Shown here: positions 1-64,000 of the stretch, in pieces | How the letters are laid out: every line of letters starts with the position of its first letter | Position numbering within the stretch: the stretch's first letter is position 1 | Source of the DNA: Octopus sinensis | Lineage: Eukaryota | Length of the DNA: 64,000 bases | Reading direction: 5' to 3' | NCBI RefSeq assembly: GCF_006345805.1 | Contig: NC_043001.1 | Location: 3,906,001-3,970,000, forward strand | Translations under genes and position numbers: made by a program | The notes under the pieces: generated by a model | Databases searched by the model: none | Seen by the model: only the letters and a program-made list of their open reading frames with translations | What the model was told of the DNA's origin: nothing

Positions 1-350
1 ATATATAAATTCAGATTACAAAATGGTGTTGTCATGGAAACAACTTCAATGGCAGGACGATTGCAAACATACAGAGAACTGCAAAAAACAAGCACCAAAC
101 AAACTGAATAACTAAGAAAAGAAGGAGAAACTTCCATAGTCTGTAATACCTTAAACAGTGTCTAACATGGGCTCAATAGCAAAAATAATATACAACAGAG
201 TTGTATATTAGGAGATTCCTTAGATGGAAGATATTCTTAAAGATAATCCACTCAGCAAACACTTTCAGAAAATGATTTTGATTTAAGAAAACAATTTCAT
301 TTCTGAATCACAGCGAAATAGTGAACTCTGGCATAAATAACATTCGCATT
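1..350 (+). pseudogene. Possible highly decayed Penelope-like element endonuclease-region remnant
   Basis: Broken-frame peptides SNMGSI (~161-180), LSKH (~250) and LNHSEIVNS (~303-330) occur in the order expected for the C-terminal GIY-YIG region of Penelope-clade elements. The signal is weak. Confidence 0.3.
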
Positions 351-1489
351 ATTATCATGCTTATTTTCACGACTCTAGAAATTCCTTATCTAGCAGCTTT
401 TCAGAGATTCGGCAGAATATTCAATATGATAAAAATATTTATAGATTGTGATGTAGTTTGTTCTGATAATACATCTTAGATGATATAACACAACAGTTGT
501 AGAATGGCACTAAACTTGTTACATACATCTAGCAACTTTGTTATGAGTCAAGATTTATTCTATATCCATCTGGTTTCGATTAGTTTAAAAAGAAAGTTGT
601 TATTTCCGTCTATTTTCTTACACTGACAATCATTATTGTTCTTTAAATAAATCCAGAAAGAAATAGCGCTGAAAAGTGACAGAAACTACGTGCTAAAACA
701 ATGATGAATCCAAATGATACTTTGATCGTTGATGTAAAAGATCGGAAAAGAAATAAGTAATTTGTCGCGGCTAAAAACGTTCGCCAAGAGTTAAAGGATT
801 TAACAACGGAAACAAATGCTGCAACGACTGATTAAATATAAGAGCTCGGTGGAATCCAAGTCTGAGTCTCGTAAAGTAGACTAAAATGGTAAATACGTCA
901 CAACATAAAATCAATTATCAAAGAATACAAAACACAACAATCCTCTCGTAAATAGTGGTCAAATCCTCCTGGAAACCTGGCCTCTCCCCAATTGTCCACC
1001 AAAAACATCGCCTTCATTAACAAACCACATTCACACTTCAAGAATCGAAACAAAACTGGTTTCGCAAACTTTCTCTCCCTGTGAAATTACTTTTTCCATA
1101 AGACAGAATCCAGGTTAACAGACTTTAGCAATTCTTCAATCAACGGCAGACATAACTAAAGCTTATAGATTTCACGGAAATATTGTAAACTCGTTCAAAT
1201 TTAGTGAAACTGATAAAAATTTGAAACAACTTCAAAAGCAATAAAGAAAAAATCTGGGAATCTGACTCAACTAATCAGATCCAGGGAAAAAAAAAAAACT
1301 TGCAGCTGAAATTAACTTGCAAGCAGCTGACCACTTCACAGATATGCGTAACACAGAATGTGACAAAGCTGACCCATTGAGTTAGAAATAAAACTCAGAT
1401 CTCCCTCAAATCCTCCCTAACGTCTTGCAGAAGGCAATGTACAGTGGCACAATGCTAACAATTATATTCTATCTCTGACGAAATGATGA

Positions 1490-1605
1490 AAAGTATGAAA
1501 GGCAAATTCACCTTCGTTGGAATTCGAACTTAGAATGTAAAGACAAACAGAATGCTGGTAAGTAGTTTGCTCGGTACGCTAACGACTCTGCCAGCTTGCT
1601 GCTAT
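1490..1605 (-). mobile_element. Decayed tRNA-derived SINE (family A), 5' part
   Basis: The reverse complement resembles the head and body of the copy at 12187 (gcaagctggcagagtcgttagcgtacc...ttctaagttcgaattcc...tttgcctttcat). Confidence 0.7.
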
Positions 1606-4100
1606 AACTGATGCTGCAATAATATGCTGTTAAATATATCATATTAAAAACACGGCTGAAACGCCGTTGATTATTGGTGTTCACGGCTGTGCAGCAAGAA
1701 CAACAACAACAAGGCATTGAAAGTTATCGCTATAATCATCATGGAAATGAATTATTATCATCAGCTGTAACAACAACAACAACAACAACAACCATGTCAC
1801 TTTAAAACGCAAAGTATCAAATTCATGTCAGAATCGGTTAATCTGAAGAGTATTTCTGTGCTGCAATGTGGATTATGATTTTACAAGCAATTATAGTTAA
1901 TCTCCTGAATGTATGGATTATATAAGATAAACTGTGGCATGTAGCGTTATTAAATACTTTAATCCTGGATTCTATACCTTGGATTCTGTAACATAGAAAC
2001 ATTCTGACAGGAAGCATCTCTTCTGAAATTAGCCGCAAAAATGCATACACAAAGATTTAGATTGTTAATCAGGCACATACCTTCTAACAGTTAGATCTTG
2101 AACCCGCGAACTTCCATTAGCCATATGGGAAACATTTAGAAATTCGTTAAGTATCAAAATCCCAAGACACGACATAATTTCCAGCCTATATTCTTGCCTA
2201 GCAACGTAAGGAAACATTCTAGCCACGCTCCAAATTTTAACCGCTCTTATAATCACTGCAAATTTGACACAAATTTAAACCCTTGAAAAATTCAAACTGA
2301 AAGGCAACCGCACAATCTGTTTCCCATACATGCATGCATCTCAAGATTTTACTTATTAATCGTGTATATTCCGAGCTCCGAGTCGCAACACCGACTCACG
2401 CCATCGCAATATTCACATAAGGTATCGTATTTGTCTAGCACGCAGCTATATTACATCATCATGACTTAGAGGATTATCCTCATAACCTCTCTCGATATCT
2501 ACGTTATGCGGATTATTAACTGAAGAGACACGACAAAATGCTAGTAAAAAATATCCAGTTTTTCACGCCTGAACTCTATAGAATTTAGTACCACGAAGAT
2601 CTGTCCTTTCATCGACTGTTTTAGGTCACACACAATTATACTAATTTCGAACTTCTTCACAAAACATACATTGTTTTACAAGCCGATGACACCTCAGTCA
2701 CATTTGCATTATTTCAATTTTCTTCAAACGTTGCAACCCCGAACTGATTGCTACGTCGATCCCTGACTTCAAATCAACGTTTCAAAATACCTCATTTCAA
2801 ACCAAGCATCATCCTTCTTACCAACAACACCATTTAATGTGGGAGACAACCAACCTTCACACACATCACCGTAAGACAAAACCGCATGTAACTGAATGCA
2901 ATATCACCTCAATATACGAGAAGCACAAATTCTAACACTTAGCATCCCTTTTCTTCATACATTAATCTTAAACACATCTACATTTCCTTACAAAAACTAT
3001 ACAAACCTAAGTAGTATCAATATCATACATTTCCATTAACCCTGCACTAGAATGCCAAAGTGAAGAAAGCCGACTACTGTCGCATTTTGCTTTAATATAC
3101 TTCGACCATCTCCGGAAATGGCAGAAGTTCAGAAATGGACGAGAGACTATTAAACATGCAGCTCGCTTACGCTGTCACTTCGCTCTTAAATACAATTAAC
3201 AATTGTAGTTCAGAATGTGTTGAGGTAAGCATAGAATAAAAGTAGATGTGTTCAGCTACGATTATAGTCATTAGGTCGGATGTGTATGATATCAGGTGCA
3301 ACACAACAACGATTAACAAAGTAATTACCACTATTCTATACAAATTATTTTCAGACAAGCTTGTTTAAGTTTTAATTAACAAATAGCGTATATAATTTCC
3401 TCTTCTATCTGAACACGAATTAAAAGTTAAAGTGGAATTTTCCAGAAAGTTAAGCGGTGAATAGGTAGAGCAGTTAAAGCGTTTGACAAAATGTTTCACG
3501 ATATTTGCTTCGATTCTTTGCAGTCTGCGATCAAATACCACTGAGGTCAAACCACCCACATTTTAGGGGCTCAATTAACAAGGAATAAATCAGGACGGCG
3601 TATTAGGAGAAATCAAAGAAAATCGAACTCCATGTCTTTCGAAATTCATTTCGGTTCTTTCAGATGTGAGTTCATATGCCGCCATGGCCTACAGAACGGT
3701 GGGGTACACATGATATATCACCCCATTTAACATTACCACCATCAACCTTGAGCATATTTAGTTGTATCGATTCTGTTGTGTAAAATATTTGTAATTACTT
3801 TGCTAATCGTTGTTATGTCGTACCTGACGACTATAGCCGCGGCTGAATCGATCTCCTTTTATTCTATGTTTACCTCTTCAGTTTCAGGACAGGTCACTTC
3901 TTTGATATTTACCTGCTCCTTTCATCTCTCCCTCTCTATTAGATCTTAGAAAGAACTATGATTCACTGACCTCCATATATATTTATGCTGGATAAGAATG
4001 ACTGCAGAAATATATTTTCATTCGCAGAAACATTTTCAGATTGCGAAATGTTTAAACGTTTAAATTGTGGAATGTTATAAAACGTTTCGTACTGGTTCTC

Positions 4101-4136
4101 GTTGTCGTTGTTGTTGTTGTTGTTCTTCCTCTTTTT

Positions 4137-4201
<65 letters not shown>
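4101..4201. repeat. (GTT)n + (ACT)n microsatellite
   Basis: Seen directly; explains the poly-V/L/S/T ORFs. Confidence 0.95.
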
Positions 4202-4202
<1 letters not shown>

Positions 4203-5979
4203 AGTGAAATAGTGGTCGGTTTGTTACCCCTCATGCAACTATTTCCACCATTTCATAAAAGTTTTCTTCGTGTCTTTCTATATCTAGCGTCAATTCCCTT
4301 CTCCATATCCTTCAATCCCTAATCGTTAATACAGCGACCCGAAGAAGGACAAACATCCTAAATATTTATTTCATTTCTTTATTTCGACTTAAACGTCCAA
4401 ACATGTTTGAGCCATTCGCGTTCGCCCTCTGTCGACGCAACACATCATGAATTCTTCAGGTGGAGACTATTGATTTACCATTTCTTTTGTTTATCAGATC
4501 CCGAAGAAGAGAAGAAGTGTCGGTATTTCCGATCTCTACCGACCTTCACAATCTGGTGAATTTGCTATGATTGAAGTCTAACCATAATATTCTCCGGTGT
4601 GTATCAGAAGTAAAACATGGAGCATTAACCGATAACTCACCCACATGCTAGCGATGCGGTCCATCCAATATTGGTCCTCACAGACGCCAACTTATTGGTG
4701 TACTAAGCAGCGTTTTAAATAAATTTTACAAAAGTACATAATTCTAATTAGTTTCTAACAAACAAAGCTTCTTGACTTGAATCCGAATGTCTCTGTAACC
4801 AATACTGATCATGGTTGATTACCATCAAGTGAAGAATGTAGGAGATATCGGCTACGGTGGAGGAGAATATAAACAAATTCGCTGCTAGTAAACTAATACC
4901 ATCTAACAATCTTCTTTCTTTACAAAACTAAGCTTCGTATGCTTATTGAGAGTTGTGACCGACTCGTATTCTAATCACGACTGAGAAAAGCTGAAGTTAT
5001 CCATTTAATTTTCACTTGCCCTCTTACTAGGAGATTCTGATACTTTCATTGTAATAAAATAAAATCCGAACACAAGGTTACGGGGAAAATAATAATATCG
5101 TTGAACGTGTATCTATAGAGCCATAAAAGCGGAAAATTTCTATACTTTTCCATAATTCTTTCCATGGAGATAGATCGATTCTAATCATTGACTTGTCTAT
5201 TGTTTTCATGCCACTTACACCAGTTGCTTAGCGATGGTTCTTGTATGTCTTGACTGCTTAGAGAAAGACAGGGCTGTTCCACTTTTACGGCTCTGTAGTT
5301 ACACGCTTAATAACATTATTTTCACCCATACACTTGAGTTTGGCTTTTATTTTATTAATATCTAGATAAGACCAGCGGAGGAAGGAGTGTGACCACGACC
5401 TTTTAAATAACTCTCAATAGTGAAATAGATGCTGTTGCTGATCGGCTCAAACATCTGTTGATAGACATCAGCAGAAGAAAATAAAACATCACAGAGCGTT
5501 GCTGTTCTACAGTTTCTCATAATCAAATTTACAGTTCGAGATCTCCGATGTTGTATATTTATTCATTTTTACAGTATTCTCTCGAAACGCATTTTGACAT
5601 AATTCTTTCTGGATGGAAGAGCGTTAGAAGGCGAACATGAAGTAAGTGCTTTTTTTTAAAAGGAAGAGATATAGAAAGTCTTCCAAATAACCGCAAAATA
5701 CTTATCTTGTCTTATCAGTTTTGTAATATACTTATTTTAAAAAATATATAAATATATAGCCTGCGTGGATGTAACGAAGGTTGCATAAGAAGAGGATTAA
5801 AATTGTCACTTTAATATTATTATTACCGTTTTATAGCAGGTTTAACGGACAACCTATGGTAACACATGATGCTGAGTCATGCCTTGAATATTTCTCGTGT
5901 GTTACACTTCTCTTTAAAGTTAGGCAGAAATGATAGCAAACCATAATTCATATTGTATACGGAAAGCAATAATTATTCC

Positions 5980-6305
5980 TTCTGTTATAAGTACAAGGCC
6001 AAGGCCTGACATTTCAGGGAAGAGATCTGGTCAAGAGCATTTAACCCAGTGCTCAAATAGGGCTTACTTTGTCCACCCTGAAAGGATCAACAACCAATTC
6101 CACCATGGCGGCGTTTGAAGTAAAGATGGATAAAATGCAGCTCCAGCATTATACAATTATTTCTACTTGAAGCACGTTGCCATACTTATTTCGTCGAACC
6201 TCAAAGCAAGAAAGGCACAGTCAACGTAGGAGAAATTTGAACTCAGAAAACTGACGAAATACCCCTATAAACATTCTGCCCGGCATGTTAACGATTCTGC
6301 CAGAT
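5980..6305 (-). mobile_element. Decayed family A SINE copies (tail-B type)
   Basis: Contains ccctgaaaggat, aaaggcacagtcaac, atttgaactcagaa and acgattctgccag, which are reverse-complement matches to the family A body and head. Confidence 0.6.
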
Positions 6306-6309
6306 CGGT

Positions 6310-6762
6310 TCTACAGCAAATATTCTACTCAATACCACAGAATTACTTGTCAATCGTTCGATCATAACCAATTGAGCATGTCCCTTAGTGGCTAATGGTA
6401 TGTGCATCTCTAATCAGGAGCAGAAGTACGGGGGTAGCATCATAGCCATGTGTTGAAAGGGATTATGTAGGGTTTGGATAATTCACCTTTGTAAACATGG
6501 CTGTTTCGTTCACCATCCTTAAACAACCATTATTTAGGGACCTTTTGAGCGGGATGGCTACCCGACCTGAAAATTCTAACTGGGCCCCACCAGCAGGGTC
6601 ATGAACTGTTTATCTCGATATCATATCACCGTGTCGTGCACATATGGTTGTGATGTATGTGCCTGGTGTATCCTTATCGGACAGGCAAGTCCTGTTGTGT
6701 ATATTGTGTTTTGTATATTTGTATCCTAGTGTCACTTTATGGCCTGAACTGCTCTCTCACTC
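6310..6762 (+). mobile_element. Non-coding interspersed repeat ending in (AAT)n (family C), 5'-truncated
   Basis: Reverse-complement match over ~450 bp to 16695-17150; ends ctgctctctcactc followed by aataatgataat. Confidence 0.85.
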
Positions 6763-6805
6763 AATAATGATAATGATAATAACAACAACAATAATAATAA
6801 TATAT

Positions 6806-7160
6806 ATTTCTTTACTACCCACAAGGGGCTAAACATAGAGGGGACAAACAAGGACAGACAAACGGATTAAGTCGATTACATCCACCCCAGTGCGAAACTG
6901 GTACTTTATTTATCGACCCCGAAAGGATGAAAGGCAAAGCCGACCTCGGCGGAATTTGAACTCAGAACGTAACGACAGACGAAATTGACATTTTGGCGGG
7001 GAGAGGACTAGTCGATTACATCGACCCCAGTGCATAACAGGTAATTAATTTAACGAGCCCGAAAGGATGAAGGACAAAATCAATCCTGGTGATATTTGAA
7101 CTTAGAACGTAGAGACAGCCGGAATACCTCTAAGCATTTCGCCAGGCGTGCTATCATTTC
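6806..7160 (-). mobile_element. Family A tRNA-SINE, tandem partial dimer
   Basis: Two successive body copies (cccgaaaggatgaa, atttgaact[c/t]agaacgta); tail A at 6806-6870 and a partial tail B at ~6988-7015. Confidence 0.9.
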
Positions 7161-7177
7161 TACTAGATCTCCACATC

Positions 7178-7236
<59 letters not shown>

Positions 7237-7292
7237 CAACAACAACAACGACGACGATGACGATGACGATGATGATGTTGATGATGATGATG
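7178..7292. repeat. Compound (AAT)n-(AAC)n-(GAY)n microsatellite
   Basis: Seen directly. Confidence 0.95.
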
Positions 7293-7484
7293 CTGATCCG
7301 TTAGAAGAATCATGCTCTATGACAGTCGTAATTATTGTGTCGTAATAAATGTAATAAATTTGAAATTACATCACCAATTTTTAATCTTTATTGATTTCTT
7401 CAGAAGAGTTTACAGAGATCATGTTTCAGATCACATTTTATTTTCTTTCTTCGTAGCATCTTTTGCTATCTTACTTTCTTTCAA

Positions 7485-7528
<44 letters not shown>

Positions 7529-8207
7529 TTCTCTGTCTTTCTTTCACTCTCGCCCTCCCTCTCTCGCGCTCTCTCTCTTTCTCTCTCTCACTCGCAACCT
7601 TGTTTGATAAACCTCCAGATTTAAAAATGAAGAATTCTTTTCAGTTAAGAAGAAACAAATTAATTAAAAAAATAAGATTACCATCAAGAATTAAAATTTA
7701 ATATAACACCGACGAGATAAATTAAAATTGAAATAAAGATATATATATAATTTGACTTTTATTATTGTAACTCTTGCTACAAAAAACAAATAAGAATTCA
7801 TTAAACACTATTCTACAACTGGAATACAATTTTCATAAATATTATTGATACAAAGTAAACAGTAAATCAATTCTCCGGTACTTAGTAAAAATGGATTGGC
7901 CAATGTTAAAGTAAAGGCTTCCTAGTTCAAATCCGTTGTCAATAGTTGTACCGTGGATCCATTCATTTGGAACACTAATCACAGCTTGGTCGAAATTAAA
8001 AGCAATAACCAGATAAACAACATCAGGAACTGTGTCTATGTCTCGTTAATAGTAGCGAACACTGACCGTTGCAGCAAACAAAACCAAGAGTGGCTCAAAC
8101 TGAAAACATCATCCCATTGACATTTGTTTCAAGTAGCACTAAGAATATTCCTCTTCTACTAAAACAGTCGCTCCTATCCATTTGTATGTCCCAAAATCTT
8201 ATGTAAT

Positions 8208-8321
8208 CCTTTCTGTTATAGGCACAAGGCCTGAGGTTTCCCAGGAGGGGACTAGTCGATTACATTGACCACAGAATTTCACTGGTACTTAACTTATCGA
8301 CCCCGAAAAGATGAAAGGCAA
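8208..8321 (-). mobile_element. Family A SINE 3' fragment (tail B)
   Basis: cctttctgttataggcacaaggcctga...gactagtcgattacat...atcgaccccgaaaagatgaaaggcaa. Confidence 0.8.
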
Positions 8322-8370
8322 TGAACCACTAATAAGCTGCTTGTATCCCATTTGAAGATGAACAAGTCTA

Positions 8371-8584
8371 TCGTAATCCCTCGGATATCGCGGTTCACCT
8401 GTTGTAGTTTAATATTTAAGCTTACGTCGATTCCTCCATGGTATTGTTTTGCATTTATAATAAAATAAATATATATAAAATTTAAATATAATAAAAAATA
8501 TACAGTACAGTTTCTACTTCGCGGATTTCCACCTGAACGCAGAGGGTTTGGAACGTAACACCCGCGATAGTCAAGCGATTACTG
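8371..8584. mobile_element. Tigger/pogo-like MITE
   Basis: Imperfect ~24 bp TIRs (TA|tcgtaatccctcggatatcgcgg ... cccgcgatagtcaagcgattactg|TA); the right end reads CAGT on the minus strand; flanked by TA. Confidence 0.7.
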
Positions 8585-9629
8585 TAGTTTCAAATAAGAA
8601 AGATTATTTTAAAATTTATAGAGTACTGTAAATGAAAGACAGAATTTGAACAATGAACTTTTCAGTTAGAGAATCAAATGCAAATATAAGGTGATCAATG
8701 TTGTGAAACATTTCTAGACAGTGATTCCAATCATAATCGTGAAGCTAAAAAAAGAACATTAAATATACATAAATGTTCATAAATTTACATTACATGTTTT
8801 GCTCCAGTATGGCCGCAGTCAAGTTGTAGTTGACTGAAACAAATGACGGAATAAGGGAATATGTAATGTAAAAAAGAAGTAGTTTTCATAATGCATATAC
8901 TTCATTTCTTTGAGACAACTACCGAAGGACCATTCCTCATTCGATAGAAGGTGGTACTCTTATTTCGGAAACCTTGGTATAGGACAAAATTCGTGATATT
9001 TATATACCAAATACCTAAACTAGTCAAGCTGAAATTGTTGATTTTAATTTAAATACTTGCCTATTTTCACTCTCATATATTTAATGCATTTATATTTCCG
9101 AGATACTGACTGATTCTTGCATATGATAACTATAAAAAGTATTTTTCTTACCCCACAAATGCTATGAATTTATCGTTCTGAAAATTGTGTTTGATATTCT
9201 TTAACCTTACATCAACCGAGACAGACGAATACATATCACAATACACGTCCCATACGTCACATTTCAATCACAGTTCAGGCATAGAATATCTACGTAAACA
9301 TCCATCGAAAATACCATTCTGCTTTAAGAAAATTAGAGTGGGATTTTCTGGAAGTTTAGTTGATATTTTTTTAGTATGGTGTATCACCGTGAACATTACA
9401 TTTCGATGGATTGAAAAAAAAAGAACAAAAATTACTCACGGTTGCCGGATTTAAACGTAATGCACGAACCAAGTTAACAATTAAGTCCTTGTGATTCATT
9501 TTAGTATAGTTGCAGGTTGAGAAAACATGGCACCTGTATATTTATATCTTAATGAACAAGATGATATCGGCCTCTTACAGTTAGTGTCACCATTTCTCTC
9601 TCTACACTTCTCTTTCTCTGCTTGCGCAA

Positions 9630-9932
<303 letters not shown>

Positions 9933-11143
9933 TTTCACGCCTTTTGTTCTTAGGTTGTTTCGCAACTTTTCAATTGTCTTCTCAATTGTCTCATCTCTGA
10001 ACACGTTCCAATCACTATCAATGGATAGCTTGAAGCAAACCAGCGACAACACTCTGACACACTGCAAACTTTCTCGTCTAGTTTGATGCTTAAAAGTAAA
10101 TGATGTAACTTTGCAAGTAATTTACTTCGTATTATTCCGTATTACTCCGTATTGCTTCGTATTCACCAATTATTTCCCATTGTTTTGTCAATTTAATATG
10201 TTATTGTTATCTTCCTTTCAGTTCATCACGGAACGTTCCGCTAATAATAGTCATTATTGTGATTAATATTATGTATAATAATTTCTTTTCATTTAAAACT
10301 TGAGTAGGTTCATAGAACGGGGTGGGGGTGGGGGATAGTGGAAGAGAGTAAATTAGATTCAAGTGACACAATATATTACTGGTGGGAATATTCGGGAGTA
10401 TTCAGAGAAAGACAATGGCACCTCCCCTGGGGTAAGAAAAACACGTTGAACCCAAAATATATTAACGGACGATTTCGTGACGCTAGTGCTATGGAAATAA
10501 ATACACGTACATAAAAAGGAACACATACATACAAACATATATACATACGTAACTACATATATAAATACATAAATACATACATATACGCATGTATAACTGA
10601 AACTATTCGACATTAGTGTAGCTGGCATTGGTACACATGCGGCAAACTGGCAGACTCGATAAAGTGTTGGATGAAACATCATTCAATATTCAATCCGACT
10701 CTGTGCCGTTTCGGTTCTAATCCCGCCTAAGTGGGCTTTGCCATTCATGGTTTCGGAGATGACCAAATGTACTGCTAACAAGATTCTAGTGGTTCCTCTA
10801 CTAACAACAACAATAACTTCATAATGATGAGGAAGGCGACGGCGACGATGATGATGGAGATGATAAAGATGACGACGACGACGACGACGAATAGGAGTAC
10901 GACGTTGAAGACAGATTCTCCGACAATTTCGTAGACGTGTATTGGGGTCTTCGCTCAACTGATTTACCTATGCGGTGAAATATGGTGTGGGGTGACTGAG
11001 TATCCCGTAGACATGAGAAAACTTAATCTATTCTGAAAGAGAGTCAGTGTTATGTCGCATTCGACAAAGCTGAACTTTTGAATCCCTGGGTCATTTCTAT
11101 GGACCGCCTCCCAAGTATTTTCAACCTGTTCCTTTACATTATC

Positions 11144-11363
11144 TATTTCTTTACTCCCCACAAGGGGCTAAACACAGACAGGACAAACAAGGACAGACAA
11201 ACGGATTAAGTCGATTAAATCGACCCCAGTGCGTAACTGGTACTTATTTAATCGACCCCGAAAGGATGAAAGGCAAAGTCGACCTCGGGGGAATTTGAAC
11301 TCAGAACGTAATACCGCTAAGTATCTCGCCCGGTGGGCTAACATTTCAGCCAGCTCGCCGCCT
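11144..11363 (-). mobile_element. Family A tRNA-SINE, near full length (tail A)
   Basis: The minus strand reads aggcggcgagctggctgaaatgttagc...ctgagttcaaattcc (B box)...gcctttcatcctttcggggtcgatt...tttagccccttgtggg. Confidence 0.9.
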
Positions 11364-12186
11364 TTGTTCCATTACATTATCAAAGCTTACAGTGTTATGA
11401 AACTATGGTAAAATGACACTTGCTAAAGATACCAGGCGGTGGGATCGAACGAAGAACAACGTGTTGCGCGAATCACACTTATTAAAGATTCGCTCTTCCT
11501 GTATCCATAACAACAATAACAAGACTAAAGAATGTAACCCATCGACTGAAGCATAGAACGAAAAAGAGTACAAAGCTAATCTTTTAAAAGGCAGAATAAA
11601 AAGGAACGGAAAATATGAAACAGTGTATTTCAGAAAATTATGCAAGGCAGAAAGCAAGGAAAAACCCTTTGATGATTAATACTGTGCCAGAGTAGGAAAA
11701 TAACAACAGAACATCATGAATCACAAAACTAGCTTCAAAACCTCCATGTTTAAAAGCTGAGATTGAAGTCCGTTAGATCGCAGTACAAATCAGTGTTTAT
11801 TCTCTAAAAGCTATATGAAAATTGATAAAAGGCGATCGCATACGATCTCATATGATTATATATTATAACATGATCAGGTGGAAAATATTGCATCACGTAG
11901 ATATGCTCTACACTGCGTTGGTAAACAACGGCGCTAACACAGTCAAAGCAGTGGACAGATATTTAAAGGTAAACTATGCAAAATCTTTATACTGGTACCA
12001 GTAACAAGTGGAACGAGCACAAAGCTGGGTTGGCCCTATCTGGAGTGGGTCTACGTGTGTTTGCTATTCATGCTAGCAATAGCAGTAACGTCTCCTACAA
12101 GTCACACTTTAAAAGTCACGCCCTTTAAAATAAATGATATTTTGAAGGGTGGGGTCTTAATGATGGTTAATCAGAAGGGATAGTTA

Positions 12187-12605
12187 AAGCGGCGAGGAGC
12201 TGGCAGAAAGGTTAGCACGCCGGCCGAAATGCTTAGCGGTATTTCGTCTGCGGCTGCGTTCTGAGTTCAAACTTCACCGAGGTCGACTTTGCCTTTCATC
12301 TTTTCGGGGTCGATAAATTAAGTACCAGTCTCGCACTGGGATCGATGTAATCGACTTAATCCGTGTGTCTGTCCTTGTTTGTTCACTCTGTGTTTAGCCC
12401 CTTGTGGGTAGTAAAGAAATAGGTATTTCGTCTGCCGTTACGTTCTGAGTTCAAATTCCTCCGAGGTCGACTTTGCCTTTCATCCCTTCGGGGTCGATAT
12501 ATAAAGTACCAGTTACGCACTGGGGTCGATGTAATCGGCTTAATCCGTTTGTCTGTCCTTGTTAATCCCCTCTGTGTTTAGCCCCTTGTGGGTAGTAAAG
12601 AAATA
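12187..12605 (+). mobile_element. Family A tRNA-SINE with tandem duplication of body and tail
   Basis: Head gagctggcagaaaggttagc, B box gagttcaaa, central gcctttcatcttttcggggtcgataaattaagtaccag, tail to gtagtaaagaaata (12421); the body restarts at ggtatttcgtctg and runs to 12605. Confidence 0.92.
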
Positions 12606-13636
12606 AGTTAAGTAGAAGCGATGATCACTGCCAGAATGTCCTTTACTCATGCATCGTTTTATTTAGATTCGATCTGGAAATAAAAGACAAGAATAGGAAC
12701 AATACAAGATGGCCACTATAGCCTGCAAAACCAGTTGCATTTTGCGGCAGCAGTAGGAAGGCCAGCAGCTTACAAAGTGTTGTGTATGGCAACTCTTAGA
12801 AGATACTTATCTGGAATTAGTGTGAGAAAAGTAAAAGCGAACCATTTGGGTATTAAAACGGTTTCTCAAAAGATTTTGCTCAAAAGTTATAAAGACCGAC
12901 TGTAAATGTCAAACTTTTAAATTCTATGCAAACATTTCTTGAGATCCTAGGAAATTCACGGATCCGATAGCATCTTTGGTAGGCTTCCAACTGTCTATGA
13001 CAGACTCTAAATATTAAATATTTCGGAGATACGCTATTGATATTAAGTTTAAAATATTTAATATATCTTTCATCTCTATCTGCAATACATCACTTAACGG
13101 AATTCTTAAATCAATTCTATCTCTTGTGAAAATATTCTATCATATTCTTGGCTATTTACGTTATTCACGGATGAATTTCGGACCAGAATTTATTGTATCA
13201 AAATGGCGTTTAGTTTCGAGCATAATTAGATATAAAGTAACTGAGGCGAACGGAAACAGAACTAACTCAAAATAAAGTATAAATGTAAATGTATTCCTAA
13301 GTATTCAATAAGACTGAGGGGGAAATGCCCCGATGTGGGCAGAACATGCTAAATAGAAATATATGGGAAGTTTTAATCGCAGTATTATAATGAAAAAGAG
13401 AGATTTAAAAAAAAATGTCTAAGCAAAGAGTAAATAAAACAACCTCGTAAGATGCTTTTTATCTGAACGCAAATAAAGGCAAAAGATGCAATTTTATTTG
13501 GTTAACTATATGGAAGATACAGAAGATTCTGTATTAAAAAGCATCCACTCTTTACTGATAACTCACAAAAACATCCTGACGTCTTATTAAGACTTCTCAA
13601 GAGAATATTTAACTTGTCACAACTATTGTTGATCGT

Positions 13637-13674
<38 letters not shown>

Positions 13675-13751
13675 CACATATATATATATATACATACATA
13701 TATACATAAGGGTTAAAAAATCTAAGGAATATGGGTGTTACATAAATATTA

Positions 13752-13857
13752 TTTTAAGGATTAAATAAAAAGACAAGAAACGGAAAATTTGACATACATA
13801 TTTATATATAGGTATGTCAAATTTTCTGTTTGTCGTCTTTTTATTCAATCCTTAAAA
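13752..13857. repeat. Near-perfect ~105 bp palindrome centred on a short TA run
   Basis: ttttaaggattaaataaaaagac...aaaatttgacatac | atatttatatatag | gtatgtcaaatttt...gtctttttattcaatccttaaaa. Confidence 0.9.
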
Positions 13858-14423
13858 AGAAATGTATATATTTGGGTATATATATACATATATAGGAATA
13901 AAAATATATATTAAGAAACAAGAACGTGAGATACACAAAGGGACGAACACAGAAAACAGACGGGTCATTCGAAGCCTTTAATCTTCAGTCAGAAACCGGA
14001 TCATCATAGCAAATTTCGGCTGAATAATTCTGATATTTGCTCCAACGCGGCCAGCCCCAAGGAAAAACTAAGCTGTGAGCATTAGATTTCTTGGAAAAAG
14101 GAACGAATGTAAACGCCACAGGGACGAATATAAATACAAAAAACGAAAATATATATGTATATATATATATACATATATATATGAGAGATGTCCAGAAGAC
14201 GCAAGATGACATGTGAGGCTATGTAGGTGCTACAGGAGGATCGTAGTTAGACTTTCAGTTCAATAATAATACGACTGAGGAATCTTACGAGTGTCTTGTG
14301 TGAGCATGTATATGTTAAATGAAATAAGACGACCAAACGAATGCTGAGTTGAAGTTATTTGACATTGATAAAGATGGCGTATAAAATCCACACACCCTTG
14401 TTTTTGATGTCTTATTTCATTTA

Positions 14424-14461
<38 letters not shown>

Positions 14462-14748
14462 GTTTATAAAACAGTTTGTCTAAACAAAATATGATTTAAA
14501 GTTTTGAGGGAACGTTGAACACTTCCGTCTATTCACATTTGGGAAAAGAGTGGCTTAATATCTGATAAGAGGAGTATTATGTATATAAAAGAAATTAAAC
14601 ATCTTCAGTTCACTAGAGGCATAAACAAACTCAATCTCCAGTCGAAAATGTCTGGAATGTAACAACATAAATATTCTGCCATATTAATTTTATTGAATTT
14701 TACTTCAATGGAAAATTTCAAGTTATTTTACCACACACACACACACAT

Positions 14749-14781
<33 letters not shown>

Positions 14782-14997
14782 CACACACGCGTATATATGA
14801 TTCGCCATGATAGATCGCTACCCACTAAACCTTTTGTATTTTCTTCCCTGATTATTTCTGTGTTACTTTCTGTCGAAGAACATAGGCACGAAACGTAAAA
14901 GACTTTCTCACTTCCCGAGCGTTAAACCAATACTTGTGTTTGTTGTTTACACACTCGTCTTCGTCTTTTCTTTTGTTTGTTTACTTTATATTCCAGC

Positions 14998-15030
<33 letters not shown>

Positions 15031-16227
15031 ACACATATATATGAACTAGGAGAATTCCCTTTTTTCTTACTTCCAACCTTATTATTACCAATATTCAATT
15101 CAGTAAACTACCAAAGGTTTCATTCCCCGTGTAACTGACGACTTCAAAATTTCGTAATTGCTGTCAATTTTTTTCCTTGCAAAGTTATGATCATCATCAT
15201 TGTCGTCTTCGACATTATTATTACTATTGTTGTTTTTCATGTTGTTGTTGTTGTTGCCTTTGCACAACTTCTAACGCTGGAGATGTACTACAGTGTCAGC
15301 TGGTCCCTACCAGTGAACTAAGGTAACATATCTTAATGATGTCACCATCATTGGCTTCTGTTTCATTACCACCGTTATTCACAATATTTTGTGTTTTCAT
15401 TGTCCCTCATATGAGGTAGCGGTTATCAGGTTGAGCAATTACCAGTGATTTTATCGTGACACCATCATTTGATGTATCATTAATCAGCCCGTAAGGAGAC
15501 TCCACCCGTTTCCTTTCATTATTATTATCATAATCATCACTGATATCAATGCTATTATTGTTTTTATGTGTAGTATTAGCACTAGTTGCAGCAGCAGCAA
15601 CAATAGCAGGGCTGTGTGTGCTGGTTAGTGTGGTAGTTGGGCCTCAGATTCCTGTGCTATCATAGTAGTAGTAGTTGTAGTATTATTGTAGTATTAGTAG
15701 TATTTAGTAACAGTAGCTGCAGCATATTATCATTATTTTTTTTTCCATTATCACCATCAGCACCACCATCATTTTAGTAGAATAGTTGGGCAGCAGATTG
15801 GTGAATAGATCATAATGTACAGCTCAGCGTGGACGGACGCTAGTCAAATGGGCTCCACGTAGGTTGGCCACTTTTACATGTTTAAAACTCCTTCTTATCA
15901 AATATTTTGTTTTTAATCTTTGTGCAAAATCATTCACTAAAAAACTTGAGAATTTTTCACGTATAATTCCGCCCCTGTATGGGCGAAATTACCAAACTTT
16001 TTCAAAACTTTCGCGATTTTTTAGCCAATATATATCGCACACATTTTATTTGATTTGTGTAAAAAAATCATATACATTGTTCTAAGAAATAATTTATTTA
16101 ATTTCTTTAAAATATTCTTTTATTTTATTCTGTAAAATCAACTCATTCGTTAACCAACTCATTTGCATACGCGCAAGTCGTTGTAGGATCGACTACTTAC
16201 GACTAGCTAGCGCGCACCGGGTCCAGT

Positions 16228-16228
16228 C

Positions 16229-16299
<71 letters not shown>

Positions 16300-16382
16300 T
16301 AGTTTTATTTTTATAGCGTGCTTTCACTTCACTACCGAGCGCAGCTCTGTGTGCCTTGAGCATGTGCTGTGATTTGTTGTGA

Positions 16383-16383
<1 letters not shown>
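16228..16383 (-). mobile_element. 3'-UTR remnant of Dong/R4 family B with (AAT)n tail
   Basis: 16296-16383 is the reverse complement of 52033-52120 (the 3' UTR of the Dong copy), followed on the minus strand by (AAT)n at 16228-16296. Confidence 0.9.
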
Positions 16384-16426
<43 letters not shown>

Positions 16427-16691
16427 TCTTATTTCAATTGTTTCGTTTATTGCTGAGCGTCTCCCCAACACCTAGGGTAAAGAAGCTCACTGTACAAATT
16501 GGTAGGCCATCAAGATAAATACGCTAAATTGTTCACTTGCAAAGTCATATGATACAAAAAAGGGGAAGAGCGAGGAAAAAGGGGGAAGGGTAAAAAGAAA
16601 GAAAGTAAGGCGAAGCAGGAAAGAAAATTCCAGTGGAAATGGTCTTCTTCTTCTTCTTCGTCTTCTTCTATTTCTTCCTATTAGTATTTTT

Positions 16692-17251
16692 ATTATTGAG
16701 TAAGAGAGCAGTGCATGCCACCAAAGTGACACTGGGGTAAAATATACGAAGCCCAGTATACCTATCATGACTACCCGTCTAATAAGGGTACACCAGGCAC
16801 ATGCATCACAACAATATGTGCACAACATGGTGATCTCATATCAAGATAAACAGCACATGACCTTGCAGGTGGGGCCCAGTTAGAATTTTCTTCTGGTCGA
16901 GTAACCCATCCCGCTCAAAAGGTCCCTGAATAAGGGTTGTTTAAGGATGTTAATCGAAGCACCCATGTTTCCAGAGGTGAATTATTCAAATACCTAAGAA
17001 TCCCTCTCAACACACGACTATGATGCTCCCCAACCACTTCTGCTCGTGATCATAGGTGCACATATCGTCAGCCACTAAGGGAGATGCTCAACTGGTTAAG
17101 GTCAAACAACTGACAAGCAAATCTGTGGTATTCAGCAGAATATTTGCTGTAGTCCATCTTTAACACCAAGACAAAACAATGTACCTGATAACACTTGCAA
17201 TCAGTTAAGATCAGAAGACACGAGAGCCACTGTCTCGTATTGCATCAGGGC

Positions 17252-17256
<5 letters not shown>
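16692..17256 (-). mobile_element. Non-coding ~560 bp repeat (family C), apparently full length, flanked by (AAT)-type tracts
   Basis: Matches 6310-6762 in opposite orientation, with a decayed copy at ~35933-36285. ATT-type tracts lie at both ends (short and imperfect on the left). Confidence 0.85.
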
Positions 17257-17282
<26 letters not shown>

Positions 17283-17321
17283 GTTATTATTATTATCATC
17301 ATTATTATTATCATTCTATAA

Positions 17322-17353
<32 letters not shown>

Positions 17354-18169
17354 TATATATATGTATGTATATATATATATATCTACATACCTATCTACCT
17401 ACAAACGTACCTACCTACGAACCGACATACCAACCTACAAAAAGTACGTACGTACGTACCTGCCAGCCTACCTACCTACCTATGTACATACATACATAAA
17501 TACATACATACATGCATACATACACATACATAAATGCAGAAATACATGCATACGCATACAGAAAAGTAATAAAAAGTAAATGCGCTTTTACATGTTTATA
17601 TCATTGAATTCTTTCCAAAGTATATTAAGTCAGTGGAATAATTTCAAGACACAATAAAATGCATTGAATTGAAGACTGATTACCACAATCAAATTCTTTC
17701 GAAAGTCTTTATTACATATTGCGATATATTTGTATCAAATCCAAAATACATTTCTACAATCAAATTATTTCAAGATTATGGATTCCAAATTACATCCAAA
17801 TAATCTCTAAATATCTTATTAACCTTTTCAATATCCATGATTACAAAAATACATCAAAGTTCATAATTTCAAATTGATTTCACTTCCAGCCCTCCCAATG
17901 CTCATGTTCAATGGCTTTCTACTTGCCTTCCTTTCACATCCGCTGAGGGAAGTAGAAGTTGCCTCATTGCAGATTCACTACGCTAGAAGGGAATCATACA
18001 GATTACGTTATTAAATCCAAATGGTGCAGGGAGGTAAATATTTGTACTTTTACTTATTCAAAACTATAAGAAGGTATAATAAAGTTCTATCTTTAAGAGA
18101 TGAGGAATTATGAACATTAGTTACATTATTTACCTTTGATGGATATTTGTCCTCATCTTCTTTGTGGTT

Positions 18170-18215
18170 AAGACAACGTTTCGGCTGATGTACCATTCAG
18201 CCTTCATCAGGTGTC
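18170..18215 (-). ncRNA. Minimal type I hammerhead ribozyme motif (family H inverted arm)
   Basis: The minus strand reads GACAC-CUGAUGA-A-GGCUGA(augguaca)UCAGCC-GAAA-CG-UU-GUCUU: intact core, 6 bp stem II, palindromic stem III. The 3' strand of stem I deviates from the GUGUU of the other copies. Confidence 0.7.
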
Positions 18216-18329
18216 TCGGGAAATTTCGAACCTGGGTTCTCATTCCCAAAGCATAGTGGTTAAGAGCGCAGGCTACTGACCCCAAGATTCCGAGTTCGAT
18301 TCCAGGCAGTGTCCTGAATAATAATAATA

Positions 18330-18361
<32 letters not shown>

Positions 18362-18368
18362 AGTAATG

Positions 18369-18405
<37 letters not shown>

Positions 18406-18409
18406 TAAC

Positions 18410-18495
<86 letters not shown>

Positions 18496-18550
18496 TACTA
18501 ACATCGAAAAATACCTTAGGAATGAGAACCCAAGTTCGAAATTTCCCCAA

Positions 18551-18596
18551 GACACCCGAGGAAGGCTGGAGGGTATATCAGCCGAAACGTTGTGTT
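18551..18596 (+). ncRNA. Hammerhead motif with mutated core (family H copy 1)
   Basis: GACAC-CCGAGGA-A-GGCUGG(aggguata)UCAGCC-GAAA-CG-UU-GUGUU; CUGAUGA is changed to CCGAGGA. Confidence 0.6.
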
Positions 18597-18799
18597 AACA
18601 ACAAACAAGATGAGGACAAATATCCGTAAATGTAGATAATGTAAATGATATATAAGAGGGTATATACCTGATGAGTCTTAGAAAATAAAGTAGAAGCAGG
18701 TGCCAATGTTAGGTTAATGATTGAAATCGCTTTTCTATTTTACTATTAAAACGTTTCTTTTATTGTTTCATTGTTGTTTTTATCATATTTTCCGCATAT

Positions 18800-21750
18800 A
18801 AGATTCGAAGTCTTATAGTGCTGGGAAGACGCATTTGTGGGACAACGTATTTATGACGTAAATTAAGTTTCTGAAAGACATCAAACGTTATGTTTAAAAC
18901 TTTTTTTCCCCGTTGTTGTAATCGGACTCTGATCCTACAGATATATTGATCCAAATTCCACAAATTTTAGCCGTCAGATTTTGTGTAACGCTGATAGTAG
19001 TTGGACAATTGTTGAAGATTTCTACTGAAAATGTTACCATTTTATACCTTACAATACATTTTTTATTTATTTTTGTAAGATTCTCCTTAATCTAACAATT
19101 TGAAATTGCATTTAATTGCATTAAACGCCCCAGTCTTCTTAGAATTGCAGAATGACATGTAAGCTGAAACGTTTGCTGCGGTTTCGGTTTTTACTCTTCT
19201 TAAATCACTGATCTCAGGTGCGTTGCTTGTAGACATTAGATTACATTAATAATTAATGATACTTTGATGCATATTCTTTTTGTTAGATTGCACGGCTATT
19301 AACTCTCGTGTGTTCTGGCTTCCATGAACTAAAATGGAAATATTGCCTCGAGTCGAATAGTTTATTATATATATCTGCCTTATTTCTAATTTGTTTCGTT
19401 GTATTACTACTAAACATAAAAATCACGATTTACCCCTGCTATATTTTATAGAGAAGTTGCATGGCCCAGTGGTTAGGCACTCACGATCAATAAATGGTGG
19501 ATTCGATTCGCTGACTGGGCGGCGCTTTATGCTCTTGAGCAAAACCTTCGTCTCACGTTGCTCCAGTCCCCCTTTTGATCAGGGAGGAATGTTGGCCTGT
19601 TCACCTGGCCAGCTGGGAGGCCAGCGGGAAGGCTGAAACAATACAAAACGCATTGTAACCAGCGATGTACAACAACATCTGATAGCCTGGTAGGTCACGT
19701 GATATTCCATAGTATATGGAATATTCTTGTTAATACTATTTCATGATTGTTTTGCAATCAAAAATCTTATCTCCAAGCTCTCTCCATGATATAAAACAAT
19801 CAATTCTCTAAATTCCCTTGAAGTAATTCTGAAAATCGTTTGATTGTTCAACCTGGATATACCATTTATTCTGTTATTAAATCGTATCCAATTACAAAAT
19901 ATTGGGGTTATCGGGATCCCTGTTAGGTTTCAATTCCTTTTGCTATATATCCTGTGGTCGAAATTACGAAAAAATATTTTTTGAAGTAACTGACGAGCTT
20001 CAAAAATACATTCCTATTTGTTATTTAGGAAATATACTGAACCCAAAACGTTTCGCTCCCATTCCATATTCAATCGGCATATTTGAATATCAAAAGAAAT
20101 TATGAATGATTCTTCATTCATTGTACATGACAGATGGCTCGACATATTCATGTAATCACTTATGTAGCTCTGATGTGCTTCAGATAATACTTTAGTATTA
20201 TGTCTAAGAATTCTTCAATCAGTGCATTTCAGAAAAGGTCCTGCCACAGATTTATTAAAATTTTTAATCTTTTGGATGAAGGTGATTTACGTAAGAACAT
20301 TAGAATCCTTTACAAGTATTGTTTATAAATTTACTTCTGTGGATTTTTGCTGTCCAGTCACGTTGCTTGATTACATTTAAAATCGGTTAAGTACTCCTAT
20401 TCTTCGTCAGCTAACCCCTTTTTGTATAAATTGAATCGGGCGTTAAATTTTTGTAATATTTTATGCGCACTTTTCACAACTGCTCTTCTGGTCAACTATG
20501 GCAAAATTTTGATAGAATTCTATACCCGTTGCACCTACAATTCTTCCTTTATTAGCTTCATATACAATCAGTTTTGAATCGGTTAAAATGCATTAATATA
20601 CTCTCATTCCATTGTTGTGAATTTTTCACGTACCCTTTGTATTTGTAGGTATCCAGTTGCAAAATATGATCCGAAAACCTATCACGTTCACTGTCTCTAC
20701 CTCTTTGTACATAAGGTTTACTTTTATTTCTGACGAGAGATTCGAAATCGCAAGCCTCATTAAGCATCTCATCTGAAAGTCTTAGGTTTGTAATATTTTT
20801 ATATCATTTGTCTATGAATTTCCTGGAATTGGCGTAAATTTAAGTTTTTGGAAATGTTGTTATTGTTGTATTGACTGCAATAAAAAAATGTTGGTGTCTC
20901 GTGTTTTGGTCATTCCAGCTGGCATCCTTGTTCCTTTCGACGGGATCTAAAAAGTAGTCATGAAAATAGTTTCGTAGATTTGATATATTTCTGCATTCAT
21001 TACTCTAAACAAAATAGTTAAAGTGGCTGTCATGATTCCTTGCAATCTTGCTTCTCTTGTATCTACTTCGAAAGTGCGTTCTCCCACAATAATCTTCTAA
21101 CGTATTTCTCCTATAATTCTATTTTCATTACTGTAGAAACTTATTAGAAACAATAGGATATTCATTTCTGGATAATAGAAGATTTTATTCGTTGAGTAAG
21201 ATGCCACTCTGTATCTAAGCTGGTTTCCGTTGAATTCATACCGGGGTCGGTTTCAATTAGATTCAGTTTTTGTATTTCTATTGCTTTTCAATGTTTGATC
21301 ATTGTTCCATTCCAAATTTATAACGCTTGGTTCATTGGTGTTTGTTCTATGGCTTCTGCATATAGCTTAATTTCAGTTCTTTCATGAAAAAGATTTTCTG
21401 AAGAATGTTCTTTTTTGAAATTATTCTTCCCCACTTCTTTTATCTCATCTTTAATTTGAAATAATCATTTTCCCATTCTTATTTCCACAGTTTGTAAATG
21501 TTTTCATAACGAATTCCTTCCGCCTTCTTATATAATTCTACAGATATTCCTTCAGCAATTGTCTTATATTTCTCTTCATTAGTAGTTTATTTTATACTTA
21601 ACAAATCTCCATCCTTTCTAAACTTATCAATAAATTGTCTGTCTTATGTTTGTCTTTGTTGTTCTTCTTCATCTTTAATTGGTCTGATTTGGAATATTCT
21701 AGGAAGAATTATAGGTTTTAAATTAATTCTCCTCGTGTTCTGAAGGCAAG
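18800..21750 (-). pseudogene. Decayed Penelope-like element (RT + GIY-YIG endonuclease), interrupted by a SINE
   Basis: Minus-strand broken frames give, in the correct order: EYLTDFKC..KIHRSK (~20335-20400), FLDIILK (~20190-20212), SYISD, ISFDI (~20085-20100), RQYFHFSSWKPEHT..NLTKRIC (~19268-19350, RT thumb) and NLIYVI (~18850-18870, endonuclease). The outer boundaries are approximate. Confidence 0.8.
19453..19705 (+). mobile_element. tRNA-derived SINE (family B) nested in the PLE fossil
   Basis: A box tggcccagtgg, B-box-like gattcgattc, central cttgagcaaaacc...cacgttgctccagtcc; related to 34783-35081. Confidence 0.75.
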
Positions 21751-21974
21751 AAAGACTCGACTAAATACGCAGTTACATAGATTTGCAGTAATACGGTGAC
21801 CACATTTTAAACTTTTCCTGTTATAGGAATTTACGGAAAGTAAGCAAAGAATCCACAAAACAAGAAAAAACTTTCTTATTGTAAAATGTAAACCCATTTT
21901 AAATCATTAACTAAAAACTGTCATCTGTATCTATCCCATTTTCTAAATGGCTGTTAACTGACAGAGTTGCTACC

Positions 21975-22160
21975 GCGCCGGGAGAACTGCATAGCAGCAT
22001 TTCGTCTGTATTTCTGTTCTGAGTTCAAATGCTACCAAGATCGACTTTATTTCTCTTCCTTTAGGGGTTAACAAAATAAAAACTAGTTGAGTAGTTGGGT
22101 CGATGTAATTGATTTATTCCATTCCCCGAATTTTCAGACCTTGAGTTAAATTTTGAAACC
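21975..22160 (+). mobile_element. Decayed family A SINE (tail B)
   Basis: catttcgtctg...gttctgagttcaaat...tcgacttt...tcctttaggggttaacaaaataa...gggtcgatgtaattga...ccccgaattttcagaccttg. Confidence 0.75.
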
Positions 22161-24024
22161 ATGTTCCCCGTATAGTTTTGAATAATTAGAAATGTAAATA
22201 TTTACGTTCCTACGCAATTTGGATCTAATCGCATATCCAACATCAGTCTCTTCTAAAGCAATGCAACTGTACTGAGGCTACGCCCGGTAGACGCATCGTA
22301 TATGAAACGTAGGCGCATAACAAATCACTACACACGCACACTGTAAGACATGAAATTGGTTTTCAATTATGTGCTTTGATATATTTCTGTAATTATCAAT
22401 ACCGACGTGTTCAAAAAGGTATTTTGAAATAATTTGAATACATTTTGGGTTATGTAAGTCACAATAATCCTAGATATACAAATGAAAACGTGACAGTTGT
22501 AGCTAAAATATTTTGACCATAGACTCATTAAAAAATGGCTTCTTGGTGTTAAGAAAAAGTAAGAACATCTGAAACGGGTTCTACAGCCACCCGGATAGAT
22601 TCTAAGTATTTGTTGAACGGCTAAATATAGCAGCCAAATGTAATACAAATCATATTCTAGTGTCTTACAGAAAAGAACGGTATATTGGCCAATATAGTTC
22701 CAGTGTTACGAAAAATATTTGGACGGCCACAGTTGAAAGATGTTCATCGTTGGCTTCTTCAACCTGGCAGGCTCGTAGCTAAACAATTCTAACAAAAACA
22801 ATAATAATTAAGGTTTAAGTGAACTGGAATTTTTATAAATATTCATTGAAACTGTTAAAATTTGCTGCTAAATGTTCTCAAATTATACTCTACTGTTTTA
22901 ATGAAGTATATATCGTATGATATACGTGTTTGTGTATATGTGTATACGTTTCATTATTTGTCCAATGGGAAAAAAGGAGAGTGGAGGAAATTCACGCGTT
23001 GATCTAAACTATAAAACGATGACACATAGCAGCAGGAACAACGATAGCAATAATGAGAAACATGTCCCCGATATATTAACAGGACACGGTTTAGGCAGAA
23101 ATTGGTTTCACTTGTTCTCTGCAACGTATAGAATAAGTTACATAAATTCGGTAGCGGATATGTGAATGATATCTCTAAAATATTATTCCATGTACAATAT
23201 TCCTGCAGTGATATATTATTTTTTTTCTACCTACTTGTGTATATTTGGTCTTTGTATCAATATTTCAAACTCCATATATCCATATGTAGATATACATTCT
23301 GCGTTTTTCTATTTTATTTGATTAAAAAACCATTTTTATTTTTTGCACATACTGTTATAATTTTGATTTTTTCCCAGGCCATTTCTGGTATTAACCACTC
23401 TAAAACAGTGAATTCAAGGAGAGTAACGTGACAAAACACAATATCTATATTAGCGTTTCAATAAATACAACTCAAAAAGGAAGTTGCCAATTGATAAATA
23501 GTTTTTGTTTTTGTTTATTTTTTTCCAAGCAACTCAGAAAAAAATGATTAATGGAAATGAGCTGTTTGCAAAATGCATCCGGGGTATATGTGAAATAAGT
23601 TGGAATCACGACAAAATTGCTGAACATGTTTATCTGCTGATACTTCAATCTTTAAGCGAGTTTCTATTCTCTACTATTTTCTATTTTTTTTCTTCTATGT
23701 TGTATATTTAGGATCTAAGAATGGTATTCTAAACGTTCGAAATAGATTTTATATTTTCAATGCAATATTCCACTTTTTCGGATCGTTCAAAACATGGCAC
23801 TGACTAATTCGAAGTAATGAGATATAAAGATTCAGATTTACATTGTAATTAATTATTTAGCTCAGCCAATTTTAATGAATACTTTTTCTCCCTCTTGCTC
23901 TTGTTTACAATCACGTGTATACATACAAGCGCGTGTACACCCTCACACAAACACACACATACACACATAAATATACAGGAATACACATATATAGATAAGA
24001 TTATTCTATTAAACATGCACATAT

Positions 24025-24077
<53 letters not shown>

Positions 24078-24229
24078 AAGTTGTGATGAGATTTAGGCAC
24101 AATGATGCAAAGGTCACTGGTTGGAATCGAACTCGGAACCGAACTCTTAATCACTACACCTTATGCACGTGGTTAAGAACGTGGGCTACTAACCACAAGA
24201 CTCCGAGTTCGATTCTAGGCAATAATTTC

Positions 24230-24275
<46 letters not shown>

Positions 24276-24287
24276 GTGATAATGATG

Positions 24288-24341
<54 letters not shown>

Positions 24342-24343
<2 letters not shown>

Positions 24344-26162
24344 CGGGTATAAAATGTTTGATAAAAATATAAATCATCTCGTTTACATGGATGATTTAAA
24401 GCTGTTTGCAAAAAATGATCAACAACTCAAGGGCTTACTAGCGATAGTCAAACAATTCAGTGACGACATCAGAATGCAATTCGGCCTCGATAAATGTGCA
24501 AAGGCTACCTTTATCAAAGGAAAAATGACAGAAACATCTAACGTTAACCTTGACCAACAGAATGTCATAAAAGAACTAGACCCAGCGGAGAGCTACAAGT
24601 ACCTAGGGGTAATTGAAGGGAACGGAATAAGTCATTCAGAGATGAAGGAAAGGATCAGGAGAGAATGCTATCGAAGAGTGAGAGCAATACTCAAGACAGA
24701 GCTGAATGCAAGAAACAGGATCGAAGCAATCAATGCATTAGCTATACCAGTCGTAACTTACAGTTTCAATATTGTTAACTGGTCAATTACTGAAATATGT
24801 CAGCTCGACAGAAAAATAAGGAAACTGTTAACAATGCATAGAATGCACCACCCTAAGGCAGATACAGAACGACTCTATCTGCCAAGAAAAGAGGGAGGCC
24901 GTGGTCTTTTGCAACTGGCAATAACAATGAAGATTGCTACAATTGGCCTAGACACCTACCTGAAAAACTCTGAGGACTGGATGTTAAAACTTGTCTCAAA
25001 ACATGAAAACAAGAAAGCATCATACTCAGTCACAAAACAGGCAAAGGAATATCTAAGTGAATTCCGAATACAACCAATTTCGGAATTAGAGATAGATATA
25101 CAAGAAACAAGCACAGAAAAAGCTAGGCGCATGAAAACCCGTGCCAAAACTGCGGCCTTAGATATTCTGAATAATAAATGGCAAGAAAAACTATCTATGG
25201 CAAATACCCAAAGAGAGCGAATAATGCAGATATCGACAAAGCCCTGACCCATCAATGGCTAATGGCCTCTGGCTTAAAATCTGAAACAGAGGGGTTTATC
25301 ATAGCAGCTCAAGATCAATGCCTACCAACAAGAAACTACCAGGCCAACATATTAAAGATCAGAAGCAGTCCAACGTGTCGTGTATGCAAGCAACAAAATG
25401 AAACCATTGACCATGTGGTCTCCAAGTGCAGTCTTCTAGCGCCTACAGAGTATCTCAACAGGCACGATAGAGCTGCACAATATATTCACTGGGTAATCTG
25501 TAAAAACCTGGATTTGCCCCATGAAAAAAAACTGGTGGGAACACAAACCACCCCCAGTGCTTGAAAATGACCACATCTCACTCCTCTGGAACTTCACCAT
25601 TCAAACTGACAGGAAGATAGATGCAAATAGGCCAGACATCATATTGAAAGACTTCAAACAAAGAACATGCCTCCTCATTGATATGACTGTACCAATCGAT
25701 ATAAACGTATCTGTCAAGACCTACCAAAAACTGAGCAAATATAAAGATCTTGAAATAGAAATCAGCAAAATGTGGAAGCTGAAGACTAAAACAATACCTG
25801 TTGTCATAGGTGCCCTGGGAATGATAGCAAAAGGGGCTGATAGCTACCTAACTCAGATACCAGGAAACCCAAAAATGGCAGAAGTTCAAAAGATAGTGTT
25901 CATGGGAACTGCTCATATCCTACGCAAAATACTCTCTATGTAATCTCAAGGTTTAAAACAAACATAATTTTCGGTTTAAAAAAAAAAAAAAAAAAAACTT
26001 TTTTTTTTTTTTAGACATTCATTAGTACAACATCCCCACCCCCCAAATATATGGCACACTAGGCATAACAACAACATGAACTTCCAACCCTGTTGTCTCT
26101 TGAGGTCTCTGGGTGAGACTTGGAGCCAACTTGTACAAATATAAAGCAAAAGTCAAACATAG
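24342..26162 (+). mobile_element. R4/Dong-clade non-LTR retrotransposon, family A, 5'-truncated and frameshifted
   Basis: RT motif YMDDLKLF, thumb YKYLG/GGRGL, CCHC CRVC..ETIDHVVSKC, RHD and restriction-like endonuclease RPDII..LIDMTVP..K.SKY across three frames to the stop at 25943; 3' UTR followed by (AAT)n; (AAT)n on both sides. Confidence 0.93.
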
Positions 26163-26246
26163 AATAATAATAATAATAAATATAATAATAATAATACCAT
26201 CCAAAAATACCTTAGAAATGCGGACCCAGATTCAAAATTTTCTCAG

Positions 26247-26292
26247 GACACCTGATGAAAGCTGGAGGGTATATCAGCCGTAACGTTGTGTT
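26247..26292 (+). ncRNA. Hammerhead motif (family H copy 2), GAAA mutated
   Basis: GACAC-CUGAUGA-A-AGCUGG(aggguata)UCAGCC-GUAA-CG-UU-GUGUU. Confidence 0.6.
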
Positions 26293-29248
26293 TACAAGAA
26301 ACAAGATGAGGACAAATATCCCTGAAGGGTAAATAATGTAGATAATGTACATAATTCCTCATCTCTTAAATATAGAACTGCATTACAATGATGCTAACAA
26401 ATGGATTAGAACTCAATGTAAGTTACTGAAATAAACTCATAGTGATATATAATGTGCATCCGAGTTTAAAGTCGTTGGCTATTCTGCTAATTAGGTTGTG
26501 AAAACACAATATATTTGGAAGAAGAAGAGTGATCCTGAGAGGGATATTTGAGTATATTTCTTATTGCAACTAATTAGGAACCATGAGAATTATGAAATGT
26601 TACAAATACATTTCAGATTTGCGTTCATAAAGTTTGAAACCACAAAATCAAAATTCAAGACACAAATGGTGGAATATGTAAAAATAAAGAAATGTTTAAA
26701 GAATCACAGAAATAAAGGAAACAGTCTTAAAATTAATAAACCTCCAATGGATGCTATCTTGTCTGCCATGCATCGAATTTCATCCTAATCCTCATTCGGT
26801 GCGACAGAAAAGCGTTTAACATTAGACAGATGTAGAACTAAAATCAACCGTGTTCAGTATTATGAAAATTTACACGAAACAATTCATTAATATATATGTA
26901 CATAGATACAAATGGATATATGTGTTTGTGCGAGTGTATATGTATGTGTGTGTATGTGTATATGTGTGTGTGTGTGTGTGGTACTTATATGCATATAAAC
27001 ATAGGTAAAGAAATAAAGCCTGTTATCGAGATCATTTGAGCAATACCGAAAGTGTCAGCTCGTTTCGATACCAACATCTGACATCATTTTCCCACTATGT
27101 AGCGGAATGTCAAGAAATTGCCCCTAGAAATTAGAGGACGACAGATAAAAATGTGTCAGGATTAAACATTCATCTTACTTTCAAAATGTCATGATGAGGA
27201 CTGTTATTGACGCCAGATTCTATAACTACTACTAGAAATTGTCGTTTAGCAGGAATGTTCATGATATTATCAATATCATGAAAGCTATTTTTGCCATTCT
27301 AAATTCATGAGATGCTGCTGGGAATATTGCAAGCATTTTTCTTCTAAAGTGTCCTAGATTTCCATCAAGTGTCATGGAATTGTGCTATATATTAATAATG
27401 TATAACTCTATTTGCTTTAAACATCTTAACTGAAAAAAAAGAAGAACTCGTGAATCAATAACGCATGGCGAAATGACTCTTCTGGATCCTGTGAACCAAT
27501 TGTATCAGCGCCTCTGCTTGTATTGTTGGCGATAACAATGGCAGAGAGTTCAAAACCTATTCAGAATTGACAGAATCCAAGCTGAAAATGAAATTCACCT
27601 GAGCCATGCAGCGCATAGGAACTTGATGTACGAATATAAAATCAATAAATATCTTGTTGAAATAACAAGTAAACGTAAGACATAATGACAAGAGGAATAC
27701 AATAGATTGAAGAAAGATAGTAAGCAATATATCCTGTTGGGGTGTTGGAGAATTAAGTTAAAGAATCTCATGTGAAGGATGTTTTTGGAAACAGAATCAA
27801 CGTAAATGGATACACTTATCAGGATACCACACTATGTCATTACATCTTTAATCAGTCTTAAAATGTAGGAATAGTGGGCTGCGATTAATTGTCTTCGGTA
27901 CAAAATCTACAGCTAGCAGGGTGGGAGCAAATTCTGGCGTTATGCAAATCATGTTTGGACTGAATAAGTTAAGGAGAATGGCAACCTTTAGGGCGCTCAT
28001 GCTGTTTCGTTAAACCTGCAATGCTCTACGACTAGGAGCTTAACGACCATCAGGTAAAATTAACTGATACGTTTTCTAGATAACAGTCTATCTTTCTTAT
28101 AAATTTAGCCTCAAAACAAGATTTCAAAAAGTACTTATAAGTCAAGAACCAACTGCAATTGTTTTTCTTTTTTTGTTTTTATTTTTCTCGTTGGAAGGGA
28201 TCCATGATTAGCGGTGTTCGTCATTTTTGTGACAGACACAACATCCATAGGTACGCATTATGCAATATTTCAAGGGTTATCTTTGAAATGGTGTGGAGTT
28301 ACGTGTTCGCTATTCAACTGTTACGTCTAGCAGGTCGACTGGGCCGCTTAAGGCTTCTTATTGGGTCGAGATAATAAAAATGGCACATTTGGGGATACAG
28401 TGGTTTCATTTTCAAATGGTAAATGTTAGGAGGAGCATCGAGCATTAGAAATGTTCGCGCTTGTTCTCACAATATCCAAGTTTTCTTATATGATCTCACA
28501 TATCCCTCCATGAAAATAATGACAACATACATAAATATGAATTTGACAAAATCTGTAAATCTATTTGAAATATATTTAATCCATACAGCAAAGTTATAAT
28601 AACTAAGTTTCATTCTGCTGTTTCTTTCATTTCCGAAAATAAAACGTGCAAAGGTATAGCTTTGAAGGAAAGCTATGAAATATATCTAGTGACCAGAAGC
28701 ATGGATCTTGAGCAATAATTGAAATTTAATATCATGAATTTGTGGTAAATACCACAGAGTGCAACTATGAAGCGAGAGGGTTAACAGCAATTTAACATGA
28801 TTTTACTTCATTAATGTCCTCAAGGAAAAGTATGAATGACAACATTATCCTATCATTTCCAGCGTTCTTCTCCAAATACCAAGTTTCCTATCGATATAAA
28901 ACGTTCTCATTATCATGGATGAACCATCATGTAATAAATGCGAACATGTAATAAAGGATTTTCTGTGCATTTATCTGATTGTACGTACCTATAAATACAG
29001 AGCCGCTTCTCAATAAACACACACAAGAACAGGAGTAAAAAGGGTAAATGATTATGCATATGGATATGTGTGTATATGTGTATAGGTACAACGTATACAT
29101 GTGTGTGTGGTATATGTATATATATGTATAACTATATATATGTGTGTGTGTGTGTGTATTTATCTACCTGTCTATCTACATATCTATCTACCTGCCTATC
29201 TATCTATCTTTCTACTTATCTATCTATCTATCTATCTATATATCTATA

Positions 29249-29306
<58 letters not shown>

Positions 29307-30414
29307 CATGTGCGTGTGTTTAAGTTAGGAATTTAATTTGCAAGTAAGGTTAAACTACGATCAAATTCAACAAAATTCAATGATCATAAACACGAACACA
29401 CATTTACCAAAATAAAACCAGTAAAAAACCGTACATGCACGAAAACGTCAGGCTGTCAAATACACAAACAAGCACAAAAAGCACATTCACAAAAAGTTGT
29501 GTGAGATTGAACAACGCGTGAAACACGTACATATAAGAGGCCCGTAGGAAGCCTCGAAACTCTTAAATTCATAGAATAAATAGAGCGGTATCAATGGCTC
29601 GGTCGCGGTACTACAAAGGAAAAATTAAATGCCCTTAAATTAAATTAAAATTAAAATTTTATTAAATAGATTTCTATTATTATTAAAGGGTTGTTTCCAT
29701 TATGAATTTGAGTCTCCACTCATGGTCTAAATTATAATCACGTGATAGAGAAATAAATCGGCCAAGAATTAAGTGAAAACTAAAAGCACAATAGAAAATT
29801 ATACAACGTAGCCTAAATTGTAAGACCCCAAATACACACTATTCTTATATGACAAAATATTGTTGACAGTTCAAAATTTAATATACACCAGGAAAATAAC
29901 AGTTGCAAAATTACGAACCATTCAAGCCATCTTAGGGGTGTCACAAAAATATTGCTTATAGAAACGTTATAAATAAGTCTAATACTCTTCTCGTGTCCAA
30001 ACTCTGTGAACGTTTCTTAGCAGGTGGTCATGTCTGGGAAAGTCATGACAAAGCTTGGATAGAAGCTAAGGTCCTTTAGAAGGTGATTCCTATATCACTT
30101 TTAGTTTCGAAGCACTATTCTCAACAGTATCTTTTACAGAACTTGTAGAAGCAAGAGCATTTCTATATAAGGCTATTTTGATAATAATATACATTGAAAT
30201 TTTGCACCAGATTACAGTAACAAAAGCTGTTAGTTATACTCATATATACACACATAATTCCATTTAATAGAATTGCTTAATGTTCTAGTATCATTGGTTT
30301 CCTGAAGAAAATTCCGCATTAATTCAACTGGAAATCGAAGTACGCATGCAACTCAGCTACTTAGCAAAGGAGAATCACAAAATACACACATACACTTATA
30401 TCTACAACACGCGC

Positions 30415-30461
<47 letters not shown>

Positions 30462-30473
30462 AACACACACACA

Positions 30474-30505
<32 letters not shown>

Positions 30506-31322
30506 CATGCATACATGCATATACGCGTGTTTGTGCCTATTAATGTGTTTGATATGTACAGTGTGTGTCTGTGTGTGTGCCTGTGCGCAGAGAGAGAGAG
30601 AGAGATACAGAGAAAGGCCGGAAGTGAAAAGATATAATGGAAAACAGTAATAAGTTCTCCATATTCATATAGAGAATCTTGCAGAGTATACCATATTTAT
30701 ATATTCTCTATGTAAATGCAAATACATTATATTTATTGATATCTATTTTTCTCCCCCACCCCTCCATTTCTTTCTTTCTTTCTTTATTTCTCTCTCTCTC
30801 TTTCCAAGTCTCTTACTCTGTTTCTCTATTACCGTTTTACACTCTCCGTTGTGTCACAAATATTATTTGTAAAAATGTACAGGTAAGGAGTTAGTACTAG
30901 AATAATATTTATGCGTAATATTTATGCGCGTCAATATGCATACAGTAACCTGTATATTTATCTCTGTCACTGTCTACAGTATACACACACACATAACACA
31001 ACACAGACATTCAAACACATTGGCACTCACACACAGAACTCAACACAGAAGCATTGGTATGTAAACATTCATATATTTGGCATCCATAATCCAAATGCTA
31101 ATACTGCCTGTCATATAGTATGACAGAATACGTTCGAAAATGTAGAATAAAATATATTTTTCATAAATATATACGCCACTAGCAAAATTTTGAGTTAAGT
31201 GACATTCTTTACGGCCTAGATTCTACGTAACGTGGTTAAACTTACAACAACGGTAAATCATTGCACCTTATTAATATATATATATATATATACACATACA
31301 TACATACATACATACACACACA

Positions 31323-31390
<68 letters not shown>

Positions 31391-31791
31391 GAGTATTATT
31401 GGTGTTAAATTGTATTGAGTAATAAGGAACTTTAGGTTAATTAAAATTTGTTTGTGACATATTTTGAATTTTAAAGGTAGATTCAATGTAGCTACAGTGA
31501 CGAAAAAAATTTCCTTATGGGAAAAGATACAAAAACGTCATATCTGCTCGTAATGCTATTGGCCAGAACACACTCGTTCAAATATGTGTGCATAGCATCT
31601 TACAGCAGAAACAGCTAAAACGTGATGAAGATTGCGGTGGAATTTTTCATTCCCTTGCATCTTTATTTCTTCTACGTGTATATATATATATATATATTAA
31701 GTGTAGGAAAAAATGGTTATCATTTGAATTATCCGTAATAAGATAATTCATTTATCTACTTCAATAATATATATATATATATATATAAGAT

Positions 31792-31866
<75 letters not shown>

Positions 31867-32235
31867 ATGTAGTCGTTGGTTTCATACCTATTTTTCCCTA
31901 AGCAGTATAAGCGACTCGTAACATCTGTTGTCCTTTTACATTCGAAATCTATACTTCTGGGCGTAAGAATACAGCTTTGTTTACCAAGTTGTAAAAACTT
32001 CCCTTCTAAGCGAGTCATCTAAGCGTGATGGAGTTATTTCCCTTTGATCGGTTGAAGTTGAGTCCGAGAACGGTCAGTGTATACACGAGATCGGTTCGCT
32101 CGTCAGCAAGCAGGGAATTTCATGTCTTCAAAATGAATTTTCTCTCATAAAGGCTTTCACTAAACACTTCACTTTTGAAATTAAAGTCTGCGTCGTCCGT
32201 TCCCGTCGAGGAAGTAGCCTAGAGAGTCACCTTCA

Positions 32236-32422
32236 CTGTGCTGCAGTAATGGAAGAGACTTTGAAGAAACTGTTGTCACCAAGTGACAAAGATTCCAGGA
32301 ACTTCCAAAACAAAATTAGACAATACAACGCTGCAATGTAGATGACATCATTTGGAGCCACAAGAGATTTAATTGGGCCAGGATTCATGAAAAAACTTTC
32401 AAGATCCAAGGTCAGATATATG
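32236..32422 (+). pseudogene. Helitron RepHel N-terminal fragment
   Basis: Broken frames read LCCSNG...LKKLL...NFQNKIRQYNAAM*MTSFGA...GFM..FKIQGQIY, the block that precedes the Rep domain of Helitron proteins. Confidence 0.8.
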
Positions 32423-32893
32423 ATCCCATTTCAAAGTCTTACAGCTGTTTCTGTGACATCTAGGATACCTCAGAAGTAGCGGTAAGACTGAATTTTTTCC
32501 CAATAATAATAATGTATATCACTTAAGATGTTTGCCTTGCATTTGCGTTTGTTTACCTCATTAAGAATTATATATCCTTTATATCGGAGATCTGTAATGA
32601 CTCCATAACTACCATCTTGGCTACAACTTTGCAGCCCTAGTAAAGCGTTACACCAACTACCTAGCGTACTTAATCCTTTAGATCCCCAGCTAAACCACCA
32701 TAGTTTGTGAGTGTACATATATATATATATATGTGCGTGTGTGTTTGTGTGTGTGTGTAAGTGTATGTGTGGATATCTATATATGTATGTATATATGTAA
32801 GCAAGCATGAATATTTGTATATTCTTTGCAATTTACCAAATGGCAAACTGAAGTGAAAAAGCGACAAGGCACGCCAAAGGCATGAACAGTCAG

Positions 32894-32994
<101 letters not shown>

Positions 32995-33103
32995 TATATA
33001 TATTATATTAAATTAGAGATAAAACCACTATTAGGCAAATCATACAATGAAAAACTTAAGCCAATACATAAGATTAATTAATTATATTATTTAAATATGT
33101 ATC

Positions 33104-33162
<59 letters not shown>

Positions 33163-34782
33163 TATATATATATAATATGTTAAGTTTCAAAACACAGAGA
33201 TTCAATGGATATAGATTGATTCATTAATCAATTAACATTGCCTGTAATTGTTTCACTTCACACTCAATTTGTATTACAAAACATATAATAATATGCTTGC
33301 ATTTTGAGTACCCTGTGTGGGTGATTTCAGGGCAAAATTGACATTACATATTTTATATTATGATGAGTTGAAATACTTCAACAGCCTAAGCAGACGAAAG
33401 AGTGTTTATTGTGTGCGTGCGTGAGTGCATGCCTGTATATTTTTGTTTTTATTTAAATAAAATAATAATAATTATAATATGAATTAAATTATATATGAAT
33501 ACAAATAAAGGATGAAAATAAAGATTAACACTAAATAATAAAAATAATGAAATATATTAATAATAAAAATAATGAAATATATCATAATATTTTCATTAAT
33601 GAAATATTGTTAAATGAAGGTTAATAACTATCCATCTTTAATTTTATCCTTTATATTGATGCTTATATATTTTAATATGTTACCGGTGAATGTGTTAAAT
33701 AATAAGCCACTAAAAGGAATGACATCTCTCCAGACACAACAAAATATATTTCAATACACGAACTCGCGTAAAGAATCTTCTAAAGTAAACCCCAACACGA
33801 AATATATATGCTTTATTGAATACATATAGAGCTATTATATTTTGAAAAATCATGGAAATTCGGTATTCATGGGAACAAGGCGCCATGTAAACGTGGCAAG
33901 CATAATTTGAATTTCAACACCAACTCATGAGAAGTGAATTAGTTTGCAGGAGAAATCAATGTTTGGAACCTAATCATTTGGTCATTGGATCTCGTGACAA
34001 TTACATACATACATATATTAACCTCATAAAAAGAGAGATTCGATGATATTATTGCATAAAAGAGAAAATCCATTAGCATTTAATTCGATCCACTCCATTA
34101 TCAGAAATCAATTTATCGGGGTTTGAGCAAAATGTACTCCAGTACAGTGGAAGACGAATTCGTTGTATTGGTATAATTATTTTAAAGCTGACACTCACTG
34201 CAGACTACGCAGCTATCGAGCAGCTTATTTACTCATCATATATAGGCTGCAGATAATGATGGTGCTACCAGATATTTCCTACACATCATCAAGACTCTTA
34301 CCGACGAGAGAGGAATCACGAAAATGAGTAATTCTTTTGAGAACTGAATAAAGAATTTTGATATCGGTCTAAAAATAGAAACCAAAAAACAATATTAATC
34401 TTGAACCATCTATTCTTCTCTGTTGCTAAATATGAAACCCATTTTCACAAGTCAAGATCTTTTTTTAACCTAGATTAAATACTGCATTACTTCTGTTACA
34501 CTTGAACTGTTAACGTGAATCTGACCCCGACTGACAATTTCGTTGCCAAGTCAATTTCTTTTTCTTCATTTGTCATGTTTAGTATCTATCAATGATGTAT
34601 CTGGTGTGTTACTGATGATCTCAGACTTTTACCCAATTTAAGTCGTTCTGTTCATTATTATTCTTTTCCCATGTATTTCACCAATATATTTCTGCTGATC
34701 ATTTCTCCTTTTCTATCCACAGTATCATCAAAATACGATGGTGTTCATTTTGACACACTGCCTGGAACTATGTCGGTTACAA

Positions 34783-35081
34783 CAACGAGTGTTCCAGTTG
34801 ATCCAATGAATTGTGCATACAGCATCTTGCGAGTGAAATTACCGTGAAAGAGGCTGCTCACCCCTCCGACACGCAGAAGGTTTTAGGGTGATGCAGATGA
34901 TTCCTAAAGTGACAAAACTGGCTCTTTGGGATTATAGGTACAACTCATATTTGCAGCTTTCGTGGTTTGGAGTGAAGTGAAATAAAATGTTTTGCTAAAG
35001 AACACAACAGGCCGCCGGGAATCGAATTGACAACATTAGTATCTTGAACGGAACACCCTAGCCACATCGCCACGGGCCTTC
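34783..35081 (-). mobile_element. Decayed tRNA-derived SINE (family B)
   Basis: The minus strand reads gaaggcccgtggcgatgtggctagggtgttc...attcgattccc...tgtgttctttagcaaaacatt...atcaactggaacactcgt. Confidence 0.7.
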
Positions 35082-35626
35082 AACAGTGCCTCTAATAGCA
35101 TGAAACCTCTAATCTCGTCCTGCAAATGACGAAAGGGCCAGCATTATCCGTCGATCTACAAGAATCAGCAAAACTTCACACAGAAGCCACGACCTAAAAT
35201 CTTCAAAAACATCATCTTTGGTATACTATTACTAGAAATCCATAACGCGCTATGGTTATAAATCGAATGCCTTTGCTCATGAGCATGATCAGAAGTACTA
35301 CTCCGACGTAAATTCTAGGGAAATGTAAGCAATGGTCGAAGAAACAACCTGGTAAGTGTTCGCAATTGGTTATTGTATGGTAGGAAAGTGTATTTGGAGG
35401 AAGAGCGAGTCATTGGTGTGTCGAATCGCCATATATAGTCACTCGCCCATCCATTTATACGATCCTTTTTCTTCCTGTTTTATTATTTCTGTCTAGCTAC
35501 ATCATTTTTATTATTACCAGTTCTATCTTTAGACTTGTGAGACAACTTCAGGGAAGGGCTGGGATGGATTTACACGTTTAGCCCCTACCATCAACCTTTA
35601 GTTCTCATCTCTAAATAATATGTTTC

Positions 35627-35871
35627 CTTCTTCTTCTTCTTCTTCTTCTTCTTCTTCTTCTTCTTCTTCTTCGTCGTCGTCGTCTTTTTCTTCTTCTTTT
35701 CGCTGCCGTTGTTTCTAATTTTGTTCTTAATGATGCTAACAATAAAAAAATGTTGTTGTTGTCGTTGTTGACGATGCTGTTGCTAATATTATTATGAATA
35801 ATAATGATGATGATGGCAATAATAATAATAATAATAATGATGATAATGATGATGATGATAACAACAACAGC

Positions 35872-35916
<45 letters not shown>

Positions 35917-36431
35917 AGCAATAATAATAATAACAGTTGAGAGGAATTCTTTGGAGTTTCGATATTCAGCACTGGAATCAGGTAATTTGTTCACCATCGT
36001 TAAACAACCGTTATTCAAGGATGTTTTGGGTGGGATGTCCTTCACAACTTGCCACCTAAAGAGGGGAATTATTTGGTGTTTGAATAATTAATCTCTGGAA
36101 GAATGAGCGTTTCGTTAATCATCCTTAAACGACAACATTTAAGGCATTATTTGAGTGGCATGTACTACTCCGCTTCAAGAAAACACGAACTGGGCCCCAG
36201 CACAAGGCCTTGTGCGTGCTGCTTATTTTGATATGAGATTCAAATGTCAGACACATACGTGATGCATGAGCCTGGTGCGCTGCTATGACTTCTTCGCTTG
36301 GATTTAATCTTGGTTCAATCTTCTGTGATGTTGCCTCTTTGTTATCTTAAATATCGTTTTTAGATTCTGAATAAATAACGATTTGTTTCGGTTGGAAGTA
36401 ATAAGCATGCTATGTCTAATATGGTATTAGT

Positions 36432-36513
<82 letters not shown>

Positions 36514-36526
36514 TAATATTAATAAT
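35627..36526. repeat. Microsatellite cluster (CTT)n, (AAT)n/(AAC)n enclosing a decayed family C copy (~35933-36285)
   Basis: Repeats seen directly; ttcaccatcgttaaacaaccgttattcaagga, aactgggcccca and gtgatgcatgagcctggtg match family C. Confidence 0.8.
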
Positions 36527-38143
36527 GAGGAGAACACAAACAACAAGAACAGTCGCAACAGCAGCTAGAAGAAAAAAGGAGTAGAAACAGAAGTTGAACG
36601 AGAAGAAGAAAAGATGAAGAAAAAGGAGTTAAGAAAACGAAGAAATAGTAGAAGATCAACAACAACAACAATGATAATATCTTTTATTGGCCAGAATGTC
36701 TAAAGACGGAGAACGACATAAAACGACGAGATACACCACACCAAACATGTGGTATCGGAGGTAATATCCATCATGGTGAGACTCTACATTAGTAAAGAAA
36801 TTAACTAAAGTATATATGAAGAGAAAAGCAGAGAAACACGGCAAGGAAGAAGAAGAAATAGAGAATCAATGTTGATATTTATGGCTTAAAATTCGGTACA
36901 GGCCTTGTGATTTTACGGGGAGTTGTATAATGGATAATCCGTTAAAACACTCTTAGTGCTCAGCTCCTATTTTATAGCCTACGAAGTGGTACTGAGAGAA
37001 TAATTTTTTTATAATCATTTTTAATCAACGGCTTTTGGAATATATATCCAAGAGCAACGTTTTCGGCTTTATGTTCTTTTGTTTATATTATCCCGTATGG
37101 TATTTACAGAGGTAGGATGGCACTAGCAAAATTACTGATATGACATAAAACACATAAAAGAAATGTCAAAGGCAATACCCAATATAAGCAATAGAGACGA
37201 AAGTGAAACTAAGACATTTTGAAACATGAGATATTTTATTTGGTAAAAGAAAAGCAGGAGAACGAGAAACAGTGCCAAAGAAAGCTTAAGCGAAGTTAAC
37301 AAAGTAAGGCCAGTTCTATTGCTAGAATTACAATTAAAGAGAGCGTTTAGATAAGCGCCCAATTCAGTTAAAGAATCAGTCATGGCAACAATAGGTCACA
37401 AATGCCTGTACTTCTTTGCCGGAAGAATTCATTTGAAAACGGCGACGTAAATGAGTTACGTTTGCTTAGTAATGACTAATTAGGATTTTTGTATACAATT
37501 AAAGGAAGTGTAGACTTGTGACAAAGGATGCTCCTTTCATATAAGCGTAGCATATGGAAAGATGTGCTGAGTATATGCTGTTAGTTAATATCTTCAACTC
37601 CAGTATATAAGCTTGACTCAGTTAAGAGGAGATCGAAAGGATAAAAAACAAAATTAAGACTGGAGAAATCTGAATTGAGATTAGAGAACGAGAAGAATTC
37701 TGTCCAACACTTTTATGATACCGACCCCGTAAATCCATTTATGATCGACGTAGTATGCCTTTGTGAATAAAGAGCAAAAAAATAAAAAGCGAAAGTGAGA
37801 ATGTGGACTAAATTCTCTCATTTAAGTACGAAATAGTGATATGAGGGTGGGGGTACTACGGAAGAATGATACTTCATTAGTTCACTTCCCTTTCAGTGTT
37901 TCCATTTAATTTTATTTCCTGTGCCTAGATATAGAAATAGCTCTTAATATTTCAGAAATTTATTTATCATTTAGTGGAAAATAACCGTATTGAGATGATT
38001 TGATTTGAGAACTGTTAAGCACATCTGTTTCCATTATCTAGATATACATGCACATACACACGGACAAATATAGCTGCGCCTGCATATACGCATATATACA
38101 TATATGTATATAAACATATATGAAGTTGAAAGGAAATTACGCG

Positions 38144-38190
<47 letters not shown>

Positions 38191-38240
38191 CATATGATAT
38201 ATCTCTATATATAGATATATATTATATACATATATATATA

Positions 38241-38291
<51 letters not shown>

Positions 38292-38718
38292 TTATATATA
38301 TATACACACACAAACACAAACACAAAAACTTGCACACGCACACACATGCACACACATACACACACATGTATATAACTTTATATGTATGTACAGGAATTCA
38401 TATGTAAATAGCAGCAAAGTATTGATAAATAAAACACAGTGTATGAATGTATTAGTGTTTTCTGTGTGTAGATTTGTTTTTGTATTCTACACTCGTTCAC
38501 AGTTTGTGTATATGTCCAACAACATGTTTGACTAAATATACGCATATGGATAATGCTTGTTCATTCTTCCAAACATGAAATAAACATAGATACAAGCAAA
38601 TACACTATACGTGTGTGCGTATGTGTGCGTATTTGTCGTTCTTCCTATATATATATAATATATATATATATATATAAGTGGACGTATGTCTGTATGTATA
38701 AATATATACATTTGTGTA

Positions 38719-38752
<34 letters not shown>

Positions 38753-39173
38753 GCACACAAGAGTGTGTGAATGTTTGTGTGTATGTGTGTGTGTATGTGT
38801 GTGTGTTTGCGTATGTGTGTGTGTGTGTAATAATAGGGCGATATAAATATGACTTGGAATGACTTTTCTCAGCAATATTTCTAATCAAAAGATCTTATTA
38901 AAATTCAAAACAGCAGTCTTAGATTTCTGTGATAAGATATGAAATGATCTTATTTTATTTCTGTCTATATTCTACTTAAATTGAATTTCCAGGAGATCTT
39001 TGATTGCAGATGAAGCTATTTATGCATGATCTATTTTACTGAAAGCATTATTGGTTCCATAAAATTTTATTCCAAACCAAAAGCAGACGCCGCAAAGAAT
39101 AACTAGCAATTTTGAAGTAGTATGTGTCTGCATTTTGCTTCAACACATTGGCCAAGATTACAAACCAAACTAC

Positions 39174-39177
<4 letters not shown>

Positions 39178-39248
<71 letters not shown>
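39178..39248. repeat. (TC)n microsatellite
   Basis: Seen directly. Confidence 0.95.
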
Positions 39249-39253
<5 letters not shown>

Positions 39254-40170
39254 CTATATCTATATCTATCTATATCTGTTTACGTTTGTATTGACTTATT
39301 CTTCTTATTTATTTATCAATTACGCCATGTTGTAAGAGCGTCCTCATGAAACTGAATGAGCTTCTAATTTCTACTGGAGAAAATTAGCTCCGTTTCACGA
39401 GATTATTTAGGTCACATGACTAAAAAAGATAAAGAGCATTGCATCGATCTGATGGCTAGCTACTATACAACTGATGTTCTTTAGATATCGATAGCATTTT
39501 AGTGGAAACAGCGTTTAATGAATTCAACTAGCCATTATTTATGTTACCCACAAAGGGTGTTTTTTCTGTAGAAATGGCAGTCAGTATGAGTCTTCAAACA
39601 GAAGTGTGAATTGGGAAAATGATATATTGTTCATAGATGTAAGGGGTGGTGTATTTTATAGGTAATATTAGGTTTTGAAAAATTTATTTTGCAAGTCAAT
39701 TCAAAATAAATGTCGACAGGGATAAAGGAAATTAATCGACATTTTACATATTTTATTATGTTCGACGATATGCTGGATTGAATCGAGAAGTCGAGGCGAA
39801 CAGTAATTAATTTCATTATATCGTAGCTAGAAATGAGGTACCAGTAATTTATTGGGTTTGTTCTAATGAGATATAACAATTCCTAATTCATGTAAATCCT
39901 CAGATAATGAGACAAAGGAAAAGAACAATATATGATGGCTGAAGTTGTAAGATTTCACTGCCAATTATCCGTCGCTGCCGACTCCAGAAAAGAGCAGGAC
40001 ACATTAGTAAACGTGATCTTATGATATTATGGTAGTGTAGTTGCTTAATGCTGGATTATCAGTACGATACCCTGGATTAGGAGAGACTTGGGGTTATAGA
40101 ACATCAAAAACTGTTATAATACAAACCGTCATTGGATCTCAATAAAACAAAATTAATTTCAATGAAAATA

Positions 40171-40718
40171 CGAGGGTGAGTCAAAAAGTAATGCCATTTT
40201 GTTTAGGACAGGTATAATTACCAACACATCAAAATGAAGCTGGTCCGCTGTGAAACATATCCCTACGTCTCAACATAGTCACCGTTTTTCTCAATAGCAA
40301 TGTTCTACCTTCGAATGAGAGCATGTATTCCTGTACCGTAAATTCTGTTGACTGTTCTTTGAGCCACTTCTTCACTATAGTTTTCACTTCCTCGTCACTG
40401 GAATAATGTTTGCCTCTCAAACTCTCTTTCATGGGGCCGAAGAGATGAGAGTCCAGTAACGATGATAGTCCAGTGACAAGGAATTGAAAACTGTAGTGAA
40501 GAAGTGGCACAAAGGACAGTCAACAAAATTTTACGGGGCAGGGATACATGCTCTCATTCGAAGGTGGAACGTTGCTATTGAGAGAAACGGTGACTATGTT
40601 GAGAAGTAGGGGTATATTTCACAGCAGACCAGCTTCATTTTGATGTATCATATATGTTCCTTTGTGGGTAATTGTACTTGTCATAAACAATAGTGCATTA
40701 CCTTTTGACTCACCTTCG
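40171..40718. mobile_element. Palindromic mariner derivative made of two transposase 3' ends
   Basis: TIRs TA|cgagggtgagtcaaaaagtaatgc ... gcattaccttttgactcaccttcg|TA. The left arm (minus strand) encodes HLFGPMKESLRGKHYSSDEEVK..KKWL; the right arm (plus strand) ends GIHALIRRWNVAIERNGDYVEK*, a mariner C-terminus. Confidence 0.9.
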
Positions 40719-41839
40719 TATATGGCAGATTAAATCTATCTTTGATTTATTTTACCCACCTCAAAACAACAAATCCTGTTAATGCTCTGTCGTACATATG
40801 ATTTCCTTCTGCTTTCTACTACAAATCTCAGAAGCTCAGCAGATATATGATTGACACTGTTGTTCCTCCTTTGAGTAACCACTTTCAAAAAATAAAACAA
40901 TTTCATTTCCAGGGTGAAAGTATAGTGTTTCCCTTATATCGCATTTGCTATTAAAAGAAGCATAAACATGCTTCGATGTAATATTTCTTCCCCCCATAAA
41001 ATCCGTGTTATTTAGAAAGAAATCTATATTTTCGGCAACTTACAGAAGTCTTTTAAATATATTAAATCTCTCTGTTAGTAATTTTTTCTTGATATATCTC
41101 GGTTCGTACATAAAATTTTCGCATAAAAAAGGCATGAACGTCATTCACTCTCATTTATTTGGCCAATTATGAGCTCTACATTGAATCTCATTATAAGAAA
41201 TCGATATTCCAAGTTATTCCCAAACATCTGTAGAATATATGCTGCAAGCAGATTGTGTGTTTCGTTCCTAGGAGACAGCGTTTCATAACAATTACATTGA
41301 TAATCATATTGACAAACTCTTGTATCGAAAATAACGGGAAAAAATTATTTTGATCTTTGCTTTCCATTAAAACTGACTCTGTAATTATTTTCTTTCTTGG
41401 AAATCAATAATTTTTCGCGTGATAAAGTCAATTACTCAATGTTTTATGATTAGGAGTATCCAAAATTGAGGGATCAGCTAGATTAATTTGCATCCGTGAA
41501 ATCAGGAGAAACAATTCTGCTTGTTTGCACATGTAAGAAAGTATCGTAAATTCTGAGAGCACGTTTCATTGTATGCCAATAAAAAAAAATCTTCAGCAGT
41601 TTACAGTGCTGCCACCGTTTACTAAAACGAAAAAATATATATATGAAAGTCGTTTACTCACACCTCTTCGAAATTCACTTCTGTCAGATGAGCATTAATG
41701 AAAATCAGTTTGTAATCCACAAATTGCTTCTGTCTCCCCACATATCCTTCTGTTTCTCCCTCTCTGTTACTTCCGCTCTCTCCCTTTCTCCCTATATATA
41801 TATCATATTATACTCTGTTACATATGCACAATAGCCAAT

Positions 41840-42620
41840 GCTATCAATCGGTTTCGCACCGGGTATCAAAATCCTACATTAGAATGCAGCAAGATTAATT
41901 AATACGGTGCGTTATCTGTGCGCCATATACAACTGTTTCTATGTTGCATCAATTGTTAAGAAGAGGTGGTGTTATATCTACATGAGCAACGTGCCTGTCT
42001 CAGGGCCGGGCCTAATTAACTCTGAAGGTGTGCCTATTAAAAACTTGACTAACCTTATTCGTACAGGGAAAATATTTATAAACAAAATGCCACCCACACT
42101 ATGTTTCTGCTTCACTATGTTTTGTCTTGGAGGAGTTAAGATCTGGCGGATAACTAAACCGATTTTTAAATCCAGTCACAGCCAGGGCCTCTTTGTCGCA
42201 CAGGAGAGCAGCGTCAAAATCTCTTTACTTGAAGATGGGTTGGGGATTTTCCTGCTGACTCCTTTCACCAGTTTTCTAACCGTTCTGATTGGATGAGGGA
42301 AAGTTTAGTTGACATCCGTCTTCTTCTCGTGTGGCCTCCTAAGGACGTAAAATCTCCCGTATTCCAAGTCTAATATCAGGGAAATACACCATCTTCAGGT
42401 TGGTTTCTATTATGACATTGAGAGCAAAGGCATTGTTGGTGTTGGTGATATACTTCTTAAGCCTGTCGAAAATGTTTCAGTATATTTCTCTCCATATTTC
42501 GAAGGTATCACCACTGTAGAATGTATGGTTATTTGAAGAGAATTTTATCGCAAGTAAATTCAGGAAAAAGTCCAAATCCTTCATTCTTCAACACTTTCAT
42601 ATGCGCCCATCGCTGTGACA
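41840..42620 (-). pseudogene. Decayed, internally deleted Penelope-clade element (RT C-terminus to endonuclease)
   Basis: Minus-strand broken frames read GLF.LNLL, a YRDDG-like remnant, LNVIIETNLKMV.F.DI, KGVSRKI...SSSKE, FDAA, EAL..TGF, RNIVW, VFNRHT and ETVVYGAQI, in PLE order. Confidence 0.7.
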
Positions 42621-42950
42621 AAGGGGCCTTCTACGACAGTTCTCCTGACGCAGGACGGCCCTTTGTTGAAAAGTAGTTTTTTTTGGCATGCCTGTGTATT
42701 CATGTATCCTCACCTCTAATATTATAGTAAGTTGTAGCGAAATTTAGGGCTTTGTACAAAAGCTCCCTTGATACAGACAGGTAAAAATGATCTAAATCAA
42801 ATCTTACTCGACGCCGACAGTCATTTCACTTTAAACCATGTTACGGTTGGTGCTGCGCTGCTAAACAACGTTCGAAGCCATCCCGGCATTTGGGGTTAGA
42901 ACAAGAGTTTGGCTTATGGTTTTTAATCGTAATAATATTCTCTTCCGTCG

Positions 42951-43061
42951 CTAGTGTTTCTCCCATACCAACTACACCTTACTGAACGTTCTATCTTAGG
43001 CCTCGTAGTTAAGGTCACCTGCCAGACTGACACAGGAGGAAGTCTGCTAGGCATTTGAGTC
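42951..43061 (-). ncRNA. Candidate decayed HDV-like ribozyme at the 5' end of an RTE-like 5' UTR fragment
   Basis: Minus strand: P1 GACUCA ... P2 CUAG .. P3/L3 gac-UUCCUCCU-gug, P1' UCAGUC, then UGG ... GGGAGAAAC-ACUAG. Several mismatches. Confidence 0.35.
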
Positions 43062-43274
43062 ATTCTTATCATCCAGGGCTAACAGAGACAAGCAACCTGA
43101 GTCTTTGTTATTTTATTTATTCTGTTTCTTCGGAACATTGTAAATTTTCTCGCGGCCCATTCTGATCAATGCTAAATATTTCATATTTAACCGGGCATAC
43201 CTGCAGCCGATTATTTCCTACTACTTTTTCAAACGGTTCCGATGATGAAAACAAATATATAAAAGTGTTTTGCA

Positions 43275-43309
<35 letters not shown>

Positions 43310-44862
43310 AATATTATTATATATATATATAGTATATATATATAGTTATCCGTAATAATGAAGGGTGATGAAATTAATTAATTTGGAAAAATTATCAATT
43401 ACACCAAGTAGTCTCGGCATGTGTAAAAGCCTCATTCGAGGAAAATTTAAGTCCTACTAAGCAATAAGGGTTTAGCAACGAGTGCCTTACCAATTACCGA
43501 ATTTTTAGAAATACAGTCAAAGGGTGATAGCTGTTTCTTCTACATAAAAAAGGGAGATCTCAGTATAAAGCAGCATTGGGAAGGCAGCACAAAACAGTAA
43601 GAGAGAATGAATTGACTGCAATCTATCATTACTTTTTTTAGTTATCCACGGCGTACGTTTCGAAATATCAAGTTTTAGGAAAGCATAAGAATTCAATATT
43701 TAAAATATTAAATAATTTATCTACCGAAACTTCGGTTTCTCTTCAGCGTAGAATACTATAATCATAAATGTATTTATATTGAATTTTGAGATACCAGAAG
43801 GCACCAACTCAACTCAGTATCAGAGCGAGCTAGAATCCGCCAAACTGGTATCACCGAATTCAATTTGTGAATGAAACGATTGTGTGGGTCAACAGCACCC
43901 TTCCCACCCGCGTGTTGTAGCCAAAACAAGATGCTGTGGTCATCTACTGAGATAAAATATAGTTATCCGTAATAATGAAGGGTGTGAAATAATTAATTGG
44001 AAAAATTATCAATTACACCAAGTAGTCTTCGGCATGTAAAAGCCTCATTCGAGGACAAATTTAAGTAATACTAAGCAATAAGGGTTTAGCAACGAGTTGC
44101 TTACCACATACCGAATTTAGAAATAGCAGTCAAAGGGTATAGCTATTTCTTCTACAAAAAAGGGACGATCTCAGTATAAAAACAGCATTTGGAAGGCAGA
44201 CACAAACAGGTAAGAGGAATGAATTGACTGCAATCTATCATACATTTTTAGTTATCCACGGACGTACGTTTCGAAATCAAGTTTTAAGGAAAGCATAAGA
44301 ATTAAATATTAAATATTAAATAATTCTATCTTACCGAAAATCTTTTCTCTTCGCGTAGAATACTATAATCATAAATGATTATATATTGAATTTTGAGATA
44401 CCAGAAGGCACCAACTCAACTCAGTATCAGAGCGAGCTAGAATCCGCAACTGGTATCACCGAATTTCATTTGTGAATGAAACGATTGTGTCAACAGCCCC
44501 TTCCCACCCGCGTGTAGCCAAAACAGATGCTGTGGTCATTACTGAGATAAAATATGGTTTTCCGTAATAATGAAGGGTGAAATTAATTAATTTGGAAAAA
44601 TTTTTCTCAATTACACCAAGTAGTCTTCGGCATGTAAAAGCCTCATTCGAGGGAAAAATTTAAGTAATACTAAGCAATAAGGGTTTAGCAACGAGTTGCC
44701 TTACCACCATACCGAATTTAGAATAGCAGTCAAAGGGTTATAGCTATTTCTTCTACAAAAAAGGAGAGATCTCAGTAAAAACAGCATTTGGAAGGCAGAC
44801 CAAACAGGTAAGAGAGAATGAATTGACTGCAATCTACATATCATTTTTTTAGTTATCCACGG

Positions 44863-44965
44863 ACGTACGTTTCGAAATAAAGTTTTAAGGAAGGGAAAGC
44901 ATAAGAATTAAATATTAAATATTAAATAATTCTATCTTACCGAAACTTCTTTTCTCTTCAGCGTA
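44863..44965 (-). ncRNA. Type I hammerhead motif in an array monomer (left arm; also ~43652-43750 and a mutated copy at ~44262-44357)
   Basis: The minus strand reads UACG-CUGAAGA-GAAA...UUUC-GAAA-CG-UA-CGU. Confidence 0.7.
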
Positions 44966-45973
44966 GAATACTATAATCATAAATGATTATATATTGAATT
45001 TTGAGATACCAGAAGGCACCAACTCAACTCAGTATCAGAGCGAGCTAGAATCCGCAACTGGTAACCGAATTCAATTTGTGAATGAACGATTGTGTCAACA
45101 GCCCCTTCCCACCCGCGTGTAGCAAAAACAAGATGCTTGGTCATCTACTGAGATAAAAATGGTTATCCGTAATAATGAAGGGTGAATGAAATTAATAAGT
45201 TGGAAAAATTATCAATTACACCAAGTAGTCTTCGGCATGTAAAAGCCTCATTCGAGGAAAATTAAGTAATACTAAGCAAAGGGGATTTAGCACGAGTGGG
45301 AACGGTGTTGGTGAGTCTGCGCCTCTGGTATCTCAAAATTCAAATCTATATAACATATGATTATAGTCATTCTACGCTGAAGAGGAAAAGAAGTTTCGGT
45401 AAGATAGAATTATTAATATTTAATATTTATTCTTATTCTTTCCTGCTTCTTAAAAAGATTTCGAAAACGTACGTCCGTGGATAACTAAAAAAATGTATGA
45501 TAGTGATTGCAGTCAATCATTCTCTCTTACCTGTTTGTGTCTGCCTTCCAAATGCTGTTTTTACTGAGATCTCCTTTTTTTGTAGAGAAAATAGCTATAC
45601 CCTTTGACTGCTATTTCTAAATTCGGTATGTGGTAAGGCAACTCGTTGCTAAACCCTTATTGCTTAGTAGATTACTTAAATTTTCCTCGAATGAGGCTTT
45701 TACATGCCGAAAGCTACTTGGTGTAATTGATAATTTTTCCAAATAATTAATTTCACCCTTCATTATTACGGATACCATATTTTATCTCAGTAGATGACCA
45801 CAGCATCTTTGTTTGGCTACACGCGGGTGGGAAGGGGCTGTTGACACAATCGTTTCATTCACAAATTGAATTCGGTGATACCAGTTGCGGATTCTAGCTC
45901 GCTCTGATACTGAGTTGAGTTGGTGCCTTCTGGGTCTCAAAATTCAATATATAATCATTTATGAATAGTATTC

Positions 45974-46071
45974 TACGCTGAAGAGAAAAGAAGTTTCGGT
46001 AAGATAGAATTTATTTATATTTAATATTTAATTCTTATGCTTTCCTTAAAACTTGATTTCGAAACGTACGT
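45974..46071 (+). ncRNA. Type I hammerhead motif in an array monomer (right arm; also 45373-45474 and a mutated copy at 46580-46676)
   Basis: UACG-CUGAAGA-[GAAA..AAGUUU..AUAGAAUU / AAUUCUUAU..AAACUU..UUUC long stem II]-GAAA-CG-UA-CGU; predicted GUA cleavage after 46068. Confidence 0.75.
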
Positions 46072-46865
46072 CCGTGGATAACTAAAAAAATGTATGATAG
46101 ATTGCAGTCAATTCATTCTCTCTTTACACCTGTTTGTGTCTGCCTTCCAAATGCCTGTTTTTACTGAGATCTCCCTTTTTGTTGTAGAAGAAATAGCTAT
46201 AACCTTTGACTGCTATTTCTAAATGCGGTAGTGGTAAGGCAACTCGTTGCTAAACCCTTATTGTCTTAGTTTACTTAAATTTTCCTCGAATGAGGCTTTT
46301 ACATGCCGAAGACTACTTGGTTGAATTGATAATTTTTCCAAATTAATTAATTTCACCCTTCATTATTAAGGATAACCATATTCTTTATCTCAGATAGATG
46401 ACCACAGCATCTTGTTTTGGCTACACGCGGGTGGGAAGGGGCTGTTGACACAATCGGTCATTCACAAATTGAATTCGGTGATACCAGTTGCGGATTCTAG
46501 CTCGCTCTGATACTGAGTTGAGTTGGTGCCTTCTGGTATCTCAAAATTCAATATCATAATATTTATGATTATAGTATTCTACGCTGGAGAGAAAAGAAGT
46601 TTTAGGTAAGATTAGAATTATGAATATTTATATTTAATTCTTATGCTTTCCTTAAAACTTGATTTCGAAACTACGTCCGTGGATAACTAAAAAAATGTAT
46701 GATAGATTGCAGTCAATTATTCTCTCTTACCTGTTTGGTCTGCCTTCCAAATGTGTTTTTACTGAGATCTCCCTTTTTTGTAGAAGAAATAGCTTATAAC
46801 CCTTGACTGCTATTTCTAAATTCGGTATGTGGTAAGGCAACTCGTTGCTAAACCCTTATTGCTTA

Positions 46866-46901
<36 letters not shown>

Positions 46902-47482
46902 GGAGATTTACTCGCATAGCAAGTGATTTGATCTGAGATCGTGTGCTGGAACGAAAACGATTGCAGCGTGGAAGGTGTTTATAAGCCATTTAAGAAAAAC
47001 ACCAAAAGCCGCTCGATTCACTTCAACATTAAGTTTAATTTGTCAAAAATTTCTTTCGTCAATAAAATCCGCGACCTGTTCACTGACAAAAATCCGTGCT
47101 GCTTCTGAGAAAGAAACAGTTAGTTCGTCATATATATGTACGTATGTATGTGTGCAGGTATGTATACACGCATGCGTGCATGTGTGTATGTATGTACGTA
47201 CATACGCCTGTGTATGTATGTATGTATATATGTATGTATGTATGCGTGTGTATATGCACGCACATACACTGTAGTGATGGATAGATGTAGACTGACCACT
47301 CATCACAATAATATCAAATTTCAACATCCCTCGCCGAAACTAGGAAGTGATTTACGACCCTCACCCCCAAAAGAAAACCCTAAAACCTATTATCAGTCAT
47401 TTATCTCTATATCACAGCACTTTTGTTTTACTATTACTTGTTTTTTTTTCCTCCCTACATCTAGTTAGTTCAGGTTAAATAT

Positions 47483-47750
47483 ATATACGTATGTATGTGT
47501 GTATGTATGTATGTATGTATGTATGTATGTATGTATGTATGTATGTATGTATGTATGTACGTATGTATGTATGTATGTATGTATGTATGTGTGTATGCAC
47601 ATACGTACGCATGTGCGTATGTATGTATACGCGCACGTATGCATGTGCCCATGTATGTGTGTGCGTACATGTACGTGCGTACGTACGTGTGTATGCCCAT
47701 ACGTAGGTATGTATGTATGTTTGTATTCATGTGCTACGTATGTATATGAG
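47483..47750. repeat. (ATGT)n and derived microsatellite
   Basis: Seen directly. Confidence 0.95.
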
Positions 47751-47907
47751 TGTCTAGGAAAATAGGCAGACGCGTCTGTGAGAGTGTGTACATGTGTATG
47801 TGCATTTGAACGTATGTCCGTGTATTGGTATGTGTCCGTCCAATTTGTGTACATGACTTACTTTGTTGAAGGTTGTATACGTACACACATATATGTTTGT
47901 ATAGACG

Positions 47908-47947
<40 letters not shown>

Positions 47948-48311
47948 ATATATCGGTGTGGGTGTGTGGTTGTTCCTCTCATCACCGTCTAACTGTGAAT
48001 GGATACAACGTTTAGGTGCAACTGTGCACATATAACCATATCCATATACGCAAGTACACACAATCGTATAGACACACTCATAAATATACATATAATCTTA
48101 AAATACTCGTATATTCTAATCCACATGTACATACATATGTCCTATTATACACATACACACACACACACACAAGCATACAGACACAAACACACACGCATAA
48201 ACATACATACGCACACCCACACGCACATACATGCAAAATACGACACAGTATTTTATATTTATATATGCATAAACGCATACATATACAATACATCCATACA
48301 TGATCATATGA

Positions 48312-48345
<34 letters not shown>

Positions 48346-48436
48346 CAATTAAGGACAACTACTTAATAAGGAAAACTTAACAAGAAATTGTCAGGTAGAT
48401 AGCGTGGAAAATAATTATTTCTTATTGAACATATTA

Positions 48437-48582
48437 ATTTATATATAGAGGGCATTATACATACATGCCAGAAGGCATTATACATACAAGCCACACGCTA
48501 AGAGGGACAATTAGTCATTTCTACCAAAAATATTACTAATCCCACCGAATGCAATCTGAATGCATGTATGTATAATGCCCTC

Positions 48583-48593
<11 letters not shown>
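48437..48593. repeat. Perfect 32 bp inverted repeat with a 93 bp spacer
   Basis: atttatatatagagggcattatacatacatgc (48437-48468) / gcatgtatgtataatgccctctatatataaat (48562-48593). Confidence 0.9.
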
Positions 48594-48614
<21 letters not shown>

Positions 48615-48889
48615 ATCAAAATAAGCAAGGATTTATATGGATAATACCATACACAATTCTGGTGCCTTTGACATAAGTACCATATTCATCTGAATCTAAA
48701 TTTTGCTGAACTTATAATACCATACCTTGTGTATAAATATATATAATATATATATATTATATATCCAAGTAGTCATGACAAAATCATTGTTAACATAATA
48801 CGTGAAAAGTCACCGGAGGTTTGTTAAAGCAATTTGCTGCCATGGAGTAGAAATGATATCATAAATTGCATTCATCAAACTTTATAACA

Positions 48890-49086
48890 CAGTTCTATAT
48901 TTAAGAGATGAGGAATTATTTGCATTATTTACTTTATTTACATTTGACATATATTTGTCCTCATCTTGTTTGTTGTTAACGCAACGTTTCGGCTGATATA
49001 CCCTCCAGGCTTAATAGCATATGGCGTAGTGGTTAAAAGCGCGGGCTACTAACCCCAAGATTCCGAAATCGATTCCAGGCAGTGAT

Positions 49087-49176
<90 letters not shown>

Positions 49177-52100
49177 ACACACAAGGGGCTAAACACAGAG
49201 GTGACAAACAGGGACAAAAGAAGCCACAAAAGAAGCTGGATACTCACCCAAACCCGCCCAAACAGGAGTACCACCACCCAAACAAACCCTGTGGATAAAT
49301 AACATCCAAAGCAAAATAAAAAAAATTAGAAAAGACCAGTCGATTCTTAATGAATTCAGCAAACAATCAACGCTACTGAGCAATAAAAAGAGAACAAAAA
49401 TACTCCGCAAATATAACATCACAGAGAAAGATTTGCCTGAAATAAAAGAAAAGCTGAAGCAAGATATCCTTGCCAAAGCACAAAGGATCCGCCGGTACAA
49501 GAAACGCCAACGCTTCTTTGAAGAAAACAAAAAGTTCAACTCTTACCCCAAAACGTTCTACCAAGAACTGGGAAAAAATAAAATAGAAGTCACTGCAGCA
49601 CCAACGGCAGAAGAATTGGAAGAATTCTGGGGAGAAATATGGTCGGCGAACGAACCACCAAAAAAAAGGAGTATCAGAATAACAAACTCGGCATCTGAAC
49701 AACTTTGGACCCCCATAACAACTGAAGAGGTCACCCAGGCACTGCAAAAACTAAGCAACTGGAAGGCACCTGGGCATGACAAGATCCCCAACTTCTGTTG
49801 AAATATATCTACAGGAATGCACAAAAAGCTGGCTGAAAACTTTAACAACGTACTAGCAGAGCCAGAGACAATGCCTGAATGGCTCACGAAGGGGAAAACC
49901 ATCTTAATTCCCAAATCAAATGAAACAGCAAAACCAGAAAACTACAGACCAATAACCTGCCTCCCTAATATGTTCAAGGCATTTACTGCAGTGATATCAC
50001 AAAGACTGAACAAGCACCTGGGCGAAAACAAACTGTTCCCAGAAGAGCAGAAGGGATGCCGCAAAGGCTCATATGGCCGTAAAGATCAACTAATGATTAA
50101 TAAAGCCATAACTGAAGACAGCCACAGAAAGAAGAAAGGCCTCAGTATGGCCTGGATTGACTACAAAAAGGCGTTTGATAGCATCCCCCACACATGGATC
50201 CTCGAAACACTAGCCATTAACAAAGTAGCACCAACAATCATAAAATTCATAGAGCACTCTATGAATAAATGGCAAACAGTCCTACACCTCCAAACAAAAG
50301 AGGGACTCATGAAAACCAAAGACATCCCCATTAGCAGAGGAATATTCTCGGGAGACACGCTTTCTCCACTCCTTTTCTGCTTGGCACTGTCACCTCTATC
50401 TGATATGCTAAATAGAACTGGATGCGGATATAAATGTTACGGCAAAACGATCAGCCACCTTTTATATATGGATGACCTAAAACTATACGCTGCAAATGAC
50501 AAACAGCTGGAAACACTATTAAAGATAGTTCATGGATTTACCAAAGAAATAGATATGAAATTTGGATTAGAAAAATGCGCCAAAGTAACCCTGAAAAGAG
50601 GAAAACTAGTTAAGAGTAACAACATCACACTAGATAAAACCAATGAAATAAAAGAATTAGACCAAAGCCAAACTTACAAATACTTAGGAATCCATGAACT
50701 AGATAAGACATAACACACACAAATGAAAGAGAAAATAAAAAAAGAATATTATAGACGAGTTAGATCAATACTAAACACAGAGCTCAATGCTAAAAACAAG
50801 ATAATAGGTATCAACACTTTAGCTGTCCCAGTTATAAGTTACAGCTACAATATCCTTAACTGGACACGAAATGAACTGACCAAAATAGATAGGAAAACAA
50901 GAAAAATAATGACAGGATCTAGGATGCATCACCCAAAATCTGACATAGAAAGACTATATATACAAAGCATAGAAGGTGGTAGAGGCCTTATACAGCTGGA
51001 AAACTACTATAAAATAACCACCATAGGACTGCAAAAATATCTACTTCAGAAGGAAGGAAAACTGATCCAGATAGCGGCAAAACACGAGCAAAACAAAAAA
51101 ACTGTTCTCAGTATTTAAGGAAGCTGACAAATACAAACAAGAAATCATACCACCCAATAAACGTGAAGAAGAAGAAGATGAAGAAACAACAAAAGCTATA
51201 AAACAAATGAAATCCAAACTAAAAATAGAACAGCAACGAACCATGACAAAACGATGGCAAGAAAAGCCCCTTCATGGTAAATACTGCACTAAACTAAACG
51301 CAAAAGAAATAGACAAAGAAAAATCCCAGCAATGGTTGAGAAGCTCAGGACTCAAAGCAGGAACAGAGGGATTTTTAATTGCAGCACAAGACCAAAGCCT
51401 CCCCACCAGAAATTACCAAAAACATGTAATGAAAAGAAATATTACAAGTAACTGCAGAATATGTGGAGATGGACAAGAAACAATAAATCATATTATCTCT
51501 AGCTGCCCAGTCCTTGGCTAAGAAGGAATATATTCACAGACATGACAGAGTTGGAACCTACATACATTGGAAGCTATGCCAACATTATGGAATAACAACA
51601 GAAAAAAGATGGTATAGGCACACACCAGAAAAGGTCACAGAAAACGAGAAAGCAACCATACTCTGGGATATGCCGATACACACAGATAGAGAAATTAAGG
51701 CCAACAGACCAGATATAGTTGTCAGAGATCATGAAGAAAAAAAATGCTTTCTAATTGATGTATCAATACCGGCTGATGACAACGTGTCTCTAAAAGAAAT
51801 GGAGAAACTCTCAAAATACAAAGACCTGGAAATAGAGGTAATTAGAATGTGGAATCTGAAAACAGAAACAATTCCTATCATAGTAGGTGCATGAGGCATG
51901 ATAAAAAATATTCAGACAAATACATAACAAAAACACCAGGACTTACAAACACATATAACATACAGAAAATTGCACGACTAGGCACTGCACACATCCTACG
52001 CAGAACACTTTCCATACAATAACCATCAGAGCATCACAACAAATCACAGCACATACCCAAAGCACACAGAGCTGTGCTCGGTAGTGAAGTGAAAGCACGC

Positions 52101-52282
52101 TATAAAAATAAAACTACTGAACAATAATAATAATAAAAACATCGAAAAATACCTTAGGAATGATAACCCAGGTAAGAAATTTCCTTGAGACACGTCTTTG
52201 AAGGCTGGAGGTTTTATCAGCCGAAACGTTGTATTAACAACTAGCAAGATGAGGACAAATATTCGTCAAACGTAAATAATGT
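48890..52282 (+). mobile_element. Family H element copy 3, split by a Dong insertion
   Basis: Inverted 3' arm 48890-49010; complete tRNA-like head 49017-49089 (tggcgtagtgg A box); (AAT)n 49090-49173; Dong insertion; short (AAT)n; 3' region 52138-52282 with a decayed hammerhead. Flanking repeat atcaaactttat at 48874-48885 and 52283-52294. Confidence 0.88.
49217..52120 (+). mobile_element. R4/Dong-clade non-LTR retrotransposon, family B, 5'-truncated, with stops and frameshifts
   Basis: NWKAPGHD, YRPITCL, EQKGC, WIDYKKAFDS, GIFSGDTLSPLLF, YMDDLKLY, YKYLG, CRIC..ETINHIISSC, RHD and RPDIV..LIDVSIP; the ORF end is at ~52022, then a 3' UTR and (AAT)n. Confidence 0.95.
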
Positions 52283-52789
52283 ATCAAACTTTATTATTCA
52301 TACTTCCCAATGGCTTTAAAAGATGAAATCTTTTCTTATTTGAAACCTCGGTAGAGATGGGGTTATTTTCCTATCGGAATTTTCCGGTAGACGCTGCTAA
52401 TATAAATATTTCTGGAGCTAAATGCCTCCATCTAACTTACTGTTAACATACACATCAGCACATGAAAAACACACACTCATATACTAACACATATAAACAC
52501 AAACACAACACAAGCAAACACACATGTACACACAAAATACCAGTGGAGATTTATATATGAAAATGGATAGTACATATATCTAAACAATGCTGAATTCACA
52601 CGCGCTGATTACTTGGAGGAATGGTGTTCGTCTACATTTTGGATAAAACATACATATATTTCTATATTTGTAGCAGTATATGCATATAAATGTGTGTATG
52701 TATGCTCATATATATATATATATATATATACAGAGAGAGAGAGAAAGAGGAGGAGGATAGAGAGATAGGGGTAGATCGGTTGATAAATG

Positions 52790-52871
52790 GATGCATAGAC
52801 TGATAGGTAGATAGATAATGGATGGTTCGATAGATAGATATATACATAGATAGACAGATACATAGATAGAC

Positions 52872-52922
<51 letters not shown>

Positions 52923-52931
52923 CAGATACAC

Positions 52932-52984
<53 letters not shown>

Positions 52985-53079
52985 TATAGATAGATAGATA
53001 GACAGATATATAGATAGATAGCTAGATGGAAATAAATAGATACACAGATATATAGATAGCTAGATGGAAATAAATAGAC

Positions 53080-53110
<31 letters not shown>

Positions 53111-53143
53111 AAGATAGATATATAGATATATATATATATATAT

Positions 53144-53239
<96 letters not shown>

Positions 53240-53270
53240 AGAGATATATAGATAAATTGATAGATAGGGA
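52790..53270. repeat. (GATA)n microsatellite
   Basis: Seen directly. Confidence 0.95.
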
Positions 53271-54127
53271 AATAAAGATAAATGGAAACCGACATAGATA
53301 TGAATACTTATATACCTTCAGAATTATACAGCTATATAACATGTTTGTGTCTATATTTCTCTTTCTATATTTCTCTTTTAAGCAATCTATCTTTTTTATT
53401 CATCCATGCATCAAGCTATGAATATGTATGCACGTGTGCGTGTGCATGCATTTACATATCTAAATGCGTGTGAGTGTGCGTCTGCCTGTATGGCTGTCTG
53501 TCTGTCTGAATGTTTGCATATACGCACGCAGCTATGTGTTATCACTTCAGGAATACCATGGTTTATGTTTTCTGCTATATTCACAAACAATCAAACACAC
53601 AATAGGAATCGTCATATAACGCATCTTTATATATTTACATCACCCACCCATCTATTTATGTGATTGAAGCTCTCATAAAATCAAATCTCATTATCACTCA
53701 GAAGAACGTTCTAGAAAATATATCCTCGTGCACTCGCAATAAATTTTTATGAAATAGAATCATTATGTTACCTGGAAATTATTATTGCCATCTAACATTT
53801 ATTACCACTTAGTTCACACTAAATATTATGCTAAAGGATAAAACAGGTTTAAGTCGAACATACCTGAAAATGTATATATATATATATATATATATATACG
53901 TTAAGCACAAACACACATACATACACACACACACATATATATACACATATACACACACACTTATATATAGACATATATGTTGTACATGCAATATATATAT
54001 ATATGTGTGTGTATTGCATGTATAACATATATGTCTATATATAAGTGTGCGTGTATATATATATATACACACATACTGTATGTATACATATTTATACATA
54101 TATGTACATAATAGTATTTATAGGTAT

Positions 54128-54170
<43 letters not shown>

Positions 54171-54478
54171 CGAAAATGCTTATATATCTATCAATGTATC
54201 TGTAGACACACCTTCCTACGCAATGTATCTCCAGCAATAAATAAACCTATATATATGTATATATGTGTGTGCGTGTGTATGTGTGTATATGTGCGTGTGC
54301 ATGTCTTTGTGTGTGTGAGCACAGCTTTCTCTGCATGTGTGCAAACACAAAAATCCATACTTATACACATACATATAAATACATACATATGCTTATACAT
54401 GCATCCACATATACGAATTTTAATGTATATGTATTATTATTTTCATTATTATTATTATTATTATTATTGTTTTTGTTG

Positions 54479-54516
<38 letters not shown>

Positions 54517-54961
54517 TAAATAAAAACAGTTTGCTTTGGTCCTACCCAACTTAAAGTCTCGTGGATTCTGCACAGGAACGCAGCTCGTCAGGCTCGTGAC
54601 CTAAGCTACATTAGCTGGGTTCCTCTGCTTCGAGGAGGGAGGGAGAGAGAGAGAAAGAGAGAAAGGGAGAAAGAAAGAGATATAAATACAGAGAGAGAAA
54701 GAGAGAGAAAGTGAGTGATAAATTATTATTAGAAATATAGAAAACATTAAATTGAAAACGCCCAACGAATATATTAGACTTCATTACAATTTCATTATAG
54801 TTTAAATTATTACCATACTCTTCATCGGTTTCATATCAGGCTTTCAAAAGTGTAAAATATATGTAACTGTATCTTAGATTACGTCCTAGGTAAGCGTTCT
54901 GATAAAACCTGTTGTAAATTATAGAATATAGCTGACTATTGACATTAGTATTTGCAAACTC

Positions 54962-55079
54962 CTCCTGGGGCTACAAGCTGCAGTAGCATCCACCCTTAAG
55001 GGTTAGTCACCTTTGAGGGACAAATATACTTCACGATGTCGTGCAGCTACTGTTTATACCTCGGTCAGTAATTTATTAT
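54962..55079 (+). repeat. ~118 bp direct repeat, left copy
   Basis: Matches 57078-57196 (tagcatccaccctt.agggttag...gacaaatatacttcacgatgtc.tgcagctactgtttatacctcg). Confidence 0.9.
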
Positions 55080-55355
55080 TGCTTGTTTAAACTTTTTCGA
55101 TATCAGTGACTTTTCGTCACTGGAAAAAGATATATATTTGCAAGGGGGACCCACTTTTCATCGGCAATCGCTGATTGTTACTAATAGGTGTTGGTGGTGA
55201 TTTCTTCGATGTGAGTTGGAATCATTACACACTGATGTTGTGTGTTTGTTGTAGGTTTCCCCGCGCAGGTGAACCAGGATTCGTTGGATTGTGTAAATTC
55301 TTGAATTTCAGTCGCTGTTTCGTTTGCACCTGTATAATCCCCGTCTGCGGGAGAG

Positions 55356-56701
55356 GTGAGGAAGGGAGGAGAGATGGACAATGGACAAAGTTGCGCACCG
55401 GAAGCGATAAAAGGAATGAGTGCTAGAACCCTGGAGGTGGAGGAGGTGAAAATTGATGCGGGAAGGAGGAGGAAAGGGAGAAAATTTGTAAAAAAGAAGG
55501 GAGTTAGTCTAGGGCTGATTCCCGCAGAAGAACGGATGAAAAGCATAGCGAAGAGAACGGTAGTATACAGAATGTTGTCTCTGTCCTCGAACAAGATAGA
55601 GTTCACTCCAACAGAAAAAATAGAGGAATGTCTCGAAAATGTTTAAAAAATTGACCACATTCTATGCACGTGGAAAAAAGTATGGCTCAGTGGAAGTAAA
55701 GTTGGCAACGAAGAAGATGCCATAAACCACTCCACGGACCCGTTACGGACAACGACATGGATACTACTTCCGACGTACTGAGGAAAACGAGTTGCCAGTG
55801 TCAGAGATGGAAGAGTACCCCTCGAAATCGATGAAGAATGGCTGGTAGCTGCCATAATGCACGATATGAAAGATGGGGTAGAGATCTTCAAGATAACGAG
55901 GACCCCAAAGGCCAATTGGTAGGGATATAGCCTTGAAGTGACCATGCATGTATCTTTGGAAGTTTTGCATGTTATAACGGAGGAAGTAGTATTTCCGGAA
56001 GACGCTGGACTTCGAAAGCAGTAGAGGGAGGACCACCAACATGCTTCTTATGCGGCAGGGGAGGGCACATAAAGGCGGGATGTCCCGAGAAGGAAGGCGA
56101 GGAGGAGAGGAGAAGTGAAGAAAGTGATACCTGGGAGGTAGTAACAATAAAGGAGACACATAGAGTGGAGGAACCCTTCACAGTAGTAAACAGGAGGAAG
56201 AGAAAGGAACGGGTGAATTCTCCCTCAGACTGTAAAAAAAGACTAAAAGAGATTGTGACGAAAGAAAATAGAAATAGGTGTGAAGCACCAACAGAAGCAG
56301 TAGTGAAAGAAGGCTCACTGGAAAAAGCAGCATTACAACAGGGAGAAAGAGGAAGTGTTTATAAAATTGGTTGTGATGTTTCTGCACACCCGAACACATC
56401 AGGACGGGAGCCGAAGCAAGCAGAAGTGAAAAGGAAGAGATATAAGTGGCATTTGGTCAGGTATTCCAAAAGTAAAGAAATAGAGAAAACGATTGTAAAA
56501 TAGAAATCGGTAATAAGAGTAAAGCAGCCGCCAGGAGAATACCTGGAATGCACTAAAGGAATAGTCATAGATAAAGAGGGATTTTTGAAACTGAGAGAGA
56601 TGTATGGACTTTTCATAGAGACGCTGGGGGTTGAAGTCGAGTTTGACGAGCTCCTGCCGGTCGTGGAATTAGAAGATTTGAAACCCTTTATGAACATTTA
56701 A
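55356..56701 (+). pseudogene. gag/ORF1-like pseudogene with a CCHC zinc knuckle, followed by an A-rich tract
   Basis: 56042-56083 translates CFLCGRGGHIKAGC (C-X2-C-X4-H-X4-C), preceded by VEGGPPT as in L1/Tx1-type ORF1; followed by a charged low-complexity region; several stops and frameshifts; A-rich tract 56726-56813; no RT or endonuclease is visible. Confidence 0.75.
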
Positions 56702-57077
56702 ATGCAAGTAAAATTTGTATTCCATAAAAAAAAAGCACGAGGAAAATAGACTGTTAAAAAGTTTAAAGAAAAAAAAAAAAAAAAACGATAAAAAGGAAAA
56801 AAAAAAAGAAAATACAGTAAGAACGTTTAGTTGTAAAAAAGAAATCACGGTTTCGTCTCGGAGTGGGACCGAGAAAAGCGTCTCATATTCATTGTAATTT
56901 AATTCATTCTTTCATATGTTCTTTTGTTCCAGCATGTTTGCTTTGTATTCAGGACTTGTGCCTAAGATAAACTCGAGTCCGTGTGTATCATGTCAGATTG
57001 AAATGGGAAGGATGTCTTCCCTTTGCAAATACTAATAAGTCACAGAAAGTGTGTCAATAGCCACCTGCAGGAGGTGT

Positions 57078-57192
57078 CTTCCTAGAGCTACAAACTACAA
57101 TAGCATCCACCCTTGAGGGTTAGCCACATTTAAGTGACAAATATACTTCACGATGTCTTGCAGCTACTGTTTATACCTCGCTCAGAGATTTA

Positions 57193-57196
<4 letters not shown>
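57078..57196 (+). repeat. ~118 bp direct repeat, right copy, abutting (TA)n
   Basis: Matches 54962-55079. Confidence 0.9.
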
Positions 57197-57239
<43 letters not shown>

Positions 57240-57262
57240 TATATATATATATATATATATAT

Positions 57263-57490
57263 AAGCCTGCACCAGACCTCTGTGACTGATTTGGCAGGAT
57301 TTTTACAGTTGGGTATCTTTCCTAACATCAATCACCCAGCAGAGTGGACTTAGTGCTTTTTACATGGCACATGTACAGGTAAGGTCAGTTTTGGCAAGGT
57401 TTTTACAGCTGGATACCCTTACAGTGTAGACTGGATGCTTTTTAAGTGGCACCTGCACTGATAGGGTCACCAAGTAACTAGCAAGACAAA
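57263..57490 (-). mobile_element. Decayed RTE-related SINE/UTR fragment
   Basis: Two copies of the reverse complement of an aggaagggcatccagctgtaaaa-like motif typical of RTE-related repeats (~57290-57335 and ~57390-57420). Confidence 0.5.
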
Positions 57491-58405
57491 AATCTTTTGA
57501 GAGGGGAAGGGACATTGCAGGAGGTGATCAGATTATGAAAGTTTATAGCAAGACAGAGAGAGACAAAAACATGTGTCTTGCTGTAGAGGAGGTACAAGGT
57601 TACCTGGCTGGAGAGAGCTAGACAGACAGAGCATGAATGAGGACAGAAACATATACATACAAACATATATATATGCGCGCAAAAAACACACATATTACAC
57701 ACAGAAACATACACACATATATGTATGGACACATGCATAACTTACATACAGAAAATTATCGTTGCAAACAGAGACACAGACATGCAAATATATGTGCATA
57801 TGTAAATATAAATGAACGATTTTATTTAAATCCGTCTGCCTCGCCCAAAGCAAACCGTTTGATTGGATATATCATTTTCGAAGTCAGAAAATATGGATCT
57901 CTAAAATAAATAATCGTATTGGTTTGTTTATCGATAATGCGAAGCGTCTGATGTAGCGTAATGATTACGCAAGTATATATATGAAGATTGTTATTTAAAT
58001 GGTTCAATTATAGTCATAAATGGCAAACACGTTCAGTTGAAATAGGGAGTGAAATATGATAATGAGGTGGAGGTGGAATTTTTGTAAATTTCACAGTTTT
58101 AATCACGGTTTCTATGCCGTTTATTATATACCTTAGAGATGGTGCTGTAAATTGCTGTTCTTATATTAGTCTTGTGACTTTTTGTTTTAACCAGAAGAAG
58201 ATATCTCCATACGGTGTTCGTTTGATAAGCTTTTGCTCTTTTCAATAATTATCATTTTTTTTCTTTGTCTCATTTGCTTCCGCTTGGGAGTTGGGTTGTC
58301 CTCCTATTTCGTTACTACAATGACTGTAATATTCTCCCTTTATGCTAAGCTGGTAACGCTTTTTTCGCATAAGGATTCTAGTAGCGTATCGTTAAAGACT
58401 ATTAG

Positions 58406-58408
<3 letters not shown>

Positions 58409-58484
<76 letters not shown>

Positions 58485-58520
58485 GTATGTATATATATAT
58501 ATGTATTATATATATATATG

Positions 58521-58552
<32 letters not shown>

Positions 58553-58795
58553 ATATGTATATATATATATGTAATATATATATTGTATATATATATGTAT
58601 ATATATATGTATATATATATGTATATATATATATGTATATATATATATATGTATATTATGTAATATATATATATATATATATATATGTACATATATATTA
58701 TATATATGTATATGTATATATATATGTATGTATATGTATATATGTATATGTATATATATATATGTATATATATATAAGTATATATATATATATAG

Positions 58796-58828
<33 letters not shown>

Positions 58829-58852
58829 GTATATATATATATGTATACACAT
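58409..58852. repeat. Long degenerate (TA)n tract
   Basis: Seen directly. Similar tracts occur at 29250-29303, 31275-31390, 31765-31863, 32897-33178, 38148-38305, 60075-60240 and 60893-61133. Confidence 0.95.
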
Positions 58853-59843
58853 ATACTATTGTGTAGGTCGGGATGGCAATTTGTTTGCGAATTGTCGAAT
58901 AAACAACCGCACTATATATTGTTCCTTCACTCGTTTATTACCGTTCCTCTATTATTATTGTAACTCATGACCATTGTCCGGGCAATGGATATGAATCAAG
59001 ATAATAGAATAAGAACAAAAATAAACGAGTTTAAAAAGATATATATGTATACAGCATGTGTTTATTTGGCCAAAAATAAATGAACATCCCGAAATACGAC
59101 AATATCTGTTTAACACATGATTACACATCAGGAACCTTGCAAAACGGATTGATAAACGGATATATATAGTGTAATATATAAAATATATGCATACATACAT
59201 ACATATATGTACGTACCTACACCTACATATGTATATACATGCATATATAAATATATATACGTGAGTACAGGACACCACAAATAGACGTAGAACTCAACTA
59301 GAAACGATAACGTAAAAACAAACATGGAAACGGACCTTCTTTTAACAACGATAAAACAGAGTACAAGACAAACAACACAAGGAAAATTCCCCTTCATCAG
59401 CTGTCCCTAGTACGACTCCATGCGTGTTTCGAAGGTGAGGACAGAACACGACTCGTCGAACTAGCCCTTCCTACGAAAGAAATAAATAAATAAAATTCCT
59501 TTACAGAGGGGTAAAAACAAGGAAAGAAAAAATGTGACAAAAACAGGACGTAAAAACGATACAAATAAAATTACAAAATAAAATACAAAATAAAATACAA
59601 AATAAAAATAAAATTACAAAAAAAATACAGTACAAGAAATAAAAACAAACAAGAAAACAAACAATGAGGGCCTTTTTTTCGGCCCAGACGAGGAAAGATT
59701 CTTAAGAGCGATGGAAGAAAGCGTGTTCACTGTTAGGAGGCCGCAAGCGAAAGGAAGTGGTCGCCGGGCTGTGAGAGAGATGAGGAGTGAGAGAGAGAGA
59801 GAGAGAGGAAGACAAGCGGCTGTGAGAGAGATGAGGAGGAGTG

Positions 59844-59896
<53 letters not shown>

Positions 59897-60151
59897 GTAT
59901 GTGCGTGTGTGTGTGTGATTAATGGGAGGAGGAAATGGAAGATGTGCGACAACGCAAAAATAGACAAGCATTGAAAGCTATCGTGCTGCACCAGTAACCT
60001 ACCAGGTATAAACATTTCGTTCTGTAGTCTAATGATGATAATAATAAACAATAATAATAGTAATAATAATTTACATATATATATATGTATATATACTATA
60101 AATATATATATACACATATATATACATGCATGTATATATACATATATGTGC

Positions 60152-60186
<35 letters not shown>

Positions 60187-60192
60187 ATATCT

Positions 60193-60240
<48 letters not shown>

Positions 60241-60970
60241 CTTGAAGACACCTGTATTTTACGGCAGAACGACGTTGCGTGGAAACAATTGTACTGATTC
60301 AAATACAACTGTCCAAACGTACCACGTGTTGTTGACTCAAATTTCTTGAATTTTATATTCGCACTCGGCCACTCGAAGAATACCCTGTCATAAACCAGGA
60401 ATTATGTAATAATGCTTCCATATAATATTGACTAATTTTGAGGGTGGGCAAGCTTTATACTGTACTCTCCCAAGTTCCTAACAGATTATACCATAATTAT
60501 ATATATATATATGTATATGCATATCTACATACTTGAATATTTATATATCTACCGCTCTATATAGATGTGCCGGAATATATGTGTTATGCATTCATTTATA
60601 CATCAGTATTCCGATACATTTGTATTATATTCATTACGCATTCCTATATGCATCTACAACTGTCTAAAATAGAGGATAATGCATAAATGTATATGTCCTC
60701 GAGAATTATGACCTCCAACACACACACACTCACTCACACACGCACACACATATGCATACCCATATATGGATAACTATATTTACATATATATGCATGTATG
60801 TATATAATATACACAACACATATTAGGAAATTTCAATGTATGTGAGAACAAATCTCTCTCTATTTGTCTCTCTCTTACTCTCTCTCTCTCTCTATATATA
60901 TATAGTATATTATATAATATATATATATATATATATAGATATATATATATATATATATACACATACTTAC

Positions 60971-61013
<43 letters not shown>

Positions 61014-61033
61014 ATTACAATTATGTATATGTA

Positions 61034-61125
<92 letters not shown>

Positions 61126-61542
61126 TGTATATAAGTCAAAAAGAGGTAGTTATTAGATGAGTTTAGGATCAGTGCCTCCAAGGATATTAGATTTCAGAAC
61201 AGCCTGTCAAGAACTAATGATCGTATTCGATGCTTTGTGCAGGAATTCCTGAAACTACCAGACACTTAGACAAGTAATCATTATCTTCTTCATTGCCAAC
61301 AATAAATCGATAGCTTAAAATTCACAGACCTTTATAGGCCATTCAATGTTACGCTATTCTTAGTTGCCGTTTATTTGTATAGCATTCTGTCGTGTTATAT
61401 GATAACCTTTCGAAATATTGGATGGTTTGTACTTCTTGGTTTAACATTGATCGCACTGAGATTAACATAACTGTGTCTATGGGAAGCGCTCGTGGTGTAA
61501 TAATCGATCGTGGGCCTCCATATTTGCGTGTGTGTAAAGATG

Positions 61543-61927
61543 CCGAGCAGGTAGAAACGTTAGCATGCCAGGCGAAATGCGTAGCCGTATTTCGTCTGCC
61601 GTTAGGTTCTGAGTTCAAATTCCACCGACTTTGCCTTTCATCCTTTCCGGGTCGATTAAATAAGTACCACTTACGCCCTGGGGTCGATATAATCGACTTA
61701 ATCCTTTTGTCTCTCCTTGTTTGTTCTCTCTGTATTTAACCCCTTGTGGGTAGTAAAGAAATATGTATTTCATGCCTTTACATTTTCAGTTCAAATTCCG
61801 CCGAGGTCGACCTTGCCTTTCATCCTTTCGCGGTCGATGAATTAAGTACCAGTTACCTATTGTAGTCGATTAAACTGACTGAACACGCCCCATAAATTTT
61901 GGGCTTTGTGCCTAGAATAGAAAAGGC
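61543..61927 (+). mobile_element. Family A tRNA-SINE dimer (tail A followed by body + tail B)
   Basis: Head gagcaggtagaaacgttagcatgcc, B box gagttcaaattcc, tail A to gtagtaaagaaata (~61763); the body restarts at gtatttc and ends gggctttgtgcctagaatagaaaagg. Confidence 0.88.
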
Positions 61928-62086
61928 ATATGTGTGTGTGTATATATCAGCATGTGAGCACGTATGTCATTGTATATGTTTATGTGTGTGAATTAGCGTG
62001 TTGGCGATGTTTTCCCTTGTATTATTCCGTTAGAAGTTTCCTCAATGCATGCTTGTAGTTCATATATGTATATATATATATATATA

Positions 62087-62133
<47 letters not shown>

Positions 62134-62287
62134 AAAAGAAGTAGGGGCCAAAAACCTTAAAGGGATGCTAAACATGCAAGTCCGCTGTTATAAAGAGTAT
62201 ATAAAAAAACTATATATTCAGTATTGATATAAGTAATAAATAAATTATGAGTAAAGAAAAAGATATATAGTCATAGACGATCTTTTA

Positions 62288-63005
62288 ATGCAATGTTGGT
62301 ACAAATCGAATAAAGATTCTAGAAATTGTTTCCAAGCCAAATTAATTCGAAAATTAAACGATAAGAATTATCTTTTTCTGGTTTCTCGAGGTATGAATGA
62401 AAGGAAATTATTTGGTTTTTGTCTTCGTGATATCGCAGGTAATGTTAGCGAGATCAATGCCAAGTCTGCCAATGTTATGGGTTCTTCAAATAGCCAGAGT
62501 TATAGTTTGGATTCTAATATAAGTTTTGATAATAATGAGGGTGATAGGTTTTTGCTTAATAATGATTCAATTGTTGACGGATCAAGTAGGGGTAGAAATT
62601 CTCTTTGTGATTGTAGAAACAAAGAAATTGTTTATTTCGAAATTTATGTAAAACGTAGAGAAGTTGTTTATCAAGCTACAGTAATTTCTGAGGTTCATAA
62701 TTACTTTCATATTGGTTCTTTTGCTAATATATTAAGAATAGGTTTCGAATCATTACCATTCCTTTGGGAACAAAAATAGGGCTTCATCTACTAGTCTTAG
62801 TAATTTCATCTGCAGTCATAAAGATAATTGAAAACCCTTCTTTATTGAATGGAACATTTTAGGGATGGCCCCGGTTTATAAGATTGGGAATAAATTCTTT
62901 AATCTTTGTTGTGAGGAATTATTTTTGATTTTATTTTCTCGAAGCTGTTAAATTCTAAATCTGAAAGAGGTTTTTTCCTGTGTTCATAGGAATAAACGTG
63001 TTTAA
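62288..63005 (+). pseudogene. Penelope-clade GIY-YIG endonuclease remnant
   Basis: CDCRNK...VVYQATV...HIGS in the 163 aa ORF; then, across frameshifts, ASSTSLSNFI, IEWNILGMAPVY, NLCCEE, LNSKSE and CVHRNK, matching the PLE endonuclease C-terminus. Confidence 0.8.
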
Positions 63006-63519
63006 AATTTTTAAATAAGGAGGTATTTTATGGGTGTTTTGTTTTCTTTTATTTTGAATAACCGGTTATTGAGAGTCTGATAATCACTGTTTCACCCTTT
63101 GTATTTACTATTTTAGTAGGTTCCTTTTTCTTTTGATTTTTCTTTTTGGTTTTCTACATTGCCAATATGTTTTGTCTTGTGTATTTTTAGGGGAATTCCT
63201 TCCGGTCTTATTTTTTAGATTTGATATATTTTTCTAGTTTAGTAAAACAGTATAAGTATTCTTTAGATTATAGGTTCCAAATTTATTCCTTAATCCTATG
63301 ATTTGGATAATTTATAGCTTTGTAAATTGTGCGGCAATTTTATAAAATTTTGTGTAATGTTTTCTTCATAGAATTTAGGAAGTAGTCTCAAACTTTCTAT
63401 TTCACATCAGTAATTTAAACATTACCTGAAAGTTTCAAATATCATCATCATCATCATCGTGCTGTCACCCCCCCCCCCCCCAACAACAGCACCACCACTA
63501 CCACGAAACCTTATAATGT

Positions 63520-63720
63520 TAGGTTTCAAATTCAGCAAGCTCTGGAAGTGGGGTTCAGTCGATTACATCTCCCTGAGAATTCAACTTGTCCTTATTCTAT
63601 CGAACTTGCAATAACTGAAGGCAAATTACACATTGGTAGGAATGCGAACTCAGAACTTAAAGACGAACAAAAGGCCTCTAAACGTTTTGTCCCGACTGCT
63701 CACGGTTCTTCAAGTTCACC
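63520..63720 (-). mobile_element. Very decayed family A SINE
   Basis: agtcgattacatc, gaaggcaaa, gaactcagaac and cacggttct occur in family A order. Confidence 0.5.
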
Positions 63721-64000
63721 ACCATATTATGTTCACATAATAGTAGACATCTATTAAATGGAGCGAGTTCAGAGGTGGCCAGAAAAGTTTTCAACGAAAG
63801 ACGCGTGAAATGAATGTGCAATTTCTATTTTCTCAAGCGAAGCTGTAATCTACGAAAAGTGAGACACGTTGTATTGAAGCATTTGCTTGAGGTTAACATA
63901 CAGCAATTAAGTACGTAGCGCAGTTTAAATCTCCCCTGAACTAATTTTACTTCAAAGAGCAACCAGTACCTAAGAAGGGCCTATTTCAATGGCAATAATA

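Follow-up and report, generated by a model that had tools for sequence, protein, structure and literature searches.

Two truncated Dong retrotransposons within (AAT)n tracts of a Penelope-like element's terminal repeats in Octopus sinensis

The Dong elements belong to the R4 clade and are known from Bombyx Dong, DongAg and DongBg (PMC3812793), Dong1/2 have been described from an ostracod (PMC7998251), and 'Dong-R4' has been named among the recently active elements of Octopus vulgaris (PMC13282606). The 5' end of R4/Dong elements has been reported to carry an HDV-like ribozyme (PMC3774820). Among Penelope-like elements (PLEs), the endonuclease-positive Penelope/Poseidon type and its terminal repeats (pLTRs) have been described (PMC8557442), as have PAc (PMC11167929) and minimal hammerheads (PMC4209133). 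Sequences derived from small RNAs are reported from the LTRs of the non-autonomous LTR retrotransposons Helenus/Ajax and Cassandra (PMC10886601). Here we compare with these systems a 64,000-nt stretch of O. sinensis contig NC_043001.1 (the window), in which elements of the Dong type lie inside copies of an abundant repeat, family H (Table 1).

Table 1. Positions of the H copies, the nested Dong elements and a stack of elements at tracts lying outside H, numbered from the first letter of the window
Feature	Position	Strand	Details
Locus 1, left target-site duplication of the H (pLTR) insertion	24099..24108	+	10/10 identical to 26385-26394
Locus 1, inverted arm, a partial copy of the tRNA-like head	24111..24167	-	internal 16-bp deletion
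Locus 1, tRNA-like pLTR head	24169..24229 (match to 24221)	+	88.7% to family consensus
Locus 1, pLTR (AAT)n tract, 5' part	24230..24342	+	
Locus 1, Dong-A, 5'-truncated R4/Dong-type non-LTR retrotransposon	24343..26162	+	YMDD 24384, CCHC 25376, RPDI 25629; T-runs at 24907, 25968, 25999
Locus 1, (AAT)n tract, 3' part	26163..26195	+	
Locus 1, pLTR tail, the start of the PLE ORF	26196..26380 (match from 26198)	+	86.3% to consensus; ATG at 26218; minimal type I hammerhead motif ~26247-26294
Locus 1, right target-site duplication	26385..26394	+	
Locus 2, left part of second H copy	48874..49173	+	target duplication 48874-48885; inverted tail arm 48890-49015; head 49019-49089; (AAT)n 49090-49173
Locus 2, ~45-bp piece of another abundant repeat, between tract and Dong-B 5' junction	49174..49220	+	
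Locus 2, Dong-B, 5'-truncated	49222..52121	+	last 2.9 kb of ~3.98-kb element
Locus 2, right part: (AAT)n, pLTR tail, target duplication	52122..52294	+	tail 52138-52283; target duplication 52283-52294
Uninterrupted H copy	18065..18664	+	target duplication 18065-18078 / 18651-18664; inverted tail arm 18083-18249; head 18251-18316, then (AAT)n; tail 18500-18649
Counter-example: elements stacked at (AAT)n tracts without H	16225..17315	-	Dong-B 3' end (16295-16383); piece of a third AAT-ending family; 559-bp repeat Y

Two of the three H copies in the window hold an R4/Dong element in their (AAT)n tract and the third is uninterrupted, as a preliminary description of this DNA had stated, with the corrections that Dong-B starts at 49222 rather than 49217 and that the empty copy, previously given as 18251-18650, also includes an inverted arm upstream. 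At locus 1 the 10-bp direct repeat flanks the whole unit of H plus Dong-A. The head there begins at head position 20, so that box A is truncated, and it retains a box B-like motif with one change; the tail includes a PLE 'tail' extension of ~25 nt, and the hammerhead core reads GTA in place of GAA. Dong-A is the frameshifted last 1.82 kb of a ~4.9-kb element, comprising the C-terminal part of the reverse transcriptase (RT), a CCHC knuckle, restriction-like endonuclease motifs and a 3' UTR containing extended runs of A and of T. At locus 2 Dong-B carries stops and frameshifts and the hammerhead core is mutated, while the core of the uninterrupted copy is intact.

Dong-A and Dong-B are, judged by their sequence, R4/Dong-type non-LTR retrotransposons. 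The pieces in the window gave the Pfam domains RVT_1 and zf-RVT, the motifs CCHC, RPDI and YKDL were present in both copies, and the nearest solved structures were R2 proteins (E 1.6e-18). We take the endonuclease motif to be of the PD..D type. [quoted passage not shown] A homolog search matched unnamed RT proteins, with no named R4/Dong reference among them. The claim that these elements target TAA repeats was borne out, since 157 of 159 sampled Dong 3' ends were followed by a tract of at least 9 nt and a tract preceded 66 of the 75 visible 5' ends. That both Dongs share the orientation of H is likewise true; it is uninformative, however, because the same 157 of 159 ends precede a sense-strand AAT-like tract. 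The two copies do belong to different families, as had been noted, with ~47-55% amino-acid identity and 3' UTRs that share only a 12-bp chance match. They resemble the known Dongs, as outlined in the sources cited above, in having an RT with a CCHC knuckle and motifs of a restriction-like endonuclease after it, in inserting into (TAA)n and in their many 5'-truncated copies, and show no difference in kind from them; here at least two families occur (A of ~4.9 kb and B of ~4.0 kb), and further AAT-ending families use the same target.

Family H had been described as a SINE moved by a PLE. We find instead that H is the pLTR of an autonomous PLE, to whose ORF it is joined on both sides. This PLE has a single ORF for RT and a C-terminal endonuclease, which we take from its motifs to be of GIY-YIG type. 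Nineteen of 20 3' ends of the ORF continued directly into the tRNA-like head of H, and in one copy (L201) the ATG in the H tail opened 112 codons of the ORF, this being the only one of 99 full H tails to continue into it. The head, the (AAT)n tract and the tail all occur in ORF-bearing copies, and nothing is private to the short form. A tRNA-derived SINE is expected to have a head that its partner element lacks; here the autonomous element carries the head in those 19 of 20 copies. Thus H belongs to the PLE, and the chain once proposed, in which a PLE moves a SINE that seeds targets for Dong, has two tiers and not three. Protein homologs of the PLE (58-65% identity) carry PF00078, PF26215 and PF28514; a Pfam scan of a degenerate copy of the ORF matched no family, and a search of prokaryote genomes found no relatives.

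One part of the earlier claim that stood was the involvement of a PLE, whose insertion hallmarks (inverted arm, one-sided tail, target duplications) are present although H is not a separate SINE. An inverted arm accompanied 59 of 82 head matches, an extension was present on exactly one side in 41 of 46 arm pairs, and the PLE tail had two end positions, at tail positions ~150 and ~176. The hammerhead core motif was intact in 82 of 144 tails, where position 7 varies (63 T, 19 A), and stem II and the closing stem of the predicted hammerhead fold. Scanned with Rfam, neither the window nor two clean H copies gave a tRNA or a hammerhead, and ARAGORN found no tRNA; Rfam matches to miRNA families were rejected as simple-repeat noise. 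As in the Penelope/Poseidon elements of the accounts cited above, RT precedes a GIY-YIG-type endonuclease, the pLTR overlaps the ORF start and bears a candidate minimal type I hammerhead, and copies show an inverted 5'-truncated arm, a one-sided tail and two end positions. Unlike those elements as there described, however, the octopus pLTR has a tRNA-like head with box A and B motifs and an (AAT)n tract just before the ATG, and the sense strand of the ORF is nearly without T4 runs. No PLE of this kind was found in searches of open-access full text, and Repbase or Dfam may already describe the octopus element.

A special role of H as a landing pad for Dong would require Dong ends to be more frequent at H than the share of H among (AAT)n tracts, as the preliminary description had asked to be measured. 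An H tail followed 8 of 159 sampled Dong A/B 3' ends. In regions totalling 1 Mb that had been fixed in advance, it adjoined 4 of 88 background (AAT)n tracts (222 of the 5329 bases in tracts), giving an odds ratio of 1.11 (CI 0.29-5.2). The rates in these samples are thus equal within sampling error, although with a small background of 88 tracts and 4 events the interval is compatible with up to ~fivefold enrichment. Any contact with H was seen at 7 of 88 background tracts, and an H head preceded one of the 75 Dong copies with a visible 5' end. H supplies ~4-7% of (AAT)n targets. At the 159 Dong 3' ends, commoner neighbours were other Dongs (Dong-B at 15 and Dong-A at 10) and other repeats flanked by AAT (Y at 19 and X at 14), and 90 had no recognised neighbour. 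The filling of two of the three H copies in the window, which speaks for a landing pad, compares with 2 of 30 tail-selected and 2 of 20 ORF-selected copies elsewhere. With no enrichment at H, the landing-pad idea is unsupported.

The same description had suggested that composites of H and Dong might be co-mobilised, a proposal at odds with both their junctions and their ages. All 48 composite 5' junctions examined were different (47 compared by script, the 48th being that of locus 1, out of probably several hundred composites in total), so that no Dong truncation point recurred at a second locus, and the Dong-A junction of locus 1 occurs once in the genome. A shared 5' point of L217 and L218 proved to be an alignment-start artefact, the junction sequences being different. 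In 36 of 46 composites the Dong piece showed higher identity to its relatives than the H tail did to its own (medians 96.7 and 92.2%), including the two in the window (99.1 vs 90.0 and 98.9 vs 86.5%, the 99.1% for Dong-A being to its nearest relatives among sampled copies). In 10 of 46 this was not so, as in L213, where the tail was 97.3% to consensus and the best genome matches of the Dong piece reached 95%. By sequence divergence, then, Dong is usually younger than its H host. By the script's rule 7 of 47 composites had no (AAT)n on the Dong 5' side; in L097 an inverted H tail lies near the Dong 3' UTR with no tract between, a shape that could also result from PLE mobilisation.

Taken furthest, these ideas make H a separate PLE-mobilised SINE and a preferred mobile landing pad, with H-Dong composites moving as units, which we regard as very improbable. 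Short H copies are indeed more numerous than those with an ORF, and their 5' ends cluster at the head (46 of 82 matches between -10 and +17, with modes at +6 and +10). In two composites, L146 and L254, each of the inverted arms contains a piece of Dong-B, and the inversion point of L254 falls within Dong. As cases of co-mobilisation these were rejected on age: the two Dong arms match perfectly (106/106 and 44/44), whereas the H arms differ (131/146 and 126/144, with 0 and 1 shared derived changes, respectively), so that the Dong pieces are younger than the inversion. TTTT is absent from the last ~740 nt of Dong-B, and short B composites could therefore be read through by Pol III. In contrast, the truncated box A, the altered hammerhead core and the T-runs of Dong-A, at which Pol III would be expected to terminate, argue against a Pol III composite transcript at locus 1, where the truncated Dong had been thought to gain both a promoter and a ribozyme.

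We consider it most probable, therefore, that two young Dongs inserted into the (AAT)n tracts of an older PLE's pLTR, likely because Dongs use any available (AAT)n, and that the composites stay put. The PLE would first have inserted its pLTR, in most cases as a short copy that has an inverted arm and a tail on one side and is flanked by target duplications of 10-14 bp. Such short copies would arise when reverse transcription begins just inside the ORF, as seen in vitro for another PLE (PMC11167929), and runs back to an RNA 5' end near the tRNA-like head. Dong proteins would later nick the (AAT)n tract, with target-primed reverse transcription of Dong RNA and random 5' truncation.

How the short H copies arise bears on Pol III. 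The H consensus has motifs that match box A and box B and are spaced as in tRNAs, and its head and tail are free of TTTT. One possibility, which we hold only tentatively, is that most H copies represent a Pol III SINE that originated within the PLE's own pLTR. A short head-(AAT)n-hammerhead RNA would then be copied by the PLE protein, with Pol II producing the ORF mRNA and Dong again opportunistic. The motif spacing, the missing TTTT and the pile-up of 5' ends would suit it; the short form, however, has no sequence of its own, 7 of 82 head matches reach 41-233 nt into the ORF end, and inversion points might also be concentrated by an imperfect palindrome at head -1..+11. It is compatible with opportunistic nesting and differs only in the origin of the short copies.

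Alternatively, the whole autonomous PLE may be transcribed by Pol III from a tRNA-derived promoter in the pLTR, with H as short RT products of that RNA and Dong opportunistic, which we likewise think possible but unlikely. The promoter-like head stands directly upstream of the ORF ATG. On the PLE sense strand, only one of 22 runs of T3 or longer was a T4 in the 2360-nt L201 copy, at a site where two other copies lack it, and one of 63 over 9759 overlapping nt. The controls gave 169 of 506 in 24 other PLE ORF pieces (Fisher p=0.004), of which none of the 11 with 1300 nt or more was T4-free, and 20 of 79 when the Dongs and other PLE pieces of this genome were counted (p=0.038). The deficit was, however, not significant against a dinucleotide-preserving model (1 vs 3.0, P=0.20) or a synonymous-codon shuffle (1 vs 2.2, P=0.28), the test was devised after the head had been seen, a single copy (L201, without its last ~80 nt) spans the 5' ORF, and an uncapped RNA would have to be translated. 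Three raw unstranded RNA runs, chosen by species label and compared with one pLTR copy, gave equal depth on both strands with no pile-up at starts or ends, and an ORF-end depth about half that of the head, near the genomic proportion, and are thus uninformative on the polymerase.

Other repeats combine some of these features. The Schistosoma Sm-alpha/Sj-alpha SINE-like repeats (PMC6765202) also have a Pol III-type promoter beside a hammerhead, and non-LTR retrozymes, non-autonomous PLE derivatives (bioRxiv 10.64898/2026.07.22.740005), are likewise tied to PLE pLTRs; both, as presented in those sources, are non-coding and often tandem, whereas H is continuous with a coding PLE, and its copies are dispersed and carry inverted arms. 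Helenus/Ajax and Cassandra similarly hold a tRNA-derived segment inside a terminal repeat (PMC10886601), but are described there as non-autonomous and of the LTR class, whereas H belongs to a PLE with its own ORF.

Thus the nesting is ordinary use by Dong of a known target, and the main interest lies in the host repeat as part of an autonomous PLE. Promoter use and cap-independent translation of the PLE are testable with a ~330-bp construct. It is conceivable, though we doubt it, that a coding PLE driven by Pol III from a tRNA-derived internal promoter, with TTTT purged from its ORF, sheds tens of thousands of short SINE-like copies made from the same RNA, as a stage between autonomous element and SINE. 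Should Pol III transcription be the cause of the T-run deficit, the element would be a protein-coding retrotransposon under a tRNA promoter, of which no case was found in the literature searched; if true, it would offer a route by which a SINE may be born from inside its own partner element.

The preliminary description had placed R4/Dong-type non-LTR retrotransposons inside the (AAT)n tract of H, a repeat with a tRNA-like head, an (AAT)n tract and a tail, at two loci in the window. This nesting was confirmed at both by element motifs, flanking (AAT)n and the H head and tail. The insert at the first locus contained RT, CCHC and restriction-like endonuclease motifs, with R2 proteins as its nearest solved structures. 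The second locus had a similar layout, except that a short fragment from a different repeat precedes Dong-B, which begins at 49222. The two families, Dong-A and Dong-B, have about half of their residues in common but not their 3' UTR. Adjoining long A and T runs, with hairpin pairing possible, were seen in the Dong-A 3' UTR (window 25959-26014) and in most sampled A copies. The targeting of TAA by Dong is already published (PMC3812793; PMC7998251).

Anatomy of the first Dong-in-H locus (window coordinates)
Feature	Position	Remark
10-bp target duplication, left	24099	
Inverted piece of H head	24111-24167	
H head	24169-24229	(AAT)n comes next
Non-LTR retrotransposon, 1.82 kb	24343-26162	(AAT)n on both sides
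H tail	ends 26380	after second (AAT)n
Target duplication, right	26385	

H had been proposed as a preferred landing pad for Dong. Exact-motif counts across the whole genome, which are lower bounds, gave at least 3564 Dong-A ends, at least 5950 Dong-B ends and at least 8813 H tails. A flank-blind sample of 159 Dong ends was drawn from the 29 best non-self 3' UTR matches, the first-listed ends on one contig and the ends in preset regions, while the background comprised 100 preset 10-kb regions with 88 tracts, 60 of these regions having also supplied the Dong sample. An AAT-like tract lay 3' of 157 of the 159 ends, and orientation is therefore uninformative. The H tail followed 8/159 Dong ends (one twin, an H copy with inverted arms, contributing both) and 4/88 background tracts (222 of 5329 tract bases), an odds ratio of 1.11 (0.29-5.2), and thus enrichment at H was not supported, although a modest one is still possible, the background being small. 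Contact with H on either side was seen in 7/88 background tracts. The other 3' neighbours were another Dong-A or Dong-B (25), repeat Y (19), repeat X (14) and other AAT-ending families (3), with none recognised in 90. Since Dong was found inside only 2/30 tail-selected and 2/20 ORF-selected H copies elsewhere, the two filled copies among three in the window represent a local excess.

Repeat Y (559 bp, non-coding; window 16694-17252, minus strand, and 6311-6762) occurs at many loci, in many copies with (AAT)n on both sides; with Dong-A and Dong-B counted separately, no other recognised sequence adjoined Dong ends more often, and it may be a non-autonomous Dong passenger. Repeat X (6183-7170, 11140-11365, 12191-12608 and 61536-61923) is very abundant, short and often tandem or inverted, frequently begins or stops at (AAT)n, and follows 10/88 background tracts. 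At least four more families (C-F), whose 3' ends adjoin (AAT)n (sampled loci L008, L061, L143 and L083; window 16427-16513, minus strand), occur stacked in arrays alongside Dong-A and Dong-B and are probably further Dong-like lineages. The window also holds a ~610-bp tandem unit (43336-46871; units 85-92% identical) in two opposed blocks, head-to-head at ~45300, and 120-bp direct repeats ~2.1 kb apart (54960-55079 and 57077-57196), between which lie several short open frames (ORFs at 55181-56503).

H had been regarded as a separate SINE moved by a Penelope-like element (PLE), the middle of three tiers. At sampled locus L035, the sequence upstream of the H head held a degenerate ORF in which RT motifs and GIY-YIG-type motifs were recognised. 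Searching with the 3' end of that ORF yielded 2303 candidates, and 40 of them were scored; 20 of the 39 non-self full matches were sampled, two apparent duplicates being skipped and L337 and L346 looking like one locus. The ORF passed directly into the H head in 19/20, and in the other the head was deleted and the tail came next. At L201 the tail read on into the 5' part of the ORF, with 112 codons opened by the tail's ATG; an extra short copy of the PLE 'tail' extension, without head, was also seen there on the minus strand, right upstream of the pLTR (terminal repeat) tail. Homologs of the ORF in public assemblies showed 58-65% identity. H insertions displayed an inverted arm, a one-sided tail in 41/46 pairs and a putative hammerhead near the start codon, a shape that matches published hallmarks of PLEs (PMC8557442, PMC4209133 and PMC11167929). 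As the ORF joins both head and tail and the insertion shape is that of a PLE, H belongs to an autonomous PLE as its pLTR, and the three tiers reduce to two.

In the pLTR head, motifs matching the usual box A and box B consensus are spaced as in a tRNA; neither Rfam nor ARAGORN returned a tRNA match there. Among 82 head matches, which include a few that are spurious or from other tRNA-like repeats and count twin arms twice, 46 started in the interval from -10 to +17 and peaked at +6 (the tRNA +1 position) and +10, 7 reached 41-233 nt further upstream and 24 started beyond +17. Over 2360 nt, the sense strand of the PLE ORF, its 5' part covered by one copy only, contained a single run of four T (T4), which was absent at that site from two other copies. 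In a post hoc test, 1/22 runs of at least three T reached T4 in this PLE, against 169/506 in control PLEs (p=0.004) and 20/79 in Dongs and other PLE pieces of this genome (p=0.038); the deficit was not significant under dinucleotide (P=0.20) or synonymous-codon (P=0.28) null models. Controls were 43 of 80 metagenome PLE loci (longer matches, hand-picked), reduced to 24 by near-duplicate removal. Within these 43 (L356-L418), 12 had a minimal hammerhead core no more than 900 nt beyond the downstream end of the ORF match, and a pattern search found the box A/box B pair in none. RNA reads were uninformative on the polymerase. Transcription of the whole PLE by Pol III is a tentative reading, and the birth of a Pol III SINE inside the pLTR is just as tentative; a Pol II start at the head position, or fold-back at a small palindrome, is possible as well.

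It had further been suggested that H-Dong composites might be co-mobilised. Forty-eight Dong-(AAT)n-H-tail joints were gathered, mostly by two targeted searches. Script comparison of 47 found no pair with a common Dong start, and the first-locus joint, absent from that table, differed from all others by inspection; a genome-wide count of its 5' junction gave a single occurrence. Dong was nearer its sampled relatives than the tail was to its own in 36/46 composites, the ten exceptions being mostly older A subfamilies, with L213 ambiguous. The unique 5' junctions and this closer kinship of Dong thus fail to support co-mobilisation. At the first locus box A is missing its beginning, the hammerhead GAA reads GTA, and T4, T4 and T14 runs lie between head and tail. 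Pol III transcripts end at such T-runs, so that a Pol III composite transcript would end early. Two twins had Dong-B pieces in both arms, the Dong pieces identical and the H arms 10-12% different with almost no shared changes, a pattern that fits an old twin in which Dong inserted twice or conversion took place. These old inverted twins, at L146 (4327-5235) and L254 (1469-2110), with young Dong-B 3' pieces in each arm, may record priming that happened twice, at a pair of opposed tracts; at L254 the pieces stand back to back, joined within Dong sequence at short near-homology, and the H head is lost.

Within the open-access literature searched, no PLE with a tRNA-derived pLTR was found, nor any report of Dong nested in such a pLTR. 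Nearest to H are the SINE-like repeats with a hammerhead in Schistosoma (PMC6765202), retrozymes described as PLE derivatives (bioRxiv 10.64898/2026.07.22.740005), and Helenus (PMC10886601). The nesting of Dong in H is ordinary; its host is a PLE pLTR with a tRNA-like head.

Follow-up and report, generated by a model that had tools for sequence, protein, structure and literature searches.

The array at positions 43,343–46,869 of the window (the whole 64,000-nucleotide stretch of Octopus sinensis DNA that we analysed, GCF_006345805.1 NC_043001.1:3906001-3970000) is an ordinary, poorly polished member of a retrozyme family that is young, dispersed and without protein. We consider it probable that it represents one insertion of this non-coding 600-nt retrozyme, a non-autonomous Penelope-like element (PLE), and that it was made by twin priming, a borrowed PLE enzyme cutting both strands of a TA repeat and using both cut ends to copy one probably circular RNA. 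The class, non-LTR retrozymes, is already known: tandem repeats with type I hammerheads, expressed as circles and thought to depend on PLEs (Cervera and de la Pena, 2020, PMC7229834). What this family adds to the class is chiefly a two-site rule for the ends of insertions, established here by counts; its longer unit, the long stem II of its ribozyme and a tail of 100 nt are also new. The reading is based on what the data show: units repeat in tandem within a family scattered through the genome, the arms stand head to head, the targets are (TA)n, the outer ends are fixed at two sites, the hammerhead covaries, and the fold around both ends is conserved. An initial annotation, made from the window sequence, had proposed a retrozyme with PLE-type mobilisation that was inserted by two-ended priming into a TA tract; family-wide data support all three points.

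We number the unit from q1, the first base after the predicted cleavage site, on a natural 600-nt reference copy in locus L034. BLAST of one unit against the window returns the array as seven pieces, which make up an inverted arm of ~3.2 units (minus strand, ~43343-43345 to 45297) and a direct arm of ~2.6 units (plus strand, 45312–46869), in good agreement with the ~3.2 tandem and ~2.5 inverted copies originally described. The inverted arm adjoins a left (TA)n target tract at 43275–43344 with its outer 3′ end at q300-305, the long or ‘tailed’ start site, and has its inner end at ~q166; the direct arm has its outer 3′ end at q195, the short start site, where TAT is common with the target, and is followed by the right (TA)n tract at 46870–46900. 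Both arms therefore do end outward in (TA)n at different phases, as had been noted. They are 88–93% identical to each other, the long-site arm measuring 1.96 kb and the short-site arm 1.55 kb, and meet as two 5′-truncated copies in a head-to-head junction at 45298–45311, where q166 is joined to ~q441-454 in noisy sequence. A conserved folded domain of three helices, framing both start sites, lies at 45571–45784 on the plus strand. The unit has ~35% GC and no protein-coding capacity, the longest stop-free frame of a unit dimer being 58 aa, which bears out the earlier statement that the array lacks an ORF; an ORF scan of the fetched arrays likewise found no PLE ORF in the unit or joined to any array examined. 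The ~605 bp monomer proposed earlier is indeed a tandem monomer, its length being 600 nt, or 607 in one variant. It was also said to be longer than the known retrozyme units, which holds against the 150–450 bp given for invertebrates (PMC7229834) but not against the 51–972 bp given by Li et al. (2026, bioRxiv 10.64898/2026.07.22.740005), who link retrozymes to pLTRs. Four of the 170 near-full units are those of the window, 597–611 nt long and with 11–27 indels apiece; the remaining 166 have a median of 2. The internal divergence of the array (5–10%, mainly private 1-nt indels) is probably assembly or polishing noise in a young family, not age. The copies singled out at first as best are those in which apparent assembly errors are fewest. 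Elsewhere in the window, a weak covariance-model match at 48326–48535 (minus strand, 28 bits, E 1e-4), between two TA tracts, is probably another element or chance, and 24219–25247, 49205–50713 and 55937–56503 contain, as judged by translation, fragments of non-LTR retrotransposon reverse transcriptase and of a zinc-knuckle-like ORF.

The initial annotation had suggested a genome search for further arrays and their flanks, and in the 2.72 Gb searched we find hundreds of dispersed loci with the same two ends. There are 246 matches to the unit in the 39 scored of 983 candidates; the 3′ half of the ribozyme has 1148 exact copies and the q195-TA junction 436, with 0 for the reversed-pattern controls of each, and the long-end pattern has 467 matches on the plus strand (those on the minus strand are multiply counted). 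Searches with diverged neighbours revealed sister families homologous over the whole unit: A′ (596 nt, 2190 candidates, loci L106-L135), B (~555 nt, 947 candidates, loci L100 and L070-L099) and C (~560 nt, 1883 candidates, loci L151 and L208-L227). The families are ~65–80% alike, retain the hammerhead core and, in A′, B and C, show the same fold and the same end rule as family A. Family B is very young, with many 100% identical copies and arrays of 14 or more units. These data bear on the possibility, named in the initial annotation as a refutation, that the array is an assembly artefact. An assembly fold-back, or else a satellite at the DNA level, with a likeness to a hammerhead that is due to chance would fit three observations: errors abound in the window copy, assembly of inverted repeats is difficult, and an Rfam search of 42000–48000 (E ≤ 10) gives 72 matches with no hammerhead among them. 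Against this, hundreds of loci scattered through the genome have these same ends; the flanks are not alike and the arms finish at different phases, which is not what a read fold-back gives; end junctions recur in independent short contigs; and the hammerhead stems covary. We regard both the artefact and an origin as a DNA satellite as largely refuted, and together as very improbable.

Each unit carries one predicted type I hammerhead. The cleanest lies at 45972–46078 on the plus strand, with stem I formed by 45972–45977 and 46073–46078, CUGAAGA at 45978–45984, stem II at 45985–46060, GAAA at 46061–46064, and stem III with its loop extending to 46071. A second, at 44856–44965 on the minus strand, has an intact core as assembled, and the remaining four copies in the array have apparent errors inside or beside the core. 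The motif recognised initially, CUGAAGA...GAAA with a hairpin closed by GAAA/UUUC, is thus present, its spacer being 76 nt in clean copies. An alignment of 15 hammerheads from families A, A′, B and C places the pairing in a new register, with a stem I of 6 bp (UCUACG/CGUGGA) and a stem III of 2 bp (AC/GU) with a GUAC loop. In this register, taken over stem I, the base and upper part of stem II, and stem III, 94.5% of cells are paired and double changes occur in 9 of 16 pairs; slid controls are at most 46% paired, and none of 500 shuffles reaches the score, which is not a probability, as the sequences represent about four independent lineages. The predicted cut, supported by this covariation, is GUC|CGUGGA, after C46072 (46072|46073). 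The register of the GUA|CGU cut proposed earlier is broken at one of its three pairs in 7 of the 15 sequences and shows no double changes, and the ~3 contiguous base pairs assigned to stem I give way to 6 bp across the four families. A strict need for dimeric cleavage had been deduced from an ACGU stem III; this is not a necessary conclusion, as a tetraloop closes the 2 bp of stem III, and family C has a stem III of 3 bp. Palindromic stem III is known in animal hammerheads (PMC3088659). The core, on whose conservation across copies the initial annotation had made its case depend, is invariant in 15/15 aligned sequences (CUGANGA / GAAA / UH), with N7 free to vary (A/C/G/U) and H17 being C or U, and covariation is seen in stems I and II. 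The predicted minimum lies 1.1 kcal/mol below the active fold.

Is the long stem II a peculiarity of this family? Its length of 76 nt stands as claimed, and the length alone is not unique because unrelated hammerheads in the fetched loci carry stems II of 57–64 nt. Across the families stem II shares a core of a base stem, a 3×3 internal loop and a 4-bp stem; in B and C a short loop caps it, for a total of 25–31 nt, and in A′ and A an AU-rich hairpin brings it to 60 nt and to 76 or 83 nt, respectively. The conserved 3×3 loop (AAU/UAA; AGA/UGA in A) is a candidate for the tertiary contact between loops 1 and 2 that fast cleavage calls for. A short-stem-II version with family-A flanks has 0 matches. 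Hammerheads with long stems II (57–76 nt) are common in this genome and are missed by Rfam and by short-spacer descriptors. Further examples are L091:2282-2385 (57 nt), L101:8900-9004 (58), L072:2433-2547 (64) and L181:2607-2692 (39), in which stem III is mostly palindromic; that of L101 matches the 3′ region of a PLE fragment in L051. A splice-donor-like G|GUAAG opens the apical extension of stem II (q525-531, window 45997–46003) and is kept in A, A′ and an intermediate variant, with CAG|GUAAGA in many A′ copies (e.g. L107:1514-1620 and L212:3049-3156). We considered the long stem II as an intron whose removal restores a minimal ribozyme, and rejected it: the G|GUAAG start is there, but AG is missing at the matching 3′ end. 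No spliced joint at stem II was seen in eight runs, all of them assembled contigs, which do not show start, end, strand or circularity and look the same for a circle and a multimer. One contig of run X11 departs from the unit at q524 into 174 other bases, which have 0 exact matches in the genome.

The two-site rule rests on two samples. The first, 39 best-scoring clusters and hence biased to long young arrays, contains 29 two-armed insertions, or 28 after removal of one tandem duplicate, and 12 one-armed ones. All two-armed insertions are head-to-head with 3′ ends outward in (TA)n, and 26 of the 28 independent ones have one end at q190-204 (short) and one at q290-310 (long; binomial p 1.5e-6), the exceptions being one insertion with two short ends (L046) and one with a long and an odd end. 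The single arms all end short (12/12). The second sample comprises 58 loci on contig C1 chosen by end motif, so that one end is fixed by design: 14 were found via the short end, and the other 44 come from the 48 listed loci that have a long end and lie within the first 128 Mb. L240 has an additional arm, separate from the first, and L278 an 83% fragment; neither was counted. Here 43 insertions are two-armed (40 long plus short, 3 with one end odd, gapped or truncated on retrieval) and 15 one-armed (10 short, 5 long); when seeded by the long end, the partner is short in 37/39 and long in none. Both sites are starts, because each also forms the 3′ end of single arms (12 + 10 short, 5 long). The q195 end is identical to the nucleotide in one-arm and two-arm insertions, families A′, B and C end at two homologous sites, and both TA junctions are also found in contigs from other studies and under other organism labels. 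The tail, ~100–110 nt, is present on one end only. Target-site duplications are not readable inside (TA)n. The PLE insertion signature is present: an inverted 5′-truncated copy, a one-sided tail and a microsatellite target.

The inner ends are informative about how the two arms are related. In short insertions they lie within 15 nt of each other in 20/27 cases, often at q70-110 (permutation mean 5.9; 0/20000 reach 20), and in long insertions in only 2/38. In the long arrays the arm lengths are independent (Spearman 0.14), the short-site arm being longer in 12/38 and shorter in 26/38. Overlaps between the arms at the junction are mainly 0–6 nt, and where both arms contain full units, as in 8 arrays other than that of the window, the two arms carry the same common variants. 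Twin priming on one RNA is the simplest reading, because both sites start, each is used at most once per insertion and short arms stop together. The inverted arm could alternatively arise by fold-back self-priming of one cDNA, with no second primer, as the palindromic junctions of Penelope have been interpreted (Arkhipova et al., 2013, PMC3846280). The junctions are near-palindromic in those 20 of 27 short insertions, many of them in the self-complementary q70-110 hairpin, and the long-site arm is more often the longer one, as fold-back would have it. A fold-back copy cannot outgrow its template, yet the short-site arm does so in 12 of the 38; a cDNA started at q195 would be without q196-300, so that no tail would result in sub-unit insertions; and fold-back does not account for the nucleotide-exact q195 of both single-arm and two-arm insertions. 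Since the pairing of ends, the co-stopping of short arms, the otherwise independent lengths and the shared variants all favour twin priming, we consider fold-back unlikely. L1-type twin priming on a linear RNA, in which the inner end abuts the outer end of the other arm, was rejected, as the inner ends of short arms are scattered.

As for the template, the uncorrelated inner ends of long arrays (2/38) are explained equally well by two separate RNAs from one source locus. Twin priming could then have used an uncut linear multimer or two RNAs from one source array, with the hammerhead a passenger or serving another step; this we view as a lesser possibility. Hammerhead mutants have no effect on insertion by the anole PLE (PMC11167929), and seamless junctions and shared variants are to be expected equally in this case. 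Junctions across the cut site are seamless in 260/272; 4/272 differ by ≥3 nt, against 0–1 in four control windows, which is a weak sign of scars, and the number of inner ends at the cut site (5/70 within q592-q9, ~2 expected) does not amount to significant enrichment. Some variants are repeated through one array only (8/8 units in L064, 5/5 in L050, 10/10 in L054), and these need a monomer copied repeatedly at some stage, which argues against a plain linear template, as does the retention of the core across families ~65–80% alike; related retrozymes, moreover, make abundant circles in coral, mussel and axolotl (PMC7229834). Counting against our own reading, with its circular RNA, are the failure of 8/9 predicted retrozyme dimers to cleave (bioRxiv 10.64898/2026.07.22.740005), insertion by the anole PLE without hammerhead activity, and the in vitro finding that start sites are the same for both strands and priming used no homology; counting for it, a PLE protein studied in vitro was seen to cut both strands, to extend both, and to begin at two sites inside the RNA (both PMC11167929). 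A circular template for PLE has been proposed before (PMC4209133).

A few individual arrays deserve mention. L064:1810-7878 (C1:18220100-18226180) has a family-B inverted arm followed by B switching to nine family-A units, which end at q195 in (TA)n; this chimera suggests that families A and B share one enzyme, with template switching possible. In L037:2906-7607 two variants alternate irregularly among seven units, which may reflect mixed alleles, polishing or a non-monomeric template. On L037:5315-5914, runs X2 and X3 show A>G plus T>C at 44/61 and 35/50 difference places, compared with 2/14 and 1/18 in runs X15 and X16; the skew resembles A-to-I editing of dsRNA from inverted arms, the RNA nature of these runs being a guess, with none of the 21 runs listed registered as RNA, and their organism label another one.

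Folding predictions are consistent with a small structured template. As a circle in the ribozyme sense the unit folds well below 40 shuffles each (z −4.9 for A, −5.2 for A′, −3.3 for B), while the antisense unit folds near shuffle level, so the unit RNA is predicted to be highly self-paired as a circle. A three-helix domain at q110-285 is common to seven copies from four families, with double changes in 6/48 pairs; q195 sits in a single-stranded loop of this domain and q290-305 just 3′ of its last hairpin. We can then envisage the preferred mechanism, twin priming on one circle, as follows. The hammerhead would cut read-through transcripts at GUC|C, and the resulting 600-nt monomers would be closed into circles by ligation. 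The folded domain would be bound by a PLE RT/GIY-YIG protein that is probably dimeric, one target end priming in the loop at q195 through UAU pairing and the other at q290-305, and both RTs would run 5′-ward on the same RNA for anything from part of a lap to ten or more laps. In short insertions the trailing RT would stop where the leading one had stalled, often at the q70-110 stem. The cDNA ends would be joined via 0–6 nt of microhomology, leaving both 3′ ends outward with a ~100–110 nt tail on one, and extension of a single primer would give a single arm.

Which enzyme could be borrowed? PLEs are abundant in the same genome, one family alone accounting for 22396 endonuclease candidates and having an intact 708-aa ORF (L167:4464-6587, minus strand; unit ~2.6 kb, family loci L166-L177). 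Its RWK, DKT, CxCx5C, CxxC and CxH motifs define the Hydra clade (Craig et al., 2021, PMC8557442) and so place it there; a Pfam search did not recognise the protein, and its class rests on these motifs. Hydra-clade PLEs target (TA)n (PMC8557442), as does this one, and in 8/8 of its two-armed copies a short end is paired with a ~70-nt tailed end. In its own hammerhead-like motif CUGANGA is replaced by CCGAAGA. By eye, the stretch immediately following the short site is alike in this element and family A: both have GTAT, then TAAATTT and a hairpin CCTC...GAGG. A Neptune-like family (labelled so from its motifs; L184-L207) has GIY-YIG matches, ORFs of up to 780–880 aa and long repeat-rich 3′ regions ending in (TA)n. 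Neither the Hydra-type nor the Neptune-like loci show similarity to the unit by BLAST or covariance model, and no autonomous PLE with either kind of likeness was found in ~70 PLE loci of a few families, out of thousands of PLE candidates in the genome; searches of PLE loci for the unit gave only neighbouring, independent retrozyme insertions. As the ~70 loci lack homology to the unit, the Hydra-type PLE as partner is a guess. In Xenopus, homology to an autonomous-PLE pLTR was found for 24/57 retrozyme families.

These results bear on two older questions: how PLEs come to insert in tandem and inverted form with a one-sided tail, which PMC8557442 calls undefined, and how retrozyme circles lead to genomic arrays, a connection that PMC7229834 treats as hypothetical. 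The family supplies hundreds of near-identical insertions under a sharp rule, and a small folded RNA with both starts mapped. The target is simple and the genome also encodes an intact candidate enzyme, so that direct tests of twin priming and of rolling-circle copying become possible. More tentatively, and with somewhat less than even confidence, we suggest that there is a superfamily of 550–600-nt ribozyme circles (at least four families, thousands of loci), in which a conserved telomerase-RNA-like domain would provide a dimeric PLE enzyme with two template sites, one per subunit; each subunit would prime from one strand of a cut TA repeat, and both would travel round one and the same circle. 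If true, this single mechanism would account for three features of PLEs, namely tandem copies, an inverted 5′ copy and a tail on one side, and the long stem II would hide the ribozymes of the superfamily from standard searches. Searches of the openly accessible literature, several supplements apart, found neither a cephalopod retrozyme nor an analysis of twin priming in PLEs.

In comparison with metazoan non-LTR retrozymes, the octopus family is alike in its non-coding, GC-poor head-to-tail units, each with a single type I hammerhead, in the presence of PLEs elsewhere in the genome, in a predicted circle that is strongly self-paired yet leaves the ribozyme able to fold, and in a 2-bp stem III with a palindromic tetraloop. 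It differs in the 600-nt unit (~170–400 nt in invertebrate examples), in the 76-nt stem II, in having no homologous pLTR in the ~70 PLE loci, and in its mostly two-armed inverted insertions with fixed (TA)n ends, the word ‘inverted’ occurring 0 times in the text of PMC7229834. With PLE pLTR insertions (PMC8557442, PMC3846280) it has in common the head-to-head inverted 5′-truncated copy, the one-sided tail, (TA)n targets and a hammerhead 5′ of the 3′ ends; tandem and inverted insertions with a 30–40-bp tail at one end are established there (PMC8557442), whereas here there is no ORF, the tail is ~100–110 nt, and both arms can be multimers of a unit-length RNA. The Poseidon PLE of Anolis (PAc) in vitro (Frangieh et al., 2024, PMC11167929) likewise has two internal starts spaced by the tail, an AT-rich target and extension of both strands; in our family, by contrast, the sites are anti-correlated within each insertion, with a spacing of ~100 nt, and TAT at the first is also found in the target. 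Finally, the Hydra-clade PLEs (Craig et al., 2021) resemble it in (TA)n targeting, and their abundant intact member in this genome shows the same end rule; the terminal region of that member has no BLAST or covariance-model similarity to the unit.

Follow-up and report, generated by a model that had tools for sequence, protein, structure and literature searches.

The locus

The window, by which we mean the whole 64,000-nucleotide stretch of Octopus sinensis DNA analysed, contains three copies of a repeat that we call family H (Table 1). The original prediction was that every copy carries an inverted extra arm inside a target-site duplication (TSD) of 12–14 bp, with a few extra bases between the repeat and the element. 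The TSD lengths and the extra bases (four in copy 3 and four in copy 2) were confirmed, and copies 1 and 3 do possess the inverted arm. Copy 2 agrees in part: its left arm, taken for a partial head, is the whole head in inverted orientation with an internal gap, and it starts at neither of the two arm start sites described below; left arms normally bear the tail.

The span 48874–52294 proposed for copy 3 is indeed bounded by a TSD, but 2.95 kb inside it belong to an unrelated LINE. Copies 2 and 3 are each interrupted by a long insert. By their sequence, both inserts appear to be Dong/R4-like LINEs; they have no relationship to family H, inserted afterward into the AAT tracts, and possess RT, CCHC, and restriction-like endonuclease motifs. 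The insert in copy 3 has stops and frameshifts and belongs to a young family (relatives 98–99% identical) in which the 3′ end is followed by AAT at 19 of 20 loci; over 134 residues it shares 55% amino acid identity with the insert in copy 2. TAA repeats are the reported target of Dong, of the R4 clade (PMC3812793), and the nested LINEs, assigned by motifs, likewise sit in TAA repeats.

Table 1. Features of the three family H copies (positions are those of the window).
Feature	Position	Strand	Remarks
Copy 1 left TSD	18065..18078	.	13/14 match to 18651–18664
Copy 1 inverted full-tail A arm	18083..18249	-	hammerhead core ~18173–18215
Copy 1 B arm	18251..18648	+	head from +10, AAT tract, tail ~33 nt short
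Copy 1 right TSD	18651..18664	.	13/14 match to left
Copy 2 left TSD	24099..24111	.	12/13 match to 26385–26397
Copy 2 left arm	24111..24168	-	whole head inverted, ~17-nt internal gap, no tail
Copy 2 A arm	24169..24341	+	head from +15 and AAT tract
Copy 2 second LINE	24342..26162	+	5′-truncated, putatively Dong/R4-like; family different from copy 3 LINE
Copy 2 AAT remainder	26163..26384	+	full tail to 26380, then 4 extra bases
Copy 2 right TSD	26385..26397	.	12/13 match to left
Copy 3 left TSD, 12 bp	48874..48885	.	ATCAAACTTTAT, exact repeat of 52283–52294
Copy 3 extra bases, 4	48886..48889	-	3/4 match presumed element continuation past tail
Copy 3 inverted A arm	48890..~49012	-	full 3′ tail; truncated inside hammerhead
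Copy 3 tRNA-like head (+3 to +75)	49017..49089	+	A-box/B-box motifs; start of forward B arm
Copy 3 AAT tract of pLTR, 5′ part	49090..49174	+	
Copy 3 later LINE in AAT tract	49175..52119	+	putatively Dong/R4-like RLE LINE, unrelated
Copy 3 AAT remainder and B-arm pLTR tail	52120..52282	+	ends ~40 nt short of tail end; contains start of PLE ORF
Copy 3 decayed hammerhead	~52189–52235	+	within B arm
Copy 3 right TSD	52283..52294	.	exact repeat of left TSD ATCAAACTTTAT

The putative coding element

Family H, which numbers roughly 50,000 insertions, is very probably the pseudo-LTR (pLTR) of an autonomous Penelope/Poseidon-type retrotransposon, with mirror copies that likely arise by priming on both strands at cuts 12–13 bp apart. 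The pLTR unit (tRNA-like head, AAT tract, minimal hammerhead, and tail, in that order) lies on both flanks of an 838-codon RT and GIY-YIG frame. The majority frame has two stops, both in its low-coverage part, and carries the motifs DKG, YVDD, and the CxxC/H..H of the endonuclease. In the translation, read by eye and with no Pfam match to this domain, the C-terminal GIY-YIG endonuclease displays the CCHH signature as VYSIPCSCGRLYKGET, then two His and the conserved R/E; one fragment of the ORF matched RVT_1 below the cut-off.

The head stands directly downstream of the ORF at 27 of 30 ORF-selected loci and at 17/20 in another set, and there are two near-full-length copies, L068 (which starts at head +1) and L074. 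The pLTRs lie direct or inverted relative to each other, with the tail at just one end and a TSD. RT homologues are 56–69% identical (E-values down to 1e-104), and one of them shares the hammerhead-coded N-terminus of the ORF. A genome search with two related proteins led back to family H in all 20 mapped loci, and the hits of a further search mostly fell on those places again; relatives were found neither in metagenomes, with one protein as the query, nor in viral contigs.

The hammerhead fits the published min-HHR (PMC4209133) in its core, the extra base after A9, the G10.1–C11.1 pair, the 5-bp helix I, and the palindromic 15.2–16.2. Rfam gave no hammerhead or tRNA match on copy 1 or the L068 head, and only microsatellite-driven matches on the whole window. 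When the tails were folded as single strands, the hammerhead fold did not appear, as is expected for a motif lacking helix III. The translation has no zinc-finger linker of the CX2-5CxxC type between RT and EN; such a linker is the criterion that separates Neptune and Nematis (PMC8557442), and its absence excludes those two groups. The ORF, the GIY-YIG domain, the missing linker, the pLTR layout, and the minimal hammerhead together mark the element as a probable EN+ PLE of Penelope/Poseidon type. The original prediction did not identify family H as the element's own pLTR.

Survey of insertions

We sampled 92 family H insertions from the genome and used 552 flank-swapped junctions as the TSD control. 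The tabulation bears out the inverted arm as a recurrent feature, with an inverted tail arm in 52/92 and any inverted piece in 60/92, but not as a feature of every copy: 32/92 are without an inverted piece, and just four of those 32 carry a TSD. Some copies that look single hide inverted ends of 10–14 nt (L137 and L024), and of seven insertions in a further 400 kb of genome, sampled at arbitrary places, 5/7 had an inverted arm or piece. A junction TSD score of at least 8 was reached by 46/92 insertions versus 36/552 controls, and a score of at least 10 by 36/92 versus 13/552. TSD length ranges over 8–17 bp, with a mode of 12–13 (19/41). The extra bases at junctions often, though not always, match element sequence just past the tail, and arms often extend 1–5 nt into the ORF continuation there.

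At paralogous empty sites the TSD is present once. For the three window copies, no paralogous empty sites were found in 1.54 Mb of genomic DNA, with query slices about one base off. No orthologous empty site was found for copy 1 among four organisms: contigs of two span both junctions, a third spans the left junction, and the fourth is uninformative. In arm pairs not selected by pattern, a lineage marker is carried by both arms in 9, by one in 1, and by neither in 21 (p=5e-7). The single TSD in empty paralogues and the marker common to both arms point to one insertion event per locus, in line with the original prediction.

Arm start sites and a proposed insertion mechanism

Arms can be sub-divided into A arms, which start at the tail end and hence have the full tail, and B arms, which start 24–46 nt inside. 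Of 38 TSD-bounded two-arm insertions, 37 pair one of each; in a wider set without the TSD check the figure is 78 of 91 head-to-head pairs, the other 13 comprising eight without a full tail and five with two. The B arm reaches farther into the element in 22 of the 38 pairs and the A arm in 13, with three ties; examples of a longer B arm (A versus B) are L164, with 45 versus ~850 nt, and L024, with 14 nt versus 1.1 kb. Each arm, therefore, often has sequence absent from the other, and neither is a simple fold-back copy.

Insertions lie head-to-head inside the TSD at sites resembling the symmetric target AAC-N12/13-GTT, with the same motif at both nick half-sites. GT follows the nick in 34/82 half-sites versus ~4 expected, on the A- and B-priming sides alike, though the rule used to trim TSDs is biased towards a G immediately behind them. 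The fixed pair of start sites and the shared half-site motif support the earlier suggestion that both ends of a staggered break primed reverse transcription.

We propose that the element protein would cut both target strands 12–13 bp apart and that both cut ends would prime reverse transcription. A dimeric protein would use two internal start sites, one per strand, on RNA of one source lineage, and the inner ends of the two cDNAs would then be connected, in many cases where the head has short palindromes. If priming takes place in the 5′ pLTR, synthesis would run off the RNA 5′ end at around −7 to +1 relative to the head; this would account for the predominance of pLTR-only copies. Two-end priming, as we infer it for family H, would fit the mirror layout. 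The weaker step is that an internal Pol III promoter located within the head may initiate the RNA.

The tRNA-like head and transcription

That the tRNA-like head is part of the coding element is a new observation. Its A and B boxes stand at exact tRNA numbering (8–19 and 53–62), though ARAGORN and Rfam did not recognize it as a tRNA, and a search for the source tRNA returned just five heads with a duplicated B box and no source. Copy number steps at the 5′ edge of the head, with 4938, 863, and 734 exact 20-mers at +30, −32, and −122, and the truncation hazard is highest at −10 to −1. A 5′ pile-up could also come from palindromes where the head begins, with no transcript start involved.

The sense strand of the majority 2.5-kb ORF has no T4 runs versus 3.2 expected (p=0.018), a lack that is not significant under second-order Markov nulls (p=0.09, 0.16) and that is accompanied by a lack of G4 runs. 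T4 runs are present in all 46 related PLE ORFs tested, none of which is depleted at p≤0.02, and the Dong LINE control has three versus 4.4 expected. The tRNA-like promoter motif together with the absence of T4 runs makes this element a candidate Pol III-transcribed coding retrotransposon, which would be unusual. Going further, one might suppose that an autonomous Penelope swapped its promoter for a tRNA-derived Pol III one, purged T4 from its 2.6-kb sense strand, and spread tens of thousands of SINE-like 5′-end copies, each made by a dimer with one RT start site per strand; we offer this tentatively, as a possible history that is somewhat less likely than not. Our searches of the open literature brought up no paper on a tRNA-headed or Pol III-driven PLE, though this element may figure in the supplementary family lists of PMC8557442 and PMC13282606.

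Alternative explanations

Only one strand might have primed, with the second arm arising when an antisense transcript, or one that was palindromic already, gave rise to snap-back or self-priming, a route suggested for the Penelopes of Adineta (PMC3846280). Derived variants are common to both arms 2.3 times more often than between loci (a value reached in 0/2000 permutations), and several junctions are located on palindromes, as such an origin would lead one to expect; against it, the A arm has ~35 nt missing from the B arm, the B arm is often the deeper of the two, the junctions differ from copy to copy, and both half-sites have the same motif, so we regard it as unlikely. Reading the arms as TIRs of a MITE or other DNA transposon, or as the result of two independent insertions or of later recombination, is highly improbable. 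Inverted ends within a TSD do recall such readings, but arm lengths and inner ends vary freely, the outer ends are unequal, and the parent encodes an RT; family H has neither fixed, equal TIRs nor a fixed TSD length, and the original prediction was right to set fixed TIRs aside. One TSD around both arms and the shared lineage marker also argue against these readings. Two-end priming stays our preferred account of the arms.

For the head, one might envisage a distinct tRNA-SINE, itself non-autonomous, which took its 3′ end from a Penelope and parasitizes the enzyme, since most copies consist of head, AAT, and tail, starting near the 5′ edge of the head, and have the A- and B-box motifs. The head, however, is found in the coding element; no fixed difference separates 47 ORF-linked from 90 head-start arms, lineage variants being common to both (selection by pattern confounds the differences in frequency); and arms often run on into the ORF continuation, which is mostly absent from solo copies. 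Such a lineage, for which there are no diagnostic differences, is very unlikely. A different possibility, with insertion as proposed, is that Pol II transcribes the element from a TATA-like sequence of the UTR; the head would then be a captured relic with no role in producing the coding RNA. As regards the Pol III step only, this could equally well be true. RNA made by Pol III is uncapped and serves poorly as mRNA, which counts for Pol II, as do the failure to recognize the head as a tRNA or trace its source and the TATAAG at −34 to −29, which suits a start near −4. Known Penelope promoters also lie within the pLTR (PMC8557442, PMC3846280). The exact tRNA numbering of the boxes and the T4 contrast with the related PLE ORFs and the Dong LINE favour Pol III.

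Significance

The large sample turns a known PLE footprint into a testable mechanism, a symmetric target with near-obligate pairing of RT start sites. The genomic copies predict that a PLE dimer uses one start site per strand, which can be tested directly in vitro with the purified Anolis protein Poseidon_Ac (PAc). Should the Pol III reading be true, a coding retrotransposon would be transcribed from a tRNA-type promoter, and SINE-like families could arise from within an autonomous element. The ~50,000 loci ought to be annotated as PLE and not as SINE or MITE. Head-to-head arms in introns would presumably form dsRNA, and the AAT tracts of family H supply landing sites for Dong LINEs.

Comparison with known systems

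Octopus SINEs were reportedly described by Ohshima and Okada in 1994. Family H resembles tRNA-derived SINEs in that a tRNA-like head precedes a 3′ part derived from a retroelement, but differs in that the head lies in an autonomous element, the arms are head-to-head, and there is no simple 3′ tail. With the TRIMp3 elements Helenus, Ajax, and Cassandra (PMC10886601) it would share a Pol III promoter of small-RNA origin located within its terminal repeat. The TRIMp3 elements, however, are non-coding LTR elements that have PBS/PPT and 4–5 bp TSDs, whereas family H encodes an RT-endonuclease and would integrate by target priming.

The two-arm layout itself is a known footprint, already published for PLEs. 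Family H shares with EN+ Penelope/Poseidon elements (D. virilis Penelope; Adineta Pen2a_Av, PMC3846280; PMC8557442) a single RT and C-terminal GIY-YIG ORF starting within the pLTR, an inverted 5′-truncated copy, a 30–40 nt tail at one end, a TSD, and a palindrome at the 5′ edge of the pLTR. It is unlike them in the tRNA-like A/B-box head and AAT tract in the pLTR, the lack of a sense-strand T4 run, the TSD mode of 12–13 bp (8–10 bp in Adineta Penelope, PMC3846280), and the tens of thousands of mostly pLTR-only copies.

PAc is a close parallel for the insertion step (PMC11167929): the purified protein cuts both strands and extends them, starting at two sites; these internal RT start sites define the tail, a dimer is predicted, and the ORF start overlaps the hammerhead. 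PAc is not known to have a tRNA-like head. In vitro it showed no strand difference in start site, as opposed to the one-of-each pairing (37/38) in genomic copies of family H, so its behaviour does not explain the strict A/B pairing. The preferred cut motif is ATT in PAc and, by our data, GTT or ATT in family H.

Family H copies in the window

Family H is the pseudo-LTR (pLTR) of a Penelope-like element (PLE) and consists of a tRNA-like head, an AAT tract, a minimal hammerhead, and a tail. The original prediction was that every copy carries an inverted extra arm inside a 12–14 bp target-site duplication (TSD). For copies 1 and 3 this is borne out, as the repeats were located and the full family 3' end lies on the left inverted arm, the forward arm being 33–40 nt shorter at that end. 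In copy 2, the repeat and the inverted head stand, but the head is not partial as first described: on the left lies the complete head in inverted orientation, gapped and tailless, and the forward arm is complete.

Coordinates of family H duplications and other repeats in the window
Feature	Position	Strand	Description
Copy 1 TSD	18065-18078 / 18651-18664		14-bp repeat, one mismatch
Copy 2 TSD	24099-24111 / 26385-26397		13-bp repeat, one mismatch
Copy 3 TSD	48874-48885 / 52283-52294		exact 12-bp repeat
LINE 3' end	16226-16360	-	copy 3's Dong/R4-like family, TAA tract next
Dispersed family	6311-6557 / 16906-17152		inverted orientation; 83–94% alike (range joint with next row)
Another dispersed family	6800-6985 / 11135-11311 / 12241-12614		inverted orientation; 83–94% alike (joint range)
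Two further repeats	19460-19700; 21960-22140		presumably SINE-like, with a tRNA-like or conserved-core look by eye
Open frame	55937-56503	+	CCHC zinc knuckle; resembles ORF1/gag of another retroelement

The kilobase-scale inserts of copies 2 and 3 are distinct LINEs lying in the AAT tract (55% amino acid identity over 134 aa; RVT_1 match), which we take from their motifs to be Dong/R4. AAT follows the 3' end of the copy 3 LINE family in 19 of 20 loci, and its relatives are 98–99% identical, so this family is young. Besides the motifs, the Dong/R4 reading draws on TAA repeats, the Dong target reported in PMC3812793; Dong-R4 is listed among the recently active LINEs of Octopus vulgaris in PMC13282606. 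Gaps of 1.2–2 kb within the AAT tracts of six other genomic copies (L180, L181, L186, L188, L217, and L220) are probably further nested LINEs, and Dong elements may commonly land in the pLTR tract.

Target sites across the genome

An exact 34-mer gave 1551 genomic matches. Our sample comprises 90 loci, all on contig 1, drawn from the first 100 of these in list order (94 matches, or 92 insertions once two second arms were removed); young copies are over-represented in it, and a two-armed copy is twice as likely to be included. A junction TSD score of at least 8 was reached by 46 of the 92 insertions versus 36 of 552 flank-swapped controls. The TSDs are 8–17 bp long, with 12–13 bp in 19 of 41 after removal of five low-complexity or non-adjacent rows. 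Some inverted piece is present in 60/92 insertions and an inverted tail arm in 52/92, whereas 32/92 have none (TSD in four of those); genome-wide, "every copy" does not hold.

The first bases outside the TSD are GT in 34 of 82 half-sites (background 5%), and RTT starts 30 of the 82, although the TSD trimming rule inflates the G of this motif, not the TT. Because GT and RTT are alike on both sides, the target is symmetric, AAC-N12/13-GTT.

Paralogous empty sites hold one TSD copy, as was expected. Two independent insertions (L132 and L213, on G000:C1) occupy an identical 13-bp site of another high-copy repeat; the 34,115 genomic copies of this site (exact 25-mers) have the 13-mer once, and it is likely an insertion hot spot. 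When 44 sites were compared against 1.54 Mb of DNA, eight had paralogues spanning the site, of which five give an alignment across one TSD copy containing 0–2 gaps and three are weak or gappy. For copy 1, an orthologous empty site was sought in contigs of other organisms and none was found.

Two arms from two start sites

Inverted arms bound 38 of the 46 TSD-bearing insertions; the remaining eight, omitted here, are seven whose left end is forward and one doubtful row. Of these 38 insertions, 37 pair an arm beginning at the tail end (A) with one beginning 24–46 nt inside (B). Without the TSD filter, 91 head-to-head pairs comprise 78 mixed, eight with no full tail, and five with two full tails. 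Locus L163 is an inverted duplication including host DNA: its two short-end arms lie 3.5 kb apart, some 40 nt of the adjoining DNA is inverted as well, and a TSD is lacking.

The main rival source of the inverted arms is self-priming, as modelled in PMC3846280. The A arm was not copied from B, because about 35 nt of A are missing in B, and B was mostly not copied from A, because it reaches further inward in 22/38 (A further in 13, ties in 3). Since neither arm is a copy of the other (for B, mostly), two reverse transcriptions are needed. Derived variants common to both arms are enriched 2.3-fold within loci (0/2000 permutations), and a T-to-A change at the free hammerhead-core position occurs in both arms of 9 pairs, one arm of 1, and neither of 21 among pairs not selected by pattern (p=5e-7; 9, 4, and 65 among all pairs). 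Both arms therefore come from one source lineage, which one RNA molecule or two sisters would explain alike. Extra bases at the junctions often match the ORF continuation beyond the tail, which suggests that a pLTR-ORF junction served as template; some of them do not.

The prediction of a single event in which both ends of a staggered break prime reverse transcription holds in our reading, given the two reverse transcriptions, the A/B pairing, and the symmetric target. A dimer would nick both target strands 12–13 bp apart and prime one start site per strand; the two cDNAs would then be joined through their inner ends, in many cases at palindromes of the head.

The parent element and its transcription

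At L024, the end of a reverse transcriptase (RT) and GIY-YIG frame lies directly before the head. Of 30 loci picked by ORF DNA (one being the query and two duplicates), 27 have the head after the ORF, as do 17 of 20 picked by protein. The near-full-length loci L068 and L074 have the layout pLTR-ORF-pLTR, and the start of L068 coincides with the first head base. In its 5' pLTR (L068:690-770), the tail-to-ORF junction stands in three tandem repeats, as if RT had restarted at the A site. The majority frame begins in the tail and has 838 codons (two stops in a thinly covered part), with DKG, YVDD, and a C-terminal CCHH-type endonuclease without zinc-finger linker. Judged by sequence, the parent is of Penelope/Poseidon type by the criteria in PMC8557442. 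Protein homologues reach 69% identity, and one (P0006) shares the hammerhead-coded N-terminus. The tail has a predicted minimal hammerhead that shows the features given in PMC4209133; Rfam did not detect it. A sample of 40 arbitrarily placed 10-kb stretches contains seven insertions, which corresponds to about 48,000 per genome (roughly 19,000–98,000).

A- and B-box motifs occur in the head at tRNA positions 8–19 and 53–62, although ARAGORN, Rfam, and a pattern search gave no tRNA match. Five heads (L374-L378) have the B-box region tandemly duplicated. Counting from the first head base, the ends of 68 of the 133 head-bearing arms lie between -10 and +10, and just 17 arms extend past -10; the truncation hazard from -10 to -1 is 0.066 per base versus at most 0.012 upstream, some ends at -7 being palindrome artefacts. 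Exact CpG-free 20-mers number 4938 genome-wide at +30, 863 at -32, and 734 at -122, falling 5.7-fold across 62 nt and 1.2-fold across the next 90 nt. Short and ORF-linked arms (90 versus 47) have no fixed differences, and so the data do not support a separate SINE lineage.

Runs of four T (T4) are absent from the sense strand of the majority ORF, against 3.2 expected from synonymous shuffles (p=0.018), an absence not significant under Markov nulls; G4 runs are also absent (p=0.27). Individual decayed copies have 17 T4 runs in 39 kb, and the nested LINE control has three versus 4.4 expected. Among 80 related metagenome-contig loci, 46 have an open frame of at least 1.2 kb. T4 runs occur in all 46, at 0.48–27 per kb, with no frame depleted at p<=0.02; as far as sequence past the frame was available, no A/B motif occurs there in any of them. 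These results fit Pol III read-through of the whole unit, which is opposed by a TATA-like element at -34 and the difficulty of translating uncapped RNA. That Pol III transcribes the coding RNA is thus a possible, if somewhat doubtful, reading of these sequences.

Comparison with known elements

Inverted pLTRs, a one-sided tail, and TSDs are published PLE features (PMC8557442 and PMC3846280). Poseidon_Ac of Anolis (PMC11167929) cuts and extends both strands, prefers ATT, is a predicted dimer, and begins reverse transcription at two internal sites, which define the tail, with no strand difference in start site. None of the papers listed by the literature searches describes a PLE with a tRNA-like head or driven by Pol III; repeat databases may already catalogue the family. 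The nearest idea is TRIMp3 (PMC10886601), which differs in being non-coding.
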